In this document: positions 1 to 64,000 of the stretch, piece after piece
Position numbering within the stretch: position 1 is the stretch's first letter
How the letters are laid out: every line of letters starts with the position of its first letter
Assembly: GCA_965203495.1 (NCBI GenBank)
Contig: CBDBDB010000007.1
Span: 324,959-388,958, forward strand
Reading direction: 5' to 3'
DNA: 64,000 nucleotides
From: Candidatus Multivorans sp.
GTDB lineage: Bacteria > Acidobacteriota > Thermoanaerobaculia > Multivoradales > Multivoraceae
Program-made: the position numbers and the translations under genes
The notes under the pieces: model-generated
Databases searched by the model: none
Told to the model about the DNA's origin: nothing
Seen by the model: only the letters and a program-made list of their open reading frames with translations

Positions 1-69
1 CGGACGCGCATCGACCGGGCGCTGCTCGTTCGGCAGGTCGGCGGACTCGCGCGACTGGAGCTGCGTCGG

Positions 70-828
70 TTGCTGCTGACCCGCAGAGCGCTGATCCTGG
101 GGCTCGCCTCGGCCGTTCCGGTGGCGATCGTCCTGCTGGTCGGTTCGATCCCGATCGACGGCCAGACGGTGCTGGAGCGGTTCGGCGCCCGGACGGTCTA
201 CGAGACGATCTTCGAGACGGTGTTCCTGGGCGCGATCCTGTTCTTCGGCTGCCTGTACGCCTTCTTCAACCTGTTCCGCGGCGAGATCCTGGAGCGCAGC
301 CTCCACTACCTGCTGCTCACGCCGCTTCGCCGCGAACTGGTCGTGGTCGGCAAGTACGCGGCGGCGCTAGCCGCCGTTGCGGCGCTGTTCATGGCGAGCA
401 CCGTGGTCAGCTACCTGCTGATCTACCTGCCCGTCGGCTTCTCGGGAGCGATCGAGGACCTGACCGCCGGCCCGGGCGGGCGGCATCTCGCGGCCTACCT
501 GGGCGTGACCCTGCTCGCCTGCATCGGCTACGGTTCGCTGTTCACGCTGGTCGGCATGGTGTTCCGGAACCCCATCATCCCGGCCGGCGCCCTCTACCTG
601 TGGGAGATGCTGCACTTCCTGCTGCCGCCCGCGCTCAAGAAGCTCAGCGTGATTCACTACCTGAAGGGCATGCTGCCGGTGCCGCTCGCGGACGGACCGT
701 TCGCGGTAGTCGTCGAACCGCCGCCGGCGGCCGTTTCCGTCCTCGGTCTGCTCGCCTTCGCCGGCGTCGTGCTTGCGGCCACCGCCCTGATCTTCCGGCG
801 CCTGGAGATCCGGTACACCGAGGAGTAG
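70..828 (+). CDS. ABC-2 type transporter permease (membrane protein)
   Basis: The 252-aa ORF has about six hydrophobic segments. Its composition is typical of ABC-2 permeases. The true start may lie upstream of the window. Confidence 0.55.
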   Translation: MLLTRRALILGLASAVPVAIVLLVGSIPIDGQTVLERFGARTVYETIFETVFLGAILFFGCLYAFFNLFRGEILERSLHYLLLTPLRRELVVVGKYAAALAAVAALFMASTVVSYLLIYLPVGFSGAIEDLTAGPGGRHLAAYLGVTLLACIGYGSLFTLVGMVFRNPIIPAGALYLWEMLHFLLPPALKKLSVIHYLKGMLPVPLADGPFAVVVEPPPAAVSVLGLLAFAGVVLAATALIFRRLEIRYTEE

Positions 829-898
829 ATGGCGGCTCGCGGCGGCGAGGAAACCGCGAGGCGCGACAAGTGCGTGAGCGGCTTCGAGCCGTCCCCCC

Positions 899-2659
899 TC
901 AACGCAGCCGGTCCAGCAGTCCGGTGGAGCGGGACGTCGTCCGCAGGACGGCCGCGCGAACGGCGTCCTCTCCGGCCATCACGGTGACGGTTTTTCGCGC
1001 CCTGGTGACCGCCGTGTAGAACAGCTCGCGCGTGTTGACCCGCGACTCCGCGGGGCCGGGGACGATGACGAGGTCGTCGACCTCCGAACCCTGGGCGCGA
1101 TGGACGGTGAGCGCGAAGAAGCTCTCGTGCTGCGGTAGACGGGCGAGCGGGACGAGCCGCCGTTCACCGTCGCGGTCGAGATCCGGGAACCAGACCTGGG
1201 GACGCCCCGAGCCGCCGGGCACGACGACGCCGGTGTCGCCGTTCATGAGGTTCGTCTGCCGGTCGTTGCGATTGACGATGATCGGACGTCCGACGTAGAG
1301 CTCGTGGCGAGGGGACCGGCGGCCCATGCGGGCCAGGCGCCGCTCGACCAGGCGGTTGAAGCGCTGCGTTCCGAAGGGACCGCGCCGGTGGCTGCAGAGC
1401 ACCCGCCGCGCGGGGAACGGAGCGGCGGCTTCCGGTTCCGCCTCGAGCCTTGCCATGTGATCGGCCCAGGTCTCCGCGTACTCGTCGGCGAAGCGGTCGA
1501 AGGCGTCCTCGTCCGCGAGCGGCGCCAGACGCGCCTCCCGCCTGGACCCGTCCTGGAGGACGGAGGCCGCGCCGGCGGCGTCGCCGGCGACGACGGCCCG
1601 CGCCAACTGGCCGATGGCGGAGTGTTCCTCGAAGCGGTAGTTCTTCCGCAGCGTCGTGACGGAACCGGCCAGCGGCCCCGCGTCGCCCGCCCGGCACAGG
1701 TCGCTGAAGACCGAACCCGGCTCCACCGAAGCCAACTGGTTCGCGTCGCCCAGCAGGATCAGCCTGCACCGCGGCGGCAGCGCGGCCGCGAGACGGTCCA
1801 TCAGCTTGAGGTCGGCCATCGAGCATTCGTCGACCACCAGCGCCTCGAGTCGGTTCAGGCGGCTGGTTCGGCTCGCCAGCAGCCGATGGATCGTCCGCGC
1901 CTCGGCCGGGAACTCGCGGATGCCCGGCTGGTCGTCGAGCGGCGGCTGGCTCAACTTCCCGCGCACCGACTCCTGGATGCGGGAGGCCGCCTTGCCCGTC
2001 GGCGCCGCCAGGCCGATGCGGCGCCGGTCGGCGAGGCCTTCCGCCGCCAGGATGGCGATCAGCTTGGCCGCCAGGGTCGTCTTGCCGGTGCCAGGCCCTC
2101 CGGTGACGATGCACAGCCGCCGTTCGAGCGCGGTGCGGAGCGCGGCGACGGCCTCCGCGGTCCGGTCTTCCGCCTCGTCGAACATTCGGGCGATCGCCTG
2201 TTCCATGCAGGGGATCGGCTCGGTGTCCGTCGCCATGTCGACCAGGCGCTCGGCGAGCCGGCACTCGGCGTCGAACAGGCGACGCAGGTAGAGGCGTTCG
2301 CGGTCCAGGACAAGAGGTCGTTCGGCCTCGGGACTCTCTCCAGCAGCGACCACCCGGCTCTCCGACAGCGTGTCGAGCAGCGCCTCGCGCCGAGGCAGCG
2401 CGATCGCCAGCAGCTCCGGGTCCAGTGCGTTGCCCGCCAGGGCGCCGTCGGGTCGCTCCACCAGCTCCGCGATCGGACGGCTCGCTTTCCGCAGGTCGAG
2501 ACAGGTGTGTCCGCTCCGGTGCATGGCGCTGGCGACGGCGGCAGCCAGGGCCGCGTCCCCGTCGGCGCCCAGGTCCATCAGGAGCAGGGCGAAGCAGCGG
2601 TCGATCTCGGCCAGGACGCCGGCATCGGTCAGCGCCTGGATCCGCCCGTGTCGCCTCAC
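899..2659 (-). CDS. recD: Exodeoxyribonuclease V alpha subunit RecD
   Basis: Walker A GGPGTGKTT is present. Helicase motifs LILLGDANQLASVEPGSVF, LRKNYRF and ALTVHRAQGSEVD are present. The GTG start at 2659-2657 overlaps the recB TGA (GTGA). Confidence 0.85.
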   Translation of the reverse strand: MRRHGRIQALTDAGVLAEIDRCFALLLMDLGADGDAALAAAVASAMHRSGHTCLDLRKASRPIAELVERPDGALAGNALDPELLAIALPRREALLDTLSESRVVAAGESPEAERPLVLDRERLYLRRLFDAECRLAERLVDMATDTEPIPCMEQAIARMFDEAEDRTAEAVAALRTALERRLCIVTGGPGTGKTTLAAKLIAILAAEGLADRRRIGLAAPTGKAASRIQESVRGKLSQPPLDDQPGIREFPAEARTIHRLLASRTSRLNRLEALVVDECSMADLKLMDRLAAALPPRCRLILLGDANQLASVEPGSVFSDLCRAGDAGPLAGSVTTLRKNYRFEEHSAIGQLARAVVAGDAAGAASVLQDGSRREARLAPLADEDAFDRFADEYAETWADHMARLEAEPEAAAPFPARRVLCSHRRGPFGTQRFNRLVERRLARMGRRSPRHELYVGRPIIVNRNDRQTNLMNGDTGVVVPGGSGRPQVWFPDLDRDGERRLVPLARLPQHESFFALTVHRAQGSEVDDLVIVPGPAESRVNTRELFYTAVTRARKTVTVMAGEDAVRAAVLRTTSRSTGLLDRLR

Positions 2660-5600
2660 GGCGCGCTCGCTTCGCCGCCGCTCAGGCAGGCATCGAGCGC
2701 CTCGATGCAGTCGCGCGTCGGTCGGTCCCGGAACACGCCGCCGCCGGGAGCGTTCGGCGTCATGCCGCGCAGGAAGAGGTAGAACGCGCCCCCGACGTGC
2801 CGGTCGTAGTCGTAGTCCGGCAGCCGCAGGCGCAGCAGACGGTGCAGGGCGGTCAGGTACAGCAGATACTGGAGGTGGTAGCCGTGCTCCCGCATCGCCT
2901 CGGCGAGCGCCCGCTCGGAGTACGCCGACGGATCGAGGCCCAGCCGGTTCGACTTGTAGTCGATGACGTACCAGCGCCCTTCGTGGCATGCCACGAGATC
3001 GATGTAGCCGTGCAGGAAGCCCTCGATCTTCGCGTCGTCCTCCGCGAGCGGATGCTCGTAGCCGTACGCCCTCAGGCGCCGACCGAGCTCCGTCCGCCCG
3101 AAGGCCGACAGCGGCAGGTGGAACTCCATCTCGGCGATAGGCGTCTTCAGGTCGGAGAGACGGAAGACGCCGCCCGCCTCGCCGGGACGCATCAGCGGCG
3201 TGTCGAGAGCGTTGTCGACCAGCTCCCGCGTGACCGGAAGCCACACCTCCCGAGCGAAGCCGTAACGGGAGAGCGCCTCCCTGCACGCGTCGTCCCTGCA
3301 CGCGGCGTCCGTTTCCGGCGGTGCGGGGTCGCCGAACAGGCGCTCGAAGATCTCGTGCAGGCACCTGCCGGTGCGGCCGCCGGCCGGGAGCGAGAAGATC
3401 GACGGACCCGGCTCTTCCCGCGTTCGGTCCGTCTCCGGCGCCTCCGCGACGGTCGCCTCGCCGGGCGGCGAGAGATCGACCTCGTCGCGGTCGCGGACGG
3501 GCATGGGCGGTTTCGCGGCGGCGGCGGTTGCCGGTCGCTCCATGCCGACGGCAGCGCCGCCGTCCGACGCCGGGCCGCGGTCGCCGCCTTCCTCGGCGGC
3601 CGGGCCGGTTGCGGTCGACAGGGCCGAGTAGCTCGTCCGCTGCCGGATGAGCCGCGGTTGGCGGCCGAGCTCGCGGACCGCCAGTTTCTCGGGGGCGTCT
3701 GGCCTGGCGTCCGCGGACGACGTCGCCGGTCCGATCTCGCGGGCGCACAGCGCGTCCGGGTCCCCGCCGACGAACTCCTCGATCTCCCGGCGCCATGCGT
3801 TCGGGTCCAGGCCCTTCACGTACTCCGCATGGTTGGCCAGCGCCTTCGCCGGATCGCTCGGCAGCGCGCGGCCGCGTCCGTGAAGCAGCCAGGCCAGCGG
3901 CGTGTGCTCGGCCCCTCCGTCCGGCGCCCAGGTCACGACGGTGCGCTGCCTGGCGCGCGTCAGCGCGACGTAGAGCAGCCGCAGTTCGTCGGCATGCTCT
4001 TCGGCCCGCTCGCGGCCGTAAGCCGCTTCGTCCGGGTTCAGGTCGAGCACGGGCTTCGCGGGTTTGCTGGCGTCGTCGTAGTAGTTGGCGGTCGGCTCTC
4101 TCTGCCTTCCCGTTTTCGGCCGGCGGCCGTCCCACGCGAAGGGGTAGAAGACGATCGGAAACTCGAGTCCCTTGGCGCGGTGAACGGTGACGATCTTCAC
4201 CAGATTCTCGTCGCTTTCCAGACGAAGCTGCGCCGTCTCGTCGCCCTGGCGGGATTCGTTTCTCGACTGGCGGAACCACTCCGCCAGACCGTGGCGCGAG
4301 GGACGCCGCCGGGTCTCCGCCTCGTGCAGCAGGTCGCTCAGGTGGAGGTAGTTCGTCAACCGGCGCGGGCCGTCCGGGTAGCGGAGAAGGTTGGCGGAAC
4401 AGTCCTGCGCGCCGCCGAACAGGATGCGCCGCATGAGCGTGGCGATTCCTTGCCGCCGCCAGACGTCGGCCCACTCGCGCGTGAGCGTCCGCCAGCCGTC
4501 CCAGGCGTCGTCGTCGTCCTGGAGTTCGGCCAGTTCGTGCATGTCCAGACCGAACAGGTCGGCGGCCAGCGCCCCCCGCAGCAACGGCGTGGCGTTGGCC
4601 TCCGTTCCGTCCAGGCACAGGGCGCGCAGAAGGCGGTGGAGCGCGTCGGCTTCCGCCGAAACGAAGATGTTGTCCGTGCCGAGTTCGACGCTGTCGATCT
4701 TGCGTTCCCGGAGCGCCTCCGCGATGGCCTTGCCCTGGGCGCCGGTGCGGACGAGCACGGCGATGTGACCGGCAGTCAGCGGCTCTCGACCGCCCCCGGC
4801 GTCGGAGACCAGCGCCGCGCCGCCTTCGGCGCCCAGAGCGATCAGCCGGGCGATCTCGTTGGCTGCCTGTCGGGCCGCCAGCCCCTCCAGTTCCGGCTTC
4901 CTGCGCTGTTCGTTCGGGCGCTTCCCCATCAGGACGAACTGGAACGGCGGAGAATCGGGCTCTCCGTCGACGACCAGTTCGGCGCGGTCGCGATCGGCCG
5001 GCCGGGAAGGGTCGAACGTGAACGCCTCGAGCACGAACGGCCGCGGCCGCGAGAACAGCTCGCCGACGGCGCGGATCAGCCCGGGCGTCGAGCGGTAGTT
5101 GAGGTCCAGCCGGAGGGGATCCCGCGCCCTGGCGAGCTGGTCCTGGGCCTCCAGGTAGGCGAACACGTCGGCGCCGCGGAAGCGGTAGATCGACTGCTTC
5201 GGGTCGCCGACGACGAATCGCCGCCCGGTCGCGGGGTTGGCCGGGTTCGTGTCGGTCCCGTTTGCTTCGGCCTCGCTCGGGCCGCGGTCGGCCGAGTAGA
5301 TCCTCCTGAAGATCTCGGCCTGCAGGCGGTCCGTGTCCTGGAATTCGTCGATCAGGCTGACCGGGTAGCGAGCGCGAATCCGCCGCGCGAGTTCCGGCCC
5401 GCGCGCTCCCTCGAGAACGCGGTGAAGCTCCACCAGCAGGGCGTCGAAGCCCAGGCGGCGGTCCGCCCAGGCGCGATGATGCAGGGTCTTCCCGACGTCT
5501 TCCAGAAGCTGACGCCGTCGTCCGGCCAGCCAGGTCCGACCCAGGTCTTCGCCCTTCTCGCCAACCATCTCGAGAGCGCCGAACAGCGGAACGTCGTCCG

Positions 5601-6555
5601 GGGGCGGGTTGGCCTTCTGCAGCAGCGAGGCCAGCTTCTCGCGGCCGAACTGGCCGGCGAAATCCGGCGCCAGGTTCTCCGCGCCGCCGGAGTCCATCGC
5701 GGCGACGAGCGTTTCGATGTCCTGGTCGGGCCGCTTGCCGCTGTACCACTTGTACCGGTGGGCCACGTTCAGGAACTCGGCCCGCCCGTCGTCCGCCCAG
5801 GCCTGTTCCGCGGCGCGGAGCGCTTCCCTCCACTCTTCCTCCTTCGCTCCCAGGTCTTTCTCCGGGTTCGGAGAGGCGCCCCGGATCTCCTGCGGCCTGG
5901 CGTGTTGACGCATGACCCAGTTTGCCGTGTCCTCGCCGGGAACGAACCCCTTCGACCTGGCGTACTCGAGCAGGGAGATCGGCTCGTCGACCATCCGCCG
6001 CCGCCAGAAGTCGCGCACGGCGTCGCTCACGGCCAGCGCGTCGTCGCCGTTGACCTCGAAGGAGAACGGAATGCCGGCCGGGAGCGCGAACTCGTTCAGC
6101 GCCTGCTGGCAGAAGCCGTGGATCGTGGTGATCGTCGCCCGGTCGATGTCGTGAAGGGCCCGCGCGAGCCGCCCGCGCGCCTGCTCGTCCGCTTCCTGCT
6201 CGAGGCGTTCGCGCGGCGCCTGGTCCGCCGCCTGCCGGTCCGCGATCCGGGCTTGGCGCCACGATCTCCGGAGCCGCGCCGCCTGGTCGTCGCCTCCGTT
6301 TCGCGCCTCGGATCCGGAAGCGGCGCGGAGCGACTCGTGCAGCGTGCGCCGGATCCGCGCTCGCAACTCGCCGGCGGCCGCCACGGTGAAGGTGACGACG
6401 AGAAGTTCGTCGATGCGGCGGGCCTCCTCGACGATCAGGCGCGCGACCAGCGTGGTCAGGGCGTAGGTCTTGCCCGTCCCGGCGCTGGCCTCGATCAGCA
6501 GGTCGGGCTGCAGAGGCGCATGGAACGCGTCGACCCGCGCGGCGACGTCGTTCAC
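2656..6555 (-). CDS. recB: Exodeoxyribonuclease V beta subunit RecB (UvrD-type helicase + C-terminal nuclease)
   Basis: The N-terminus LIEASAGTGKTYALT matches the E. coli RecB start. The GTG at 6555-6553 overlaps the recC TGA stop. The long upstream extension of the ORF is Arg-rich and judged spurious. Confidence 0.85.
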   Translation of the reverse strand: MNDVAARVDAFHAPLQPDLLIEASAGTGKTYALTTLVARLIVEEARRIDELLVVTFTVAAAGELRARIRRTLHESLRAASGSEARNGGDDQAARLRRSWRQARIADRQAADQAPRERLEQEADEQARGRLARALHDIDRATITTIHGFCQQALNEFALPAGIPFSFEVNGDDALAVSDAVRDFWRRRMVDEPISLLEYARSKGFVPGEDTANWVMRQHARPQEIRGASPNPEKDLGAKEEEWREALRAAEQAWADDGRAEFLNVAHRYKWYSGKRPDQDIETLVAAMDSGGAENLAPDFAGQFGREKLASLLQKANPPPDDVPLFGALEMVGEKGEDLGRTWLAGRRRQLLEDVGKTLHHRAWADRRLGFDALLVELHRVLEGARGPELARRIRARYPVSLIDEFQDTDRLQAEIFRRIYSADRGPSEAEANGTDTNPANPATGRRFVVGDPKQSIYRFRGADVFAYLEAQDQLARARDPLRLDLNYRSTPGLIRAVGELFSRPRPFVLEAFTFDPSRPADRDRAELVVDGEPDSPPFQFVLMGKRPNEQRRKPELEGLAARQAANEIARLIALGAEGGAALVSDAGGGREPLTAGHIAVLVRTGAQGKAIAEALRERKIDSVELGTDNIFVSAEADALHRLLRALCLDGTEANATPLLRGALAADLFGLDMHELAELQDDDDAWDGWRTLTREWADVWRRQGIATLMRRILFGGAQDCSANLLRYPDGPRRLTNYLHLSDLLHEAETRRRPSRHGLAEWFRQSRNESRQGDETAQLRLESDENLVKIVTVHRAKGLEFPIVFYPFAWDGRRPKTGRQREPTANYYDDASKPAKPVLDLNPDEAAYGRERAEEHADELRLLYVALTRARQRTVVTWAPDGGAEHTPLAWLLHGRGRALPSDPAKALANHAEYVKGLDPNAWRREIEEFVGGDPDALCAREIGPATSSADARPDAPEKLAVRELGRQPRLIRQRTSYSALSTATGPAAEEGGDRGPASDGGAAVGMERPATAAAAKPPMPVRDRDEVDLSPPGEATVAEAPETDRTREEPGPSIFSLPAGGRTGRCLHEIFERLFGDPAPPETDAACRDDACREALSRYGFAREVWLPVTRELVDNALDTPLMRPGEAGGVFRLSDLKTPIAEMEFHLPLSAFGRTELGRRLRAYGYEHPLAEDDAKIEGFLHGYIDLVACHEGRWYVIDYKSNRLGLDPSAYSERALAEAMREHGYHLQYLLYLTALHRLLRLRLPDYDYDRHVGGAFYLFLRGMTPNAPGGGVFRDRPTRDCIEALDACLSGGEASAP

Positions 6556-9500
6556 GAACTGGCCTTCCTGAGCGGTCCCAGCAAACGGTGGGCGAGGGCG
6601 CGGAACTGCTCGCCCTCGCTGCCGTCGCCGGAGAGGAGCTCGGCGCTCTTCTCCACGTTGCCGAATACGAGCTGGTGGGAGGCCTCCGCGCCTTCGCTGT
6701 AGCTCTGTCCTGACCACACGCGCCTGACGCTCTCGGTCCACTTGTTCTTGGCGAGCCATTCCCAGGACGTCGCGGGGAAGAAGGGCAGGGGGCGGCGTCG
6801 GCCCTCCCGCCAGGTCGACGTCCAGTGGCCGAGCAACTTCCGCGCGACGTCTGGATCCGGGCCGGCGACGACGACCTCTTCGATCTCCTTGCCGCAGCCC
6901 AGCAGGTGCGCGCTGGCCGTCTCGTTCCGGCTGCCGATGAGCGCGAGCAGTCGCAGCCAGGTCGCGATCCGGTCCTTCGGCCGCACTCTTCCGATACGCC
7001 AGAAGAGGAGTTCGTTCCTCTCCCGCTCGAACTGGTCGACGGCGCCGATCAGCCGGACGCGTTCGAGGTCGACCTCGACGCCCTCGACCGGCGCCTGCCG
7101 GTGGGCATCGAAACGCTGGAGCTCGGCATCGAGCATCGCCACCTGCGTTGCCGACTTCCGGTACTCGATGCAGCCCAGGTTCCCCGCGGGGAGCAAACCT
7201 CGGGCCGCGGCGAGACGGTGCGCCGTTTCGTCGTCCAGGGCGTCCTTGCCGCTCAGTTCGCTCTTCAGCTGCCAGACCTCGAGCGCGTTCAGGTCGAGCG
7301 GCTCGTCGTCCTCCACGTCGTCCTCGCGGGCGCCGAGCGCCATGCCGAGCCGGTTCCGCAGGAAGTCTCTGGAGGGGCTCTCGGAGAAGCGGATCAGGTC
7401 CTCCAGTTCGATTTCCGCCGCTTCGCCTTCGTCCGGGTCGGCGGGCAGTTCGCCCTGGAAGCGACGGGGCGTTTCGCCGCGCGAGCGCAGCGCCCTGGCG
7501 GCCTGGAGCATCGGCCGCGAGTAGCTGAACAGCTCCGGTTCTTCCGACGAGGCCGCGGCCCGCGCGCCGCGCTCGCTCTCGCCGTCGACCGTGAAGTACC
7601 TGCGGCTGAAGGGCTGAAGCGGATGCTCCGTTCGCCAGCGCTCGCGCGGATCCGCGACCGCGTCCGCGCGTTCGTTCGGTTCGCGCGCCGGGACGGAGAA
7701 CCGCTTCGCCAGGTAGTCCAGGAGTTCGCTGACCAGGACCGACGGCGGAATCGGCTTGTCCTCCTGCAGGTCCTTGCCGGTGCAGGTGACGACGAAGCAG
7801 TTCCGGGCGGCGAGCAGGGCCTCCAGGAAGGCGAAGCGGTCGTCTCCGCGGCGGTCCGGATCGCCCGGCCTAGGCTTCTCGCGGTCGAACAGTCCGGCCT
7901 TGAAGTCGAAGACCTCGGGCGGTTGGCGGTGCGGGAAGGCGCGATCGTTCATGCCGACGGCGCACACCGCCTTCGCCGGAAAGATCTGCCCGGAGGCGAG
8001 CGACGCGACGGCAATGCCGTCCGCCAGCCGGGGCGGCGACCGGACGGATTTCACGGCAAGGTCGTTCAGCGTCTCGCGCAGCACCGGGAACGGAATGCGG
8101 CCCTTGGCGCCGGCCTGCCGGCACTCGTCGTCGAACTCCTCGATCAGCCGGGACACCGTGCGGACTTCCCGGGCGGCCTCTGATCCGGCGTGGAGGTCGG
8201 CGTCGAAGAACCTGTCCAGGACGTCGCGGCGCAGCCGGTTCGTCCAGCCGGATGCCTCCAGTTCGACCGTCCGCCAGTCGCCGAGTTCGAACGCGAGCTC
8301 GCAGTAGCGGTGGAATCGTCCGAGAAGCTCGTAGTCAGCCGCGCCGTCGTGGAAGCCCCGGCCGTCGAGAGCGCAGGGCTTGATGCCGTCGGCCAGGACA
8401 TCGCCTTCGTGGAGCGCGTAGCCGAGCGTCAGCCGGTCGAGGCCCCGGCGCCAGTTGTGGTCGGCCGACGCGGGAACGTCGAGCTCGGTCCGGTGGTCGG
8501 CGGCCTTGCCCCAGCGCACCCGCGCGCGGGCTACGGCGCCGCGGAGCGTCGCGAGATCCGTGTCGGCGATGTCGAAGCGGCGGCGCACGGCGCCGGCGAG
8601 CAACGGCGCCAGGAGTTCGCTCGCCGTGAAGCGGGCGCCGGGAAGCGCCAGCAGGTCGAGGAAGGCGGTCAGGGCGGCGCCTTCCTTCAGCCGCCGCGCG
8701 CCGACGCTGAAGCCGATGCGGTCGGCGGCGCCGAACACGGCCTCGATCAGCGGCGCGTAGGTGTCGATGTCCGGCGTGAGCACCAGAACGTCGGCGGGCT
8801 GGATGTCCTCGTGGCGGTCGAAGACGCCAAGCAGGCGGTCGTGCAGGATCTCGACTTCGCGGGTTGGCGAATGACAGACGTGGACCTGAAGCGAGTCGTC
8901 CCGGTCGTCAGGTTCGAAGTGGTTGTCGAGAGCGTTCGGAGCCGCCTCGAAGATGTCGCGCTGCACCGCGGCCAGACAGCTGACGGCGCGCGGTGCGTCG
9001 CTTTCCCGCGGACGGTCCGCGACGACGGCGACGTTCGGTTCGGCGAAGAGCTGGCGCGGCAGGGCCCGCGCCGAACCGCTCCAGGCGTCCAGCAGTTCGT
9101 TCGTCTCCCTGGCCTCTTCGCCGCGTTCGGCAAGAGCCGCGGGTGGCTGGCCAGCCTGAACCGTGAGATCGTTCGTCTTTCCGGTCTCCCCGGTGCGTTC
9201 GGCCGGGTCGGTCCAGAAACGGCGGCTCGGGCTCAGGACGTAGAGGTGGACGTCCATCGCCGTCGCGGCGAGATGCAGCGCCTCGACGTAGGTGGGAGAC
9301 ATCTTCGCGACGTGGAAGAAGTTCACCCGTTTCTTCCTTGTCGCCGCCGCGCGTCCATCGAGCGCCTCCCGATACGTGTCGATCGCGTCGACCCAGTGGC
9401 GCGGTTCGGAGTCCGTCGCGGCGAGCTCGGCCCAGAGCCGCGCGTGCCAGCCCGCCGGCGATCCCCGCTGCCAGTCGCGGATGGTCTCCGGCCGGTACAC

Positions 9501-9956
9501 GCGGCAGCGGTCGTAGGCGGCGGCCAGCCGGTCGGCCAGTTCAAAGCGCTTGCGCGGGTCGCCGTCCTCCAGGTAGCTGTCGATCGCCTCGTCGCCCGTC
9601 CCGCGCGCGAGCCGCTCGAAGATTCTCCAGCGCAGGTAGCGCGGGCCGTACACGGACTCTTCGGTCAACGTCTTCGCCTCCTCCCGCATGGCCTTCCAGG
9701 CGAACTCCGCCGGCTCTTCGACCCGCAGGTGGGCGGCGACGCCCAGGCGCGCGGCCAGTTCGAGTCGAAGCCACTGACCGAGCAGCTGGTCCGGCACGAC
9801 GATGCGCTCTGGTTCGAGCGGCGCCGCGGGCGTCCGCCTCATGGCGTCGGCCAGCCGGTCGGCGAGCGTCTCCAACCGGTTCGAGGCGTGGATGCGAAAC
9901 GCGGCGTCGGGCTGGTCCATCAGCAGGGACAGTTGCTCGCCCGTCGCGTTCGGCAT
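6552..9956 (-). CDS. recC: Exodeoxyribonuclease V gamma subunit RecC
   Basis: The N-terminus FRIHASNRLETLADRL...IVVPDQLLGQWL matches the RecC N-terminus. The start is chosen at MPNATGEQ (ATG 9956-9954); MDQPDAAF at 9920 is an alternative. A TACAAT motif lies about 8 nt upstream. Confidence 0.8.
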   Translation of the reverse strand: MPNATGEQLSLLMDQPDAAFRIHASNRLETLADRLADAMRRTPAAPLEPERIVVPDQLLGQWLRLELAARLGVAAHLRVEEPAEFAWKAMREEAKTLTEESVYGPRYLRWRIFERLARGTGDEAIDSYLEDGDPRKRFELADRLAAAYDRCRVYRPETIRDWQRGSPAGWHARLWAELAATDSEPRHWVDAIDTYREALDGRAAATRKKRVNFFHVAKMSPTYVEALHLAATAMDVHLYVLSPSRRFWTDPAERTGETGKTNDLTVQAGQPPAALAERGEEARETNELLDAWSGSARALPRQLFAEPNVAVVADRPRESDAPRAVSCLAAVQRDIFEAAPNALDNHFEPDDRDDSLQVHVCHSPTREVEILHDRLLGVFDRHEDIQPADVLVLTPDIDTYAPLIEAVFGAADRIGFSVGARRLKEGAALTAFLDLLALPGARFTASELLAPLLAGAVRRRFDIADTDLATLRGAVARARVRWGKAADHRTELDVPASADHNWRRGLDRLTLGYALHEGDVLADGIKPCALDGRGFHDGAADYELLGRFHRYCELAFELGDWRTVELEASGWTNRLRRDVLDRFFDADLHAGSEAAREVRTVSRLIEEFDDECRQAGAKGRIPFPVLRETLNDLAVKSVRSPPRLADGIAVASLASGQIFPAKAVCAVGMNDRAFPHRQPPEVFDFKAGLFDREKPRPGDPDRRGDDRFAFLEALLAARNCFVVTCTGKDLQEDKPIPPSVLVSELLDYLAKRFSVPAREPNERADAVADPRERWRTEHPLQPFSRRYFTVDGESERGARAAASSEEPELFSYSRPMLQAARALRSRGETPRRFQGELPADPDEGEAAEIELEDLIRFSESPSRDFLRNRLGMALGAREDDVEDDEPLDLNALEVWQLKSELSGKDALDDETAHRLAAARGLLPAGNLGCIEYRKSATQVAMLDAELQRFDAHRQAPVEGVEVDLERVRLIGAVDQFERERNELLFWRIGRVRPKDRIATWLRLLALIGSRNETASAHLLGCGKEIEEVVVAGPDPDVARKLLGHWTSTWREGRRRPLPFFPATSWEWLAKNKWTESVRRVWSGQSYSEGAEASHQLVFGNVEKSAELLSGDGSEGEQFRALAHRLLGPLRKASS

Positions 9957-10061
9957 CGCGCGATTGTAGGCCGTGCGCCGCGGGCTGCTAGTCTGGCGCT
10001 TCGCCGTCCGATTCTTCAACGGGAAGAGGATCGCCGCAGCAAGAGTCTGAGCACACATCAA

Positions 10062-10215
10062 GGCGCAGGCAGTTCAAGGGAAGGGAGTGAGACTCTCCCG
10101 CCGCCCCGCGACTGTGAACCGGACGAAGCCGGCGACAACCACTGTCCCGCCCGCGGGATGGGAAGGGCCGGCCAACAGGACGAAGGAAGCCAGGAGACCT
10201 GGCTGCCTGCCGAGG
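10062..10215 (+). promoter_or_regulatory. Cobalamin (AdoCbl) riboswitch in btuB leader
   Basis: The B12 box AAGCCAGGAGACCTGGC is at 10187-10203. The conserved elements AAGGGAAGGGAGTGAGACTCTCCC, GCCGCCCCGCGACTGTGAACCGG, CCACTGTCCCG and GGGAAGGGCC appear in consensus order. The element lies directly upstream of a BtuB-like gene. Confidence 0.8.
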
Positions 10216-10282
10216 CACACAACGCTCCGCCGGCCCCGGAAAGGCCGTCCGGAGAGGAATCCCGAGGGGGAGGAAGGCCCGA

Positions 10283-12175
10283 ATGAACGACAAGAGACGT
10301 CCCGACGCACTGCGTCCCCGGGGCGGCGCGCGCCGCCGCCCGTACCTGCCGTGGCTGGCCGCGGCGGCGGCCGTCCTGCTGGCGGCGCCGGCGGCCGCCA
10401 GCCAGAACGACGACCCCGCGGACGAGCCGCCGACCGTCGCGGAGGAGATCGTCGTCAGCGCCAACCGCTACGACACGCCGGCGTCGGACGTCGGCAGCGC
10501 GGTCACGGTGATCCAGGCCGAAGAGGTCGAACGGCGCAATCCGGTGGCGGTTATGGACCTGCTGCGCACGGTTCCCGGCACGGAAGTGACCCATGCCGGA
10601 GGGCCCGGCAAGGCCGCGACCGTCCGACTGCGCGGCGGCGCCGGGGCGCAGGTCCTGGTGCTGGTGGACGGCGTGCGGGTCAACTCGGTTGCCGGCGGCA
10701 CGGTCGACTTCGCGCACCTGCTGGCGGCCAACATCGAGCGCATCGAAGTGCTGCGAGGTCCGCAGGCGACCTACGGTTCGGAGGCGATGACCGGAGTCGT
10801 CAGCATCATGACCGGCCGCGGCCTGGAGGGACTGCGGCTGAGCGGGACCGGCGAGGCCGGGAGCCGTGACCACCGCCGGTTCGAGCTGGGTCTCCTGGGC
10901 GCGACGGACCGCTGGGACGTCAGCGTTTCGGCGGCCGACCTGAGCACCGACGGGGTGTCCCATCGCGCGATCCAGGGCGGCGCGGTGGAGGACGATCCGT
11001 ACGAGAACCGGACAGTGAGCGCCCGTCTCGGCGCCGCCTTCGCGGGCGACGGCCGGATCGATCTGAGGGCTCGCTCTTGGCGCGGGGACACCGCGGTGGA
11101 CGGATTCGGCCCCGAGGACCTGAACGCGATGGCGGCACAGGACGAAGACACGGTGTCTCTGAGAGTGGAGAAGGAGCTGACTTCGTTCTGGCGACAGACC
11201 GTGCGCCTTGGCCGGACCGACGCGACGCTTGCCGGAACCGATCCGGACACGATCTGGAACAACTACGAGATCCGTTCCGGGATCCGGCAGATCGACCTGC
11301 AGTCCGACATCAGGCTGGGCGCGGACAACGTGCTGAACCTGGGGCTCGGGACGGAGAATCGGCGGGGGACGAGCGTCGGCGCGTTCGACGAAGAGGCCGA
11401 CCTGGAGTCCTGGTTCGTGCAGGACCAGTGGGAGGTGACGGACGACGTGCACGTGACCGCCGCGCTGCGCGGCGACGAGCATTCGGCGTTCGGGTCGAAG
11501 ACCAGCCACCGCGTCACCTTCTCGAGTTCGTGGGCCGAGGGAAGGGGCCGCATCCGCGGCAGCTACGGCAGTGCGTTCCGCGCGCCGACCTTCAACGAGC
11601 TCTACTATCCGGGATCGGGCAATCTGGACCTTCGGCCCGAGACCACGGAGGGCCTTGATCTCGGCGTCGAGCAGCGCTTCGGCGAATCGGGCGTGACGCT
11701 CGATCTGACCTGGTTCGACCTCGACTTCGAGCAACTGATCGAGTACGACCTCGCGAACCGCAGCTTTGGCAACGTCGCCCGGGCGAGTTCGGAAGGCGCC
11801 GAGTTGGCGCTGCGATATCGACCGAATGCCGACTACAGCCTGGAGTTGTCCCACACGTACAACGACACCGAAGACCAGTCGACAGGCGATCCGCTGGCCC
11901 GGCGGCCGAAGAACCGCACGGCCCTGGTCGCTCGGCTGCGGCCGACGGAACGGCTCTCGGCGTCGGTCATGGCCGCGGCCGTGTCGGACCGTGTCGACTC
12001 GGACGGCGCGGTGATGGACGACTACGTCAAGGTGGACCTTTACCTCAGTTACGCCCGGTCCCCGTGGCAGCCCTTCGTCCGCATCGAGAACGCCCTCGAC
12101 GAGGACTACTTCGAGGTTCCCGGCTTCGTCACGCCGGGCCGCGCGATCGTCGTCGGCTTGCGGTTCTCGGGCTAG
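10283..12175 (+). CDS. btuB: TonB-dependent vitamin B12 outer-membrane transporter BtuB
   Basis: A signal peptide is present. The TonB box EEIVVSANRYDTP is present. The plug-domain blocks QVLVLVDGVRVN and IEVLRGPQATYGSEAMTGVV closely parallel E. coli BtuB. The 630-aa length fits. Confidence 0.8.
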   Translation: MNDKRRPDALRPRGGARRRPYLPWLAAAAAVLLAAPAAASQNDDPADEPPTVAEEIVVSANRYDTPASDVGSAVTVIQAEEVERRNPVAVMDLLRTVPGTEVTHAGGPGKAATVRLRGGAGAQVLVLVDGVRVNSVAGGTVDFAHLLAANIERIEVLRGPQATYGSEAMTGVVSIMTGRGLEGLRLSGTGEAGSRDHRRFELGLLGATDRWDVSVSAADLSTDGVSHRAIQGGAVEDDPYENRTVSARLGAAFAGDGRIDLRARSWRGDTAVDGFGPEDLNAMAAQDEDTVSLRVEKELTSFWRQTVRLGRTDATLAGTDPDTIWNNYEIRSGIRQIDLQSDIRLGADNVLNLGLGTENRRGTSVGAFDEEADLESWFVQDQWEVTDDVHVTAALRGDEHSAFGSKTSHRVTFSSSWAEGRGRIRGSYGSAFRAPTFNELYYPGSGNLDLRPETTEGLDLGVEQRFGESGVTLDLTWFDLDFEQLIEYDLANRSFGNVARASSEGAELALRYRPNADYSLELSHTYNDTEDQSTGDPLARRPKNRTALVARLRPTERLSASVMAAAVSDRVDSDGAVMDDYVKVDLYLSYARSPWQPFVRIENALDEDYFEVPGFVTPGRAIVVGLRFSG

Positions 12176-12180
12176 CCGTC

Positions 12181-12206
12181 GGGCTGCGCTGTCGCGCGGG
12201 GAACAC
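12181..12206 (+). repeat. Copy A of 25-bp repeat GGCTGCGCTGTCGCGC-R-G-R-GAACA (palindromic core CTGCGC-TGTC-GCGCRG)
   Basis: It is 22 of 25 identical to the copy at 14632-14660 and in the same orientation. It sits in the convergent gap between btuB and the ureidopropionase gene. Confidence 0.7.
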
Positions 12207-12271
12207 ACCCGGAAAGCCGGCGAGGGCGCCGGCGCGCTCAGTGCGAGGCTGCTCGCTCCTTGCAACCTCCG

Positions 12272-13143
12272 TCAGGGCTTGACGAGGTCTTCGTACGCCT
12301 CGGGCCGCCGGTCGCGGTAGAACTGCCACACCGAGCGCACTTCGTCGATCATCCCGAGGTCCAGGTCGGCCACCAGGAGTTCGTCCCGGTCCCTTGACGC
12401 CTGGGCGACGATCCGCCCCTTGGGGTTCACGAAGTAGCTGCTGCCGTAGAACGAACCGAGGTCCCACTGTTTCTCGGCGCCGACGCGGTTGATGCAGCCC
12501 ATGAAGTAGCCGTTCGCCACCGCGTGGGCCGGTTGTTCGATCGTCCACAGGTGGTCGGAGAGGCCGGCGACGGTGGCCGACGGGTTGTAGACGATCTCCG
12601 CGCCGGCGAGACCCAGGGCCCGCGCGCCCTCCGGGAAGTGGCGGTCGTAGCAGATGTAGACGCCGATCCGGCCGTAGGCGGTGTCGAACACCGGATATCC
12701 CAGGTTGCCCGGGCGGAAGAAGTACTTCTCCCAGAAGCCGGCCACTTGCGGAATGTGCGTCTTGCGGTACTTGCCGAGGTAGCTGCCGTCGGCGTCGATC
12801 ACGGCGGCCGTGTTGTAGAGGATGCCCGCGTTCTCCCGCTCGAAGAGCGGCACGACGATGACCATCGCGTGGCGGCGCGCGTACGCCGCCATCCGCTCGG
12901 TGGTCGGGCCGGGAACCGGCTCCGCGGCGGCGAACCAGCTCGAATCCTGGCCCGGGCAGAAGTACGGCGTGTTGAACACCTCCTGCAGGCAGAGAACCTG
13001 GACGCCGCGCCGGCCCGCGTCGTCGATGTACGGGATGTGCTTGGCCGTCATCGCCTCGACCGTCGCGGCGATCTCGTCGGCGGACGCGCCGTCTCCGCAG
13101 GCGCCGTCCGGCAACGACATCTGGATCAGGCCCGACTTCAACG
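12272..13143 (-). CDS. Carbon-nitrogen hydrolase: beta-ureidopropionase / N-carbamoyl-amino-acid amidohydrolase
   Basis: The nitrilase-superfamily fold shows the catalytic E, K and C signature around GVYICYDRHFPE. The ATG at 13143 has SD GGGAGAAG and lies 6 bp after the hydantoinase stop. The upstream part of the 817-aa track ORF is off-frame. Confidence 0.75.
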
Positions 13144-13149
13144 TTCTGC

Positions 13150-14568
13150 TCATACTGGCTTCTCCCATGCCTGCTGGAACGGGCCGCCGAACAATCCTCG
13201 CTTGATGAAGTTCCCGCCGCCGGAACGCCCGTGCCAGATGTTGTCCTCGACGACCACCCGGCCGCGGCTGATCACGATCTCCGAGACTCCCTGAACCTCC
13301 GTGCCCTCGTACGCGTTGTAGTCCACGCGCATGTGGTGCGTGTGCGGATTGTCGATGCTGATCGTCTCTCGCCGGTCCGGGTTGAACACGACGATGTCGG
13401 CGTCGCTGCCCACGGCGATCGTTCCTTTCTTCGGGAACAGTCCGAACAGCCTGGAGGCCGCTGTCGAGGTCAGTTCGACGAACTTGTTGACCGACAGCCG
13501 GCCGCCCGCGACGCCGCCGTTGTAGACCAGGCTCATCCGGTTCTCGACTCCCGGGCCGCCGTTCGGGATCTTGCTGAAGTCGTCGATCCCGAGGACCTTC
13601 TGGTCCTTGAAGCAGAAGGGACAGTGGTCGGTCGAGATGCTCTGCAGGTCGCCGAAGCGGAGTCCCCGCCAGAGGTGTTCCTGGTTCCACTTTTCGCGCA
13701 GCGGCGGCGTCATGACGTACTTCGCGCCCTCGAAGTCCTCGTGGTCGTAGTTGCTGAGATCCAGGAACAGGTACTGGGGGCAGGTCTCCGCGAACACCTG
13801 GGCGCCGCGGTCCCGCGCCAGGGTCACCTGCTCGAGCGCGTCCGCGCAGCTCAGATGGACAATGTAGACCGGAACCCCGGCGACCTCGGCGATCGCGATC
13901 GACCGGTGGACGCCCTCCGCCTCCATCCGCGTGGGCCGGGTCAGCGCGTGGTGCATCGGCGCCGTCTTGCCCTCGGCGAGCGCGATCTTCACGATCTCGT
14001 CGATCACGATTCCGTTCTCGGCGTGCATGCAGACCAGGGTTCCGTCCTCTCCGGCCTTGCGCATGGCCCGGAACAGCGTGCCGTCGTCCACGTAGAGCAC
14101 GCCCGGGTAGGCCATGAACATCTTGTAGGAGGTCACGCCCTCGTCCGCAAGACGCCGCAGCTCCCACAAACGGTCGTCTTCCATGTCGGTGACGATCATG
14201 TGGAAGCCGTAGTCGATGCCCGCCTTGCCGGCGGCCTTCTCGTGCCAGGTCTCGAGCCCCTCGAGGGTCGAGTGGCCCTTGGTCTGGATTGCGAAGTCGA
14301 CGATCGTCGTCGTGCCGCCGAAAGCGGCCGCCCGGGTGCCGGTCTCGAAGTCGTCCGCGCTCGTCGTTCCGCCGAAGGGCATGTCCATGTGGGTATGGGG
14401 GTCGACGCCGCCCGGGATGACCAGCCGTCCCGCCGCGTCGATCTCGCGGTCCGCCTCCACGTCGAGGCCGCGGCCGATCAGCGAAACCGTCTCGTCCTCG
14501 ACGAAGATGTCGGCGCGGTAGTCGTCCACCGCCGTCACGATGCGACCGTTTCGAATCAACAGGGACAT
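13150..14568 (-). CDS. Dihydropyrimidinase / D-hydantoinase (cyclic amidohydrolase)
   Basis: The metal-binding motif PGGVDPHTHMDMPFGG is present. The 472-aa length fits. The SD AAGGAG lies 5 nt before the ATG. Confidence 0.8.
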   Translation of the reverse strand: MSLLIRNGRIVTAVDDYRADIFVEDETVSLIGRGLDVEADREIDAAGRLVIPGGVDPHTHMDMPFGGTTSADDFETGTRAAAFGGTTTIVDFAIQTKGHSTLEGLETWHEKAAGKAGIDYGFHMIVTDMEDDRLWELRRLADEGVTSYKMFMAYPGVLYVDDGTLFRAMRKAGEDGTLVCMHAENGIVIDEIVKIALAEGKTAPMHHALTRPTRMEAEGVHRSIAIAEVAGVPVYIVHLSCADALEQVTLARDRGAQVFAETCPQYLFLDLSNYDHEDFEGAKYVMTPPLREKWNQEHLWRGLRFGDLQSISTDHCPFCFKDQKVLGIDDFSKIPNGGPGVENRMSLVYNGGVAGGRLSVNKFVELTSTAASRLFGLFPKKGTIAVGSDADIVVFNPDRRETISIDNPHTHHMRVDYNAYEGTEVQGVSEIVISRGRVVVEDNIWHGRSGGGNFIKRGLFGGPFQQAWEKPV

Positions 14569-14631
14569 CTCGCTCCTTCTCTCCGCCGGCGGGCCCCGCG
14601 GAGGCGCACACGCTAGCAGGGTCCGCCGCCT

Positions 14632-14660
14632 TGTGGCTGCGCTGTCGCGCAGAGAACAGT
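14632..14660 (+). repeat. Copy B of the 25-bp repeat, in promoter region of hydantoinase operon
   Basis: TGGCTGCGCTGTCGCGCAGAGAACAG contains the perfect palindrome CTGCGCTGTCGCGCAG. It lies 65 to 90 bp upstream of the hydantoinase ATG. Confidence 0.7.
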
Positions 14661-14813
14661 GGGCGAGTCTCCGTGGCGCCGTCGTTCCATGGAGTCAGGT
14701 CGCGCTGGGCAGCGAGGCCATTCAAGCACTGGTGTTTCGCACCCGACTAGCAGCGTTCGCGGCGGCGCGACGGCGAACGCCGCTGGCGCCGGTCGGGCTA
14801 TCGTCGGCGTCCG

Positions 14814-15755
14814 ATGGTCAGGACACTGAAAGCGATCTACCGCCGGTTGCACGCGGCCCTGTTCGCCGCGTTGCGCAAGCTGGGGTGGAACGTGGCGCGG
14901 ACCGCGGACTTCTACTCGCCCTTGCCGGTGCTGGCGGAAGTGGCGGAGACGCGCGGGCTGTGGGACCGGCCGAGCGAGCTGTTGGGAGTCGACTACGACC
15001 TGGAGGCGATGAAGTCGCTCCTCTCGGCGTTGGTGAAGACCCGTGGCGGCGAGTTCGCCGCGTTGCCGTCGCACCGTGAGGTCAGGGCATCGGGCTACGG
15101 CCCGGGGTTTCCGGCGGTCGATGCCCTGACGACGTACCTCATGGTCCGGGATCTGCGGCCGGCGCGCTACGTCGAGGTCGGTTCGGGCCTGTCGACCTGG
15201 TACGCGTGGCGGGCCGCGGCGACGAACGGACGCGACGGTCGCCCGTGCGAGATGACCTGCGTCGATCCGTTCCCGACGGGCCGGCTGCGCGACCTGGCGG
15301 ATCCCGCCGTCAGGACCGTCGTGTCCAGGGTCGAGGCGACGGACCTCGGACTCTTCGAGGCCCTGGGCGCCGGCGACGTGCTGTTCATCGACTCGACCCA
15401 CGTGCTGAAGCTCGGCGGAGACGTGGCGTTCCTGTTCCTTGACGTGCTGCCGCGGCTGCGCCCTGGCGTGGTGGTCCACGTCCACGACGTGCACTTCCCG
15501 TACAACACGCCCTACCCGGCGGAGCAGTACGTCTTCCGGGCCAAGTGGCCGCTCTACCGCACGGAGGCGATGGTCCTGCAGGCGTTCCTGAGCTTCAACC
15601 GGGAGTTCGATGTGCTGCTCTCCGCCCCGATGATCCGTCACTTCGACGAACCGTTCCTGGAACGGACGATTCCCGGCTACCGCCCGGTCGAGGTGGAGGA
15701 CTACGACACCCACTTCGGATCGATCTGGCTTCGGCGCCGGCCCGCGGCTAACTGA
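14814..15755 (+). CDS. Class I SAM-dependent methyltransferase
   Basis: Motif I VEVGSGLSTWY is present. LFIDSTHV is present. The gene is divergent from the hydantoinase operon. Confidence 0.6.
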   Translation: MVRTLKAIYRRLHAALFAALRKLGWNVARTADFYSPLPVLAEVAETRGLWDRPSELLGVDYDLEAMKSLLSALVKTRGGEFAALPSHREVRASGYGPGFPAVDALTTYLMVRDLRPARYVEVGSGLSTWYAWRAAATNGRDGRPCEMTCVDPFPTGRLRDLADPAVRTVVSRVEATDLGLFEALGAGDVLFIDSTHVLKLGGDVAFLFLDVLPRLRPGVVVHVHDVHFPYNTPYPAEQYVFRAKWPLYRTEAMVLQAFLSFNREFDVLLSAPMIRHFDEPFLERTIPGYRPVEVEDYDTHFGSIWLRRRPAAN

Positions 15756-15840
15756 CTCGGCACGGCGCGAAGACGTCCTTCGTACCGGCGCGGTTGTCCT
15801 GGCCGAGGCGCGCAACGGGGGGGCGGTTCCCGTGCCTTCC

Positions 15841-17025
15841 TTACCAGTCGTCTCCAGGCATCATTCGCTTCATGAAATTGTCGAAGGAAGGCACGGTGAA
15901 GGCCGTGTCTCCATGGTTCGGACTCCAGACCATGCCCTTGCCGATCAACTTCGAGCGCACGGGCCCGAGCGACGTGACCTTGCGCTCCAGGGACGAGGCG
16001 ATCTCACCCGATCGGTGCGGTCCCGGCCCCAGGGCGGCCATTGCCCGCATGTAGCGCTTCTCTGCCGGGGTCAAGCGGTCGTAGCGCACGCGGAAGAAGC
16101 CCTGATCGAGGGATGCGGTTACGTGCTCCTCGGCGGAGCGAACGTCCGCCATCCGGATCGGGGAGTGGGGTGCGACGTTCCACGCGTGCTGACCCCACTC
16201 CTGCAGGAAGTAGGGATAACCTTCCGTGCGCCTGACGATCTCCTTGAGGGCCCGAGGCTCGATGTCTACGGAGCGTCTCGTGAGTGGTCGCTGGATTGCC
16301 GCGCTGGCGGCATCTTCGGACAGGGGCCCCAGTTCCTTGAACTCGAAGAGCCTCTCGGCGTAAGTCCGGACCTTGCCGAGGCGTCCTCTGAGCTGGGGCA
16401 GGCCCGCGCCGGCCAGCATCACTGGCCAGCCCCGTTGTGAGGCTCGGTGGAACGCTGCAACCAGCGCTCCCAACTCGCTGTCTCGGGCGTACTGCATTTC
16501 GTCCACCACGAGCATCAATGCGGTCTCGGATTGCCGCGCGGCTTCGGCCACCGCCTCGAGGAGGGCGGTCAGATCGAACTCGAGGTCGCCGCTGTCGGCC
16601 AGCCCCAACTCGGGAGCGATGTCCAGACCGAACTCCACGTCTTCGTACCGGACCTTCAAGGCCGAGACGAGGCCCGCGAGCGCCTTCATTGCGCGCCGTG
16701 AGGCGGCGCGACGCCGTTCGTTGCCGGAGAGACCGAGAAGGACTCTGCGAAGTTCGGGCGCCAGCAGAGACGGCAAGGATCGCGCCTCTGACGCTTCGAC
16801 CATCGCGAAGAGCACATCGTGCTCTTCGACGTGGTTGCGCACTCCACCGAGGACCACGGTCTTTCCGACGCCGTGGAGCCCCAGGAGCGCCATGCAGCGC
16901 GCGGGACCGCCCCGCTGACACCTCAAAGCAGCCAGCTTCAGGGAGTCGAGGACTTCTTCTCTACCGGCGAGTTCGGGCGGGGGGGTGCCGGCTCCCGGGG
17001 CGAAGGGATTGTCGAGGCGATCCAT
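15841..17025 (-). CDS. Orphan AAA-type ATPase (ATP-binding protein)
   Basis: Walker A GLHGVGKT and Walker B LVVDEMQY are present. The N-terminal NPFAPGAGTPP motif is present. The start is chosen at MDRLDNPF because a -10-like ATAAAT lies inside the longer upstream ORF extension. Confidence 0.6.
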   Translation of the reverse strand: MDRLDNPFAPGAGTPPPELAGREEVLDSLKLAALRCQRGGPARCMALLGLHGVGKTVVLGGVRNHVEEHDVLFAMVEASEARSLPSLLAPELRRVLLGLSGNERRRAASRRAMKALAGLVSALKVRYEDVEFGLDIAPELGLADSGDLEFDLTALLEAVAEAARQSETALMLVVDEMQYARDSELGALVAAFHRASQRGWPVMLAGAGLPQLRGRLGKVRTYAERLFEFKELGPLSEDAASAAIQRPLTRRSVDIEPRALKEIVRRTEGYPYFLQEWGQHAWNVAPHSPIRMADVRSAEEHVTASLDQGFFRVRYDRLTPAEKRYMRAMAALGPGPHRSGEIASSLERKVTSLGPVRSKLIGKGMVWSPNHGDTAFTVPSFDNFMKRMMPGDDW

Positions 17026-17034
17026 GGCGACGCG

Positions 17035-17100
17035 ATGATATATCGATCTTAGGCGATTTATCCGCACAAGATAAACTGCTTAAACTCCGTATAATCGGAC
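17035..17100 (-). promoter_or_regulatory. AT-rich promoter-like island (TTTAAG-17nt-ATAAAT on minus strand; TATAAT on plus strand)
   Basis: This roughly 65-bp segment is far below the window GC content. It lies immediately upstream of the ATPase start. Confidence 0.35.
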
Positions 17101-17126
17101 GGTGCCGTCGGTAAAGCGGCGGTCGT

Positions 17127-18827
17127 TCACTCGGCGTCGAGAGGCTCGATGGCGAGGCCGTCGAGTGCGGGCCGAAGGCGCTCCAGGCGTTCGTTGTCGA
17201 TGGAGACGATCAGGCGGTACGGCGCGCAGGGCGGCTGCTGGTTCACGAACCAGGCGGAGTAGTCGCGGGCGAAGCGGCCGTCCGTGGCGCGGTCGATCTT
17301 CTCGGGGGTCACCACCGATCCCTCATGCAGCACGAGGACCGCGGGACGGACCTGGTGGAGGTGGTCGTAGTCCGTCTTGCCCCAGTTCAGGTGGTACTCG
17401 CCGTGGCGGGCGTGGTGGGCGGAGGTCAGGCCGAGGGGATCGTGGATCGTCGTCTCGTCGAGGATCCAGCCGAACAGACCGACGGCTTCGGCGGCGGCGA
17501 TGTCGTCGGGCGCCAGATGGGGCTTGAGACGGGTCGCCATGAACTGGTAGCAGCTCGTGATCGGGTGGACCGTGAAGCGCGGGCCGGGCGTGGTGCGCCA
17601 GGGGCTGCGGCTGAGCATGAAGACGGCGCTCACGGTCAGCGCGGCGAGCATCCAGATCGAGCGCCGTCTCGCGGCGCGGCGCGCATCCCGGTCGTCAAGT
17701 GCATTCGACAGGCCGCCGCCGCCGGGCCGCGGCGGCCCGGGTCCTGATCGCGGCGCGCCCCAGGTTTCGAACGCACTCGACAGGCAAAGGGCGAGGGGCG
17801 CGGCAAGCACCGGTACGAAGACCATGAGGAGGCGGTAGTGGGGCATCCAGTCGCCGCCGTTGACCAGGACGGCGGGCAATTCCGCCGCAACGACCAGCAG
17901 GCAGAACCACAGGGCCCGGTTCGCGGGCGCCAGGATCAAGGCGACCGCGGCGCCGAGGATCAGGGGCGCGTGCGCGAGTTCGAAACGGACGACGTACGCG
18001 AGGCCCGCGCCGAGGTTGGCGAGCCACGCCTCCGGGCCCGCCGAGAGCACGGACTTGGCCGTTACCGAGTTCGGCGCCGGAGCGCCGAAGTACGCGAGTC
18101 GCCAGATGGTGACCGCTCCGACAACGGTCAGCGCCGCCGCCGCGGTCATGCCTGCCCGCCAGAAGCCGCGGGCTCTCTCGTCCGCCCAAGGGCGCCCGCG
18201 GCGGTCGCCAGCCTCCCCCGCCTGCCGGCTCGCCAGCGGCCGCGGACTCTCCGCCCGCCGCCGTCGCTCCGCGAGCGCCTGGTAGCCGAGGACGACGGGC
18301 AGTATGAGCAGGCTCTCGGGTCGGGTGATGAACAGCAGGCCGAGGAGAACGCCGATCCACGCGGGATCGGCCCGATCGACGGTCTTGCGCGCGACGAGGG
18401 CGACCAGAAACGCGAACAGCCCTCCCTCCAGCCCGTTGCCTACGACCAGCCAGAAACGGCCATGAACCGCCACCAGCGCGACCGCGGCGAGGCAGGCGCC
18501 GGCCGAGGCGCCGAGGCCGCGGCCGAGGAGATACGCCTCGCGCAGCGCCAGCAGCGCGAAGGTCACGCCGAGCGCGAACGCAGCCGGTTCGAGCGGCAGA
18601 CGCAGCGCTTGCACGGCCGCGAGCAGCAGCGTCCACGACAGGCTCGTGACCCCTTCGACCCGTTCGCCGACGTTGAAGACGAGGCCATCGCCCTGGGCCA
18701 GGTTGCGGGCGTAGCGGAACGTGATGAAGGCGTCGTCGATCGTGCGGACCGGAAGGAACAGCAGGGTCAGCAACGGCAGCGCGGCCACCGACGCGCCGAG
18801 AGCCTGAAGCGTCCGACGATCCGTCAC
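17127..18827 (-). CDS. GT-C fold membrane glycosyltransferase (ArnT/PMT-like)
   Basis: More than ten transmembrane segments are predicted. An N-terminal loop carries the DD motif [14 protein letters not shown]. The GTG start overlaps the flippase TGA (GTGA). Confidence 0.55.
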
Positions 18828-20257
18828 GAAGTCGTTCCGATGTCCGCGGCGGACGTCTCCGCCCGGCGGAAGAATCGCCGGACGTCCGGCAGGAAGCGCA
18901 GCGCGAGCGCGCCTCCGCCGAGCCCGGCCGCGGCCACGCTGGCGCCGAACCTAGACCAGGTGTCCGCCGGCAGCAGCGCCGCCGCGGCGAGGAAGAAGGG
19001 CAGCGGCAACAGGTAGACCTGCAGCAGATCGCCGACGAGCCGGCCGCGTCTTTCGGCAAACAGGCCGAGGATCGCCGCGAGCATCAGCAGGCTGCCGAGG
19101 CGCGGGTAGTTCGCCCACGCCGTGCCCTTCGGCCCCCACCAGTGCGTGAAGAGAAGGCCGAAGCCGACCAGGGCGCTCATGTTCAGTGCAACCGTGCCGA
19201 GCCAGAGCCGGTCCCGGTTCCGGACCTTGAGCGCTTCGCCGCCGGTGGTCGTGAACACGTCCACCAGTGGCGCCAGGCAGAGAATGCGCAGGAGCCGTTC
19301 GGCCCCCTCCCAGTTCGAGCCCAGCAGGATCGCCACCGTCTTCTCGACGTTGAAGAACAGGAAGTAGGCCGAGAGCACGATGCCGGAGAGGAACACGATC
19401 GTGCCCAGTCGCAAGGTCTCGGCGAACTGCTCCGCGTCGTCCCGGAACTCGACGAGCGCGGGCAGCAGGGGCCGCGGAGTCAGGGTCAACGGCACGAGGA
19501 AGGCGATCATGTACGCGCGGACGTAGTAGCCCACCTCGGTCGTCGTCGCGAACGCTTCGACGATGAAGACGTCGATGTAGGTGAAGACCTGGAAGGCTGC
19601 CCAGACCATGAACAGGGTGCGGCTCGCCCGCAGCAGACCGGGCAGGCGCTTCCAGTCGACGGCCAGCGGCATCCGGCCGCGAGCCCGCCGCAGCAGCAGC
19701 AGGGCGAAGACGGCGGAGGCTGCGAGTTCGCCGCCGACGAAGGCCCAGACGTCGCCGCCCGCCAGTGCGAAGACGATGGCCAGCAGACCGAACAGGAGGC
19801 CGCGCAGGATCTCGAAGCCGGCGATCTCGCGGATGCGGAGCCTGCGCTCGAAGAAAGTCCGGTAGACCATGATGACGGCGTCGATGACGATCCAGACGGC
19901 CAGCGCCCGCAGCACGTCCGGCAGGTCGGGATGCAGCGCGGCGAAGAGGTCGGCGGCCGCGGCCAGGGCAAGCGACAGCGCGGCGCCGACGCCGCAGCTC
20001 CAGGCGAGGATCGTGCCCCAGGACTCGCGCGGGTCCCGCATCAGGTGGTGGGTCATTCCGAGGTCGCGCACCGCGGACAAGAGCACGACGACGCGGAGCG
20101 CCAGTTCGAACAGCCCGTGGCCCTCCGGCAGGATGAGCCGCGCGAGAACGATCCTCGTCCCGAAGGCGATCAGGAGCCGCGCCAGCAGGGAGGCGTAGGC
20201 GCTGACCGTCGAGTGCAGCAGTCGCCGCTTCGCCTCGGTCTCGTCGGCGTCCGTCAC
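18824..20257 (-). CDS. Polysaccharide/oligosaccharide flippase (Wzx/MOP family)
   Basis: About twelve transmembrane helices are predicted. The GTG start at 20257 ([14 protein letters not shown]) gives about 478 aa. The upstream part of the track ORF is Arg/Pro-rich and judged spurious. Confidence 0.65.
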
Positions 20258-20430
20258 GACCCGTCGCGGACGTCCCGCGGCGCTTCGGTCACGTCCCCTC
20301 GATCTCGTGGCGTGCCGCGCTCGCCAGGAACGCCGACCGAGACGCAGCCGGGGAAGTCGGGGAAGCTCACGCCGTATCCGGCGCCGTCCCGGTGGATGAA
20401 GGACACGTGACGCATCTGTTGTCTCCGCTG

Positions 20431-21336
20431 CTAGAACGCGACCGTACGGTAGCTCAGGCAGCCCCGGAGCCGTCCCAGCCGCCAGCCGGCGAGCCAGACG
20501 AAGCGGCCGCGGGTGGACCGCGACAGCAACCGCGGGCTGCGAAGCAGCAGGGATCCGAGGCGCAGAAGGCCCGGAAGGGCGGCCGCCCGCGGCATGCCGC
20601 GCGAGCGGTATCGCGTGTAGATGTAGACGTTGTATCGCCCGTATCGCGCCGCCTGGCGAAAGGCGGCCGCGAGGGTGGCCGGATACCGCACGTGGACGAC
20701 CGCCTCGGACGCGAAGACGAGTCGGTGGCCCGCGAGTTGAAGGCGCCAGCACAGATCGGTGTCCTCCAGGGCGCCGTACTCCTCGTCGAATCCCCCGAGG
20801 GCCTCGAAGACGCGGCGCCGGACGCCGAGGCCGCAGCCGCCTGCATGATCCAGAAAGGGCGGGTTCGTGTACGCGGACAACCCGTACTGCTGCGCCGGGT
20901 CGCCGTGCAGCCGCCTCGCCCGCTCGCCGTTCAGACGCTCGATCTCGTGACGGCTCGCCGCCGCCTCGTGACGCTCCAGCTCGGGCACGAGACCGTCGAT
21001 CCAGCCCTCGGCGACTTCGTCGTCCGCGTCGCAGAAGAGGAGCGCGTCGCCGGTGGCGGCGGCCGCGGCGACGTTCCTGGCATGCGCCGGTCCCTTGCGG
21101 TCGGCCGCGTGCAGGACGCGCAGGCCGGGCAGCCGGTCCCGCCAGGCCGCGGCGAGGTCCATCGAACCGTCGGTCGACCCGTTGTCCGCGATCAGCACCT
21201 CCATGTCGCCTCGCCAGGTCTGCCGGCTGAGCGCGTCGAGCTGTGCGCCCAGGGTGTCGGCGGCGTTCAGGCAGGGAATGACGACGCTGACCCGCGCGAT
21301 GGGGAACGGCGGCGTCCCCGGCTCGTCCTCCGTCAC
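20431..21336 (-). CDS. Family 2 glycosyltransferase
   Basis: The N-terminus VSVVIPCLNAADTL...LIADNGSTDGS and the DAD motif FCDADDE are present. The GTG at 21336 overlaps the sulfatase TGA. Confidence 0.7.
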   Translation of the reverse strand: MTEDEPGTPPFPIARVSVVIPCLNAADTLGAQLDALSRQTWRGDMEVLIADNGSTDGSMDLAAAWRDRLPGLRVLHAADRKGPAHARNVAAAAATGDALLFCDADDEVAEGWIDGLVPELERHEAAASRHEIERLNGERARRLHGDPAQQYGLSAYTNPPFLDHAGGCGLGVRRRVFEALGGFDEEYGALEDTDLCWRLQLAGHRLVFASEAVVHVRYPATLAAAFRQAARYGRYNVYIYTRYRSRGMPRAAALPGLLRLGSLLLRSPRLLSRSTRGRFVWLAGWRLGRLRGCLSYRTVAF

Positions 21337-22787
21337 TCCAGGTAGCCCATCGCTTCGAGCGCCTTGCGCGCGGCCTCGGTGTGGGGCGTGACGTTCGTCG
21401 GCGAATCGCGGATCCACCTGCTGAGTTGGCGTCCCAGCCGATCCTTGACCTCCGGGAACTCGGACGTCACGTCCTTCAGCTGCAGCGGGTCGGACGGCAG
21501 GTGGTACAGCTCGATCACGGGCTTCTCGCGGTCCCGGTTCGGCGGACGCAGCACGAGTTGCCACTCGCCGTCCTGAATGCTCCGCAGGTGGCGTTGGTAG
21601 GCCCCGGCATCGGCGAAGGCGACCGGATCCGCATGATCCGCCTCATCCGGTTCGGCGCCGGCTTCGAGGGCGTCGGTCTGGCGCCGCCCCCGCAGCAGCG
21701 GCGCCCAGCTCCGGCCCTCGAAGCCCTCGGGCATCGGTTCTCCCAGCAGGTCGACCAGCGTGGGGAAGAGGCCGATCAGCTCGACCGGCCGCTCCACGCG
21801 CCGGCCGGCGTCGGCCCAGGGCTCGCCGACCACGACCAGCGGCACGTGGACGCTGCTGTTGTAGGGAACCGGCCCGTGCTCGAAGAAGACGCCATGCTCG
21901 GCCAGTTCCTCGCCGTGGTCGGAGGTCAGGACGAACAGGCTCTCGTCCTCCATGCCGAGGGCGGCTATCTCGTCCAGGACGGCGCCGATCGCCCGGTCGG
22001 TCACCCGGACGTTCGCGTCGTACTGGGCCACGTAGTAGCGGAGTTCCCGCTGGTCGCCGAGCGCCCGGCCCTCGGCGCCGGCAAGGTCGACGATCTCGTC
22101 GCCGGTGTAGTGCTCGTCGTCGAGAAACGGGTTCTCCGTCCCCGGCTGGAGCAGGTAGGGGGCGTGCGGATCGGTGTAGTGCAGCCAGACGAACAGCCGC
22201 TCCTCGGAGGCCAGCGACGCGAGCAGGGGCCGCGCGAGTTCGTTCACCCGGTCGGCCCACACGTGACGCCGGAACGCCATCGGCCGCTGTTCGACCGGGA
22301 GTGCGTCGACGGCGTCGAGAGTCGCCTGGTCGACCCAGGTCTGCTCGTAGCGGTCGAAGCCGCGGCCCCAGCCGAGTTCCCGGCTGAGCACGGGATTGGA
22401 GATCACGGCCGCGGTCGTGAAGCCCCGTTCCCGGAACCAGGTCGGCAGCGCGAGGTAGTCCTCGGGAATCGTCTGCGCCGCCGTGTTGATCAGCCCGGTC
22501 GTATGCGGGTAGAGGCTCGTGAACATCGAGGCGAAGGACGGGCCCGTCTTCGGCCACTGGACGATCGCCCGCTGGAAGACGGCTCCTCGTTCGACCCACT
22601 CGTCGAGGCGCGGACTCGTGTCCCGGGGATAGCCGTGCCAGCCGAGGCGGTCGGCCCGCAGCGTGTCGACGGTGATCAGGAACACCCGCCGCGGCGGCTC
22701 CGGTTCGGGCGCCGCAGCGGTTCCGCAGCTCCAGGCAAGCGCCAGGACCGGCAGGAAGGCGAGCGCTCGCGGACCACGGCATCGCAT
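21333..22787 (-). CDS. Sulfatase-like hydrolase/transferase (alkaline phosphatase superfamily), secreted
   Basis: A signal peptide is present. The metal-ligand block ITVDTLRADRLGWHGY and SDHGE are present. No C-x-P-x-R motif is seen. Confidence 0.7.
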   Translation of the reverse strand: MRCRGPRALAFLPVLALAWSCGTAAAPEPEPPRRVFLITVDTLRADRLGWHGYPRDTSPRLDEWVERGAVFQRAIVQWPKTGPSFASMFTSLYPHTTGLINTAAQTIPEDYLALPTWFRERGFTTAAVISNPVLSRELGWGRGFDRYEQTWVDQATLDAVDALPVEQRPMAFRRHVWADRVNELARPLLASLASEERLFVWLHYTDPHAPYLLQPGTENPFLDDEHYTGDEIVDLAGAEGRALGDQRELRYYVAQYDANVRVTDRAIGAVLDEIAALGMEDESLFVLTSDHGEELAEHGVFFEHGPVPYNSSVHVPLVVVGEPWADAGRRVERPVELIGLFPTLVDLLGEPMPEGFEGRSWAPLLRGRRQTDALEAGAEPDEADHADPVAFADAGAYQRHLRSIQDGEWQLVLRPPNRDREKPVIELYHLPSDPLQLKDVTSEFPEVKDRLGRQLSRWIRDSPTNVTPHTEAARKALEAMGYLE

Positions 22788-23016
22788 GGGCGGTCGCCGA
22801 GGCTAGCAGCCCGTGGTGGAAGTACGTGTCGAGCCGAGAACGGTCAGGCGCCCGTCCGGCATCGTTGCTCCTCGGTCGAGGTTGGCCCGATATGCTCCCT
22901 CGACCCGAACCGGCGGCCGAAGCCGTGATGACGACGGCCGACTATCGCCGACTGCTTCACTCGATCTGTCTCAGATCTGTCTGAGCCACTACACAACGGC
23001 ACCCAAGGAAGTACCG

Positions 23017-23964
23017 ATGACCACGGATTGGCGCGGCGAGGAACGAGAGGCGAACCGCCGACCACTGCTTGCGAGCGCGACGCGATGGCTTGGAGCGTCG
23101 CTGGTCGCCTGTTGGCCCGCACTCGCGGTCGCTCAGTACACCGATCCGGCTACGCCCGCCGATTCGCCTCTGTGGTGGCCGATTCTGGACGGCATCACGT
23201 CCGAAGAACTGAGGCTCCGACACCAGCGTGACGCGGTTGCGACCGCGTATCGCCTGTCCGTGGAGGCGGGACAAGCTCCCGACTGCGGCCCGGATTACGT
23301 CCCTCGCCGGTTCGCCGACAGCGGGATGAATCCCGAGTTGGCGCCCGTATGGTTCGTGTTGCAAGATCGCTTCGTACGGGCGACAACCCCGAACCGCGAT
23401 GTCGTGGCCGAGCACGAGCGTGAACTTCGGCGTTACGGCATGTCGCGAAGCGGCCTCGACGCGCTGAGTCGGTTCGTCTCTCGGGCGAGCGCCGATCAGA
23501 AACGGCGTCAGAACGAGCTGGAAGACGCTTCGGCGCCAATGGGAGAGATCGTGCTTCGGTTCATGGCTGAGAATCCTCCGCCGACCGAAGCGGCGTTGCG
23601 GTCGTATGCTTCCGCCGTCGCGGACGGCGAGTTGGACGCCATCGACCGGCAGATGTTCGAACGGGGGAAAGCCATCGACGATCTGGTGGCGGGCGCCGGC
23701 GATCCGCTCGCTCTATCGGCCCTTGTGGGCGGCACTCACGCCGAATGGGTCGAGTGGATCGAACTGTCCAGGGCCGATCCTGAGCAGGACTCGATGGAGC
23801 TGCACCTTCCTGTACTGCGCAAGGAGCTGTCGGATGCCGATTGGACGGCGCTTCGGACGTATCTCGCGACCGTGATCGGGAACCAGCAGTTGGGCGTCTG
23901 GTCGCTTGTCGATTGCCCGCAGGCACATTTCTTTGTCGGTCAGCCCGCATTGCTGTCCCGTTGA
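23017..23964 (+). CDS. Hypothetical secreted protein
   Basis: SD AAGGAAG lies 7 nt before the ATG at 23017. A signal peptide LGASLVACWPALAVAQ is present. No recognisable catalytic motifs were found. Confidence 0.5.
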   Translation: MTTDWRGEEREANRRPLLASATRWLGASLVACWPALAVAQYTDPATPADSPLWWPILDGITSEELRLRHQRDAVATAYRLSVEAGQAPDCGPDYVPRRFADSGMNPELAPVWFVLQDRFVRATTPNRDVVAEHERELRRYGMSRSGLDALSRFVSRASADQKRRQNELEDASAPMGEIVLRFMAENPPPTEAALRSYASAVADGELDAIDRQMFERGKAIDDLVAGAGDPLALSALVGGTHAEWVEWIELSRADPEQDSMELHLPVLRKELSDADWTALRTYLATVIGNQQLGVWSLVDCPQAHFFVGQPALLSR

Positions 23965-23991
23965 CCGAGTTGAGAAACAGGCTTGAATCCG

Positions 23992-24059
23992 TCTCTTGCT
24001 GCATCATTGGTTGGCGTCGAAACCCCAATGACTGCAAGGAGGATTCAAGCCCATGGCGC
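23992..24059. other. 68-nt imperfect long hairpin (10-bp perfect outer stem GGCTTGAATC/GATTCAAGCC)
   Basis: Paired segments were read directly from the sequence. It lies 16 bp from the IS256 target-site duplication. Confidence 0.5.
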
Positions 24060-24180
24060 ATCGTAGCACGGTGTTGGGACAGCGGGGATGTCCCGTCGGT
24101 TGTTGAACTTTGGGAGTAGGGTGGCGGCTCTCCGGCCCGATGAGCGGGCCGGTCTCAGCGAAAGAAAGGAGACGCCACCC

Positions 24181-25119
24181 ATGGCCAATCATCGCAGTCG
24201 GGAAGGGAATCGGCAAGAGAGAAGGAGCACTCCGAGCAGTCCGTCGTCGGGATCGGGGCTTGGTCTGTTGGAGTCATTGCCCTCGTTGGTCAACGGTCTG
24301 TCGAGCTTTCAGGAGCTGTGCGTCGAGACAGGCCGGTCTACGTTGGCCCGGTTGATGGAGGAGGAGCGGGAGTCGCGGTGCGGCGCGAAGGGTCGTCACC
24401 AGGATGCTCGTTCGGTGTGGCGTGCGGGCAGTGCTCCGAGCCAAGTGACGCTGGGCGGGGCCCGGATCGAGATTCAGCGTCTGCGGGTACGGGGTCCGGA
24501 GGGCGAGGTGCGTCTCGAGTCGTTCGAGTGGGCGGCGTCTCGCGACGCGATGGACCGTCACACGATGGAAGCGATTGCGTCGGGCGTGTCGACGCGGAAC
24601 TACCTGCGGTCGCTGGACACGGCGGCCGCGGGTTCGGACCGTCGTTCGGCATCGCGGAGTTCGGTGTCTCGGCGCTTCAAGGCGCTGTCGGCGCGGCAGA
24701 TGGAGAAGTTCCTGTCGTCGTCGCTGGAAGACGAGGACATCCGCGTGGTGTGCGTGGACGCGAAGTACATCGGTGGCCACTGCATTCTGATCGCCTTGGG
24801 CGTTTCGTCGTCCGGTCACAAGCGGGTTCTTGGCCTTCGCGAGGGTTCGACGGAGAACACGGCGGTGGTCCGCGCTCTTCTCGCCGACCTGGTGGAGCGG
24901 GGCCTCTCGACGGCGAAGCCGTTGCTGTTCGTCATCGACGGCAGCAAGGCCCTGCGCCGCGCAATCAAGGAGGTCTTCGGCGACGCCGCGACGGTGCAGC
25001 GCTGCCAGGTCCACAAGGCCCGGAACGTCGAAGAGCATCTGCCCGAAGAGAGGCGAGCCTCGATTCGCCGGGCGCTCCGCAAGGCCTGGGACAGCAAATC
25101 CGCCAAGACGGCCTTGAGG
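24181..25119 (+). pseudogene. IS256-family transposase, 5' part of copy 1 (interrupted after ...KSAKTAL)
   Basis: The sequence matches the full-length copy at 25218-26501. The reading frame runs into the left end of the inserted IS copy 2. Confidence 0.8.
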
Positions 25120-26558
25120 GGGGATGTCCCGCCGGCTGTTGAACTTTGGGAGTAGGGTGGCGGCTCACCCGGCCCGGTGAGCGGGCCGGTTCCAGCGAAA
25201 GAAAGGAGACGCCACCCATGGCGAATCATGGCAGTCGGGAAGGGAATCGGCAAGAGAGAAGGAGCAGCTCGTCGTCGGGGTCGGGGCTTGGTCTGTTGGA
25301 GGCATCGTCCTCGTTGTTCGACGGTCTGTCGAGCTTTCAGGATCTGTGCGTTGAGACAGGCCGTTCTGCCTTGGCGCAGTTGATGGAGAAGGAGCGGGAG
25401 TTGCGGTGCGGGGCGAAGGGTCGTCACCAGGATGCTCGTTCGGTGTGGCGCGCGGGCAGCGCTCCGAGTCAGGTGACGCTGGGCGGCGCCCGGATGGAGA
25501 TTCAGCGTCTGCGGATACGGGGTCCGGAGGGCGAGGTGCGTCTCGAGTCGTTCGAGTGGGCGTCGTCTCGCGACGCGATGGACCGTCACACGATGGAAGC
25601 GATCGCGTCGGGCGTGTCGACGCGGAACTACCTGCGGTCGCTGGACACGGCGGCCGCGGGTTCGGACCGTCGTTCGGCTTCCAGGAGTTCGGTGTCTCGT
25701 CGCTTCAAGGCGCTGTCGATGCGGCAGATGGAGAAGTTCCTGTCGTCGTCGCTGGAAGACGAGGACATCCGCGTGTTGTGCGTGGACGCGAAGTACATCG
25801 GTGGCCACTGCATTCTGATCGCCTTGGGCGTTTCGTCGTCCGGTCACAAGCGGGTTCTTGGCCTTCGCGAGGGTTCGACGGAGAACACGGCGGTGGTCCG
25901 CGCTCTTCTCGCCGACCTGGTGGAGCGGGGCCTTTCGACGGCGAAGCCGTTGCTGTTCGTCATCGACGGCAGCAAGGCCCTGCGCCGCGCGATCAGGGAG
26001 GTCTTCGGCGACGCCGCGACGGTGCAGCGCTGCCAGGTCCACAAGGCCCGGAACGTCGAGGAACACCTGCCCGAAGAGAAGCGAGCCTCGATTCGCCGGG
26101 CGCTCCGCAAGGCCTGGGACAGCAAATCCGCCAAGACGGCCTTGAGGCGTCTGCGGCAGCTCGCCAGTCATCTCGAGCGGGAGCACCCCGGCGCAGCGGC
26201 CTCCCTACGGGAAGGCATGGAGGAGACCGTCACCGTGCTCGAACTCGGCCTCGCCGGAGCTCTCCAGAAGACCATGCGCAGCACCAATCCGATCGAGAGC
26301 CTCAACAGCTCCGTCGGGCGCTACACCCGCAACGTCAAGCGCTGGCGGGGCGGCGCCATGATCCAGCGCTGGGTCGCCGCAGCCCTCGTCGATGCGCAAT
26401 CACGCTTCCACCGCGTCAGAGGCTACCGAGACATGCCAGAACTCATCCGTGCTCTCGAACGACGAGCACGTCACGTTGACCACCAAACCAAGGCCGCTTA
26501 ACATTCTTCAACACACACGAGCCGCCATCCGAAGTTCAACAGAAAACGGGACAATCCC
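25120..26558 (+). mobile_element. IS256-family IS, copy 2, nested inside copy 1; 8-bp TSD CCTTGAGG
   Basis: CCTTGAGG is at 25112-25119 and at 26559-26566. Both terminal inverted repeats are present. The transposase gene is intact. Confidence 0.8.
25218..26501 (+). CDS. IS256-family (Mutator-like) transposase, intact
   Basis: The 427-aa product carries the DDE-region blocks VLCVDAKYIGGH, FVIDGSKALRRAI and QRCQVHKARNV. SD GAAAGGAGA precedes the ATG. Confidence 0.85.
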   Translation: MANHGSREGNRQERRSSSSSGSGLGLLEASSSLFDGLSSFQDLCVETGRSALAQLMEKERELRCGAKGRHQDARSVWRAGSAPSQVTLGGARMEIQRLRIRGPEGEVRLESFEWASSRDAMDRHTMEAIASGVSTRNYLRSLDTAAAGSDRRSASRSSVSRRFKALSMRQMEKFLSSSLEDEDIRVLCVDAKYIGGHCILIALGVSSSGHKRVLGLREGSTENTAVVRALLADLVERGLSTAKPLLFVIDGSKALRRAIREVFGDAATVQRCQVHKARNVEEHLPEEKRASIRRALRKAWDSKSAKTALRRLRQLASHLEREHPGAAASLREGMEETVTVLELGLAGALQKTMRSTNPIESLNSSVGRYTRNVKRWRGGAMIQRWVAAALVDAQSRFHRVRGYRDMPELIRALERRARHVDHQTKAA

Positions 26559-26566
26559 CCTTGAGG

Positions 26567-26920
26567 CGTCTGCGGCAGATCGCCAGTCATCTGGAGCGGG
26601 AGCACCCCGGCGCAGCGGCCTCCCTCCGGGAAGGCATGGAGGAGACCGTCACCGTGCTCGAACTCGGCCTCGCCGGAGCTCTCCAGAAGACCATGCGCAG
26701 CACCAATCCGATCGAGAGCCTCAACAGCTCCGTCGGGCGCTACACCCGCAACGTCAAGCGCTGGCGGGGCGGCTCCATGATCCAGCGCTGGGTCGCTGCC
26801 GCTCTCATCGATGCTCAATCACGCTTCCACCGCGTCAGAGGCTACCGAGACATGCCCAAACTCATCCGCGCCCTCGAACGACGAGCAGGGCACGTTGACC
26901 ACCAAACCAAGGCCGCTTAA
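26567..26920 (+). pseudogene. IS256 transposase 3' part of copy 1 (continues after the nested insertion)
   Basis: The reading frame resumes at RRLRQIASHLEREHP...HQTKAA. It is nearly identical to the copy 2 C-terminus. Confidence 0.8.
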
Positions 26921-27142
26921 CATTCATCAACACACACGAGCCGCCATCCGAAGTTCAACAGAAAACGGGACAATCCCTGGGACAGCTGCTCAGGATGGTG
27001 TCGAGACATGAGTTCGAGAGAGACGCGCGGACGCTTGACACGGGGAGTTCTGCAAATGACGGCTGGAAATGCACCCAGCGCTTGACGCCGTGGAGCGGAA
27101 GTTCAGGCGCCGACTGTCCGTGGGTCGCGGTCGGCTGTCTGG

Positions 27143-27161
27143 GGGCAGAGAACGGGACAGT
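27143..27161 (+). repeat. IS256 right-end-like remnant GAGAACGGGACAGTCCCCC
   Basis: It resembles the IS256 right end GAAAACGGGACAATCCC. It may be a solo inverted-repeat scar. Confidence 0.25.
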
Positions 27162-27184
27162 CCCCCGCGAGCGCCGGTACTCCA

Positions 27185-27640
27185 TCAAGGAATCCGGTCA
27201 TAGCTCTGCAAGTGGCCATCGAGCGCCCAGATGCGGACGCGGCGGCTCCTGTGCCGACTGCACTCGGTCTCCCAAGCCTTGATGATCGACAGATCGCTCA
27301 GGTCCGGGCCTCTCTTGGCGTGATCCGGAAAGTCGTCAAGCCATTCTTCGAGTTGTCGTTCGTCCGGGAACCGAATCGGCACCCAAGGGGCCTCTCCCTT
27401 CAGAGCCTCACGAATGCTGTTGCGAAACACCTCGGCATACCGTCGCCGGAGCCCGCCGCTCCGGAGATCGGCGATGTGATCGCCAGTTTCAAAGATCGCT
27501 GCCAGTGGCAGAAGAAGGCTGGCACGAGCATCAAGCAATGCGCCGAACTCCGCAAGGACCTTTTCGCGGTCCTGATTGAACGATGGAACGTCGAGCACGT
27601 TGAGCAGAACGCTCGTGTCCACGATAACGACCGCCGACAT
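27185..27640 (-). CDS. PIN-like domain protein (putative nuclease effector), partner of upstream ATPase
   Basis: The N-terminal strand VVIVDTSVLLNVLD is present. Acidic positions E51, D97/D100 and D138 (IWALDGHL) are spaced like the PIN catalytic residues. It starts 6 bp after the ATPase stop on the same strand. Confidence 0.5.
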   Translation of the reverse strand: MSAVVIVDTSVLLNVLDVPSFNQDREKVLAEFGALLDARASLLLPLAAIFETGDHIADLRSGGLRRRYAEVFRNSIREALKGEAPWVPIRFPDERQLEEWLDDFPDHAKRGPDLSDLSIIKAWETECSRHRSRRVRIWALDGHLQSYDRIP

Positions 27641-27646
27641 CGCCGA

Positions 27647-28945
27647 CTAGTCCGCCTGCGTCCTGATCTTGTTCAGCCAGGCGTGGGCGCGTCGGCGGCG
27701 TTCTTCCGGCGTCGGCCGGAGCTTCACGATTCGATCAAGAATTCCCTGCGTCAGGAGATGGCCGACGGCGCCTTGGGCGATGAGTTCGGGATAGTCCGGG
27801 AGGTCGGCAAGACGCTGGAGGCAACTGGCGCCGGTCGTCGGGTCCCGGTAGCAGAACACGACGTTCGGCACTGCGTCGTTCGGCAATGCGTCGAGCAGGG
27901 CGGGGTTGTGGCTGCTGATGAGCACTCGGAGGTTGCGCCGTTGGGCAACCGTGGAGAGTCGGTCCAGCATCAACTCCGCGCGGCTTGGGTGCACGCCGTT
28001 GTCGATCTCCTCGATCACGACGATGCTGCCCTCGGGCGCGGACAGTACCGCGGCGGCGATGCCGAGAACGCGGAGAGTTCCATCGGACAGCAAGGCTGCG
28101 TCGTACTCCGTCCGCCTCCCGCCAAAGGTCTCGGTCAGCTTGACCATGGCCTCGTTGCGCGGAGTCTCGATGAAGCCGATGTTCGTGATGTCCTGCTCCG
28201 GCAGGGCCTTGACGAAGTGGAGCAGCTCGGCCTCGGTATGGGTCTCCTGACAGAGGTTGAACAACACGCCGGAGAGATTCGTTCCGTGGCCGCTCAGCGT
28301 CCGCTCGGTCTTGAAGCTGTAGGCTCGCATGGCTGACGGTTGCGGGTCGAGGAACACGATGTTCGACAGCCAGCTCTGATACCGGGTTGTCACTTCGGGG
28401 ATCACCCGTTGCGCCAGTTTCTGGCGTTGCGCGAATGGCGCCGAACTCTGGAGCTGGAGCAGCACGGCCATCTGGTCGGTGCATGTGACCTGAGGCTTCA
28501 TGCCGCCGCGCGCGAAGTTGTTGTACGCGACGCGAATGTCTCCGCCAGACTCTTGTGAAGATACGACCTCGAAGAGCGGGACGCGTTCGGACGGACCGTC
28601 AAGTCGTTCTTCCGTGATGTGGAGATCCTCGTCGGCTCGTCGCTCGAGCGTCACGGAGTATCGATTCCATTTCGGTTCCGTCGTCATGCACGACAGCGAG
28701 AACCCCTGGCGGCCTCCGTGGCCGAGATCGTTCACCGTTCCCCGGATGGCGTGAGCGCCGTCCTGAAGCGCGTATCGAATGGAACCGAGCTTGTTGCCCT
28801 GGGCGAGCCAGGAGAGGAAACGGAGAGCCTCGACGGCGTTGCTCTTGCCGGAGGCGTTCGCTCCGACCAGAACCGTCAGCGGCCCGAGCTTCAGCGTCGC
28901 TTCCTCGTAGCTCTTGAAGTCCTTTATCGTGAAGCTGGACAGCAT
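27647..28945 (-). CDS. ABC/SMC-type AAA15/AAA21-like ATPase (defence-associated ATPase family)
   Basis: Walker A VLVGANASGKSN is present. The ABC signature-like LSDGTLRVL is present. Walker B IVVIEEIDNGVHP and the H-loop LISSHNPALL are present. SD GGGAGGAGG precedes the ATG. Confidence 0.75.
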   Translation of the reverse strand: MLSSFTIKDFKSYEEATLKLGPLTVLVGANASGKSNAVEALRFLSWLAQGNKLGSIRYALQDGAHAIRGTVNDLGHGGRQGFSLSCMTTEPKWNRYSVTLERRADEDLHITEERLDGPSERVPLFEVVSSQESGGDIRVAYNNFARGGMKPQVTCTDQMAVLLQLQSSAPFAQRQKLAQRVIPEVTTRYQSWLSNIVFLDPQPSAMRAYSFKTERTLSGHGTNLSGVLFNLCQETHTEAELLHFVKALPEQDITNIGFIETPRNEAMVKLTETFGGRRTEYDAALLSDGTLRVLGIAAAVLSAPEGSIVVIEEIDNGVHPSRAELMLDRLSTVAQRRNLRVLISSHNPALLDALPNDAVPNVVFCYRDPTTGASCLQRLADLPDYPELIAQGAVGHLLTQGILDRIVKLRPTPEERRRRAHAWLNKIRTQAD

Positions 28946-29058
28946 CTTCCGCCTCCTCCCGGACCCTCGACGGGTGTGGCCAAGCCTACCGACGAACCGG
29001 CACGCCTGGCCAGGGGTACGGCGTCAGGCTCGCGGAGCTCGGTCCGGGGTCAGCCGGG

Positions 29059-31950
29059 TCACACTCGGAACACCTTCATGACTTCGTCGCCCAGGTGATT
29101 GATCACCTTGACCGCGATGCGCCCGGAGACGGGCTTCGGGAAGGGGCGGGAGGTGTCGCTGTGCAGCGTGGCCCATGCGTCGGCGTCGATCTCGGCCTTC
29201 AAGGTGGTCCTGAGCGACTTGTAGGGGTCGCCGGCGCCGAGGAAGTAGGCCTGGCGGACGAAGAAGCTTTCTTCGTTGTAGTCGGTGTCCACGAACCAGC
29301 AGGCGATGCCTTCGGGTCCGTCGCTGCGGACTTCGCCGGAGGATGGGTCGAAGACGTCGACGCCCTTGATCCTGACCCGGCGCCAGTCCGGCTCGCCGTC
29401 GGGACCGGTTGCGGTCTCGATGTCGATGTCGGGCTCGCCGAAGATGACGAACAGGTTGGCGGCGTTCGTCTTCCTGAAGTCGTCGGCCATGTGCAGGTCG
29501 GCGTTCATCCGCGCCTTGAGGATGGGGACGCGGCCGAGCTTCGTGAACTCGGACACGTGGACGTCGAAGTTGAAGGCGCAGGCGATCAGGACGTCGAATC
29601 CGGCGTCGGCCGCCTCGCGCGCGGCGCTGACCAGGTCCGGCCGGGAGACGGTTCCGAACTCCGGACCGATGAAGACGCCGGCGCGCTGTTCCTTGCCCTC
29701 GCCGTCGACGTAGCGGCCCTCGGCGCAGACCAGCTCGCCGGGCCGCGGTTCCAGCGACGAAAACGCGATCCGGCCGGCCTTGCTCGCCTGCTGAACGCCG
29801 GCGGTGCGCAGGTTCTCGAGAATCACGTGGCCGAACTCGCTGCGGCACACGTCGGCGCCCCCGTCGTCACTCGCCCGCGGCTCGGCCACCAGAAGTTCGT
29901 CCCGCTCGTCCAAGGCGGCCGGGCGATGCGGCGAAACGCTCTCGACGGTAAAGGGTCCGGCGACGCGGACTTTCCGGTTGTCCTGGAAGGGCTTGTCGTG
30001 GAGGTGTTCGTAGTCGGCCTTCGCGGCGATGCAGGCGTCGATCTCGCTCTGGCGGGCGATCCGGGCCTGCCAGAAGCGCTCGTGCGCCTCGCGCGCGGCC
30101 CGGTTCCAGTCGTCTTCCGGCTCTCGGGGGACTTCCCACTCCAGGAAGCCGTTTGCGGGCGCCGGTTCGCCGGAGGGCAGGTCGACCGTGCTTCCCGCCG
30201 GCGCCTCGAAATCGATCTGCTGGCCCTTGCGTCCGCCGGCCTGGACGACGAACGGCGCGGCGTGACCCCGCAGGGCGCGGTTGAGGTCCGACAGGGCGTT
30301 CTCGACCGCCGGCTGCAGGCGCTCGTGGATCACGTCGATCTCGGCGTTGTTGGCGATGGACTTGAGCGTGACGTGGGGGACGCGCTCGACCACGAAGCCG
30401 TGCCGGATGTCGTTGTACGTGGGCGCCTCCGACGGCGCCTTGCGGGCGAGCGCGGCCTCCTTGAGCTGGCCCTCGCGGCTGTCGGCGAGCAGGTACCAGG
30501 GGTAGCGGGCGCCCATGATGCGGGCCCGGGCCAGGGCGAGCGCCACCCGGGACGTGTCGATCGTGATCCAGCGGCGGCCCCATTGCTCGGCGACGTAGGC
30601 CGTCGTGCCGGAACCGCAGGTCGGGTCGAGCACCAGGTCGCCGGGGTCCGTCGTCATGAGGATGCAGCGCTGGATTACCTTGGGGAGAGTCTGTACAACG
30701 TAGGTCTTGTTCGCCGCATAGCCGGCTGTGCCGGTGTCGTTCCACTGGTTCGTGATCCGAACCACGGGGAAGTCATCCAGGAATCGAAGATACGCAGGTG
30801 TATTCCCCTGATAGCCCAAACGTGCCGCCTTGCTCAAACGCTCTATTCCGTCGGCGGTCGTCTTCCAGTGCATTCCCGGTTTGATGGAAAATATCCTTCC
30901 CATGAGTGCAACCGAGTGGGTTTTGGCCGCAGCGCCTTGCGAGGTCAGATCAGCTGACCTCGCAAGGCGCTGCGGCCAAAATCGCGGGAAATTGCCACTC
31001 AGATTGTGTAGCTCCCGATACGACGTCGCCCCTTGTAGACCGGCCTCTTTCTTGTTCGTCAACAGCCGGTACTTCAAGGCAGAGGACTTCCCGTACCAGA
31101 GCAGATAGTCGGACACGTTAGCCAGGCGCATGGCAGCGAAGCCAGACGTCTTGGAGAACGACACTTGAGAGACAAAGTTCGCCTCTCCAAACACCTCGTC
31201 CATCAACGCCCGCACGCGGTGCACGTTCTCGTCGCCGATCTGCACGAACACGGATCCGCTCTCGGTCAGCAGGTCCCGCGCCGCGGTCAGTCGGTCGCGC
31301 AGATAGGTCAGGTAGGAGTGAATGCCGTCCCGCCAGGTGTCCCGGAAGGCCTTGACCTGCTCCGGTTCCCGGGTGACGTGGTCCGCCTTGCCGTCCTTCA
31401 CGTCCCGGCTGGTCGTGGACCACTGGAAGTTCGAGTTGAACCGGATGCCGTAGGGCGGGTCGATGTAGATGGTCTGCACCTTGCCGCGCAGGCCCTCGCG
31501 TTCGGCCAGCGACGCCATGACCTGCAGGGAATCGCCCAGCACCATGCGGTTCGACCAGTTCGCGTCGTGCCGGTAGAACTCCGTTCTGGCGTCGTCGTCC
31601 GGCAGGCCGTTGAAGTCGGCGAAGAGGTCGGGCTGGACGGCCCGGTCTCCGGCCTTCCGTTCGCGGGCCCGGCGGCTGGTCCGCTCCAGATCGTCGATCA
31701 GCACCTTGGGGTGCACCTTCTCCTGGATGAAAAGGGGCGGCGTCGGCACGACGAGGTCGGACCAGTCCTCCATGTCCTTGCCGCGCCAGATCAGCTGCGG
31801 GTCGAGGTCCGGGTTGCGCCGCTCGTACGCGACCCGGATCGGGTCCCGGTCGTACGCGTGCATCACCGGCTCGTACTCGGCGGTGGGAATGTTGCGCCGC
31901 GTCGCTTCGCGGTGGATCAGCGTCTCGACCTTCCGGGCTTTCTTCGCCAT
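29059..31950 (-). CDS. mod: Type III restriction-modification methyltransferase (Mod), N6-adenine beta-class
   Basis: Motif IV IYIDPPYG lies upstream of motif I VLDPTCGSGTTAYVA (beta-class order). A central variable region lies between them. The start is set at MAKKARKVETL. Confidence 0.85.
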   Translation of the reverse strand: MAKKARKVETLIHREATRRNIPTAEYEPVMHAYDRDPIRVAYERRNPDLDPQLIWRGKDMEDWSDLVVPTPPLFIQEKVHPKVLIDDLERTSRRARERKAGDRAVQPDLFADFNGLPDDDARTEFYRHDANWSNRMVLGDSLQVMASLAEREGLRGKVQTIYIDPPYGIRFNSNFQWSTTSRDVKDGKADHVTREPEQVKAFRDTWRDGIHSYLTYLRDRLTAARDLLTESGSVFVQIGDENVHRVRALMDEVFGEANFVSQVSFSKTSGFAAMRLANVSDYLLWYGKSSALKYRLLTNKKEAGLQGATSYRELHNLSGNFPRFWPQRLARSADLTSQGAAAKTHSVALMGRIFSIKPGMHWKTTADGIERLSKAARLGYQGNTPAYLRFLDDFPVVRITNQWNDTGTAGYAANKTYVVQTLPKVIQRCILMTTDPGDLVLDPTCGSGTTAYVAEQWGRRWITIDTSRVALALARARIMGARYPWYLLADSREGQLKEAALARKAPSEAPTYNDIRHGFVVERVPHVTLKSIANNAEIDVIHERLQPAVENALSDLNRALRGHAAPFVVQAGGRKGQQIDFEAPAGSTVDLPSGEPAPANGFLEWEVPREPEDDWNRAAREAHERFWQARIARQSEIDACIAAKADYEHLHDKPFQDNRKVRVAGPFTVESVSPHRPAALDERDELLVAEPRASDDGGADVCRSEFGHVILENLRTAGVQQASKAGRIAFSSLEPRPGELVCAEGRYVDGEGKEQRAGVFIGPEFGTVSRPDLVSAAREAADAGFDVLIACAFNFDVHVSEFTKLGRVPILKARMNADLHMADDFRKTNAANLFVIFGEPDIDIETATGPDGEPDWRRVRIKGVDVFDPSSGEVRSDGPEGIACWFVDTDYNEESFFVRQAYFLGAGDPYKSLRTTLKAEIDADAWATLHSDTSRPFPKPVSGRIAVKVINHLGDEVMKVFRV
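30922..30980. repeat. Perfect 27-bp inverted repeat with 5-nt loop (TTTGGCCGCAGCGCCTTGCGAGGTCAG-ATCAG-CTGACCTCGCAAGGCGCTGCGGCCAAA) inside mod coding sequence
   Basis: It was read directly from the sequence. It sits in a roughly 300-bp low-GC segment (30830-31130) corresponding to the Mod target-recognition region. The frame is maintained. Confidence 0.9.
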
Positions 31951-31954
31951 GTCG

Positions 31955-32335
31955 CTAGCGGTCCTCCGCGTCGGGGATGTGAGCGATGCCGAGCTCCTCG
32001 GCGAGCGCACGGAGTTTCCGGTCCGCCGTCCACAGTGTCGCGTTTCCGTCCGCCAGAACCGCGCCGAGGAGGTTGGCGTCCATGTAGCCGATGCCGCGTC
32101 CCATCCAGGAGTGTCGTTCGATCAGAGCGAGGAGGTCGTCGCCAGAGAGTGTCGCGAGTCGCGGGAAACCCCTCATTCGCTCGAGGAAGCCATCGCGCTC
32201 GGGCAGGTGGCCACATGCCAGTTCGCCGATGACCATGGCATGGGATAGCACCTCCCGGGCCTCCACGCGGTCCCGCAACTCCCGGCTGGGGGCACGCACG
32301 TTGTCAATCCAGATCGACGTGTCCACCAGGATCAT
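31955..32335 (-). CDS. vapC: VapC-type PIN-domain toxin
   Basis: The N-terminus MILVDTSIWID is classic VapC. The protein is 126 aa. The ATG overlaps the res TGA (ATGA). Confidence 0.8.
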   Translation of the reverse strand: MILVDTSIWIDNVRAPSRELRDRVEAREVLSHAMVIGELACGHLPERDGFLERMRGFPRLATLSGDDLLALIERHSWMGRGIGYMDANLLGAVLADGNATLWTADRKLRALAEELGIAHIPDAEDR

Positions 32336-35300
32336 CCCGCTTCCGCGCTCCGGCGTCGCGGAATGTACTTGGCGTCGGGCATCGAGCCGCCGATGGCGCC
32401 AAGGAACCGCGCGACCTCGCTCGCCCGCTCTTCGCTGGCGAGTTCGTCCAGGGCGGTCGCGATCCCGGCGTCTAGGTCGTGTTCCATTTCAGACGGCTCC
32501 CGCAGTTCAAGGTACGCCCAACGACCATGGCGGCCGACCGCGTTGACCGCGGGAATCCAGCAGGTTTCCATGGCTTCCGCCTTCGCCCGGGATTCTTCTC
32601 CTCGCATGCCCTTGACCTCCACCACGACGTGCAGGGGTTCCTCCTTGCCGAGGCCGTGGTCGAGGTCGACGATGAAGTCGGGGGCGTAGCGGCGGGGGGC
32701 GCCGCCGAACCGGTACGGCACGTCGAAGCCGAGGTTCCGGTTCTTCACCCAGGCCAGCACGCGCGGGTGCGCGTCGAGAACGCGGCAGAACTCGCCTTCC
32801 CACGTGCTGTCGAGAATCGCCCAGTTCAGATGGCAGCGACGGCCGGTCCGGTAGCGCTGCGTGCGCGACGTCGTGAAGTGCACGCTGCGGGTCGTGCCGA
32901 CCGGGTTCCAGGGATCGAGCAAGGCCCTGACCGGCTGCTTGGCCGACCGGCGCCGCAGTTCGGCGCGGGTGACGGCGGCCGCAATCTTCTCGCAGGCGCG
33001 GTCGGCGAGCTCCGCCATCATCAGCTGCGCCGGAACCGTGTTTCCCTTGCACGTCAGGCAGGCATCGAGCCATTCGCCGGCGATGCGCTTCAACTGGCCG
33101 AACAGGTGCAGGTCCGGATCTTCGTTCGCGTCGCGCCAGTGCTTGAACAGCAGCCGCTTCGTCAACTCGTAGAGCACGGTGGACCGGCGGACCCCGTTCA
33201 GCCGCTCGGGGCCGAGGTCGTGGCCTTCGCCGATGATGCCCTGATTGTGCGTGATCGTCGGTCCCACGAGTTCCGGCGTCAGCTCGAGCGCCGAGTCCTC
33301 CGTGAACGCGGCGGAGAGGCGGTCGTTCGGCAGATCGACGCGGTAGCCGGCCACCCGCGGGAAGCGGATCTCCGCGTCGTCCCGCTCCGGCGAGAGGGCC
33401 TGGACTTGCACCGTCTCGGCGGGCGGCTGCGGCGGCGCCGCGACGGGCCTGGCGGTGAAGTCGAAGGGCACGCCGAACACGTCCGCGTACTCGACGTCGA
33501 ACAGGCCGCCGTCGTTCAGTTCGTAGGACTGCCGGCGCAGGGAGCGGCCGATCACCTGTTCGCAGAGCAGCTGCGTCCCGAAGGCCCGCAGGCCGAGGAT
33601 GTGAGTGACATTGCTGGCGTCCCAGCCTTCGGTCAGCATGGCGACGGAGACGACGCAGCGGATGGCGCCGCCCAGCCGGCCGGCCTTGCCGACGGTGTTC
33701 ATCGCTTCGCGCAGCAGGTCCTGGTCCGACAGGTTCTCGGCTTGCCGGCGATCTCCCGTCCGTTCGACGATCTCCCGGCGGAAACGCTCGATCTCGTCCG
33801 CGGCGGCGGCGCGGAAGCTCCGGTCGAGCGCGTCGCCGGATTCGAGCTGCCGGCTGTCGATGAGCAGCGTGCGGGGTCTGGGCAGTGGCGTGCCGTCCGC
33901 GTCGAAGTTGCGGAACAGCGGCAGGCGACCGTTGTGGAAGGTCCCCGCGCCGTTCCCGGACCCGCGTGGGAAGCCCGCGATGTAATCGTGGACCAGCTTC
34001 GACGCGGCGGTGTTGTTGCACACGACGATGAAGCAGGGCGGCGTCTCGATGCCGGCCTCCTCCCACAGGGTGAACGTCTTTTCGTAGTGTCCGTAGAGAG
34101 CCTCCAAGGCCGTCTGCAGCTCGGTCGGCAGCGACATCGGGTCGGCGGCCGCGCCGCTTGCGCCGCCGCCGCGGCCCTGCTTCGGCATCTTCCCGCCGAT
34201 GCGCTCCCAGAGGTTCCGGAACATCGGCATCTCGGCGCCGGGGACGTTGTCCACCACCGGCACGCGCGGGACCTTGACGATGCCGCACTCGATCGCGTCC
34301 ATCAGGGAGAAGTCGCTGACGGTCCACGGGAAGAGCGTGCCCTCCGCGTAGCCCGAGCCGCGCAGGAAGAACGGCGTGGCCGACAGGTCGATCACCCGCT
34401 TGATTCCCAGTCTGCGCGCGGTCGCCTCCAGACCGGAGATCCACACGTGCGCCGCCTCCCGGTTGCGCTTCGCCTCGTGGCGGTCGTCGCCGGTCAGCCG
34501 CCCTTCCTCGTCTTCGCCGGCCTTCTCGCGATAGCAGTGGTGCGCCTCGTCGTTCAGGACGAGGATGCCCCTCATCGCCATCAGTTCCGGCATCGCGCGG
34601 GCCAGCATCTCGCCTTCCGTTTCGCGGACTGCGAGGTCCGGGCCGCGGCCCTGGAGCAGGGCGCGGCTCCCCTTGGCCAGCTTCATCGTCTCGCGGCGCC
34701 CGAACGCGTGGTAGTTGACGATCACGATCCTCGCCCTGTCGATGTCGCGCAGCATGTCCGGGGGCGCGAGTTCGCGGCTGGCGTAGTAGCTGTCGGGGTC
34801 GTTCGGCTGGAGCACCCGCAGGCGGTCGCGGATGGTGATGCCCGGCGCGACGACGAGAAAGCCGCGAGTGAACCGCCGGCTCGCGGGGCGGCGAACGGCG
34901 TTCACCGTCTGCCAGGCGATGAGCATGGCCATGACGGTCGTCTTGCCGGCGCCGGTCGCGAGCTTGAGCGCTAGGCGCGAGAGGCCCGGGTTCGCCTGCT
35001 CGCTGGCCGCTTCGATCCGCTCCAGGAAGCCGCGGCCGCGCTTGCCCATGGCGGGCGCGACTTCGGTCAGCCAGATGGCGGTCTCGACGGCTTCGACCTG
35101 GCAGAAGAACGGGCGGATGCCGCTGAACCGATGGTGGCGCCAGTGCTTGAGCAGACGGGCTGTTTCGGGCGTCACGCGCCACTGCGACTCCGGCAGCGCG
35201 CGCCAGGCGGCGATCGCCCGGCGCAGGCCGCCGATCAGCTCGGTCAGCTCGTACTGCTGACCGCCTGGCGTCTCGAGCGCGTCGATGTCCGCGTCCAGGG

Positions 35301-35478
35301 TGAGTCGCCGCTGCGTCTTGCGGCCGGTCTTTCTCGCCCTGGGAATCGGCGAGACGAAGGAAGCCGGGCGACGCCCGGGGGCGATTCTCTCAGTCGGCTG
35401 GCGGTTCTCGTCCAGCACCCAGTGCCGGCCCGGCAGTTCGTAGGGCGAATTGAGGATAGGGGACCGGTGGAACGTCAT
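32332..35478 (-). CDS. res: Type III restriction endonuclease Res subunit (helicase + PD-(D/E)xK) with C-terminal extension
   Basis: DEAH-box LVLNDEAHHC is present. Walker A GAGKTTVM is present. The C-terminal nuclease motif YAPDFIVDL...VVVEVKG is present. The start is set at MTFHRSPILNSPYEL, and the upstream ORF extension is judged spurious. Confidence 0.8.
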   Translation of the reverse strand: MTFHRSPILNSPYELPGRHWVLDENRQPTERIAPGRRPASFVSPIPRARKTGRKTQRRLTLDADIDALETPGGQQYELTELIGGLRRAIAAWRALPESQWRVTPETARLLKHWRHHRFSGIRPFFCQVEAVETAIWLTEVAPAMGKRGRGFLERIEAASEQANPGLSRLALKLATGAGKTTVMAMLIAWQTVNAVRRPASRRFTRGFLVVAPGITIRDRLRVLQPNDPDSYYASRELAPPDMLRDIDRARIVIVNYHAFGRRETMKLAKGSRALLQGRGPDLAVRETEGEMLARAMPELMAMRGILVLNDEAHHCYREKAGEDEEGRLTGDDRHEAKRNREAAHVWISGLEATARRLGIKRVIDLSATPFFLRGSGYAEGTLFPWTVSDFSLMDAIECGIVKVPRVPVVDNVPGAEMPMFRNLWERIGGKMPKQGRGGGASGAAADPMSLPTELQTALEALYGHYEKTFTLWEEAGIETPPCFIVVCNNTAASKLVHDYIAGFPRGSGNGAGTFHNGRLPLFRNFDADGTPLPRPRTLLIDSRQLESGDALDRSFRAAAADEIERFRREIVERTGDRRQAENLSDQDLLREAMNTVGKAGRLGGAIRCVVSVAMLTEGWDASNVTHILGLRAFGTQLLCEQVIGRSLRRQSYELNDGGLFDVEYADVFGVPFDFTARPVAAPPQPPAETVQVQALSPERDDAEIRFPRVAGYRVDLPNDRLSAAFTEDSALELTPELVGPTITHNQGIIGEGHDLGPERLNGVRRSTVLYELTKRLLFKHWRDANEDPDLHLFGQLKRIAGEWLDACLTCKGNTVPAQLMMAELADRACEKIAAAVTRAELRRRSAKQPVRALLDPWNPVGTTRSVHFTTSRTQRYRTGRRCHLNWAILDSTWEGEFCRVLDAHPRVLAWVKNRNLGFDVPYRFGGAPRRYAPDFIVDLDHGLGKEEPLHVVVEVKGMRGEESRAKAEAMETCWIPAVNAVGRHGRWAYLELREPSEMEHDLDAGIATALDELASEERASEVARFLGAIGGSMPDAKYIPRRRSAEAG
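32335..32487 (-). other. In-frame 51-codon RHH/antitoxin-like tail of res (MEHDLDAGIATALDELASEERASEVARFLGAI...), possible internally initiated VapB-like antitoxin
   Basis: No separate antitoxin ORF lies upstream of vapC. The tail has an RHH-like pattern. An internal ATG is preceded by GGGAG. Confidence 0.3.
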
Positions 35479-35559
35479 GGCGTCTCGAGCAGAGGCCCGG
35501 AGCTTATTGGACGGCGGTTTCTGGTGCTGCCGGGGGGTGCCGGCGGTGAGAGCGCCGCA

Positions 35560-35960
35560 TCCCTCGTCTCGGGTGTGCGTGGCGTGGTGGCGATCGGCGA
35601 GTTCGCGTCTCGCCTGACGCAGAGGCAGTTGTCCGCGGTGAGCGCGTTCTTCAGTCCGAGTCGGAAGCGGTACGTCGCGCCGTCTCGGACGTCGATCCAC
35701 CGGATACTGACGGCGCTTGATCCAGAGGTTGTCGACCGGGCGGTTCGGGGTTTCGCCGCCCAGTCGCGGCGCCCCCGCGGCGCGTTGGCAGTTGACCGCA
35801 AGTCGGTCGACGGCGCGCACTGGCGCCATCTCCGCGGACCCGGTTCAAAAGCCGATCTCAGGGCCGCGCACGGGACGCCCCGCGAAGCGGTGGGCAAGCT
35901 CAGCCCGCGAGCGCCCCCGGGCGCGAACCTATACGAATTTCTGAAGCTTCCAACGGTTTA
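35560..35960 (+). pseudogene. Possible ISAs1-family transposase N-terminal fragment
   Basis: The translation ...SPSRKRYVAPSRTSIHRILTAL...ALAVDRKSVDGAHW loosely resembles the ISAs1 N-terminal region (AIDGKTLRGS block). The frame continues from the off-frame ORF 35131-35961. Confidence 0.25.
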
Positions 35961-36028
35961 GCAGCCCGTGGCAAAAGTGGATTCGGCCCGGAGTGCCACT
36001 GCTGCTTCGAGGCTGAGTCTGGGCAGCG

Positions 36029-37072
36029 CTACGCGACGCAAAGTTGGAAGCCGAGGCGATGTGCGCGCCAAGAGGCGCAGATCGACTGCATCAGCCCGTC
36101 GAATCGGGCTGTGAACGCTGCAAGCAAGCCAGTCTGGGCGCCCAGAGTTGCCGTGACACGGCCCTGCAGCGATCGTGGCGTGCCGACTCCCGCGAGGCTC
36201 CTCATCAGGAGACCGAGATTGAAGCCGCAGGAATGAATGTAAAGGCGCTTGAGCGCGTTGTCGCGGCCGCGCAGATGCAAGCGCCGCATGCCGCCGGTCT
36301 CGAACTGGTGAGCGAAGGGACGTTCGACGCGCTCGCCGCGCCGGCGCTGCAGCCGCTTGCCCCGATTGCCGCGGACCCGCCGACGGTTCGCGTACACGAT
36401 GGCTTGCAAGTCCTTCTTGCCTGTCCAACGACGACGACCACGGTCCGGCTCCGCGATGTAGCTGCGAAGCTCCAACTCGTCGATGGAGGCGAGAACGTCG
36501 TTGCTGTGGTAGCCCTTGTCCGCAATCACTTCCTCGATCACCGACGAATCGCCGACTGCCGACTCCACCTGCTCGAACGTCTCCTCCAACGTCTCGTGGA
36601 CCGACTCCGTGTCTCCCTTGGCGCCGCCATGCAGCGTCACACCCAGAATGGCCCCGCTCTCCAGGTCCACCGCCTGCTCCGCCTTGTACGCGAGGTGCGT
36701 GCGGCCATCCTTCATCTTCGTGACCTCGGCATCCGGATCGTGAGGATTCTCCCACTCCTCGTTCGACAGCTTCTTCTTCCGCTTGCGGTCGAAACGAGCC
36801 AACTCCGCACGAGTCAGCGTCGCCAAGCCCGAAGCCTCTGCCAAGCCACGCACGAACTCCTCGTAGCCAGAACCCGTATCCCGACGAACGATGCTGCGCA
36901 GCGCAGCGTTCGCCTCCAGCGTCGTCGCGTCCACGCCCACTGTCTTCCCCGATACCAGACCCGACTCCGCCAAGCGCTCAAGAACCCAGCTGAACACCTT
37001 GCCGTGAGTCTCCAGATCGATCAGACGACGAGTGCGAGAAATCGTCGAATGATCCGGCGAACCCTCCGTCAC
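36029..37072 (-). pseudogene. IS5/IS1182-family DDE transposase, C-terminal 347 aa (N-terminus severed by IS256)
   Basis: Hallmark blocks DKGYHSNDV and ERPFAHQFETGGMRRLHLRGRDNALKRLYIHSCGFNLGLLMRSL are present. The frame begins exactly at the IS256 junction. Confidence 0.75.
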
Positions 37073-38519
37073 GGGATTGTCCCGTTTTCTGTTGAACTTC
37101 GGATGGCGGCTCGTGTGTGTTGATGAATGTTAAGCGGCCTTGGTTTGGTGGTCAACGTGCCCTGCTCGTCGTTCGAGGGCGCGGATGAGTTTGGGCATGT
37201 CTCGGTAGCCTCTGACGCGGTGGAAGCGTGATTGAGCATCGATGAGAGCGGCAGCGACCCAGCGCTGGATCATGGAGCCGCCCCGCCAGCGCTTGACGTT
37301 GCGGGTGTAGCGCCCGACGGAGCTGTTGAGGCTCTCGATCGGATTGGTGCTGCGCATGGTCTTCTGGAGAGCTCCGGCGAGGCCGAGTTCGAGCACGGTG
37401 ACGGTCTCCTCCATGCCTTCCCGGAGGGAGGCCGCTGCGCCGGGGTGCTCCCGCTCCAGATGACTGGCGATCTGCCGCAGACGCCTCAAGGCCGTCTTGG
37501 CGGATTTGCTGTCCCAGGCCTTGCGGAGCGCCCGGCGAATCGAGGCTCGCCTCTCTTCGGGCAGATGCTCTTCGACGTTCCGGGCCTTGTGGACCTGGCA
37601 GCGCTGCACCGTCGCGGCGTCGCCGAAGACCTCCTTGATTGCGCGGCGCAGGGCCTTGCTGCCGTCGATGACGAACAGCAACGGCTTCGCCGTCGAGAGG
37701 CCCCGCTCCACCAGGTCGGCGAGAAGAGCGCGGACCACCGCCGTGTTCTCCGTCGAACCCTCGCGAAGGCCAAGAACCCGCTTGTGACCGGACGACGAAA
37801 CGCCCAAGGCGATCAGAATGCAGTGGCCACCGATGTACTTCGCGTCCACGCACACCACGCGGATGTCCTCGTCTTCCAGCGACGACGACAGGAACTTCTC
37901 CATCTGCCGCGCCGACAGCGCCTTGAAGCGCCGAGACACCGAACTCCGCGATGCCGAACGACGGTCCGAACCCGCGGCCGCCGTGTCCAGCGACCGCAGG
38001 TAGTTCCGCGTCGACACGCCCGACGCAATCGCTTCCATCGTGTGACGGTCCATCGCGTCGCGAGACGCCGCCCACTCGAACGACTCGAGACGCACCTCGC
38101 CCTCCGGACCCCGTACCCGCAGACGCTGAATCTCGATCCGGGCCCCGCCCAGCGTCACTTGGCTCGGAGCACTGCCCGCACGCCACACCGAACGAGCATC
38201 CTGGTGACGACCCTTCGCGCCGCACCGCGACTCCCGCTCCTCCTCCATCAACCGGGCCAACGTAGACCGGCCTGTCTCGACGCACAGCTCCTGAAAGCTC
38301 GACAGACCGTTGACCAACGAGGGCAATGACTCCAACAGACCAAGCCCCGATCCCGACGACGGACTGCTCGGAGTGCTCCTTCTCTCTTGCCGATTCCCTT
38401 CCCGACTGCGATGATTGGCCATGGGTGGCGTCTCCTTTCTTTCGCTGAGACCGGCCCGCTCATCGGGCCGGAGAGCCGCCACCCTACTCCCAAAGTTCAA
38501 CAACCGACGGGACATCCCC
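37073..38519 (-). mobile_element. IS256-family IS, copy 3 (inverted relative to copies 1/2); 9-bp TSD CTCCGTCAC
   Basis: CTCCGTCAC is at 37064-37072 and at 38520-38528. The terminal inverted repeats are GGGATTGTCCC... and ...GGGACATCCCC. Confidence 0.8.
37130..38422 (-). CDS. IS256-family transposase, intact (copy 3)
   Basis: Its N-terminal 300 aa are identical to the copy 1 fragments. Its C-terminus matches the copy 1 3' part. Confidence 0.85.
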   Translation of the reverse strand: MANHRSREGNRQERRSTPSSPSSGSGLGLLESLPSLVNGLSSFQELCVETGRSTLARLMEEERESRCGAKGRHQDARSVWRAGSAPSQVTLGGARIEIQRLRVRGPEGEVRLESFEWAASRDAMDRHTMEAIASGVSTRNYLRSLDTAAAGSDRRSASRSSVSRRFKALSARQMEKFLSSSLEDEDIRVVCVDAKYIGGHCILIALGVSSSGHKRVLGLREGSTENTAVVRALLADLVERGLSTAKPLLFVIDGSKALRRAIKEVFGDAATVQRCQVHKARNVEEHLPEERRASIRRALRKAWDSKSAKTALRRLRQIASHLEREHPGAAASLREGMEETVTVLELGLAGALQKTMRSTNPIESLNSSVGRYTRNVKRWRGGSMIQRWVAAALIDAQSRFHRVRGYRDMPKLIRALERRAGHVDHQTKAA

Positions 38520-49888: not shown

Positions 49889-51115
49889 GTGACTGCAGCT
49901 TGTCTCGTCTGTGCCGCGGCGAGCGTCGAGACCTTCCTCGACCTCGGCAGCACGGCGCTCGCCAACAAGTTCCCGAGCGCCGAGGATCTGAGTCGCCCCG
50001 AACCGCGCTTCCCGCTGCGGGTCGGCTTCTGCCGCGGCTGCGGCCACGTCCAGCTGGTGGAGCGCGTGCCGCCAGCCGCGATGTTCACGGACTACCTCTA
50101 CGTGTCCTCCGCCTCCGACACCCTGCGGGCCCATTTCGACGACCTGGCGGCCACGCTGACTGCCCGACACGGCCTCGCCGACGGCGGCCTCGTCGTCGAC
50201 ATCGGCTGCAACGACGCGTCGCTCCTCCGCTGCTTCCGCGAGCGCGGCGCGAGGACCCTGGGCGTCGACCCCGCCGAGAACCTCGCCGAACTCGGCTGCG
50301 ACACCGGGATCGCGCGCTACCGGGGCTTCTTCGGTGCGGACACGGCGGGCGAGATCGCGGATCGCCGGGGCTTGGCGAGACTCGTGACCGCGACGAACAC
50401 GTTCCCGCACATACCGGATCTCTCGGGCTTCGTCGCCGGTCTCGACGCGGTCCTCGCGCCCGGCGGCGCCTTCGTGCTCGAGGCGCACTACCTGGTCGAT
50501 CTGCTCGATCGGCTCGCGTTCGACACCGTGTACCACGAGCACGTTTCCTACTGGGCGCTGGGCCCGATGACGCGGCTTTTCCGGGACCACGGCATGGAGG
50601 TCGTGCGGGCGGAACGGCTGCCGATCCACCATGGCCAGCTCCGCGCCACCGTGATGCGCCGGGGCGAAGGCGAGGTGGACCGAAGCGTGGACGAGATCCT
50701 GGCCGTCGAACGGCGGCTCGGCATCGACCGGCTCGATGCCTGGAACGCGTTCGCCGGGCGCGTCGGCCGGTTGAAGGCGGAGGTCATGGACTGCCTCCAC
50801 GGCCTCAAGGCGGCCGGCGGGCGTCTCGCTGGCTACGGCGCGCCGGCCAAGGGCAGCACGCTGCTCGAGTTCTTCGGCGTGGGCCCCGAACTGCTCGACT
50901 TCATCGCCGACCGCAGCCCGCTCAAGCAGGGCCGCTACACGCCGGGCTCCCACATACCGATCGTCGCGCCGGAGCGTCTTCTGGAGGTACCGTTCCCGGA
51001 TCACGTGCTGCTCCTGGCTTGGAACTTCGAGGAGGAGATCCTCGCCCAGCAGGCCGAATTCCGCCGCGGCGGCGGCAGGTTCATTCTGCCGGCGCCGAAC
51101 GTCCGCATTGTTTGA
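49889..51115 (+). CDS. NDP-sugar C-methyltransferase (Zn-ribbon N-terminus + class I SAM MTase)
   Basis: N-terminal cysteine pairs CLVCAA and CRGCGH are present. The SAM motif VVDIGCNDASLL is present. The C-terminal C-methyltransferase-type domain is present. Confidence 0.65.
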   Translation: MTAACLVCAAASVETFLDLGSTALANKFPSAEDLSRPEPRFPLRVGFCRGCGHVQLVERVPPAAMFTDYLYVSSASDTLRAHFDDLAATLTARHGLADGGLVVDIGCNDASLLRCFRERGARTLGVDPAENLAELGCDTGIARYRGFFGADTAGEIADRRGLARLVTATNTFPHIPDLSGFVAGLDAVLAPGGAFVLEAHYLVDLLDRLAFDTVYHEHVSYWALGPMTRLFRDHGMEVVRAERLPIHHGQLRATVMRRGEGEVDRSVDEILAVERRLGIDRLDAWNAFAGRVGRLKAEVMDCLHGLKAAGGRLAGYGAPAKGSTLLEFFGVGPELLDFIADRSPLKQGRYTPGSHIPIVAPERLLEVPFPDHVLLLAWNFEEEILAQQAEFRRGGGRFILPAPNVRIV

Positions 51116-51268
51116 GCCCCCGGATGCGAGCTTGCGGCTCTCCTGTACGAGCGAAGGTGATGAACTCTTGCAGACTGGCGCGGGGGCAAGTTCGGTTCCG
51201 CTTTCGCGATTTCTCCTTGCGGGAAGGAGAAGACCCCTCCATAATCTCCCTCCTGGAAGGAGAATGTC

Positions 51269-52597
51269 GTGGAAACGGCGTCGACTCACGTACGACAGGT
51301 GCTTTCCGAGCTGCTCGCGGAGTCGCTGCGAAGCTCGCTTGCCCCTCGCACGCCACGGCGTGTGAGAGGACGTACGCGGTTCGCGGGGAAAGCAACCGCG
51401 GTGGTGGGGATGCGGAGGGCCGGCAAGACGACGTTTCTTCACCAACTCAGGAGGGAGCGGACGTCGGAAGGCGAAGCGCCGCGCCATGCGCCCTATCTGT
51501 CGTTCGAGGACGATCGCCTGACGGGCCTGGAGACGGGCCACCTGGACTTCCTCCTGGACGAGTACGACCGACTCACGCCCTCGGGACCGGACGGCGCGGG
51601 GGCGATGTGGTGCTTCGACGAAGTTCACCTCGTGCCGGGTTGGGAACGCTTCGTGCGGCGGTTGCTCGACACCCGGCAAGTGGAGGTGTTCGTTTCGGGA
51701 TCGTCGGCGGCGTTGCTGTCCCGAGAGATCGCCACGGCGCTTCGCGGTCGCGCGTGGCAGGTACTGATCCATCCTTTCAGCTTCGAGGAGGCTCTTCTCC
51801 ACCAGGGAATCGCCGTTCCGAGTGAACCGGAGAGGCTTGCTCGCGAAGAGCGGCTGCACCTGGAGCGAGCCTTTTCGGCCTGGCTCGGCGCCGGCGGATT
51901 CCCCGAGGCTCAAGGCCTCGACGCCGCCTCGAGGCAGCAGTTGCTCAGGGACTACGTGGACGTGGCCATTCTGCGCGATGTCGTGGAGCGCCACGGCGTC
52001 AGCAACGTCACCGGGTTGCGCTGGCTGGTCAGGCAGCTGCTCGGCAACGCCGGCAGTCTGTTCAGCGTCGAGAAGTTCCATGCCGCGGTCAAGTCCCAGG
52101 GACTCGCGATCGCGCGGGATACGGTGCATCGGTTTCTCGGCTACCTGGAGGACTGCTTTCTCGTCCGCGTCGTGTGGATGGAGTCGGGCTCGGAACGGCA
52201 GCGCATGGTCAACCCGCGCAAGACGTACCCCGTCGATACGGGTCTGATGCCGCTCTTCGATCGCGCTGGGCGGGCGAACGTGGGCCATGCCCTCGAAACG
52301 GCGGTTCTGGTCGAACTCGACCGCAGGCGGCTCGACGTGACCTACGTGCGAACTCCACAAGGATACGAGGTCGACTTCCTGGTTCGTTCCGCGGATGGGC
52401 GTCGCGAGCTCATTCAGGTCTGCGCCGACGCGTCGGATCCGGTGACTGCTGAACGGGAACTGCGGGCTCTCCAGGCGGCGGGCGAGGCGTTTCCCGATGC
52501 CCGCAAGCTTCTGCTCACGCTCCGTCGAGACGGCATTCCGCCGGAGTTGCCGGATCGCGTAACGGCGAAGCCGGCCTGGATCTGGGCGCTTGAGTAA
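51269..52597 (+). CDS. ATP-binding protein (AAA + DUF4143-type)
   Basis: Walker A VGMRRAGKTT is present. Walker B MWCFDEVHLV is present. SD GGAAGGAG lies 5 nt before the GTG. Confidence 0.6.
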   Translation: METASTHVRQVLSELLAESLRSSLAPRTPRRVRGRTRFAGKATAVVGMRRAGKTTFLHQLRRERTSEGEAPRHAPYLSFEDDRLTGLETGHLDFLLDEYDRLTPSGPDGAGAMWCFDEVHLVPGWERFVRRLLDTRQVEVFVSGSSAALLSREIATALRGRAWQVLIHPFSFEEALLHQGIAVPSEPERLAREERLHLERAFSAWLGAGGFPEAQGLDAASRQQLLRDYVDVAILRDVVERHGVSNVTGLRWLVRQLLGNAGSLFSVEKFHAAVKSQGLAIARDTVHRFLGYLEDCFLVRVVWMESGSERQRMVNPRKTYPVDTGLMPLFDRAGRANVGHALETAVLVELDRRRLDVTYVRTPQGYEVDFLVRSADGRRELIQVCADASDPVTAERELRALQAAGEAFPDARKLLLTLRRDGIPPELPDRVTAKPAWIWALE

Positions 52598-52681
52598 CGC
52601 CGACGGCATGTGTTTCTCGTGAGGTCAGCTCTCCCGGAAGCTGTTCCGCTTCGACGCCTGGCGCGGCCGGCGGCGACCGCC

Positions 52682-52705
52682 GCCGCTGCGTTACGCTGCC
52701 CCGCA
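52682..52705 (+). promoter_or_regulatory. Perfect palindrome CGCTGCCCCGC-AT-GCGGGGCAGCG overlapping the GT2 start codon
   Basis: An 11-bp stem with a 2-nt loop centres on the GCATGC that contains the ATG at 52705. Confidence 0.4.
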
Positions 52706-53643
52706 TGCGGGGCAGCGAGCGGGCGCCGACGGTCGCCGCCATCGTCTTGAACTACAACGGCCGCGACATCACGCTGCAGGCGTTGCGCAGCCTGGAGGCG
52801 ATGACGTATCCCGCCTGCGAACTGATCCACGTCGACAACGGTTCCAGCGATGGTTCGTCCGAGGCGGTCGCCGCCGCGCATCCGGGCGTGATCAGCATCC
52901 GCGTCGACGAGAACCAGGGCGTCGTTCACGGCATGAACCGGGGGATCGAGCTTGCCGTCGAGCGCGGAGTGGACTACCTCCTGTTGCTCAACAACGACAT
53001 CGAAGCGGCGCCGGACTTCCTCGACGAACTCGTCGCGGTGGCGGAGGCGGATCCCGGGATCGGCTGCGTGGGTCCGAAGATCCTCTACCACGGCGAGCGC
53101 GACCGGCTGTGGTCGGCCGGCGGCCGCATCCGCTTTCGCGAGTCGATGACCCGGGAGCGCGGCGAAGGTCAGGTCGACAGCGGCCAGTACGACCGCGACG
53201 AGGAAGTTCCCTACGTGAACGGCTGCGCGATGCTGGTGCGTCGGAGCGTCGTCGAGGAGATCGGTCTCTGGGATCCGCTGTTCCACCTCGCGCTGGACGA
53301 CGCCGACTGGTGCATGCGGATGAAGGCGCGCGGTTACCGCTGCTACTACGCACACCGCGCCGTGCTGTACCACATGGTGGCGCGGACGGTCGGCGGCTAT
53401 CGGGCCTCGCGTACGTTCTTCAACGGCCGCAGCGCCGCGCTGTTCGCGCGCCGCTACGGCGGGCCGTTGCAGTGGTGCTCGTTCCTCCTGTTTCTCTCGG
53501 CGGGTCTCTTCCTGGCCTTCTTTCGCGAACTTTTCCGCGGCAACCAGGGCGCCGTCATCGCCAAGCTCCGCGGCGTGATCGAGGGCCTCCGGGCGCCGAT
53601 GGCGCCGCCGCCGGGGTGCGCCGGGGGCGCCCGGGCGTGCTGA
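52705..53643 (+). CDS. Family 2 glycosyltransferase
   Basis: AAIVLNYNGRDITLQAL, HVDNGSSDGS and the DxD region LLLNNDIEA are present. Confidence 0.7.
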   Translation: MRGSERAPTVAAIVLNYNGRDITLQALRSLEAMTYPACELIHVDNGSSDGSSEAVAAAHPGVISIRVDENQGVVHGMNRGIELAVERGVDYLLLLNNDIEAAPDFLDELVAVAEADPGIGCVGPKILYHGERDRLWSAGGRIRFRESMTRERGEGQVDSGQYDRDEEVPYVNGCAMLVRRSVVEEIGLWDPLFHLALDDADWCMRMKARGYRCYYAHRAVLYHMVARTVGGYRASRTFFNGRSAALFARRYGGPLQWCSFLLFLSAGLFLAFFRELFRGNQGAVIAKLRGVIEGLRAPMAPPPGCAGGARAC

Positions 53644-54158
53644 CCAACCTGCGCGAGGACACGCGACGGCTGCGCGCGATCAAGACCAAGCCGTTCCCCT
53701 TCTACGTGCTTGAGTCGCTGTTGTTCGAGAACGGCTACCAGGCGGTCGTGCTCCACCGCATCGCGCACTGGTTCAAGAGCCGCGGCGTGCCGGTCCTGGG
53801 GCCGTTTCTGGCCCGGCTGTCCCTGTTTCTGACCAGCGTCGACATCGCGCCGGGGGCCCGCATCGGACCGGGCCTGTTCATCAGCCACGGCGTCGGCCTG
53901 GTGATCGGCAACGGCGTGCGCATCGGCGGCAACGGGACACTGCTTCATCAGGTCACGATCGGCGCGCCGACCGGCCGTCGACTCGACGAGATGCCCGCCT
54001 TGGGCGACAACGTCTTCGTCGGCGCCGGCAGCCGCCTGATCGGCAGCATCGAGATCGGCGACGACGTCTTCATCGGCGTGAACTGCGTCGTGACGGAGGA
54101 CATCCCGAGCGGCACGAAGGTCACGACGACGGCGGGCCTGCGACTCGAGCCTCGGTAG
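53637..54158 (+). CDS. Serine O-acetyltransferase-family hexapeptide acyltransferase
   Basis: The SAT N-terminal domain YQAVVLHRIAHWF is present. Left-handed beta-helix hexapeptide repeats IGPGLFISHGVGLVIGNGVRIGGN are present. The GTG overlaps the GT2 stop. Confidence 0.65.
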   Translation: MLTNLREDTRRLRAIKTKPFPFYVLESLLFENGYQAVVLHRIAHWFKSRGVPVLGPFLARLSLFLTSVDIAPGARIGPGLFISHGVGLVIGNGVRIGGNGTLLHQVTIGAPTGRRLDEMPALGDNVFVGAGSRLIGSIEIGDDVFIGVNCVVTEDIPSGTKVTTTAGLRLEPR

Positions 54159-54416
54159 CGGAAGGCCGGATGGGGCCGAGCTTCACGGACTGGGGATCCT
54201 CAAGGACAAGGACCATCCCGAGCACGAGGAGACCTTGGACTGGATGGGTTTGGACCTTGACGCGGAGCAGTTCAGCGTCGAAGACGTCAACGGCGAGCTT
54301 CGTTCCATCGACTGGTAGACCGAGCCGCTGCTGGATTCGCGCGTCCCGTGCGGGTCTCGGCTGAGCACGCGGTTGTATTCTTGGCTTGCAGACGTTCGCG
54401 TCGCGCAACTCGTCCG

Positions 54417-55889
54417 ATGGTCGCCGTGCAGAAGCAGGAAGCCGAACAGAAGCTGCGCGGGGCCTACTACACGCCGCCGGAGGCGGTGGCCGCGCTCGTC
54501 CGATGGGCTGTTCGGCGCCCGGACGAACACCTGCTCGACCCGTCCTGCGGCGACGGTCGGTTTCTCGCGCTGCACCCCCGCAGCACCGGTGTCGATTGCG
54601 ACGCCACGGCAGTGTCCAGTGCGACCGAGGCGGCGCCTCGCGGAACCGTGGAGCGTGCCGACTTCTTCGACTGGGCCGCGTCGACGGCAAAGCGCTTCGA
54701 CTGCGCGGCCGGTAACCCGCCCTTCATTCGCTACCAGCGGTTCAGTGGGGAGACGCGACGACAGGCTCGGAGACTCTGCGCCTCCCTGGGCGCCAAGCTA
54801 TCGGGGCTCTCGTCGTCGTGGGCGCCGTATCTGATCGTGACGGCTTCTCTGCTTCGTCCCGGTGGTCGGATGGCGTTCGTGGTGCCTGCCGAGATCGGTC
54901 ACGCGCCGTACGCGGCGCCGGTACTCGATTGGCTGGCCAGCCACTTCGACGAGGTGCGACTCGTCGCGGTCCGGCGGAAGTTGTTCGCGGACCTGTCCGA
55001 GGACGTCTGGCTGCTCTACGCCGAGGGTTTTGGGGGGAGGACGGGCCACTTCGACCTCGCGCTCCACGAGCGCTTCGTATTCCGGCCAGAACCGCCGATG
55101 GCTGACACTCAGGTGACGGTCCGGGAGTGGCGTCGCTGGGGCTCTCGGCTCCGGCCGATGCTTTTGCCGAACCGGATTCGCGACGCCTACGAAGGGTGCA
55201 GAAACTCCGTCCTGACGACCTCGCTCGGACGCGTGGCCGATGTAGGGATCGGCTATGTCTCCGGCGCCAACGACTTCTTTCACCTCCGCCCATCCGAAGC
55301 GGGAGAACTGGGAATCCCCAGGAAGCTGTTCCGCCCAACGGTGCGGAGCGGCCGGGAACTGCAGGCCGGTGCGATTACCGACGAAACGGTTGCCCGTTGG
55401 AGAACGGACGATCGGCCGAACTTCCTGCTCGCGCTTGACGCCGAGAAGCCGCTTCCCGATGCGGTCAGCCAGTACCTGGATTCGCCGCGCGGAATCGAAG
55501 TCAGGCAGCGCTACAAGTGTCGCGTCCGAACCCCCTGGTACAGGGTGTCCCATGTGTCCGTGCCCGACCTCTTCCTCTCGTACATGAGCGGAGAGGGACC
55601 CGCCCTGGTGGAGAACCAGGCCCTCTGCACCTGTACGAACGCGGTCCATGGCGTCCGGCTGAAGGTCAGAGGCGTTGCCGCTTCCCGTCTCCGCCGGCGA
55701 TGGGAGACGACTCTCACCCGTCTCAGTTGCGAGGTGGAAGGCCACCCGTTGGGCGGTGGCGTGTTGAAGCTGGAACCGCGAGAAGCCCTCAACGTGCTGG
55801 TCAACCTGAATGGCGACCTGGAGGCCGATGACGAACGCAATCTTCGCGAGGGCGTCGAGATTCTGCGTCGATGGCGGCACCGTGGCTGA
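54417..55889 (+). CDS. N6-adenine DNA methyltransferase (gamma-class, Eco57I/TaqI-like)
   Basis: Motif X GAYYTPPE is followed by motif I LLDPSCGDGRFL and motif IV AGNPPFIRYQRF. Confidence 0.7.
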   Translation: MVAVQKQEAEQKLRGAYYTPPEAVAALVRWAVRRPDEHLLDPSCGDGRFLALHPRSTGVDCDATAVSSATEAAPRGTVERADFFDWAASTAKRFDCAAGNPPFIRYQRFSGETRRQARRLCASLGAKLSGLSSSWAPYLIVTASLLRPGGRMAFVVPAEIGHAPYAAPVLDWLASHFDEVRLVAVRRKLFADLSEDVWLLYAEGFGGRTGHFDLALHERFVFRPEPPMADTQVTVREWRRWGSRLRPMLLPNRIRDAYEGCRNSVLTTSLGRVADVGIGYVSGANDFFHLRPSEAGELGIPRKLFRPTVRSGRELQAGAITDETVARWRTDDRPNFLLALDAEKPLPDAVSQYLDSPRGIEVRQRYKCRVRTPWYRVSHVSVPDLFLSYMSGEGPALVENQALCTCTNAVHGVRLKVRGVAASRLRRRWETTLTRLSCEVEGHPLGGGVLKLEPREALNVLVNLNGDLEADDERNLREGVEILRRWRHRG

Positions 55890-56772
55890 GCCCTGCAGGT
55901 GGATCAGCGGCGCCGATGCGCTTCGCGCCTTCGTTGCGGTTCCCGGGAAGTCCCAGAGCCAGGTTCACATCAGGCCCCTGCACTGGTACGTCGCATGCCG
56001 GCTCGTCGTGGAGGGCGGATTTCACCCCGACGACATCGTTCCACGACCGCCCTTTGCCGTGCGGGGGCGGACGGCCCGGGGCGGCGTCGCGACGCTGGTT
56101 CACGATCCCACCCGCGGCGGGGGCGGGGAGCTGACCGTTCTGGGTGGCCTGAAGACGAAGGACGTCGATGTCGTGGTCGCGAAAGACGGCATCGGTCCCT
56201 GCGTGGCGGTATCGATCAAGGGCACGTTGAACGCCTTCCGCAATCTGACGAACCGCATGGAAGAGGCGGTCGGCGACTGCACGAACCTGCACATCGCATA
56301 CCCCAACCTCGTCTACGGCTTCCTGCACGTCATTCGCGCCAATCCGGAAGGACCCTTGGCGACCGAGGCCGCGCACTTCCTGAAGGCCGACGCCGCTGGA
56401 CGCGTCGCGGCGAACGACATCGCCGTTCGGGCGGACGGTACCGTCTCGGAGTCCATCGTCCGCTACCACGACGTTCTTCTCGGTCTGACCGGCCGGGACG
56501 GCGTGCGGAACGACATCTCGCGCTACGAGGCGCTGGCCTTGGCGCTTGTCGACCCAGCGGCCCGGCAGGCTCGCGCGGACTGGCCGGAGACCGGCAGTCC
56601 GCTTCGCATCGAGAAGTTCATGGAGGCGATCTACCGAGCGTATGACCAGCGCTACGTCTACGCGGCGCCCAAGCTGGCGAAGCGGACCGCGAGGCTGACG
56701 TGGCGGGCGGATTCTCCGGCGTTCGAAGAGACCGTAGCGAGCGAGTTCGATCCTCGGCTGGCGGGTCTGTAG
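55828..56772 (+). CDS. Putative restriction endonuclease partner (PD-(D/E)xK-like?)
   Basis: Its start overlaps the MTase 3' end; alternative starts are ATG 55828 and GTG 55882. The candidate motif is KDVDVVVAKDG...VAVSIKG. No other homology was recognised. Confidence 0.35.
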   Translation: MTNAIFARASRFCVDGGTVAEPCRWISGADALRAFVAVPGKSQSQVHIRPLHWYVACRLVVEGGFHPDDIVPRPPFAVRGRTARGGVATLVHDPTRGGGGELTVLGGLKTKDVDVVVAKDGIGPCVAVSIKGTLNAFRNLTNRMEEAVGDCTNLHIAYPNLVYGFLHVIRANPEGPLATEAAHFLKADAAGRVAANDIAVRADGTVSESIVRYHDVLLGLTGRDGVRNDISRYEALALALVDPAARQARADWPETGSPLRIEKFMEAIYRAYDQRYVYAAPKLAKRTARLTWRADSPAFEETVASEFDPRLAGL

Positions 56773-56871
56773 GGGGTCGAACCGCTGGGATATCTTCGGA
56801 GCAGGAGAGGGCCGACCAATCGGCCGCTCAACGGGACGGTAGCCGCCCTCCGTGCATGACGGCACGGGCTC

Positions 56872-58968
56872 TCAGTGCTCTTCGTCTTCGCGCCTCGCTT
56901 CGGCGATGATCTTCTCCTGGATCTGGCGAGGGACTTCTTCGTAGTGGGAGAAGGCCATCGTGAAGCTTGAGCGGCCCTGGGTCATCGAGCGGAGGGCGGG
57001 GGCGTAGGTCAGCATCTCGGCCATGGGGACGGTGGCCTTGACGATCTGGGCGGCGCCCTTGGCCTCCATGCCCTGGGGGCGGCCGCGGCGGGAAGAGAGG
57101 TCGCTCATGATGTCGCCCATGAAGTCCTCGGTCGTGTTGATCTCGACCTTCATGACCGGTTCGAGGAGAGTTGGCGCCGCCTTCGCCATCGCGTCCTTGA
57201 AGGCCAGCGAGCCGGCGACCTTGAAGGCCATCTCCGACGAGTCGACGTCGTGGTACTTGCCGTCCTGGAGGCGCACGCGGAAGTTGCCGACCGGGTAGCC
57301 GGCCAGGTAGCCGCGGCTGGCCGCTTCCAGCAGGCCCTTCTCGACCGCCGGGCGGTAGTTCTGGGGAATGGCGCCGCCGAAGATCTCGTCGACGAACTCG
57401 TACTCCTCCGGAGTGGCGACGGGTTCCATCGTGATCGTGCAGTCCGCGAACTGGCCGCGCCCGCCGCTCTGCTTCTTGTGCCGGCCGTGGCCGACGGCGG
57501 TCCTCTTGATCGCCTCCCGGTAGGGCACCTTCGGCGGGTGCAGGATGACTTCGACCTTCGACCGGGTCTTCAGCTTGGACACCGCGATCTCGACGTGGAG
57601 CTGGCCGGCGCCGGAGAGCAGGAACTCGCCGGTCTGGGGGTCGCGGCCGGCGCGGAGGCTGGGGTCTTCCTCGACCAGGCGAGACACGGCTTCGCCGATC
57701 TTCTCTTCGTCGCCCTTGGTCTTCGGCTCGATCGCGAACGAGATCGCGGCGACTGGCGGCGAAGGGAAATCGAGCTTGACCGGACGTTCCCGGCTTGTGA
57801 TCGAGTCCCCGGTCGCGCTGAACTTCAGCTTGGCGACGCCGCCGATGTCGCCCTCGACGAGTCGGGAGACATCCTCGCCGGTCTTGCCCTGCATGTGCAT
57901 CAGGTGGCCGAACCGTTCCGCTTCTTCGCGCCCCGCGTTCCAGTAGACCGTGTCGGAATCCATGGCGCCCGCGACGACGCGAAGAAGGGAGATGCGGCCG
58001 GTGAACGGATCGTTCATCGTCTTGAAGAGGATCGCGCTGACCGGCGCTCCGTCGCCCCGGTCGAGTTCCACGGGCTCGCCGCCGAGATCGGACGCCGGGA
58101 TCGGCGGCGCTTCCGCCGGCGAGGGCAGCAGCTGGACCATCGCGTCGAGCAGAGCCGAGGCGCCGATGCCCTGGCCGCCGGACGACATGGTTGCCGGGAA
58201 CAGGGCGCGGGACCTGATCGCGGCCTTGAGCCCCTGGATCAACTGTTCGTGGGTCAGATCGCCGTTCTCGAAGTAGGCCTCCATCAGCTCGTCGTCGCTC
58301 TCCGCTACCGCTTCGGTCAGCCTGTTGCGCCAGTCGTCGATCTGGTCCGCGAGTTCCGCCGGCGCCTCGGACGCCCGGCTCCGCCCGGCGCCGTTCCGCT
58401 CGATCGTGTGGGCCTTGCGGCTCAGCAGGTCGACGACGCCGGAGAAGTCCTTGCCGACGCCGATCGGGATCTGGACGGGCAGCACCATGCGGTCGAAGTT
58501 CTCCTGGAGTTCCGCGATGCAGCCGGCGAAGTCGATGTTCTCGCGGTCCATCTTCGTCAGATGGAACATCACCGGTTGCCCCATCTCGCCCGCGACGTCC
58601 CACGTCTTCTCGGCCATGACCTGGGTCGGCGAAGCCGCGTTCACGCACAGCAGGGCGGCGTCCGCCGCCCGCATGCCGGAACTGCTCTCGTGAACGAAGA
58701 TCCCGGATCCGGGGCAGTCGATCAGATTGATCTTGTGGCGCGCGGACCCGACCGACCAGGGCGTGTAGCAGACGGCGAGGCCGATCGAGATGCCGCGCCG
58801 GACCTCTTCGTCGTCGAAGTCCGTCACCGTGTTGCCGTCTTCGACCCTGTTCTGACGGTTGAAGACGCCGCCGGTGCACAGCAGGCCGGCGAGCAGTGTC
58901 GTCTTGCCGGTGTCGTTGTGTCCGACGACGGCGACGTTGCGTATCTGGTCCGAGTTCTCGAGTTGCAT
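56872..58968 (-). CDS. Elongation factor G paralogue (EF-G2-like translational GTPase)
   Basis: G1 AVVGHNDTGKTTL is present. All five EF-G domains are present. G3 DCPGSG and G4 TKMD are divergent from the canonical DTPGHVDF and NKMD. Confidence 0.75.
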   Translation of the reverse strand: MQLENSDQIRNVAVVGHNDTGKTTLLAGLLCTGGVFNRQNRVEDGNTVTDFDDEEVRRGISIGLAVCYTPWSVGSARHKINLIDCPGSGIFVHESSSGMRAADAALLCVNAASPTQVMAEKTWDVAGEMGQPVMFHLTKMDRENIDFAGCIAELQENFDRMVLPVQIPIGVGKDFSGVVDLLSRKAHTIERNGAGRSRASEAPAELADQIDDWRNRLTEAVAESDDELMEAYFENGDLTHEQLIQGLKAAIRSRALFPATMSSGGQGIGASALLDAMVQLLPSPAEAPPIPASDLGGEPVELDRGDGAPVSAILFKTMNDPFTGRISLLRVVAGAMDSDTVYWNAGREEAERFGHLMHMQGKTGEDVSRLVEGDIGGVAKLKFSATGDSITSRERPVKLDFPSPPVAAISFAIEPKTKGDEEKIGEAVSRLVEEDPSLRAGRDPQTGEFLLSGAGQLHVEIAVSKLKTRSKVEVILHPPKVPYREAIKRTAVGHGRHKKQSGGRGQFADCTITMEPVATPEEYEFVDEIFGGAIPQNYRPAVEKGLLEAASRGYLAGYPVGNFRVRLQDGKYHDVDSSEMAFKVAGSLAFKDAMAKAAPTLLEPVMKVEINTTEDFMGDIMSDLSSRRGRPQGMEAKGAAQIVKATVPMAEMLTYAPALRSMTQGRSSFTMAFSHYEEVPRQIQEKIIAEARREDEEH

Positions 58969-59114
58969 CGACGCTCCCGTCGCAGGCGTTGCGAGTTCGT
59001 CCCGGCAGCCCGCGCGTTTCGCGATTCCCTGGACTCGGTCCGTTCTCCCCGGAGCGAGTCCCGAGTGTGGAAACAGCCGCGGAACATACCACGCACGCGG
59101 CGTTTCTCCGCTTC

Positions 59115-64000: not shown

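Follow-up and report, generated by a model that had tools for sequence, protein, structure and literature searches.

An ABC ATPase–PIN gene pair beside a type III restriction-modification system belongs to the candidate defence family PDC-M07 and may encode an ATPase-controlled RNase

The window, that is, the whole 64,000-nt stretch of DNA from Candidatus Multivorans sp. analysed here, carries on its minus strand a two-gene module in which the gene for an ABC-type ATPase is directly followed by that for a small protein with a predicted PIN fold. The pair almost certainly belongs to PDC-M07, a family of candidate defence modules that is already catalogued, and we consider it moderately likely that it is an intact member of this family operating as an ATPase-controlled PIN RNase which causes abortive infection. 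A role in defence as such is fairly probable, whereas the specific RNA-cleavage and abortive steps, for which we draw on analogy with characterized systems, are less likely than the defence role. The coordinates, shared strand, protein sizes of 432 and 151 aa and 6-nt gap given in an initial annotation of this DNA all agree with the ORF calls and the sequence, as does the strong Shine-Dalgarno sequence that it had credited to the pair. The module comprises the following features:

28952..28959, minus strand: strong Shine-Dalgarno sequence GGAGGAGG, 6 nt 5' of the ATPase ATG
27647..28945, minus strand: ATPase gene (PDC-M07A), 432 aa, ABC type, AAA_15/AAA_21; proposed sensor/regulator
27641..27646, minus strand: spacer from the ATPase stop to the PIN start, 6 nt as read from the sequence, indicating tight coupling
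27185..27640, minus strand: PIN-fold gene (PDC-M07B), 151 aa, VapC-like; proposed nuclease effector

Family membership was judged by profile match and gene arrangement, with the models of PADLOC-DB v2.0.0 scanned as profiles. The ATPase matches PDC-M07A (PDLC04392) with an E value of 9.3e-188, residues 1–430 aligning with positions 1–430 of the 432 in the profile, and the small protein matches PDC-M07B (PDLC04395) with an E value of 1.7e-54, residues 1–149 aligning with positions 1–157 of 161. The two genes are adjacent, lie on the same (minus) strand and are separated by the 6-nt spacer, so that gene order, strand, near-zero spacing and full-length matches to both profiles identify the same family. 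The module had been put forward as an undescribed one, a claim that the initial annotation had made dependent on its absence from existing catalogues; this novelty falls because each protein matches its catalogued counterpart, PDC-M07A or PDC-M07B, over the full length. PDC is short for "phage defence candidate". PDC-M07 originates from the work of Payne et al. (bioRxiv 10.1101/2024.01.29.577857), who used guilt by embedding to derive such candidates from genes located within BREX, DISARM and type I restriction-modification (R-M) systems and who released 145 PDCs as candidates without test. Supplementary file 8 of that study contains the entry CAS_00050 (FAM_00005>>FAM_01367), beside figure 406, with the remark "Assign as candidate PDC-M07" (bioRxiv 10.1101/2024.01.29.577857). 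Unlike the loci from which the PDCs were mined, the copy in the window follows a type III R-M system. Searches of the searchable literature with several spellings retrieved no experimental test of PDC-M07, no account of its mechanism and no paper text naming it; studies testing PADLOC candidates used ones other than PDC-M07, with 4 of 8 being protective in one study, and according to a 2026 survey validation is still lacking for most PDCs.

The ABC ATPase is intact and strongly constrained. It scores well above the gathering cut-offs of both Pfam AAA_21 (99.1 bits against a cut-off of 27, E = 6e-28) and AAA_15 (62.6 bits against 32.1, E = 7e-17), and its N-terminus displays the SMC_N/AAA_23 similarity in Pfam that is usual for such proteins, in addition to weak similarities to NsnB, RecF and the SMC N-terminal domain. 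In an alignment of 29 full-length orthologues from other genomes, no variation occurs in Walker A (G28 to N36, including K34), Q164 of the Q-loop, residues 286–290 forming the ABC signature LSDGT, Walker B (E312, E313 and D315) or H346 of the H-loop. The profile searches and the alignment thus uphold the assignment of the protein as an ABC/AAA15-like ATPase with a complete set of nucleotide-binding motifs.

The description of the small protein as PIN-like held for its fold and its conserved acidic residues and received no backing from Pfam: no match to the Pfam PIN family, or indeed to any Pfam family, was obtained even at E ≤ 1, and NCBIfam likewise gave none. Among 45 relatives, sub-threshold similarity to PIN_12 was detected in 15, to PIN in 13 and to PIN_4 in 7, the best E value among these PIN-clan matches being 0.002. 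In view of the missing Pfam match, the PIN assignment rests on the structure model, residue conservation and the sub-threshold matches of the relatives. AlphaFold prediction from the single sequence yielded an unusable model (pLDDT 49), whereas prediction with the 45-sequence alignment yielded a model with a pLDDT of 94.1 and a pTM of 0.88, the nearest structural relatives of which, as identified by Foldseek, are all VapC toxins. The model has the alpha/beta/alpha organization of a PIN fold, with beta1 at residues 4–7 followed by helices, beta2 (41–44), a helix (46–57), another helix, beta3 (86–88), 2 helices (94–109 and 114–129), beta4 (135–138) and a short final helix. The predicted structure settles the small protein as a genuine, divergent VapC-like PIN fold, and the concern that such a fold might be missing, which would have undermined the proposal, was not borne out.

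In this model, D8 is located after beta1, E51 in the helix following beta2, D116 where the helix preceding beta4 begins and D141 directly after beta4, positions which we take to be those of the canonical D-E-D-D active site of VapC structures. Across 245 family members of 140–175 aa, these residues are conserved in 98%, 96%, 92% and 86% of the sequences, respectively, and a further acidic residue, D148, in 76%. As judged from the model and the conservation pattern, the nuclease is apparently catalytically competent. Direct comparison with the window's own VapC using hhalign gave a 33-column local match of low probability, in which D116 aligns with D86 and D141 with D104, and a profile search of PDB sequences retrieved only chance-level matches to cation transporters and KaiC (E > 0.06).

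The pair had also been described as part of an island with insertion sequences (IS), a type III R-M system and a VapC-like ORF, all of which were recovered with Pfam, PADLOC models and repeat analysis:

24084..26977, plus strand: IS256/Mutator-family IS interrupted by a second copy (Pfam Transposase_mut; repeats)
29059..31950, minus strand: mod, methyltransferase of the type III R-M system (N6_N4_Mtase, E = 3.6e-32; PADLOC MTase_III PDLC03632, E = 0)
31955..32335, minus strand: VapC-like PIN ORF of 126 aa between res and mod (Pfam PIN, 22.1 bits)
32332..35478 (start uncertain), minus strand: res, type III restriction subunit, a helicase-nuclease (Pfam ResIII, E = 7.7e-8; PADLOC REase_III)
37073..38519, minus strand: the same IS256-family element in inverted orientation, across the defence block from the first (Transposase_mut, E = 3.5e-44)

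The mod gene, the start of which (31950) was taken from an alignment with its orthologue in locus L038 of a related genome, lies 113 nt 5' of the pair, and the 113-nt gap between mod and the ATPase gene yielded no sigma-70-like promoter; co-transcription of the ATPase–PIN pair with mod is therefore possible. Terminator signals were likewise not identified. The res product is 85% identical to its 1045-aa orthologue in L038. The PIN ORF embedded between the 2 R-M genes, which scores just below the Pfam gathering score (22.1 against 23.6 bits), occupies the same position in L038; no VapB ORF accompanies it, and Pfam gave no support for the Res C-terminal tail serving as a fused VapB-like antitoxin. 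Overall, L038 is syntenic with the window and approximately 85% identical at the nucleotide level, with an 84% identical PIN protein and the same gene order, res-PIN-mod-ATPase-PIN, and encodes a TIR-domain protein after the pair, where the window has an insertion sequence.

On both sides, the defence block is flanked by Mutator/IS256-family and DDE transposases. The left element (24084..26977) lies 207 nt 3' of the PIN gene and has the 9-bp sequence TGGGACAGC directly repeated at its two ends, whereas the right element (37073..38519), a 100% inverted repeat of the left copy, is bounded by a 9-bp duplication of its own, CTCCGTCAC. That the 2 inverted IS256 copies brought the block in together, as a composite transposon, was considered and rejected, because a separate 9-bp target duplication surrounds each of them. 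The G+C content of the pair (0.63) is lower than that of the flanks (0.68–0.73), which is consistent with acquisition.

Relatives of the small protein were located by a degenerate-pattern scan covering one genome per GTDB species, which returned 35 loci; an exact look-up of the window's own PIN protein in the contig index returned nothing, and the close relatives L038 and L040 were used instead. An ATPase orthologue (44–70% identity) is encoded directly 5' of the PIN gene on the same strand in 33 of the 35 loci, the contig stopping at or within the PIN gene in the remaining 2, so that the co-conservation across phyla expected of a functional module is indeed observed. Of the 25 loci in which both ends could be placed, 22 have an overlap of 1–23 nt between the end of the ATPase gene and the beginning of the PIN gene. 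The hosts include Acidobacteriota, Spirochaetia, Burkholderiales, Rhodocyclaceae, Magnetococcales, Desulfovibrio, Planctomycetota, Anaerolineales, Enterovibrio and Cyanobacteria (many of them Nostocales) among the bacteria, and Methanothrix and Methanosarcina among the archaea. Gene order demonstrates that the ATPase–PIN pairing is obligate and, as judged from the overlaps, translationally coupled across bacteria and archaea. An exhaustive search of 1.84 billion cluster representatives with an HMM of the small protein recovered 713 clusters at E ≤ 1e-10, nearly all of them stand-alone proteins of about 150 aa.

The pair is also present on 8 plasmids; these include a 9-kb MOBQ plasmid of Acinetobacter, on which it adjoins a RelE/ParE toxin-antitoxin system, and the annotation given there is no more than "ATP-binding protein" and "hypothetical protein". 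The distribution of the pair establishes, at the level of sequence comparison, that its horizontal spread is wide. The "tumE" label at one plasmid match (H6) belongs to an overlapping neighbour gene and not to the pair. The pair was not found in GenBank phage records or IMG/VR contigs, and hence no prophage or satellite link backs the defence role.

In other genomes, the pair is recurrently nested in or beside R-M, BREX and Hma loci. It lies between BrxC and PglX of BREX systems in Rhodocyclaceae (L010) and Desulfovibrio (L014), between HsdS and HsdR of a type I R-M system in Cuspidothrix (L029), and after HsdM and HsdS in L027. In L040, the PIN protein of which is 75% identical to that of the window, HmaB and HmaC flank the pair, with a HEC-01 module and a further ABC ATPase alongside. 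Together with the type III R-M system in the window and L038, these loci substantiate the defence-locus setting proposed for the pair. No homologues of type III mod, res or the VapC-like ORF were identified next to the pair in any of the 35 GTDB loci, indicating that the association with type III R-M is lineage-specific. Most of the 33 loci with the complete pair are not visibly within a known defence system, and only a handful of neighbours match BREX, type I or MADS models.

The initial annotation had likened the module to several ATPase–nuclease systems and regarded the combination of a PIN effector with an ATPase as not described. The latter view is overturned by HEC-03, an Hma-embedded system of an ABC ATPase and a VapC-like PIN protein, which was tested by Payne et al. 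and shown to protect E. coli from phages, cutting plaquing by orders of magnitude, with both genes being needed (bioRxiv 10.1101/2024.01.29.577857). Since HEC-03 blocks phages, the ATPase–PIN architecture is not only described but also validated, in another sequence family. The module resembles HEC-03 in combining an ABC ATPase with a separate small VapC-like PIN protein and in residing in methylation-based defence loci, including, in L040, an Hma locus. However, its PIN protein matches no HEC-03 model at E ≤ 1, and the match of the ATPase to PADLOC HEC-03B, a model of ATPase length, is weak and partial (E = 2.4e-13, residues 289–352), which places the pair outside HEC-03.

Resemblance to PARIS lies in the AAA_15/21-type ATPase, which matches the AriA model with an E value of 4e-27, and in the small separate nuclease. 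In PARIS, the Toprim nuclease AriB cleaves tRNA once AriA senses a phage anti-restriction protein, whereas the effector of the pair has a predicted PIN rather than Toprim/DUF4435 fold and does not match AriB, so that the pair is not a PARIS system. Similarly, PrrC and RloC have an RNA-cleaving effector under the control of an ABC-type ATPase, are embedded in an R-M locus and serve as a backup upon inhibition of restriction. However, PrrC unites these functions in one polypeptide, the anticodon-nuclease domain of which is its own and not a PIN domain, and depends on EcoprrI, whereas PDC-M07 is split into 2 genes and occurs either alone or alongside many different host systems. Unlike in VapBC, there is no VapB: the partner 5' of the PIN gene is a 432-aa ATPase without a DNA-binding antitoxin domain, no other ORF lies in the 6-nt gap, and Pfam PIN similarity is sub-threshold. 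The remaining comparisons were equally negative, with NCBIfam PtuA of Septu reaching 35.5 bits against a cut-off of 500 and no HNH partner being present, GajA of Gabija being absent from the best 25 matches and no helicase gene being adjacent, and the MAD3 ATPase model of MADS (NF047739) scoring 83.7 bits against a cut-off of 420. PIN domains have been validated as effectors in the defence systems DS-3 and DS-5, in which their catalytic residues are essential, whereas NsnC of Menshen has inactive PIN-like (inPIN) domains next to an ABC ATPase.

The reading we favour, that of an ATPase-controlled PIN RNase, follows the logic of HEC-03, PARIS and PrrC. By analogy with these systems, the ATPase would keep the PIN nuclease inactive until it senses an infection cue, for instance a phage protein or an anti-restriction factor. 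The PIN domain would then be licensed, through binding or hydrolysis of ATP, to cleave an essential RNA, possibly a tRNA or, as for VapC toxins, the sarcin-ricin loop of (23S) rRNA, and cleavage would stop translation and thereby abort the infection. We infer the defence function, the RNA substrate, the role of the ATPase as both sensor and inhibitor and the abortive outcome from these parallels.

What at face value looked like a new defence architecture is a catalogued candidate family, and recognizing this spares a wasted claim of novelty. The gain concerns PDC-M07 itself: its candidate effector can now be assigned, with high confidence, to a predicted VapC-type PIN fold with a conserved putative active site, and the systems in which the pair is nested now include Hma, with type III R-M as a direct neighbour. 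PDC-M07 is a well-defined and easily testable candidate with obvious point-mutant controls, and it adds one more case to an emerging rule whereby ABC ATPases are paired with interchangeable nuclease effectors.

Part of the evidence could also be read as that of a plain toxin-antitoxin or addiction module, in which a VapC-type PIN toxin is held in check by the ATPase as a large atypical antitoxin or chaperone and the pair stabilizes plasmids or islands without dedicated phage sensing. The exclusively VapC nature of the nearest structural relatives, the occurrence on the Acinetobacter plasmid and other plasmids, the toxicity of HEC-03 on induction and the majority of loci lying outside recognized defence systems are all in line with such a module. 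Yet the partner is not a small DNA-binding VapB but a 432-aa ATPase in which every catalytic motif is invariant, the ATPase of HEC-03 is likewise described by its authors as having no relationship to VapB, and the pair is repeatedly inserted, in co-orientation, among BREX, type I R-M and Hma genes. We consider this explanation unlikely, and toxin-antitoxin activity and defence by abortive infection are in any case mutually compatible. Even less probable, and in our view very unlikely, is that the small protein is an inactive nucleic-acid-binding adaptor comparable to inPIN, or that the pair functions in DNA repair or recombination with a RecF/SMC-like ATPase and a FEN-like PIN protein. The Menshen precedent, the weak NsnB, RecF and SMC similarities of the ATPase and the missing Pfam PIN match point in this direction, but the D-E-D-D residues, 86–98% conserved in the family, are the very ones that inPIN domains lack, and a patchy, horizontally transferred distribution combined with embedding in defence loci is unlike that of housekeeping genes.

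Whether the ATPase-controlled PIN RNase would act on its own bears on a further explanation, according to which the pair is a PrrC-like guard that an adjacent R-M, BREX or Hma complex holds in a latent state, that fires only when a phage anti-restriction protein disables this complex, and that is inactive when alone. PrrC and EcoprrI provide the precedent (bioRxiv 10.1101/2024.01.29.577857), and the embedding in BREX (L010 and L014), type I R-M (L029 and L027) and Hma (L040) loci agrees with it, as does the adjacency to type III R-M in 2 related genomes, at 113 nt after mod and with no promoter detected in between. However, the partner varies from locus to locus, with no type III R-M system in the 35 other loci, which argues against a specific protein–protein dependency; the pair stands alone in many loci and plasmids; and HEC-03 is active when cloned without its Hma host system. 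A strict dependency of this kind appears improbable. A related reading, to which we give a somewhat better though still small chance, is that the pair would be a portable guard of DNA-methylation immunity, whose ATPase may detect anti-restriction or the failure of type I or III R-M, BREX or Hma and free the PIN RNase to attack a new RNA target. In the window, the orphan PIN ORF between res and mod hints at 2 layers of PIN-based backup for type III R-M. This two-PIN type III R-M arrangement falls outside the original screens for embedding in type I R-M, BREX, DISARM and Hma loci.

The type III restriction-modification system that accompanies the PDC-M07 pair (an ABC ATPase and a VapC-like PIN protein forming a PADLOC candidate family) contains a further PIN gene, lodged between res and mod:

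32332-~35478, minus strand: type III res
31955-32335, minus strand: VapC-like PIN ORF, 126 aa
29059-31950, minus strand: type III mod

The ends of the PIN ORF overlap both neighbors by a few nucleotides (4-6), and the same res-PIN-mod order is present in the syntenic locus of a close relative, L038 (79% amino acid identity). No VapB antitoxin ORF lies beside the 126-aa PIN ORF, a fused antitoxin in the C-terminal end of Res (last 60-130 residues) lacks Pfam support, and none of the PADLOC models matched the PIN ORF. The latter may represent another embedded candidate, the host system here being type III restriction-modification.

Embedding of the PDC-M07 pair itself is seen in another related locus, L040, where an Hma locus (1623-14907) comprises HmaB in two pieces (730 and 253 aa), HmaC and three consecutive embedded ABC-ATPase modules:

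module 1: DUF1828 protein and HEC-01-type ATPase
module 2: PDC-M07 pair
module 3: 570-aa AAA_15/21 ATPase, in the opposite orientation

For HEC-03, the Hma-embedded ATPase-PIN system of Payne et al., the A and B labels appear to differ between PADLOC-DB and the paper: the PADLOC-DB model PDLC04148 (458 positions), named HEC-03B, matches ABC ATPases, whereas the text names the ATPase HEC-03A and the PIN protein HEC-03B (bioRxiv 10.1101/2024.01.29.577857).

The 10.1-kb defense block is enclosed by the two outer, mutually inverted copies of an IS256/Mutator-family element, which is present in three copies in the window:

24084-26977: left copy, flanked by the 9-bp duplication TGGGACAGC and interrupted by the third copy
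about 25120-26558: third copy, 96% identical, inside the left copy, with flanks CCTTGAGG
37073-38519: right copy, flanked by the 9-bp duplication CTCCGTCAC

Because each outer copy has its own target duplication, the two are independent recent insertions, which rules out a transposed composite. A DDE_Tnp_1 (IS4/IS5-type) transposase gene (36029-37072, minus strand) lies between res and the right copy.

Judging from the comparison with L038, the region following the PDC-M07 pair seems to be a hot spot of variation at the island edge. In L038 (9900-11132), the genes after the pair encode a TIR_2-domain protein of 410 aa and a 71-aa ORF product, and they precede sulfatase and glycosyltransferase genes common to both loci. 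The counterpart in the window (22788-27184) lacks both the TIR_2 protein and the 71-aa ORF, and holds instead IS insertions and a 383-aa ORF without a Pfam match (22813-23964, plus strand).

Several very long, overlapping ORFs (575-1480 aa) occupy both strands at 39331-45962; none matched Pfam at E<=1e-5, and some of them, lying in DNA of 67% G+C, are probably shadow ORFs.

What the first reader, a model, noticed from the sequence alone, without database searches (positions are those of the whole stretch)
29059..35478. Type III R-M in inverted order with a VapC toxin gene between res and mod
Canonical type III loci are mod then res. Here the transcription order is res, vapC, mod. The res TGA and vapC ATG overlap (ATGA). 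Only 4 bp separate the vapC stop from the mod start. A toxin gene translationally coupled inside an R-M operon suggests an addiction or stabilisation layer on the R-M system, or an R-M unit assembled from modules.
Basis: partly seen in the sequence, partly recalled or inferred. Interest (0 to 1): 0.6.

Follow-up and report, generated by a model that had tools for sequence, protein, structure and literature searches.

The report
Restriction enzyme carrying a grafted antitoxin tail
A bacterial restriction-modification operon has a VapC-type RNase toxin gene between its two genes, there is no separate antitoxin gene, and the toxin-binding tail of the missing antitoxin is fused to the end of the restriction enzyme, so the toxin is probably kept silent by the restriction enzyme itself.

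Summary
On the minus strand lie res (35478-32332), a 126-aa PIN gene (32335-31955) and mod (31950-29059), with an ATGA stop/start overlap and a 4-nt spacer.

The "inverted order" is not an anomaly. Res belongs to the NCBIfam BPTD_3080 family, and res came before mod in all 78 species-representative loci where both genes were found. The res-mod gap is a variable cargo slot holding MNT/HepT, Fic, Schlafen, Bro-N, ParE-type pairs and other genes.

The new point concerns the antitoxin. There is no vapB gene. The last ~30 residues of Res (..ARFLGAIGGSMPDAKYIPRRR..) are homologous to the C-terminal toxin-binding segment of PF09957-type VapB (consensus RESARRLARLGGSEPQLxxIPRRR).
- The tail occurs only in Res proteins followed by this PIN or its remnant.
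- PIN never occurs without the tail.
- In decayed loci PIN is lost first.

Two other antitoxin-to-Res fusions exist in the same family: Res::MNT followed by HepT, and Res with a different RHH-antitoxin tail followed by a second PIN type.

Best reading: a VapC toxin neutralised by, and tethered to, Res. This makes cell viability depend on intact Res, either as addiction or as a PrrC-like guardian. No biochemistry was possible.

This is a new variant of a known kind.

The parts
32332..35478 (-). res: BPTD_3080-family restriction subunit (1048 aa). It has an SF2 helicase/ATPase and a C-terminal PD-(D/E)xK nuclease. Walker A TGAGKT lies at 34939-34956, DEAH at 34537-34551, PD at 32668-32682 and EVK at 32608-32622.
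   Evidence: NCBIfam NF046055 1276 bits (cut-off 800) and Pfam ResIII. The motifs are invariant in alignment A1.
32335..32436 (-). VapB-derived tail: the last ~34 residues of Res (SEERASEVARFLGAIGGSMPDAKYIPRRRSAEAG). It lies beyond the BPTD_3080 profile and is homologous to the C-terminal toxin-binding segment of PF09957-type VapB antitoxins. The RHH DNA-binding domain is absent.
   Evidence: The NCBIfam profile ends at Res residue 1004. The VapB consensus is RESARRLARLGGSEPQLxxIPRRR. A VapB C-terminal HMM hits only Res tails in 34,188 six-frame fragments; the window's full-sequence E-value is 0.03 in that large set and 9.4e-4 in the window-only set. The residues conserved in VapB are also conserved in 46 Res tails.
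32332..32335 (-). ATGA junction: the res stop codon TGA overlaps the PIN start codon ATG. This is the same 4-nt overlap seen at canonical vapB/vapC junctions.
31955..32335 (-). PIN-domain VapC-type toxin gene (126 aa). The catalytic acidic residues D5, E38, D86 and D105 are intact.
   Evidence: Pfam PIN 22.1 bits. AF2 pLDDT 94.3. Foldseek best hits are VapC15 (4chg) and VapC11 (6a7v). A profile search of the PDB finds VapC11/VapC15.
29059..31950 (-). mod: N6/N4 DNA methyltransferase (963 aa). DPPY lies at 31447-31461 and the FxGxG-type motif DPTCGSGTT at 30601-30627. The start codon is 4 nt after the PIN stop, and a GGAGGA Shine-Dalgarno-like sequence lies inside the PIN 3' end.
   Evidence: Pfam N6_N4_Mtase 112.6 bits. 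PADLOC MTase_III PDLC03632 1243.7 bits. Sequence.

Best explanation
The locus is a two-subunit ATP-dependent R-M system of the BPTD_3080 family, type III-like, with res before mod as is normal for this family.

Proposed origin (inferred): the variable res-mod gap once received a vapBC toxin-antitoxin module. A later deletion removed the RHH DNA-binding half of vapB and fused its C-terminal toxin-binding segment in frame to the 3' end of res. The old vapB/vapC ATGA junction was kept.

Proposed working (inferred): the VapC RNase is made from the R-M transcript by translational coupling. It is held inactive by binding the VapB-derived tail of Res. Res is therefore both the restriction subunit and the only antidote. 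Anything that removes, truncates or degrades Res, or sequesters its tail, frees the RNase and stops growth. That could include operon loss, a nonsense or frameshift mutation anywhere in res, proteolysis, or a phage anti-restriction factor.

The most likely consequences are stabilisation of an intact res gene and/or a PrrC-like second line of defence.

Shown here: gene order, conservation of the arrangement, tail homology, tail-PIN co-occurrence, the asymmetry of decay, and the parallel fusions.
Inferred: physical binding, toxicity, the trigger and the RNA target.
For: 1. There is no vapB-like gene and no second PIN in the 64-kb window. The only VapB-like hit is the Res tail.

2. The closest PINs outside R-M loci (51-52% identity) sit in classic VapB(PF09957)-VapC pairs with the same 4-nt overlap. 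On plasmids, all relatives are annotated VapB/VapC pairs.

3. The VapB C-terminal consensus RESARRLARLGGSEPQLxxIPRRR aligns with the Res tails. The L050 tail reads RESARRLALLGGSEPQIEPIPRR. An HMM of the VapB C-terminus ranks 19 Res tails above all of 34,188 six-frame fragments, with E-values from 2.8e-11 to 0.085; the first noise hit is at 0.36.

4. The residues near-invariant in VapB (L, GG, S/T, P, I/V-P, RRR) are near-invariant in 46 Res tails, 39 of them distinct, while the positions between them vary.

5. Co-occurrence. Of 80 species-representative loci, 7 have the tail. Three of these have an intact PIN and 4 have a PIN N-terminal remnant directly after the Res stop. None of the 73 tail-less loci has this PIN. 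All metagenomic res-PIN-mod loci carry the tail. PIN never occurs without the tail, but the tail does occur without PIN. That is the order of loss expected if the tail is the antidote.

6. In the nearest solved complex, VapBC11, residues 1-40 of VapB form the RHH domain. Residues 41-63 wrap the toxin up to the active site, and peptides from this region inhibit the tRNase (PMC6265470).

7. Convergence in the same Res family. Res::MNT fusions (14 of the top 120 Res clusters) are followed by HepT. Res with the tail of a different RHH antitoxin is followed by a second PIN type and no antitoxin gene. That second TA pair occurs unfused in the L050 gap.

8. No promoter-like or terminator-like site lies on the coding strand inside the operon.
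Against: - No experiment and no complex model supports binding.
- The window's own tail scores weakly against the VapB HMM: 14.8 bits, E 0.03 in the large set and 9.4e-4 in the window-only set. The homology rests on the family of tails.
- A trans-acting VapB elsewhere in the genome cannot be excluded from 64 kb.
- A tail fused to a large stable protein may not behave like a labile antitoxin, so the trigger is unknown.
- If PIN translation is strictly coupled to Res translation, a truncating res mutation might also lower toxin synthesis. That would weaken the 'res-integrity policing' idea.
- Tail-bearing Res proteins are scattered in the Res tree. The history (single origin with losses, repeated gain, or cassette exchange) is unresolved.
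- PIN scores just under Pfam's gathering threshold.
Confidence: 0.68

Rival explanations
1. Selfish cargo with an accidental fusion. A vapBC module landed in the res-mod gap, as many other TA modules do. A chance deletion fused the antitoxin tail to res. The arrangement persists only because losing the tail would be lethal. It gives no benefit to the R-M system or the host.
For: The gap holds many unrelated TA modules and even an IS element. PIN has been lost or replaced in 4 of 7 tail-bearing species representatives. 73 of 80 relatives work without it.
Against: Three different antitoxin types are fused to the same end of the same protein family, which argues for selection rather than a single accident. 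The res-PIN-mod unit has spread across several phyla with Res 74-86% identical. About 45 of the top 120 Res clusters carry the tail.
Confidence: 0.22
2. PIN is a working nuclease subunit of the restriction complex. It is recruited through the tail to cut phage RNA or DNA during restriction, rather than being a latent toxin.
For: The tail would tether PIN to the translocating Res. HEPN RNase domains are known to be fused to restriction subunits (PMC3710099).
Against: In VapBC complexes the homologous antitoxin segment occludes the active site (PMC6265470), so tail-bound PIN should be inactive. Most family members, including a 77%-identical Res (L019), lack PIN, so it is not needed for restriction.
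Confidence: 0.06
3. The tail resemblance is coincidental or the tail is non-functional. PIN would then be neutralised by an unlinked antitoxin, or would not be toxic at all.
For: The segment is short (~25 aa). The window's own HMM score is modest. Only 64 kb of the genome was seen.
Against: The L050 tail nearly matches the VapB consensus, with E 2.8e-11. All 19 top HMM hits are Res tails. The tail co-occurs strictly with PIN or its relic. The residues conserved in VapB are the ones conserved in the tails. Tails degrade where PIN is gone: IPRRK in L055, IPRRL in L050, and an upstream stop in L051.
Confidence: 0.04

Closest known systems
PrrC anticodon nuclease embedded in the type Ic R-M locus EcoprrI (an 'RM guardian')
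   Same: An RNase toxin gene sits inside an R-M operon. The toxin is thought to be kept latent by association with the R-M proteins and released when restriction is disabled (PMC12707154; PMC3710099).
   Different: PrrC is an ABC-ATPase plus HEPN protein in a type I system. How it is silenced by EcoprrI has no recognisable antitoxin module. Here the toxin is a small VapC-type PIN in a type III-like system, and the silencing element is a recognisable antitoxin tail covalently joined to Res. No trigger is known.
Canonical VapBC type II toxin-antitoxin pairs with a PF09957 RHH-type VapB (for example M. tuberculosis VapBC11, PDB 6a7v)
   Same: The PIN fold and catalytic residues match. The 4-nt stop/start overlap matches. 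The C-terminal antitoxin segment with the GG(S/T)xP...(I/V)PRRR motif matches.
   Different: There is no free antitoxin gene and no RHH domain, so no autoregulation at a vapBC operator. The tail is part of a 1048-aa restriction enzyme, and expression comes from the R-M operon.
Genes embedded in defence operons ('guilt by embedding', bioRxiv 10.1101/2024.01.29.577857) and PIN genes coupled to type I R-M subunits (PMC5499597)
   Same: Variable accessory or defence genes are nested between the core genes of an R-M system. The cargo seen in this family (Fic, Schlafen/AlbA_2, MNT-HepT, YhcG, Bro-N) resembles what is reported for type I loci.
   Different: Those surveys covered Hachiman, BREX, DISARM and type I R-M, not this type III-like family. 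PMC5499597 states that a direct TA-RM interaction had not been shown. The antitoxin-to-Res fusion was not mentioned in the passages read.
HEPN toxin domains fused to restriction or helicase subunits of R-M systems (Anantharaman et al. 2013, PMC3710099)
   Same: These are convergent fusions linking an RNase-toxin system to the restriction subunit rather than the methylase. They were interpreted by analogy with PrrC.
   Different: There the toxin domain itself is fused. Here the antitoxin part is fused (a VapB tail, another RHH-antitoxin tail, or a whole MNT domain), and the toxin stays a separate polypeptide.
Classical type III R-M (EcoP1I/EcoP15I)
   Same: Two subunits: a beta-class N6/N4 methyltransferase, and a Res with SF2 helicase motifs and a C-terminal PD-(D/E)xK nuclease.
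   Different: The gene order is res then mod. Res scores only 18 bits against the NCBIfam type III endonuclease model, whose cut-off is 564. Both proteins are larger. The recognition and cleavage mode is untested.

Membership tests
BPTD_3080 family restriction endonuclease (NCBIfam NF046055) | Full-length match above the curated cut-off | tested here: met
   1276.4 bits against a cut-off of 800. Residues 5-1004 match profile positions 2-968 of 970.
BPTD_3080 family restriction endonuclease (NCBIfam NF046055) | Partner site-specific DNA methyltransferase immediately downstream on the same strand | tested here: met
   78 of 78 loci with both genes have res before mod on one strand. The RefSeq plasmid NZ_CP091148 shows the same.
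Classical type III R-M (EcoP15I-like) | Res with SF2 helicase/ATPase motifs plus a PD-(D/E)xK nuclease; Mod of the N6_N4 methyltransferase class | tested here: met
   Pfam ResIII, Walker A, DEAH and PD...EVK motifs. Pfam N6_N4_Mtase and PADLOC MTase_III 1243.7 bits.
Classical type III R-M (EcoP15I-like) | Res homologous at family level to EcoP15I-type Res (NCBIfam PRK15483) | tested here: not met
   18.2 bits against a cut-off of 564. PADLOC REase_III gives only local hits of 34.5 and 14.2 bits.
Classical type III R-M (EcoP15I-like) | Operon order mod then res | tested here: not met
   The order is res then mod here and in all 78 relatives.
Classical type III R-M (EcoP15I-like) | Hemimethylation of an asymmetric site; cleavage needs two inversely oriented unmodified sites and ATP | not testable with these tools
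   This needs methylome sequencing and biochemistry.
VapC (PIN-domain) type II toxin | PIN fold with the four conserved acidic residues | tested here: met
   AF2 pLDDT 94.3. Foldseek hits to VapC15 and VapC11 with TM 0.74-0.75. D5, E38, D86 and D105 are invariant.
VapC (PIN-domain) type II toxin | Score above the curated family thresholds | tested here: not met
   Pfam PIN 22.1 bits against 23.6. NCBIfam TA_toxin_VapC 20.4 bits against 80. Most close relatives carry a precomputed PF01850 hit.
VapC (PIN-domain) type II toxin | Separate cognate antitoxin gene immediately upstream | tested here: not met
   The upstream gene is res. There is no VapB-like ORF in the window. The antitoxin's tail is fused to Res instead.
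VapC (PIN-domain) type II toxin | Toxic RNase activity neutralised by the antitoxin | not testable with these tools
   This needs expression and rescue assays.
VapB antitoxin (Pfam PF09957) | N-terminal ribbon-helix-helix DNA-binding domain | tested here: not met
   Nine Res tails, including the window's, give no PF09957 hit. The control VapB scores 57 bits over residues 1-44.
VapB antitoxin (Pfam PF09957) | C-terminal toxin-binding segment (L..GG[ST]xP....[IV]PRRR) | tested here: met
   Custom HMM from 120 VapBs. Conservation pattern in 46 tails.
PrrC/EcoprrI-type RM guardian | Toxin gene embedded within the R-M operon | tested here: met
PrrC/EcoprrI-type RM guardian | Toxin is an ABC-ATPase/HEPN anticodon nuclease homologous to PrrC | tested here: not met
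   The protein is a 126-aa PIN and has no PADLOC hit.
PrrC/EcoprrI-type RM guardian | Toxin kept latent by the R-M proteins and activated by a phage anti-restriction factor | not testable with these tools
   Latency through the Res tail is inferred from homology only.

The most novel reading that the evidence does not exclude
Grafting an antitoxin onto the C-terminus of the restriction subunit is a selected, convergently evolved design in this R-M family. Three unrelated antitoxin types show it: the VapB tail, a second RHH-antitoxin tail, and a whole MNT domain. Because the antidote is the last element of the Res polypeptide, any truncating mutation, loss, degradation or phage-mediated attack on Res unleashes an RNase. 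The R-M system would then police the integrity of its own restriction gene and/or fire abortive infection when restriction is subverted. If so, this would be a directly testable molecular link between a TA module and an R-M enzyme.
Probability: 0.4. Interest if true: 0.8.

Novelty: new variant of a known kind. Interest (0 to 1): 0.66.

Why it matters
Toxin and abortive-infection genes nested in R-M operons are well known, with PrrC as the classic case. How the R-M proteins silence them is mostly unknown. A 2017 survey of PIN domains noted that no direct TA-RM interaction had been shown (PMC5499597).

Here the sequence itself suggests the wiring: the toxin-binding peptide of the antitoxin is part of the restriction enzyme. 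That gives a small, defined interface, about 30 residues with an RRR motif, to mutate and test.

It could also explain how an R-M system resists the common evolutionary loss of its restriction gene. Parallel fusions with MNT/HepT and a second PIN type suggest a general principle rather than a one-off.

The work also shows that this widespread, uncharacterised type III-like family has a res-mod cargo slot similar to the one in type I systems. That slot is a possible source of new defence genes.

Tried and rejected
- Pfam scan of nine Res tails found no VapB hit. The PF09957 model covers only the RHH half, residues 1-44, so I built a custom C-terminal HMM instead.
There is therefore no complex model and no Res model.
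- A single-sequence search of the PDB with PIN found nothing. The profile search did find relatives.
- Context look-ups for P0001 and P0080 returned nothing on record. The cluster look-up gave no names or accessions.
- Naive longest-ORF picking in the res-mod gaps selected spurious antisense ORFs in high-GC loci. I replaced it with cross-locus clustering.
- A first Res tree run timed out and was redone with a faster distance method.
- MANTIS/Gao_RL and Pez-Hachiman were checked as possible matches and set aside. They have different gene sets and a different logic (four genes; transcriptional control).
- 'Inverted order as an anomaly' was rejected after the 78/78 result.
- 'L019 Res::MNT is an assembly error' was rejected after finding 14 independent clusters and a locus on a 2.83-Mb contig whose record name suggests it is circular.


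Full report
**1. Observation.** The minus strand carries three tightly packed genes.
- res: 35478..32332, 1048 aa.
- A PIN gene: 32335..31955, 126 aa.
- mod: 31950..29059, 963 aa.

The junctions read gggATGAtc (res TGA overlapping the PIN ATG) and TAGcgacATG (4-nt spacer). All three genes have the high third-position G+C typical of real genes in this ~69% G+C sequence: 0.91, 0.82 and 0.89. No sigma-70-like promoter and no terminator-like hairpin lies on the coding strand between 28.5 and 36.5 kb. That is weak evidence, because the scan is generic.

**2. What the R-M system is.**
- Res is a full-length member of NCBIfam NF046055, 'BPTD_3080 family restriction endonuclease' (1276 bits, cut-off 800).
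- It carries Walker A (TGAGKT), DEAH and PD...EVK motifs.
- Against the classical type III Res model it scores only 18 bits, where the cut-off is 564.
- Mod is an N6_N4 methyltransferase (Pfam 112.6 bits) and matches PADLOC MTase_III PDLC03632 at 1243.7 bits.
- No paper in the searchable library mentions BPTD_3080.

I scanned one genome per GTDB species with a Res alignment. At least 579 stretches encoded a relative, and the best 80 loci were kept. tblastn found Mod in 78 of them, always downstream of Res on the same strand. The RefSeq plasmid NZ_CP091148 shows the same res-then-mod order. The 'inverted order' is therefore the norm for this family and not a feature of this locus.

**3. The res-mod gap is a cargo slot.** In those loci the distance from the Res stop to the Mod start ranges from about 0 to 5.5 kb. 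I clustered the gap ORFs across loci and scanned them against Pfam. The recurrent cargo is:
- MNT + HepT pairs (about 7 loci)
- A small-protein + DUF2283 pair
- Schlafen AlbA_2/HATPase_c_4 proteins (6 loci)
- Fic/DOC (4 loci)
- Bro-N proteins (5 loci)
- A DUF1828 pair
- Unstab_antitox + ParE-like pairs
- YhcG PDDEXK + 23S-IVP
- An IS1595 transposase
- DUF3883, on a Sphingomonas plasmid

Many of these cargo genes start with a 4-nt overlap on the Res stop. From my own knowledge, this repertoire resembles the genes nested in type I R-M operons. The 'embedding' survey covered Hachiman, BREX, DISARM and type I only (bioRxiv 10.1101/2024.01.29.577857). The PIN classification paper reports PINs coupled to type I subunits only (PMC5499597).

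**4. The PIN gene.**
- Pfam PIN scores 22.1 bits, just under the 23.6 threshold.
- The AlphaFold model built from 51 relatives is confident (pLDDT 94.3).
- Its best structural matches are M. tuberculosis VapC15 (4chg) and VapC11 (6a7v), TM 0.74-0.75.
- A profile search of the PDB finds the same two proteins.
- D5, E38, D86 and D105 are invariant.

Among 2025 homologues, context look-ups split by identity.
- PINs 81%, 70%, 62%, 54% and 53% identical to the window's PIN lie between a ~1045-aa Res and a ~980-aa Mod. They sit in different neighbourhoods in Acidobacteriota and Gammaproteobacteria, always with the 4-nt overlap.
- PINs 51-52% identical lie in ordinary VapB(PF09957)-VapC pairs with the same overlap.
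- A neighbour-joining tree places the R-M-linked PINs in one clade (P0001-P0077). The VapB-paired ones fall in another clade, and the L080 PIN branches deeply.
- In PLSDB plasmids all relatives are below 50% identity, and those listed with annotation are called VapC next to VapB.

**5. Where the antitoxin went.** The window has no VapB-like ORF and no second PIN. The BPTD_3080 profile ends at Res residue 1004, which leaves a 44-residue extension. Printing the Res C-termini next to a cognate VapB showed the match:

VapB: ..QRESARRLAQLGGTEPQLRDIVRRREP
Res: ..SEERASEVARFLGAIGGSMPDAKYIPRRRSAEAG

- The consensus of 120 VapB relatives is RESARRLARLGGSEPQLxxIPRRR.
- One Res tail (L050) reads RESARRLALLGGSEPQIEPIPRR.
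- I built a 29-column HMM of the VapB C-terminus and searched 34,188 six-frame fragments (2.5 million residues) from the window and all loci then held except the four canonical vapBC loci L014-L017. It returned 19 Res tails as its top 19 hits, with E-values from 2.8e-11 to 0.085. The window scored 0.03, and the first unrelated fragment 0.36.
- In the window alone the tail is the only hit (E 9.4e-4).
- Pfam cannot see this segment, because PF09957 covers only the RHH half, residues 1-44.
- Among the best 120 Res clusters, about 45 carry the tail.
- In 46 tails (39 distinct), the positions near-invariant in VapB are also near-invariant: L 40, G 45, G 45, S/T 46, P 45, I/V 45, P 45, R 46, R 45, R 44. 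The positions between them vary.

In the closest solved complex, VapBC11, residues 1-40 of VapB form the RHH domain. Residues 41-63 wrap the toxin from a lateral site to the active site, and peptides from that region inhibit the tRNase (PMC6265470). The piece retained on Res is therefore the piece expected to be sufficient for neutralisation.

**6. Co-occurrence and order of decay.** Of the 80 species-representative loci, 7 have the tail.
- Three (L018, L020, L080) have an intact PIN.
- In four the PIN has been destroyed or replaced, but a remnant follows the Res stop:
  - L051: VILVDTSVRIDHFR..., followed by an IS1595 insertion.
  - L055: MILADTSIRIEN..., followed by an Unstab_antitox/ParE-like pair.
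  - L042 and L050: only MI(I/L)V remains.
- None of the 73 tail-less loci has this PIN.
- Counting intact PINs only (3 of 7 against 0 of 73), my own Fisher calculation gives p of about 4e-4. This ignores phylogenetic non-independence.

Where PIN is gone, the tails are starting to decay: IPRRK, IPRRL, and an upstream stop in L051. Tail without PIN exists, but PIN without tail does not. That is the order of loss expected if the tail is the antidote.

**7. The same solution has arisen with other toxins.**
- L019, nested among the tail+PIN Res proteins in the tree, has Res running in frame into a complete MNT nucleotidyltransferase domain, followed by HepT.
- This is not an assembly error. 14 of the top 120 Res clusters are 1105-1125 aa long and carry Pfam NTP_transf_2/Polbeta.
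- L104, on a 2.83-Mb contig whose record name suggests it is circular, shows Res::MNT (1105 aa), then HepT (8-nt overlap), then Mod.
- Other loci carry the same MNT and HepT genes unfused.
- Res clusters P0312 and P0314 end in a different tail (for example ..RDLQGKLRVGRQSTRDEVNER), and P0318 ends in a related but more divergent one that gave no BLAST hit. The P0312 and P0314 tails match the C-terminus of a free RHH antitoxin found in the L050 gap (..QDLSGKVRIGRKPTREEMNAR). The pairwise E-values are 6e-8 and 3e-4, in a very small search space.
- In L103 that Res is followed directly by a 139-aa PIN, 51% identical to the PIN of the L050 pair and unrelated at BLAST level to the window's PIN. Mod follows, and there is no antitoxin gene.

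Three unrelated antitoxin moieties have therefore been joined to the same end of the same protein family, and for two of them the unfused embedded form also exists.

**8. Mechanism.**

Shown: homology, architecture, conservation, co-occurrence and parallel fusions.

Inferred: a vapBC module entered the gap. A deletion then fused the 3' part of vapB to res, which removed the RHH domain and any operator control and kept the ATGA junction. VapC is now made from the R-M transcript and is bound and blocked by the Res tail.

The consequence I think most likely is that viability becomes conditional on an intact, present Res. The antidote is the very last part of the polypeptide, so any upstream nonsense or frameshift mutation, deletion of the operon, proteolysis of Res, or a phage factor that sequesters or destroys Res would free the RNase. 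That could serve two roles:
- Addiction or stabilisation of the restriction gene, the part of an R-M system most easily lost.
- A PrrC-like back-up when restriction is subverted (PMC12707154; PMC3710099).

I cannot separate these two roles. Nor can I exclude a purely selfish, locked-in fusion, though the triple convergence argues against that.

Caveats:
- There is no binding or toxicity data.
- No complex model was possible.
- A trans-acting antitoxin elsewhere in the genome is not excluded.
- Strict translational coupling could blunt the 'policing' effect.
- Tail-bearing Res proteins are scattered in the Res tree, so the history is open.

**9. Comparison with what is known.**
- The concept of toxins nested in R-M operons and silenced by them is established for PrrC.
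- It has been proposed for many HEPN proteins, some of which are fused as toxin domains to restriction subunits (PMC3710099).
- PINs next to type I subunits were noted in 2017, with the remark that no direct TA-RM interaction had been shown (PMC5499597).
- What I did not find in the searchable literature is an embedded-cargo slot in this type III-like family, or an antitoxin rather than a toxin grafted onto a restriction subunit.

I therefore rate it a new variant of a known kind.

**10. Context in the window.**
- Directly downstream of mod on the same strand lies a two-gene PADLOC candidate defence system, PDC-M07: A at 28945..27647 (622.6 bits) and B at 27640..27185 (182.2 bits).
- The ~10-kb block holding PDC-M07, mod, PIN, res and a DDE_Tnp_1 transposase (37072..36029) is bracketed by inverted copies of one IS256/Mutator-family element.
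  - The right copy lies at 37073-38520.
  - The left copy, at 24084-26977, is itself interrupted by a 96%-identical copy.
  - The outer arms are 100% identical.
- G+C drops from about 0.70 to 0.63-0.65 at the flanks.

The R-M/toxin unit thus sits in a recently mobile, composite-transposon-like defence islet.

Noticed in passing
window 27185-28945 (-): A two-gene PADLOC phage-defence candidate, PDC-M07, lies directly downstream of mod on the same strand. PDC-M07A is an ABC-type ATPase of 432 aa (622.6 bits; Pfam AAA_21/AAA_15). PDC-M07B is 151 aa (182.2 bits). A similar AAA_15/AAA_21 gene precedes res in L010.
   Followed up: partly
window 24084-26977 and 37073-38520: Inverted copies of one IS256/Mutator-family element bracket the ~10-kb defence block. 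The outer arms are 100% identical over 1036 nt and 419 nt. The left copy is split by a nested copy that is 96% identical. The structure looks like a recently active composite transposon.
   Followed up: partly
window 36029-37072 (-): A further DDE_Tnp_1 (IS4/IS5-type) transposase ORF lies between res and the right-hand IS256-like copy. An overlapping 265-aa ORF (35958-36755) has no Pfam or PADLOC hit.
   Followed up: no
L019:7001-10673; L104:5001-8682: In close relatives, Res is fused in frame to a complete MNT nucleotidyltransferase (antitoxin) domain and is followed by the HepT toxin. 14 of the top 120 Res clusters have this architecture.
   Followed up: yes
L103:5001-8562; L050:10150-10927: This is a second, unrelated antitoxin-tail graft. 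The Res in L103 ends in the C-terminal tail of an RHH antitoxin and is followed by a different 139-aa PIN. In L050 the same TA pair is present unfused in the gap, behind a Res that still carries a decaying VapB-type tail.
   Followed up: yes
L018-L097, between the Res stop and the Mod start: The res-mod gap of the BPTD_3080 family is a hotspot for variable cargo: MNT/HepT, a DUF2283 pair, Schlafen AlbA_2, Fic, Bro-N, DUF1828, ParE-type pairs, YhcG + 23S-IVP, and IS1595. Several gap proteins have no Pfam hit, for example L041:9934-10332, L032:10090-10563 and L051:10532-11167.
   Followed up: partly
P0472, P0474, P0396, P0487 (distant Res representatives): Some distant BPTD_3080-like proteins carry long C-terminal extensions of 160-650 aa. 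One contains a GIVDSG-type motif that may indicate a subtilisin-like peptidase. One appears to have an intein-like insertion in the helicase domain. None of these was analysed.
   Followed up: no
L020:7001-7693: A ~231-codon stretch matching the Res N-terminus lies upstream of what looks like the full-length, tail-bearing Res ORF, which suggests a partial duplication or rearrangement in that MAG.
   Followed up: no
window 41233-45861 (+): A very large ORF (1542 aa) has fibronectin type III and MG2 (alpha-2-macroglobulin-like) domain hits. It follows a 701-aa ORF with no hits. It is unrelated to the finding.
   Followed up: no

What the first reader, a model, noticed from the sequence alone, without database searches (positions are those of the whole stretch)
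30922..30980. 59-bp perfect hairpin inside the Mod target-recognition region, in a low-GC patch
A 27-bp perfect inverted repeat with a 5-nt loop lies in frame within mod. It sits between motif IV and motif I, which is the variable TRD. A roughly 300-bp segment there has markedly lower GC than the rest of the gene. This suggests a horizontally swapped TRD or an in-frame inserted hairpin element (REP or MITE-like), possibly a recombination hotspot for specificity switching.
Basis: seen in the sequence. Interest (0 to 1): 0.55.

Follow-up and report, generated by a model that had tools for sequence, protein, structure and literature searches.

The report
Flip-flop palindrome inside a mod gene
A perfect 61-base DNA palindrome in the specificity domain of a restriction-system methylase is conserved across many bacteria, and its 5-base centre is found in both orientations, swapping two amino acids, which may be an enzyme-free genetic switch.

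Summary
The hairpin is real: 28-nt perfect arms and a 5-nt loop at 30921-30981, inside the target-recognition domain (TRD) of a Type III-like mod gene, in a low-GC patch. It is not an inserted REP or MITE element. The 20 encoded residues align without a gap in homologues, and no other copy exists in the window or in 185,579 species genomes.

The same palindrome sits at the same codons in 13 other homologous mod genes. Stems are perfect for 22-30 bp in 11 of the 14 sequences. Twelve of 28 pairs changed on both sides, often changing amino acids on both arms. Rare codons (CTT, TCA, CAA) are fixed, and G·U wobble is never used. The constraint is therefore Watson-Crick complementarity in DNA, not RNA folding.

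The loop occurs as CTGAT or its reverse complement ATCAG, giving Ala-Asp or Asp-Gln just before the near-invariant LTSQ motif. Among 100 proteins the split is 45:52. Two pairs of proteins (934 and 947 other residues) differ only by this flip.

My best reading is a palindrome kept perfect by template switching, whose loop inverts often. That would make it a recombinase-free intragenic flip-flop. Whether the two isoforms differ in function is untested. The low-GC patch does reflect TRD cassette swapping.

The parts
30954..30981 (-). 5' arm of the palindrome in the sense (minus) strand. It encodes F324-W-P-Q-R-L-A-R-S332 plus the first base of Ala333.
   Evidence: The same arm, with compensated changes, is present in 13 homologous loci.
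30949..30953 (-). 5-nt loop. It reads CTGAT in the sense strand and ATCAG on the + strand. Together with the last G of the arm it gives GCT GAT, Ala333-Asp334 (the 'AD' state). The inverted form would read GAT CAG, Asp-Gln (the 'DQ' state).
   Evidence: Both orientations are seen in homologues.
30921..30948 (-). 3' arm in the sense strand. It encodes L335-T-S-Q-G-A-A-A-K343 plus the first base of Thr344 and contains the near-invariant LTSQ motif (30937-30948).
30751..31185 (-). TRD cassette (aa 256-400) of low GC (0.563; GC3 0.69). This is the mosaic segment whose relatives differ from those of the rest of the gene.
29059..31950 (-). mod gene, encoding a 963-aa Type III-like beta-class DNA methyltransferase with a long C-terminal extension. 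Motif IV (DPPY) is at 31450-31461 and motif I at 30601-30627.
   Evidence: PF01555. PADLOC MTase_III PDLC03632, 1243.7 bits. PDB relatives 6k0w, 4zcf and 7dsu.
31955..32335 (-). Small PIN-like gene (126 aa) between res and mod. This slot holds different toxin-antitoxin-like genes in homologous loci.
   Evidence: PF01850, E 2.5e-4, below the Pfam cutoff. Neighbourhoods.
32332..35829 (-). res-like helicase gene (1165 aa, ResIII) directly upstream in the same operon. Its stop overlaps the start of the PIN-like gene.
   Evidence: PF04851, E 7.7e-8. PADLOC REase_III, 34 bits. A ResIII gene sits upstream of mod in all 12 homologous loci fetched by protein identity, three of them marked weak for ResIII or RE_endonuc (L018, L008, L009).

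Best explanation
The 61-bp palindrome is a native, conserved part of one TRD allele family of a Type III-like mod gene. It is a DNA-level structure. I infer that the two arms are kept perfectly Watson-Crick complementary by copying one arm from the other during replication. This process is intrastrand template switching, as in quasipalindrome correction. Because codon position 1 pairs with position 1 and position 2 pairs with position 3 of the other arm, the two encoded peptide segments (FWPQRLARS and LTSQGAAAK) are forced to co-vary, and synonymous sites are frozen on rare codons. The same process, or hairpin or cruciform processing, would invert the 5-nt loop without changing the arms. That converts GCT-GAT (Ala-Asp) into GAT-CAG (Asp-Gln) immediately before the near-invariant LTSQ motif, and back again. 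The locus would then act as a recombinase-independent, two-state intragenic flip-flop that yields two Mod isoforms.

Shown here: the palindrome, its conservation with compensated changes, its Watson-Crick-only character, both loop orientations, and flips between otherwise identical proteins. Inferred: template switching as the mechanism, the rate in vivo, and any difference in activity or specificity between the isoforms.
For: 1. Fourteen DNA sequences (the window plus 13 loci, with hosts of 48-66% GC) carry the palindrome at the same codons. Eleven have perfect stems of 22-30 bp, L004 and L005 each have one internal mismatch, and L002 is decayed.
2. Covariation is strong. 88.5% of cells are paired. 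Twelve of 28 pairs changed on both sides, in 37 cells. The covariation score is 0.277 against 0.102 in shuffles (0 of 500 reach it) and 0.03-0.08 when the partners are slid. Examples are CAG>AAG (Q>K) with GCG>TCG (A>S), AGG>ACG (R>T) with ACC>ACG, and CGC>CAC with GGC>GGT.
3. Amino-acid conservation does not explain it. Resampling synonymous codons from each gene's own usage gives a mean of 10-16 and a maximum of 23 Watson-Crick pairs out of 28 in 20,000 trials. The observed values are 22-28.
4. The window and L001 are about 85% identical in DNA, yet all 61 nt are identical, and substitutions lie directly on both sides.
5. The constraint acts on DNA, not RNA. All 74 synonymous sites where a transition would keep a G·U pair are Watson-Crick. 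CAA and TCA are retained although the genes prefer CAG and TCG. The joint probability is about 1e-25 under gene codon usage, without correction for shared ancestry.
6. The loop is CTGAT in 7 of the 14 sequences, its exact reverse complement ATCAG in 6, and GTGAT in one (L007). L010 and L011 have identical 26-nt arms with opposite loops.
7. Among 100 proteins of this allele family the states are DQ 52, AD 45 and three single variants. No intermediates such as AQ or DD occur.
8. The state is uncorrelated with relatedness at every level. It differs in 3 of 7 pairs that are at least 99.5% identical. P0156 and P0157 (934 other residues) and P0133 and P0246 (947 other residues) differ only by the flip.
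9. Template switching is documented to create perfect stems, multi-base compensatory changes and loop inversions (PMC8794818). It also causes arm homogenisation and spacer inversion in coding DNA, with parallel evolution (PMC8604942).
10. No recombinase is conserved next to these loci.
Against: I could not examine any read-level data, so switching within a population is not shown. The flip-only pairs come from different assemblies of unknown relation, and their DNA could not be fetched. Template switching is inferred from the pattern, not demonstrated. The L002 lineage (P0083 and P0132) has let the palindrome decay to 18 of 28 pairs while keeping an intact, conserved protein, so the palindrome is not needed for Mod function. 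Neutral arm homogenisation alone could maintain the stem, so its conservation does not prove that the switch is useful. The structure model is poor overall (pLDDT 53.6), so the position of residues 333-334 relative to DNA is unknown.
Confidence: 0.7

Rival explanations
1. The element is a neutral mutational curiosity. The palindrome persists only because arm-to-arm template switching corrects mismatches faster than they accumulate. The loop flips as a side effect, and the Ala-Asp and Asp-Gln isoforms are functionally equivalent. The mechanism is the same as in the best explanation, but there is no biological role.
For: The L002 lineage lost the palindrome and kept an intact gene. The states are about 50:50, as expected for an unbiased, unselected flip. 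Both cited papers argue that such patterns need no adaptive explanation (PMC8604942, PMC8794818).
Against: The loop codons are under tight constraint: only AD or DQ in 97 of 100 proteins. The dipeptide at this position is specific to each allele across other TRD types of the family (DN 45, GD 12, NP 10, QT 5), which is how a specificity determinant would behave. The palindrome is retained in hosts from 48 to 66% GC against codon preference.
Confidence: 0.4
2. The loop orientation differences are assembly or sequencing artefacts. The palindrome is real, but each genome has one fixed orientation, and the 50:50 pattern among near-identical proteins comes from ambiguity in traversing a perfect inverted repeat.
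For: In a de Bruijn graph with k shorter than the arm, the loop can be walked either way (my own knowledge). The two flip-only pairs come from different assemblies. Their DNA could not be fetched.
Against: The arms are only 22-30 nt, shorter than the final k of common assemblers (my own knowledge). Many contig names look like long-read assemblies, for example ptg..., ctg..._15x_l and contig_39, although that is my reading of the names. Both orientations are also fixed in deeply diverged lineages whose arms differ.
Confidence: 0.1
3. The element is a regulatory hairpin in the mod mRNA, for example an RNase III site or a ribosome pause that tunes Mod relative to Res. Selection would then act on RNA folding.
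For: The RNA fold is -69.9 kcal/mol with z -10.1, so a 28-bp perfect helix would form in the transcript and is long enough for RNase III (my own knowledge).
Against: None of the 74 wobble-permissive synonymous sites uses G·U, even where the wobble codon is the preferred one. In decayed L002 there are 5 G·U and 4 A·C mismatches, which shows no bias toward pairs that work in RNA. No Rfam family matches; the only hit is 38 bits to a miRNA hairpin model whose gathering score is 70. There is no terminator-like or promoter-like site.
Confidence: 0.08
4. The element is an inserted mobile hairpin (REP or MITE-like), or an invertase-driven inverton.
For: Only the shape supports this: a long perfect inverted repeat in a low-GC patch.
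Against: There is no insertion relative to homologues. There are no other copies anywhere searched. The invertible core is only 5 nt, and no recombinase is conserved in the neighbourhood.
Confidence: 0.02

Closest known systems
Template-switch (quasipalindrome) mutagenesis: arm homogenisation and spacer or loop inversion (Monttinen and Loytynoja 2022, PMC8794818; Abraham and Hazkani-Covo 2021, PMC8604942)
   Same: It shows perfect stems, multi-base compensated changes without G·U intermediates, loop inversion that keeps loop length, nonsynonymous changes and parallel evolution in coding DNA.
   Different: Those reports concern short stems (a few bp to about 10 bp), mostly single events in rRNA or yeast genes. 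Here one 22-30-bp perfect palindrome is maintained at one codon position across many bacterial lineages, and its loop appears randomised even between identical proteins.
Intragenic invertons that recode proteins (Chanin et al., bioRxiv 10.1101/2023.03.11.532203)
   Same: An inverted repeat inside a gene lets one gene give two protein versions through inversion of the DNA between the repeats.
   Different: The paper describes DNA inversion as the work of site-specific recombinases that act on a pair of inverted repeats; the repeat it mutated was 11 nt. Here the invertible core is 5 nt, the arms are 22-30 nt, and no recombinase is associated with the locus. That paper's text does not mention methyltransferases.
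Phase-variable Type III mod genes (phasevarions) that switch by simple sequence repeats (PMC5909438)
   Same: It is the same kind of gene (Type III mod), with stochastic reversible variation in a mod ORF.
   Different: Phasevarions switch ON and OFF by frameshifts in repeat tracts. This gene has no repeat tract and stays in frame in both states, changing two residues in the TRD.
Type I hsdS specificity switching by recombination between inverted repeats (PMC7394358)
   Same: Inverted repeats are used to vary the specificity part of a restriction-modification system.
   Different: That process exchanges whole TRD-encoding segments between duplicated, distinct hsdS genes by recombination. Here there is a single gene, no duplicated TRD and a 5-nt change.
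Minute hairpin-loop inversions in chloroplast non-coding DNA (Kelchner and Wendel 1996; my own knowledge, not checked here)
   Same: These are recurrent, homoplasious flips of a short loop between perfect short inverted repeats, and the state is uncorrelated with phylogeny.
   Different: They occur in non-coding spacers of organelles and have no protein consequence.

Membership tests
Type III restriction-modification Mod subunit (beta-class N6/N4 methyltransferase) | The N6_N4_Mtase domain has motif IV (DPPY) before the TRD and motif I after it. | tested here: met
   PF01555 matches with E 3.5e-32 over aa 158-472. DPPY is at aa 164-167 and DPTCGSGTT at aa 442-450. PADLOC MTase_III PDLC03632 scores 1243.7 bits.
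Type III restriction-modification Mod subunit (beta-class N6/N4 methyltransferase) | It is similar to solved Type III Mod structures. | tested here: met
   phmmer finds 6k0w_B (3.7e-17), 4zcf_A EcoP15I Mod (4.1e-12) and 7dsu_A (1.3e-10). Foldseek ranks the same entries at the top, but TM-scores are low because the model is poor.
Type III restriction-modification Mod subunit (beta-class N6/N4 methyltransferase) | A Res helicase-nuclease partner lies in the same operon. | tested here: inconclusive
   A 1165-aa ResIII protein lies directly upstream. The match to PADLOC REase_III is weak at 34 bits. A nuclease domain (RE_endonuc, weak) appears only in two homologous loci. The gene order res-x-mod is the reverse of classical Type III systems (my own knowledge).
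REP or MITE-like inserted hairpin element | Multiple dispersed copies exist in the genome. | tested here: not met
   The window holds one copy at up to 3 mismatches. No other long inverted repeat is present in 264,554 bases. A 20-mer from the arm has one unrelated hit in the species genomes and none in viral contigs. The host's whole genome was not available.
REP or MITE-like inserted hairpin element | It is present as an insertion relative to homologous genes. | tested here: not met
   The 20 residues align without a gap, and the motif is conserved.
Template-switch-maintained hairpin (quasipalindrome correction and spacer inversion) | The stem is perfect, with multi-base compensated changes and no wobble intermediates. 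| tested here: met
   Stems are perfect for 22-30 bp in 11 of 14 sequences.
Template-switch-maintained hairpin (quasipalindrome correction and spacer inversion) | The loop is replaced by its exact reverse complement while its length and the arms stay unchanged. | tested here: met
   CTGAT and ATCAG occur with identical arms in L010 and L011. At protein level only AD and DQ occur, with no intermediates.
Template-switch-maintained hairpin (quasipalindrome correction and spacer inversion) | The events depend on replication and on exonucleases or SbcCD, and are independent of RecA and recombinases. | not testable with these tools
   This needs genetics in a culturable host.
Invertase-driven (intragenic) inverton | Both orientations are observed for the same gene. 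| tested here: met
   P0156 and P0157, and P0133 and P0246, differ only by the flip. This rests on assemblies, not reads.
Invertase-driven (intragenic) inverton | A site-specific recombinase acts on the repeats, and the invertible segment is long enough for synapsis. | tested here: not met
   The core is 5 nt. No recombinase gene is conserved in the 12 neighbourhoods fetched by protein identity. A recombinase acting in trans cannot be excluded.
Phasevarion (repeat-driven phase-variable mod) | A simple sequence repeat tract lies in or just upstream of the ORF. | tested here: not met
   Tandem Repeats Finder reports only three trivial arrays of 2.2-2.5 copies across 29000-36000.
Known structured RNA family (Rfam) | A match reaches the family's gathering score. 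| tested here: not met
   The only hit is a generic hairpin match to mir-3155, 38 bits against a gathering score of 70.

The most novel reading that the evidence does not exclude
The palindrome is a programmed, recombinase-free phase-variation device. Replication-driven inversion of a 5-nt hairpin loop would toggle two specificity-determining residues (Ala-Asp and Asp-Gln) next to the LTSQ motif of a Type III Mod. A clonal population would then always contain two methylation and restriction specificities, or an ON-like DQ state that resembles the family consensus DN and an altered AD state. The long perfect arms would be retained because they set the switching rate.
Probability: 0.2. Interest if true: 0.9.

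Novelty: new variant of a known kind. Interest (0 to 1): 0.75.

Why it matters
Known ways for bacteria to vary restriction-modification specificity are repeat-tract frameshifts, recombinase-driven shuffling of specificity genes and horizontal TRD swapping. This locus suggests a fourth way. A coding palindrome maintains itself, and its tiny loop flips without any dedicated enzyme, recoding two residues in the DNA-recognition domain.

Even if the two isoforms prove equivalent, the locus is a clear natural example of DNA secondary structure dictating protein evolution. Two peptide segments co-vary because their codons must base-pair, and synonymous sites are frozen on rare codons. The loop state is so homoplasious that it would mislead any test for positive selection or any phylogeny.

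The idea is directly testable with existing long-read metagenomes and a simple cloning experiment. Inverton-finding pipelines may well overlook loops this small, although I did not check their parameters.

Tried and rejected
1. REP or MITE insertion. I rejected this, as set out above.
2. Chance or amino-acid constraint as the cause of the palindrome. The codon-resampling null rejects it.
3. Selection at RNA level. The wobble test speaks against it, Rfam has no real match, and there is no terminator-like or promoter-like site.
4. The hairpin as a crossover point that splits the TRD into exchangeable halves. Identities of the halves before and after the hairpin correlate (r 0.82), and there are no clear chimeras.
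5. Hairpins at the same place in other TRD alleles. I fetched four plasmid homologues (L013-L016). L013 (Sphingobium) has an LTSQ motif but no comparable palindrome there. The Shinella and Chlorohelix copies have no LTSQ motif in the TRD, and the Rhizobium copy reads VTSS in its place.
6. Searches that gave little. The metagenome scan with the TRD alignment returned only two distant loci, though both carried the palindrome with one mismatch. The alignment-based protein search returned only 11 fragments. Two viral scans found nothing. The 50%-identity representative library collapses this family and added nothing.
7. Structure. The AlphaFold model is poor overall (pLDDT 53.6), with the TRD at 72-86. 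It places residues 329-338 in a beta strand but cannot say whether residues 333-334 contact DNA.
8. Exact look-up of in-silico flipped versions of 10 proteins. One was found (P0133 to P0246) and nine were not. Sampling is thin because most lineages were seen only once.
Full report
**1. The observation**

The window has a perfect inverted repeat with arms at 30921-30948 and 30954-30981. The arms are 28 nt and 100% complementary, with 5 nt between them. No other match to the arm exists in the window with up to 3 mismatches, and none is expected by chance. No other perfect inverted repeat with arms of at least 13 nt and a loop of at most 20 nt occurs in the 64 kb. Predicted stability is extreme: -69.9 kcal/mol as RNA (z -10.1) and -46.8 kcal/mol as DNA (z -11.3).

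The element lies in frame in a minus-strand gene, 29059-31950 (963 aa), with an N6_N4_Mtase domain. This gene is the best match to PADLOC's Type III methyltransferase model (1243.7 bits). Its closest solved relatives are Type III Mod subunits: 6k0w, EcoP15I 4zcf and Mbo45V 7dsu. The hairpin encodes residues 324-343, FWPQRLARSADLTSQGAAAK. They lie between motif IV (DPPY, aa 164-167) and motif I (aa 442-450), which is the TRD position of beta-class enzymes.

The low-GC patch is real. Windows from 30700 to 31199 are 0.555-0.585 GC against 0.65-0.745 around them. The cassette 30751-31185 is 0.563 against 0.682 for the rest of the gene.

The operon reads res-like helicase (32332-35829), a small PIN-like gene (31955-32335), then mod.

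**2. It is not an insertion and not a repeated element**

In an alignment of 120 homologues the 20 residues align without a gap. The motif R-L-x-x-S-x-x-L-T-S-Q-G defines one TRD allele family, and LTSQ is nearly family-wide. A 20-mer from the arm has only one hit among one genome for each of 185,579 species, and that hit is unrelated and not palindromic. A degenerate pattern for the whole hairpin has no hit in viral contigs.

**3. The palindrome is conserved as DNA, with compensated changes**

I retrieved DNA for 13 homologous genes or gene fragments. All carry a palindrome at exactly the same codons.

- L001 shares 87% of its amino acids and about 85% of its DNA with the window. It has the identical 61 nt and a stem of 30 bp, and substitutions lie immediately on both sides.
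- Nine others have perfect stems of 22-27 bp.
- L004 and L005 each have a single internal C·C mismatch. L005 comes from a contig of 48% GC.
- L002 has decayed to 18 Watson-Crick pairs of 28.

The arms differ between lineages but stay complementary. Examples:
- CAG>AAG (Gln>Lys) with GCG>TCG (Ala>Ser)
- GCG>GGG with TCG>TCC
- AGG>ACG (Arg>Thr) with ACC>ACG
- CGC>CAC with GGC>GGT
- CGC>AGC with GCG>TCG
- GAG>GAT with GCT>GAT

On the 14-sequence alignment, 88.5% of cells are paired and 12 of 28 pairs changed on both sides. The covariation score is 0.277, against 0.102 in shuffles (0 of 500 reach it) and 0.03-0.08 when the partners are slid by 1-3 columns.

Protein conservation does not explain this. 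Resampling synonymous codons from each gene's own usage gives on average 10-16 Watson-Crick pairs, and never more than 23 in 20,000 trials. The observed values are 22-28. Codon identity among homologues rises from about 0.2-0.5 in the flanking TRD to 0.8-1.0 in the core of the hairpin. The fixed codons are rare ones: CTT, TCA and CAA.

**4. The constraint is on DNA, not on RNA folding**

The register pairs codon position 1 with position 1, and position 2 with position 3 of the other arm. In the 11 intact sequences there are 74 synonymous sites where a transition would keep a G·U pair. All 74 are Watson-Crick, even where the wobble codon is the preferred one. CAA is kept in genes where its share against CAG is 0.11-0.35, and TCA is kept where its share against TCG is 0.03-0.38. 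The joint probability is about 1e-25, without correction for shared ancestry. In decayed L002 the mismatches are 5 G·U and 4 A·C, which shows no bias toward pairs that work in RNA. Rfam offers only a sub-threshold match to a generic miRNA hairpin. There is no terminator-like or promoter-like site. Strict complementarity on both strands is what copying one arm from the other would give.

**5. The loop flips**

The loop is CTGAT in the window, L001, L002, L006, L009, L010 and L017. It is the exact reverse complement, ATCAG, in L008, L011, L012, L018, L004 and L005. L007 reads GTGAT. L010 and L011 have identical 26-nt arms and opposite loops.

In frame this is GCT-GAT (Ala-Asp) against GAT-CAG (Asp-Gln), directly before LTSQ. 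Among 100 proteins of this allele family the states are DQ 52 and AD 45, plus GD, TD and SD once each. No intermediates occur, although a stepwise route would need three substitutions.

The state is unrelated to phylogeny. Sister sequences differ, and the fraction of pairs that differ is 0.36-0.51 in nearly every identity bin. It is 3 of 7 among pairs that are at least 99.5% identical. P0156 and P0157 (936 aa) differ only at residues 335-336. An in-silico flipped P0133 exists exactly in the protein collection as P0246, on a different contig. P0254 and P0255 differ by the flip plus 3 residues out of 1035. The flip therefore happens faster than any accepted amino-acid change accumulates in a protein of about 940 residues. 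Alternatively, both states coexist in populations and assemblies pick one.

**6. Mechanism**

Replication template switching within inverted repeats is known to make stems perfect, to produce multi-base compensated changes without wobble intermediates, and to invert loops (PMC8794818). In yeast coding DNA it causes arm homogenisation, spacer inversion, clustered amino-acid replacements and parallel evolution (PMC8604942). Every pattern seen here fits that process.

No recombinase is conserved in the 12 neighbourhoods fetched by protein identity, and a 5-nt core is too small for a recombinase synapse. I therefore read the element as a self-maintaining palindrome whose loop inverts by template switching. 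That makes it a recombinase-free intragenic flip-flop. Template switching itself, the rate in vivo and any functional difference between the isoforms are inferences.

**7. Is the switch useful?**

Points in favour:
- The loop codons are tightly constrained to AD or DQ.
- In other TRD alleles of the family the same two positions are allele-specific (DN 45, GD 12, NP 10, QT 5 and others), which is how specificity determinants behave. DQ resembles the commonest form, DN.
- The palindrome is kept against codon preference in hosts from 48 to 66% GC.

Points against:
- The L002 lineage lost the palindrome and kept an intact gene.
- Arm homogenisation alone can explain persistence of the stem.
- A 50:50 split is what an unselected flip would give.
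- The structure model is too poor (pLDDT 53.6, with the TRD at 72-86) to place residues 333-334 relative to DNA. It predicts residues 329-338 as a beta strand.

I put a programmed specificity or activity switch at about 0.2.

**8. The low-GC patch**

P0003 and P0009 are 91% and 88% identical to this protein in the N-terminal part and 85% and 84% in the C-terminal part, but only 39% and 37% in the TRD. Proteins that share the TRD allele are more distant elsewhere, and the two trees disagree. GC3 is 0.69 in the cassette against 0.94 and 0.92 in the flanks. A similar drop occurs in the homologues examined. Identities on the two sides of the hairpin correlate (r 0.82), so the hairpin is not an obvious crossover point.

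**9. Comparison with known systems and verdict**

The gene is a Type III-like Mod. The res partner is only weakly typed, and the gene order is reversed relative to classical systems. The hairpin behaves like a template-switch-maintained inverted repeat. Functionally it resembles the intragenic invertons of Chanin et al. (bioRxiv 10.1101/2023.03.11.532203), but it has no recombinase and only a 5-nt core. It is unlike repeat-tract phasevarions, because there is no repeat tract (PMC5909438), and unlike hsdS shuffling (PMC7394358). Six full-text searches found no description of such a palindrome in a mod gene.

I rate it a new variant of a known kind and of high interest. The main open risk is that the flip-only pairs reflect assembly ambiguity. 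Reads would settle that.

Noticed in passing
window 31955-32335 (-); L002 5371-5998; L006 4573-4998; L007 4571-5008; L010 4616-4996; L011 4346-5000; L012 4555-4961: The slot between res and mod holds a different small toxin-antitoxin-like cassette in most homologous loci. It is PIN in the window (weak), L006, L007 and L010, DUF4160 plus DUF2442 in L002, MNT plus HepT in L011, and HicB plus HicA in L012. L001 and L018 have an unknown 125-126-aa gene, and L008, L009 and L017 have no called gene. It looks like a hotspot for accessory-gene exchange inside the operon.
   Followed up: partly
window 27185-28945 (-): Two genes directly downstream of mod match the PADLOC candidate defence pair PDC-M07A (AAA_21/AAA_15 ATPase, 622 bits) and PDC-M07B (182 bits). 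The mod operon therefore sits in a defence island.
   Followed up: partly
window 24088-25155 (+), 25146-26501 (+), 37130-38515 (-): Three ORFs for Mutator-family transposases (PF00872) flank the defence genes on both sides. The first two look like one gene split in two.
   Followed up: no
window about 31410-31490 (aa 155-180 of Mod, around DPPY): Codon identity among 10 homologues is even higher here (mean about 0.9) than in the hairpin, and a second high stretch lies at aa 875-900. Shared codon bias on two-fold codons is the likely cause, but conserved DNA that helps cassette recombination at the TRD border was not excluded.
   Followed up: no
window 30941-30961 (centre of the hairpin): In both loop orientations the centre contains the 8-bp perfect palindrome TCAGCTGA, offset from the main axis, and a GATC site. 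The loop's CTG repeats the first three bases of the 3' arm. This could matter for where template switches occur (read from the sequence).
   Followed up: no
proteins P0250, P0252, P0262, P0264, P0266, P0267, and P0256 plus P0257 (cluster members; no DNA fetched): Several near-identical copies of these mod genes are truncated or frameshifted, and one is split in two on a 4.93-Mb contig. The break points are not at the hairpin. They may be long-read indel errors or real pseudogenes.
   Followed up: partly
L001 6971-7035: In the closest homologue the perfect stem is 30 bp, two pairs longer than in the window, because of GC...GC flanking bases. The stem length drifts between lineages from 22 to 30 bp.
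   Followed up: yes

What the first reader, a model, noticed from the sequence alone, without database searches (positions are those of the whole stretch)
32335..32487. RHH/antitoxin-like 51-codon tail fused in-frame to the 3' end of res; no separate vapB
vapC lacks an upstream antitoxin ORF. The last 51 codons of res (MEHDLDAGIATALDELASEERASEVARFLGAIGG...) look like a ribbon-helix-helix antitoxin. They extend Res about 40 aa beyond where the PD-ExK nuclease motif normally leaves the C-terminus. An internal ATG with an upstream GGGAG could produce the antitoxin separately. Either a Res-antitoxin fusion or an in-frame nested antitoxin would be unusual.
Basis: inference. Interest (0 to 1): 0.55.

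Follow-up and report, generated by a model that had tools for sequence, protein, structure and literature searches.

The report
Restriction enzyme carrying a fused antitoxin tail
The restriction subunit of this restriction-modification system ends in the toxin-binding half of a VapB antitoxin, and the matching VapC toxin gene sits right behind it, so the restriction enzyme probably holds a toxin in check; the arrangement is conserved, recurs with other toxin families, and I could not find it described.

Summary
On the minus strand, res (32332-35469, BPTD_3080-family endonuclease), a PIN/VapC gene (31955-32335, ATGA overlap with the res stop) and mod (29059-31950) form one operon. There is no separate vapB. 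Res runs 44 aa past the end of its family profile.

The last ~35-40 aa are homologous to the C-terminal, toxin-binding half of the ~65-aa VapB antitoxins that pair with this VapC's closest free-standing relatives. Profile-profile comparison gave 97.8% probability, E 1e-12. One example is ...GGTMPDAKAAPRRRSVAAK* against ...GGSMPDAKYIPRRRSAEAG*. The ribbon strand and first helix of VapB are missing, so the tail is not a ribbon-helix-helix domain.

The fusion is conserved in frame in over 13 distinct loci from several phyla and is under purifying selection. Its divergence tracks VapC (r 0.87), not the Res body (r 0.03). This VapC never occurs without the tail. Four of the six tails that lack an intact VapC are followed by VapC start remnants.

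The nested-ORF idea is not supported: the internal Met is a normal Res-family residue and the GGGAG is not conserved.

The same layout recurs with a Res-MNT fusion plus HepT toxin, and with a different tail plus an unrelated PIN.

Best reading: a Res-tethered antitoxin. The biological role (guard or addiction) is inferred.

The parts
32332..35469 (-). res: 1045-aa BPTD_3080-family restriction endonuclease (ResIII helicase plus PD-(D/E)xK nuclease), including the fused tail. The ORF listed to 35829 has a 120-codon upstream extension that is not part of the gene.
   Evidence: NF046055 scores 1275.9 bits against a cutoff of 800, over ORF residues 122-1121. Pfam ResIII and RE_endonuc also hit. Relatives are 1045 aa.
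32335..32463 (-). VapB-derived tail of Res (IATALDELASEERASEVARFLGAIGGSMPDAKYIPRRRSAEAG). The robust core is 32341-32418 (EVARFLGAIGGSMPDAKYIPRRRSAE).
   Evidence: hhalign maps tail columns 20-60 to VapB 28-64, probability 97.8%, E 1.1e-12. The VapB HMM maps positions 39-64, E 0.0014, and is the best hit of the whole window. tblastn hits fall in annotated VapB genes. dN/dS is about 0.03-0.5.
32335..32394 (-). Predicted disordered end of the tail (IGGSMPDAKYIPRRRSAEAG), with the Gly-x-Pro hinge-like motif and the nearly invariant IPRR(R/K) motif. This is the presumed segment that reaches the VapC active site.
   Evidence: AF2 shows no secondary structure for residues 313-332 of the 332-aa query, with pLDDT <50 for 316-332. 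The motif is conserved in all tails and in canonical VapB. The role is inferred from VapB11 residues 41-63 (PMC6265470).
32464..32487 (-). This is the start of the terminal helix of the Res nuclease domain and is not antitoxin-derived. It includes the internal ATG at 32485-32487.
   Evidence: Tail-less homologues carry the same segment (...M/I-x-x-D-F-E-A-K...). The NF046055 profile covers it up to residue 1121.
32497..32501 (-). GGGAG located 9 nt upstream of the internal ATG. It is formed by the Arg-Glu codons of Res and is not conserved.
   Evidence: An SD-like motif is present in 3 of 12 VapC-linked loci.
32332..32335 (-). ATGA overlap of the res stop and the vapC start. Canonical vapB-vapC pairs have the same 4-nt overlap.
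   Evidence: Canonical pairs: (4-nt overlap in nearly all).
31955..32335 (-). vapC: 126-aa PIN-domain toxin with D5, E38, D86 and D105.
   Evidence: Pfam PIN E 2.5e-4. It is 41-51% identical to VapC proteins annotated or paired with VapB. D5, E38 and D86 are invariant and D105 at least 90% conserved. AF2 pLDDT is 94.2. Foldseek top hits are VapC15 4CHG (TM 0.74) and VapC11 6A7V (TM 0.76).
29059..31950 (-). mod: 963-aa N6/N4 DNA methyltransferase, starting 4 nt after the vapC stop.
   Evidence: Pfam N6_N4_Mtase E 3.6e-32. PADLOC MTase_III PDLC03632 scores 1243.7 bits. The exact 963-aa product is on record.

Best explanation
Res is a restriction subunit with a tethered antitoxin.

Origin (inferred). 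A vapBC cassette of the VapB (PF09957) / VapC15-VapC11-like type landed in the res-mod junction. Its vapB lost the 5' half, which encodes the DNA-binding and dimerising ribbon-helix-helix part. The remaining 3' half, which encodes the toxin-binding segment, became fused in frame to the last helix of Res.

Shown:
- The operon order is res-vapC-mod with an ATGA overlap.
- The tail is homologous to the C-terminal half of the cognate-type VapB.
- The VapB N-terminal half is absent.
- The fusion is conserved, under purifying selection, and inherited or co-evolving as a unit with VapC.
- This VapC never occurs without the tail.

Inferred:
- The tail's helix and its disordered GGSxP...IPRRR end wrap VapC and occlude its acidic active site, as the C-termini of VapB11 and other VapB proteins do. 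Each VapC would then be made by translational coupling right after its Res and be held inactive on Res.
- Without the DNA-binding half there is no VapB-type autoregulation, so expression follows the restriction-modification operon.
- If Res is lost, truncated, degraded or blocked, VapC is freed and its RNase activity arrests growth. That would stabilise the locus (addiction to full-length res) and could serve as a second-line abortive defence when phages neutralise restriction, as PrrC does for EcoprrI.
For: - Anatomy and family assignments.
- Conserved Res(1045 aa)-PIN-Mod with a 4-nt overlap in L001-L015, L022, L024, L093, L100 and L184.
- Closest free-standing PIN relatives (35-51% identity) nearly all have a ~65-aa VapB with a 4-nt overlap; 70 distinct VapB were collected. 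Their consensus matches PF09957 at E 1.6e-19.
- Tail-VapB homology: hhalign 97.8%, E 1.1e-12. HMM best hit in the window. tblastn hits lie in annotated VapB genes next to VapC.
- Purifying selection on the tail.
- Tail identity tracks PIN identity (Mantel r 0.87, p 0.0002) but not the adjacent Res domain (r 0.03).
- Among the 80 best Res loci in genomes, 9 have the tail. PIN or its remnant follows 8 of those 9, and 0 of the tail-less loci.
- The tail is predicted as a helix plus a disordered end.
- VapC has the VapC15/VapC11 fold and an intact acidic tetrad.
- In VapBC11, residues 1-40 form the RHH and residues 41-63 wrap the toxin up to the active site. C-terminal peptides alone inhibit the toxin: PMC6265470.
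- Independent parallels: Res-MNT fusion + HepT + mod (L025), and another tail + an unrelated PIN + mod (L182).
- PrrC precedent: PMC12707154, PMC3710099.
Against: - No binding or toxicity data exist.
- No solved structure exists for this VapB C-terminal subtype, so the contact mode is by analogy.
- The retained segment after the G-x-P motif is short (14 aa).
- The tail-PIN correlation could reflect joint inheritance by recombination rather than physical co-adaptation.
- Translational coupling means that premature stops in res may also lower VapC, which weakens the simple addiction argument.
- L027 has a tail but no VapC remnant.
- The guard or abortive-infection role has no direct support.
Confidence: 0.62

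Rival explanations
1. Nested in-frame antitoxin. A separate ~51-aa peptide is translated from the internal ATG (32485-32487), helped by the GGGAG. This free peptide, not Res, neutralises VapC, as the intragenic RpnS antitoxins of Rpn proteins do.
For: The ATG and GGGAG exist with suitable spacing. Met is present at this position in most VapC-linked relatives. A gene caller produced a 51-aa product starting there in one metagenome (P0123). There is precedent for in-frame intragenic antitoxins (Zhong et al. 2023, cited in PMC12707154).
Against: The same position is M/I/L in tail-less Res proteins, so it is a structural residue of the Res helix. L093/L100 have CTT (Leu) there yet keep an intact VapC. 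An SD-like motif is present in only 3 of 12 VapC-linked loci. The short hits P0122, P0123 and P0125 look like fragments of Res genes cut by contig ends. No promoter-like site was found inside res (a weak test).
Confidence: 0.07
2. Docking rather than inhibition. The VapB-derived peptide has been repurposed to recruit VapC permanently to Res as an extra nuclease subunit of the restriction complex (for example acting on phage RNA or R-loops). VapC is not a latent toxin.
For: The association is stable and conserved, with translational coupling. The autoregulatory half of VapB has been lost. Other nuclease-like genes (NYN, HepT) occupy the same slot in relatives.
Against: The retained segment includes the IPRRR end. 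In this VapB family that end is the most conserved part of the toxin-binding region, and in solved VapBC complexes the C-terminal end sits at the active site (PMC6265470). Binding would therefore be expected to block catalysis. The asymmetric loss pattern (toxin lost with tail kept, never the reverse) is what a toxin-antitoxin relation predicts.
Confidence: 0.15
3. Vestigial fusion. The tail is an evolutionary scar of a cassette insertion with no present function. VapC is inactive or is controlled in some other way, for example by an antitoxin encoded elsewhere.
For: Pfam and NCBIfam do not recognise the tail. Several loci show decay of the module.
Against: The tail has dN/dS well below 1, similar to the nuclease domain. 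The GGSxP...IPRR(R/K) motif is nearly invariant across Res proteins that are only ~52-57% identical. The VapC catalytic residues are conserved. No other VapB-like ORF exists in the window.
Confidence: 0.05
4. Assembly or frameshift artefact that hides a normal separate vapB gene.
For: The window appears to derive from a metagenome-type assembly. MAGs can carry indels.
Against: The same in-frame fusion, with the same length, is found in more than 13 independent assemblies from different samples and phyla. The other two frames of the region are not VapB-like. The N-terminal half of VapB is absent in every frame.
Confidence: 0.01

Closest known systems
Canonical type II VapBC modules of the PF09957-VapB / VapC15-VapC11 type (e.g. 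M. tuberculosis VapBC11, PDB 6A7V; VapBC15, 4CHG)
   Same: The toxin is a PIN RNase of the same structural subgroup (TM 0.74-0.76). The antitoxin-coding sequence lies immediately upstream with a 4-nt overlap. The C-terminal antitoxin segment has a G-x-P hinge and a basic end.
   Different: The antitoxin is not a free ~65-aa protein. Its RHH strand and helix 1 are missing, and the rest forms the C-terminus of a 1045-aa restriction endonuclease. No operator-binding autoregulation is possible, and the antitoxin's abundance and stability are those of Res.
PrrC anticodon nuclease embedded in the type Ic EcoprrI locus (a restriction 'guardian')
   Same: A toxic RNase gene is embedded within a restriction-modification operon and is presumably kept silent by contact with the restriction enzyme. 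This suggests a second-line abortive defence when restriction is neutralised.
   Different: PrrC is an ABC-ATPase plus HEPN protein, masked by the whole EcoprrI complex through undefined contacts. Here the toxin is a small VapC PIN, and the masking element can be recognised in the sequence as a fused antitoxin peptide. Activation by a phage factor is unknown here.
Genes 'embedded' in multi-gene defence systems (Payne et al. 2024 bioRxiv 10.1101/2024.01.29.577857) and HEPN/MNT genes clustered with R-M operons (Anantharaman et al. 2013, PMC3710099)
   Same: The res-mod junction of this family holds extra DNA in 42 of 65 loci, and where looked at the extra genes were toxin or defence-type. The HepT/MNT association with R-M was noted before.
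   Different: Those studies describe neighbourhood and whole-domain fusions. In the texts I could search they do not describe an antitoxin, or only its toxin-binding peptide, fused to the Res C-terminus with the toxin gene translationally coupled behind it.
Intragenic in-frame antitoxins (RpnS within rpn genes; Zhong et al. 2023)
   Same: The antitoxin sequence is the C-terminal in-frame part of a larger nuclease gene.
   Different: In Rpn the small protein is made from an internal start and inhibits its own full-length parent. Here no conserved internal start exists and the target is a separate downstream toxin.

Membership tests
Type II VapBC toxin-antitoxin module | PIN-domain toxin with the conserved acidic active-site residues | tested here: met
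   D5, E38 and D86 are invariant, and D105 is invariant or at least 90% conserved, in alignments A2 and A3. The AF2 model (pLDDT 94) matches VapC15 and VapC11. The Pfam PIN hit (E 2.5e-4, 22.1 bits) is just under the gathering score of 23.6.
Type II VapBC toxin-antitoxin module | Antitoxin encoded directly upstream of the toxin, usually overlapping it | tested here: met
   The VapB-homologous sequence ends at the ATGA overlap with vapC, exactly as in 70 canonical pairs. It is, however, part of res rather than a gene of its own.
Type II VapBC toxin-antitoxin module | Antitoxin has an N-terminal DNA-binding domain (RHH/AbrB/PhD) that autoregulates the operon | tested here: not met
   Only VapB positions 28/39-65 are present. 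There is no PF09957 hit on any tail, because the profile covers VapB 1-46. AF2 shows a single helix and a disordered end with no strand.
Type II VapBC toxin-antitoxin module | Antitoxin C-terminus binds and inhibits the toxin; the toxin is growth-inhibitory alone | not testable with these tools
   Inferred from homology and from VapBC11 (PMC6265470).
VapB antitoxin family PF09957 | N-terminal MRTT(L/V)x(L/I)DD strand and helix 1, with a match to the Pfam model | tested here: not met
   No Pfam hit at E<=10 for six tails. The canonical consensus hits at E 1.6e-19.
VapB antitoxin family PF09957 | C-terminal ...RESARRLAxLGGSEPxLxxIPRRR motif of the subfamily that pairs with this VapC clade | tested here: met
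   Window: EERASEVARFLGAIGGSMPDAKYIPRRRS. L096 tail: ARESARRLALLGGSEPQIEPIPRR.
BPTD_3080-family restriction endonuclease (NCBIfam NF046055), type III-like R-M | Full-length match above the curated cutoff; ResIII helicase plus PD-(D/E)xK nuclease; adjacent large N6/N4 methyltransferase | tested here: met
   1275.9 bits against a cutoff of 800. ResIII and RE_endonuc hit. Mod matches PADLOC MTase_III PDLC03632 at 1243.7 bits. The gene order is res then mod, with vapC between them.
PrrC-type restriction guardian | Toxin gene embedded within the R-M operon | tested here: met
   vapC lies between res and mod in all VapC-linked loci.
PrrC-type restriction guardian | ABC-ATPase plus HEPN anticodon nuclease, activated by a phage anti-restriction factor | tested here: not met
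   The toxin is a 126-aa PIN protein. Activation could not be tested.
Intragenic in-frame antitoxin (RpnS-like) | Conserved internal translation start that yields a separate small protein | tested here: not met
   The Met is shared with tail-less Res. It is Leu in L093/L100. SD-like motif in 3 of 12 VapC-linked loci.

The most novel reading that the evidence does not exclude
The res-mod junction of BPTD_3080-family restriction-modification systems is a plug-in slot. Toxins of unrelated toxin-antitoxin families are installed there: two different VapC families, HepT, and perhaps others. Each has its antitoxin, or only its toxin-binding peptide, fused to the C-terminus of Res. The integrity of the restriction enzyme then becomes the sensor. 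Loss, truncation, proteolysis or phage inhibition of Res would release an RNase and abort infection or kill cells that lose the system. This would be a general, sequence-readable version of the PrrC 'guarded restriction enzyme' principle.
Probability: 0.35. Interest if true: 0.8.

Novelty: new variant of a known kind. Interest (0 to 1): 0.66.

Why it matters
It has long been proposed that RNase toxins embedded in restriction-modification loci are masked by the restriction proteins and act as a back-up defence. Outside PrrC, the physical basis is mostly unknown. Here the masking element can be read from the sequence: a ~35-aa peptide homologous to the toxin-binding end of VapB, at the C-terminus of Res. 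That makes the idea directly testable with a tail deletion, peptide rescue, pull-down and phage or anti-restriction challenge.

It also shows that an antitoxin can be reduced to its neutralising peptide and grafted onto an unrelated large enzyme. That matters for toxin-antitoxin annotation, because 'orphan' VapC genes may not be orphans. It also matters for understanding how defence modules combine. The recurrence with MNT-HepT and with a second VapBC family suggests a general design rather than an accident.

Tried and rejected
- Searching the 51-aa tail in the word-indexed protein database found nothing.
- An exhaustive phmmer search of 1.84 billion representatives found only Res C-terminal fragments (P0122, P0123, P0125) and low-complexity matches, and no free VapB. 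A single-sequence search is too weak for a ~30-aa homologous segment. The link emerged only by going through the toxin's relatives and their partners.
- Pfam and NCBIfam do not hit the tail. This is explained by PF09957 covering only VapB residues 1-46.
- phmmer of VapC against PDB sequences gave nothing. A profile and a fold search were needed.
- tblastn of the alternative tail of P0182 against plasmids was inconclusive (E 2-8, one hit next to a VapC).
- Exact look-ups of the window's VapC (P0001) and of P0228 were not on record. The 1045-aa Res is not in the collection as an exact sequence.
- The promoter and terminator scan was uninformative.
- Rejected readings: a ribbon-helix-helix fold for the tail, a conserved nested ORF, and an assembly artefact.
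Full report
**1. What is in the window**

Five co-directional genes lie on the minus strand.

| Gene | Coordinates | Product and evidence |
|---|---|---|
| res | 32332-35469 | BPTD_3080-family restriction endonuclease |
| PIN gene | 31955-32335 | 126-aa PIN protein |
| mod | 29059-31950 | 963-aa N6/N4 methyltransferase (Pfam E 3.6e-32; PADLOC MTase_III 1243.7 bits; exact product on record) |
| ATPase gene | 27647-28945 | ABC-type ATPase |
| small gene | 27185-27640 | 151-aa protein |

- The res ORF is listed as 32332-35829 (1165 aa). The NCBIfam model NF046055 matches residues 122-1121 at 1275.9 bits, against a cutoff of 800. Relatives are 1045 aa. The gene therefore starts at M121 (35469).
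- The profile ends 44 residues before the Res C-terminus.
- The PIN gene starts within the res stop codon (ATGA).
- mod starts 4 nt after the PIN stop.
- A sigma-70-type scan found no promoter-like sites and no minus-strand terminator-like sites between 31800 and 36100. This is weak evidence for a single transcript.

**2.

The internal ATG (32485-32487) and the GGGAG (32497-32501) exist.
- The arrangement Res(1045-1105 aa)-PIN(121-126 aa)-Mod, with the 4-nt overlap, recurs in independent assemblies whose PIN is 53-83% identical. These are L001-L015 and L184, and L022, L024, L093 and L100 from Vicinamibacteraceae, Pseudomonadales and Longimicrobiales genomes.
- All of these Res proteins end in ...GG(S/T)xP(D/N)xxx(I/V)PRR(R/K)S....
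- By contrast, about 70 of the 80 best Res relatives in reference genomes, and most of 120 protein hits, stop about 10-15 residues after a conserved amphipathic helix (DFEAKVEAEFNKMIE) and have no such tail.

**3. What the tail is**

Direct searches with the tail failed. The link came through the toxin.

- A PIN relative at 51% identity (P0085) sits in a canonical pair behind a 63-aa gene with a PF09957 VapB_antitoxin hit.
- Of 80 metagenomic PIN relatives (35-50% identity), almost all have a ~65-aa upstream ORF with a 4-nt overlap. This gave 70 distinct sequences. Their consensus is MRTTLNLDDELLAKAQRLTGVKEKTALVREALKALIERESARRLARLGGSEPQLKAIPRRRSAAA.
- tblastn of the tail against plasmids gave only weak E-values (0.4-9). 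Nearly all annotated hits, however, lay in 'type II toxin-antitoxin system VapB family antitoxin' genes next to VapC genes.
- One example is Rhizobium pRapFH23c VapB...VRVESGKRLIALGGTMPDAKAAPRRRSVAAK*, against the window's ...SEERASEVARFLGAIGGSMPDAKYIPRRRSAEAG*.

Formal tests:
- A profile of the 70 VapB proteins, scanned over all 953 six-frame ORFs of the window, has the Res tail as its only hit below the inclusion threshold (E 0.0014, VapB positions 39-64). The next best hit is at 0.25.
- hhalign of 21 Res tails against the 70 VapB gives probability 97.8%, E 1.1e-12. It aligns tail columns 20-60 with VapB 28-64.

Why Pfam misses the tail:
- The Pfam model PF09957 covers only VapB residues 1-46.
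- In the closest solved relative, VapB11, residues ~1-40 form the ribbon-helix-helix. Residues 41-63 wrap VapC11 from a lateral site to the active site. A Gly-x-Pro hinge is conserved. C-terminal peptides alone inhibit the toxin (PMC6265470).
- The Res tail therefore retains the neutralising half of VapB and lacks the ribbon strand and helix 1.

AlphaFold2 of the last 332 residues of Res (mean pLDDT 70.6) gives a helix through residue 312. The end, GGSMPDAKYIPRRRSAEAG, has no secondary structure and pLDDT below 50. This is typical of an antitoxin segment that folds on its partner.

**4. The toxin**

- The PIN protein keeps D5, E38, D86 and D105.
- It folds with pLDDT 94.2.
- Its best structural matches are M. 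tuberculosis VapC15 (4CHG, TM 0.74) and VapC11 (6A7V, TM 0.76). The partners of those two toxins are the PF09957-type antitoxins VapB15 and VapB11.
- In a neighbour-joining tree of 88 PINs, the 11 Res-linked ones form a clade with no canonical member inside. There is no bootstrap, and L093/L100 are only marginally closer to the Res-linked set.

**5. Evidence that tail and toxin belong together**

- (a) Among the 80 genome loci, 9 Res proteins carry the tail. An intact PIN follows 4 of them. A PIN remnant follows 4 more: L059 keeps 31 codons and then runs into mid-mod, L033 keeps 12 codons, L042 keeps 8 and L096 keeps 4. L027 shows none. None of the tail-less loci has this PIN.
- Outside that set, L184 adds another intact case. 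L183 is a degraded Res fragment with no PIN or mod.
- Toxin loss with tail retention, and never the reverse, is the asymmetry a toxin-antitoxin pair predicts.
- (b) The tail has dN/dS of about 0.03-0.5, like the adjacent nuclease domain.
- (c) Across nine loci, tail identity correlates with PIN identity (r 0.87, Mantel p 0.0002). It does not correlate with the Res segment just upstream (r 0.03, p 0.37). Tail and toxin are therefore inherited, or co-adapt, as one module that is distinct from the Res body.

**6. The nested-ORF idea**

- The Met is a conserved hydrophobic position (M/I/L) of the Res helix in tail-less proteins too.
- L093/L100 have CTT there with an intact VapC.
- An SD-like motif precedes it in only 3 of 12 VapC-linked loci.
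- The short database 'proteins' that start near it are Res fragments.
- In-frame intragenic antitoxins do exist (RpnS; cited in PMC12707154), so the idea is not absurd. Conservation gives it no support here.

**7. Wider pattern**

- The res-mod junction holds extra DNA in 42 of 65 loci where mod could be located. In 23 loci mod follows directly.
- Contents of the slot that were examined include Bro-N, NYN, other toxin-antitoxin pairs and unknown genes.
- L025/L023 (and P0128, P0129) have Res fused to a complete MNT nucleotidyltransferase (PF01909, E 2.3e-17). L025 follows this with a HepT/HEPN toxin (PF01934, E 1.3e-28) that overlaps the Res stop, and then mod. L023's contig ends at the fusion. 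In the Res tree these nest inside the main VapB-tail clade, which suggests cassette swapping.
- L182 has Res ending in ...APLEGIDLTRPREFPRDIEF, followed with an overlap by a 138-aa PIN that shows no significant similarity to the window's PIN, and then mod.
- L045/L061 have a 130-aa Res extension plus a 202-aa overlapping gene. Neither has a Pfam match.
- Tail-bearing Res proteins fall into at least four groups in a neighbour-joining tree. L096's tail is almost the canonical VapB consensus. Repeated fusion or exchange is therefore likely, but the tree is unsupported.

**8. Mechanism**

Shown: the anatomy, the homology, the conservation, the co-inheritance and the asymmetry of loss.

Inferred:
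- The tail binds VapC and occludes its active site.
- VapC is produced coupled to Res and is held on it.
- VapB-type autoregulation is lost.
- VapC is released when Res is lost, truncated, degraded or inhibited. This would give addiction to the locus and/or a PrrC-like back-up abortive defence (PMC12707154, PMC3710099).

Rivals are permanent docking of VapC as an accessory nuclease, a separately translated peptide, a vestigial scar, and an artefact.

**9. Known or new**

- Toxins embedded in R-M loci are known: PrrC, many HEPN families, and MNT-HEPN clustered with R-M. So is the general 'embedded gene' phenomenon.
- Four full-text searches, and targeted reading of five of the papers they returned, turned up no description of a VapB toxin-binding peptide, or an MNT antitoxin, fused to the C-terminus of Res with the toxin gene between res and mod.
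- The library lacks most subscription journals, so prior description cannot be excluded.
- I classify this as a new variant of known kinds: a type II toxin-antitoxin system and a guarded restriction system.

**10. Verdict**

It is a fusion and not a nested gene. It is the toxin-binding half of VapB and not a ribbon-helix-helix.
- Confidence that the tail is VapB-derived and genuinely fused: about 0.93.
- Confidence that it neutralises VapC by binding: about 0.75.
- Confidence in the full proposed mechanism, including release upon Res loss: 0.62.

Noticed in passing
window 27185-28945 (-): Directly downstream of mod lies a two-gene pair matching the PADLOC candidate defence system PDC-M07. PDC-M07A is an ABC/AAA_21 ATPase (27647-28945, E 9e-188). 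PDC-M07B is a 151-aa PIN-like protein (27185-27640, E 1.7e-54) with no Pfam or NCBIfam hit. A 432-aa ATPase with the same Pfam domains follows mod in L006.
   Followed up: partly
window 24088-26501 (+), 36029-37072 (-), 37130-38515 (-): The res-vapC-mod-PDC-M07 island is bracketed by transposase genes. Mutator-family genes lie at 37130-38515, 25146-26501 and 24088-25155; the last is shorter and matches only profile positions 24-290 of 379. A DDE_Tnp_1 gene lies at 36029-37072.
   Followed up: partly
L025 6001-8246; L023; proteins P0128, P0129: Res of the same family is fused at its C-terminus to a complete MNT nucleotidyltransferase (PF01909), the antitoxin of HEPN-MNT systems. In L025 it is followed, overlapping the stop, by a 123-aa HepT/HEPN toxin (PF01934, RNxxxH motif) and then mod. 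This is a parallel antitoxin-Res fusion with a different toxin family.
   Followed up: partly
L182 1171-4091 (protein P0182): Res ends in a different antitoxin-like tail (...APLEGIDLTRPREFPRDIEF). A 138-aa PIN (PF01850) follows with a stop/start overlap and shows no significant similarity to the window's VapC; mod comes next. The origin of this tail was not established (tblastn E 2-8).
   Followed up: partly
L045 6001-7992 and L061 6001-8022: Res carries a ~130-aa C-terminal extension with no Pfam match, followed by an overlapping (ATGA) 202-204-aa gene that also has no Pfam match, and then mod. This may be another Res-fused partner plus effector pair of unknown type.
   Followed up: no
L022-L101 (80 genome loci): The res-mod junction of this restriction-modification family holds extra DNA (at least 220 nt before the conserved NIPTAE motif of Mod) in 42 of 65 loci. 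In 23 loci mod follows directly. Slot contents that were examined include Bro-N (L035), NYN (L076) and a 96-aa unknown (L071).
   Followed up: partly
L033 7014-7706; L096 7014-7801; L042 7011-7133; L059 7008-7121: These are decay products of the module. L033 keeps 12 vapC codons and then an Unstab_antitox (PF09720) gene plus a ParE/RelE-like ORF. L096 keeps 4 vapC codons and then a complete DUF6364-like antitoxin plus a 140-aa PIN pair. L042 keeps 8 codons in a 37-aa ORF. L059 keeps 31 vapC codons fused to the middle of mod.
   Followed up: yes
L044 about 6900-7008: The Res tail ...RVMGELQGSIFTGERKFTRDEMNER resembles the C-terminus of the 74-aa antitoxin of L096 (...GKVRIGRKPTREEMNAR). This suggests yet another antitoxin-type tail. 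No matching PIN was found downstream; a Gp49/RelE-like ORF and an HTH ORF follow instead.
   Followed up: no
protein P0127 (C-terminus): This Res fragment continues 41 aa past the normal end of the tail. It contains a second, degenerate copy of the motif (...IPRRRSVEDAPRRRTGG...DIEDIPGRRGG...). This could be a read-through or a duplication.
   Followed up: no
window 35470-35829 (-): The 120-codon N-terminal extension of the res ORF (an ATG at 35829) is not covered by the family profile and is absent from the 1045-aa relatives. The exact 1045-aa product is nevertheless not in the protein collection, so the source record may use another start.
   Followed up: partly
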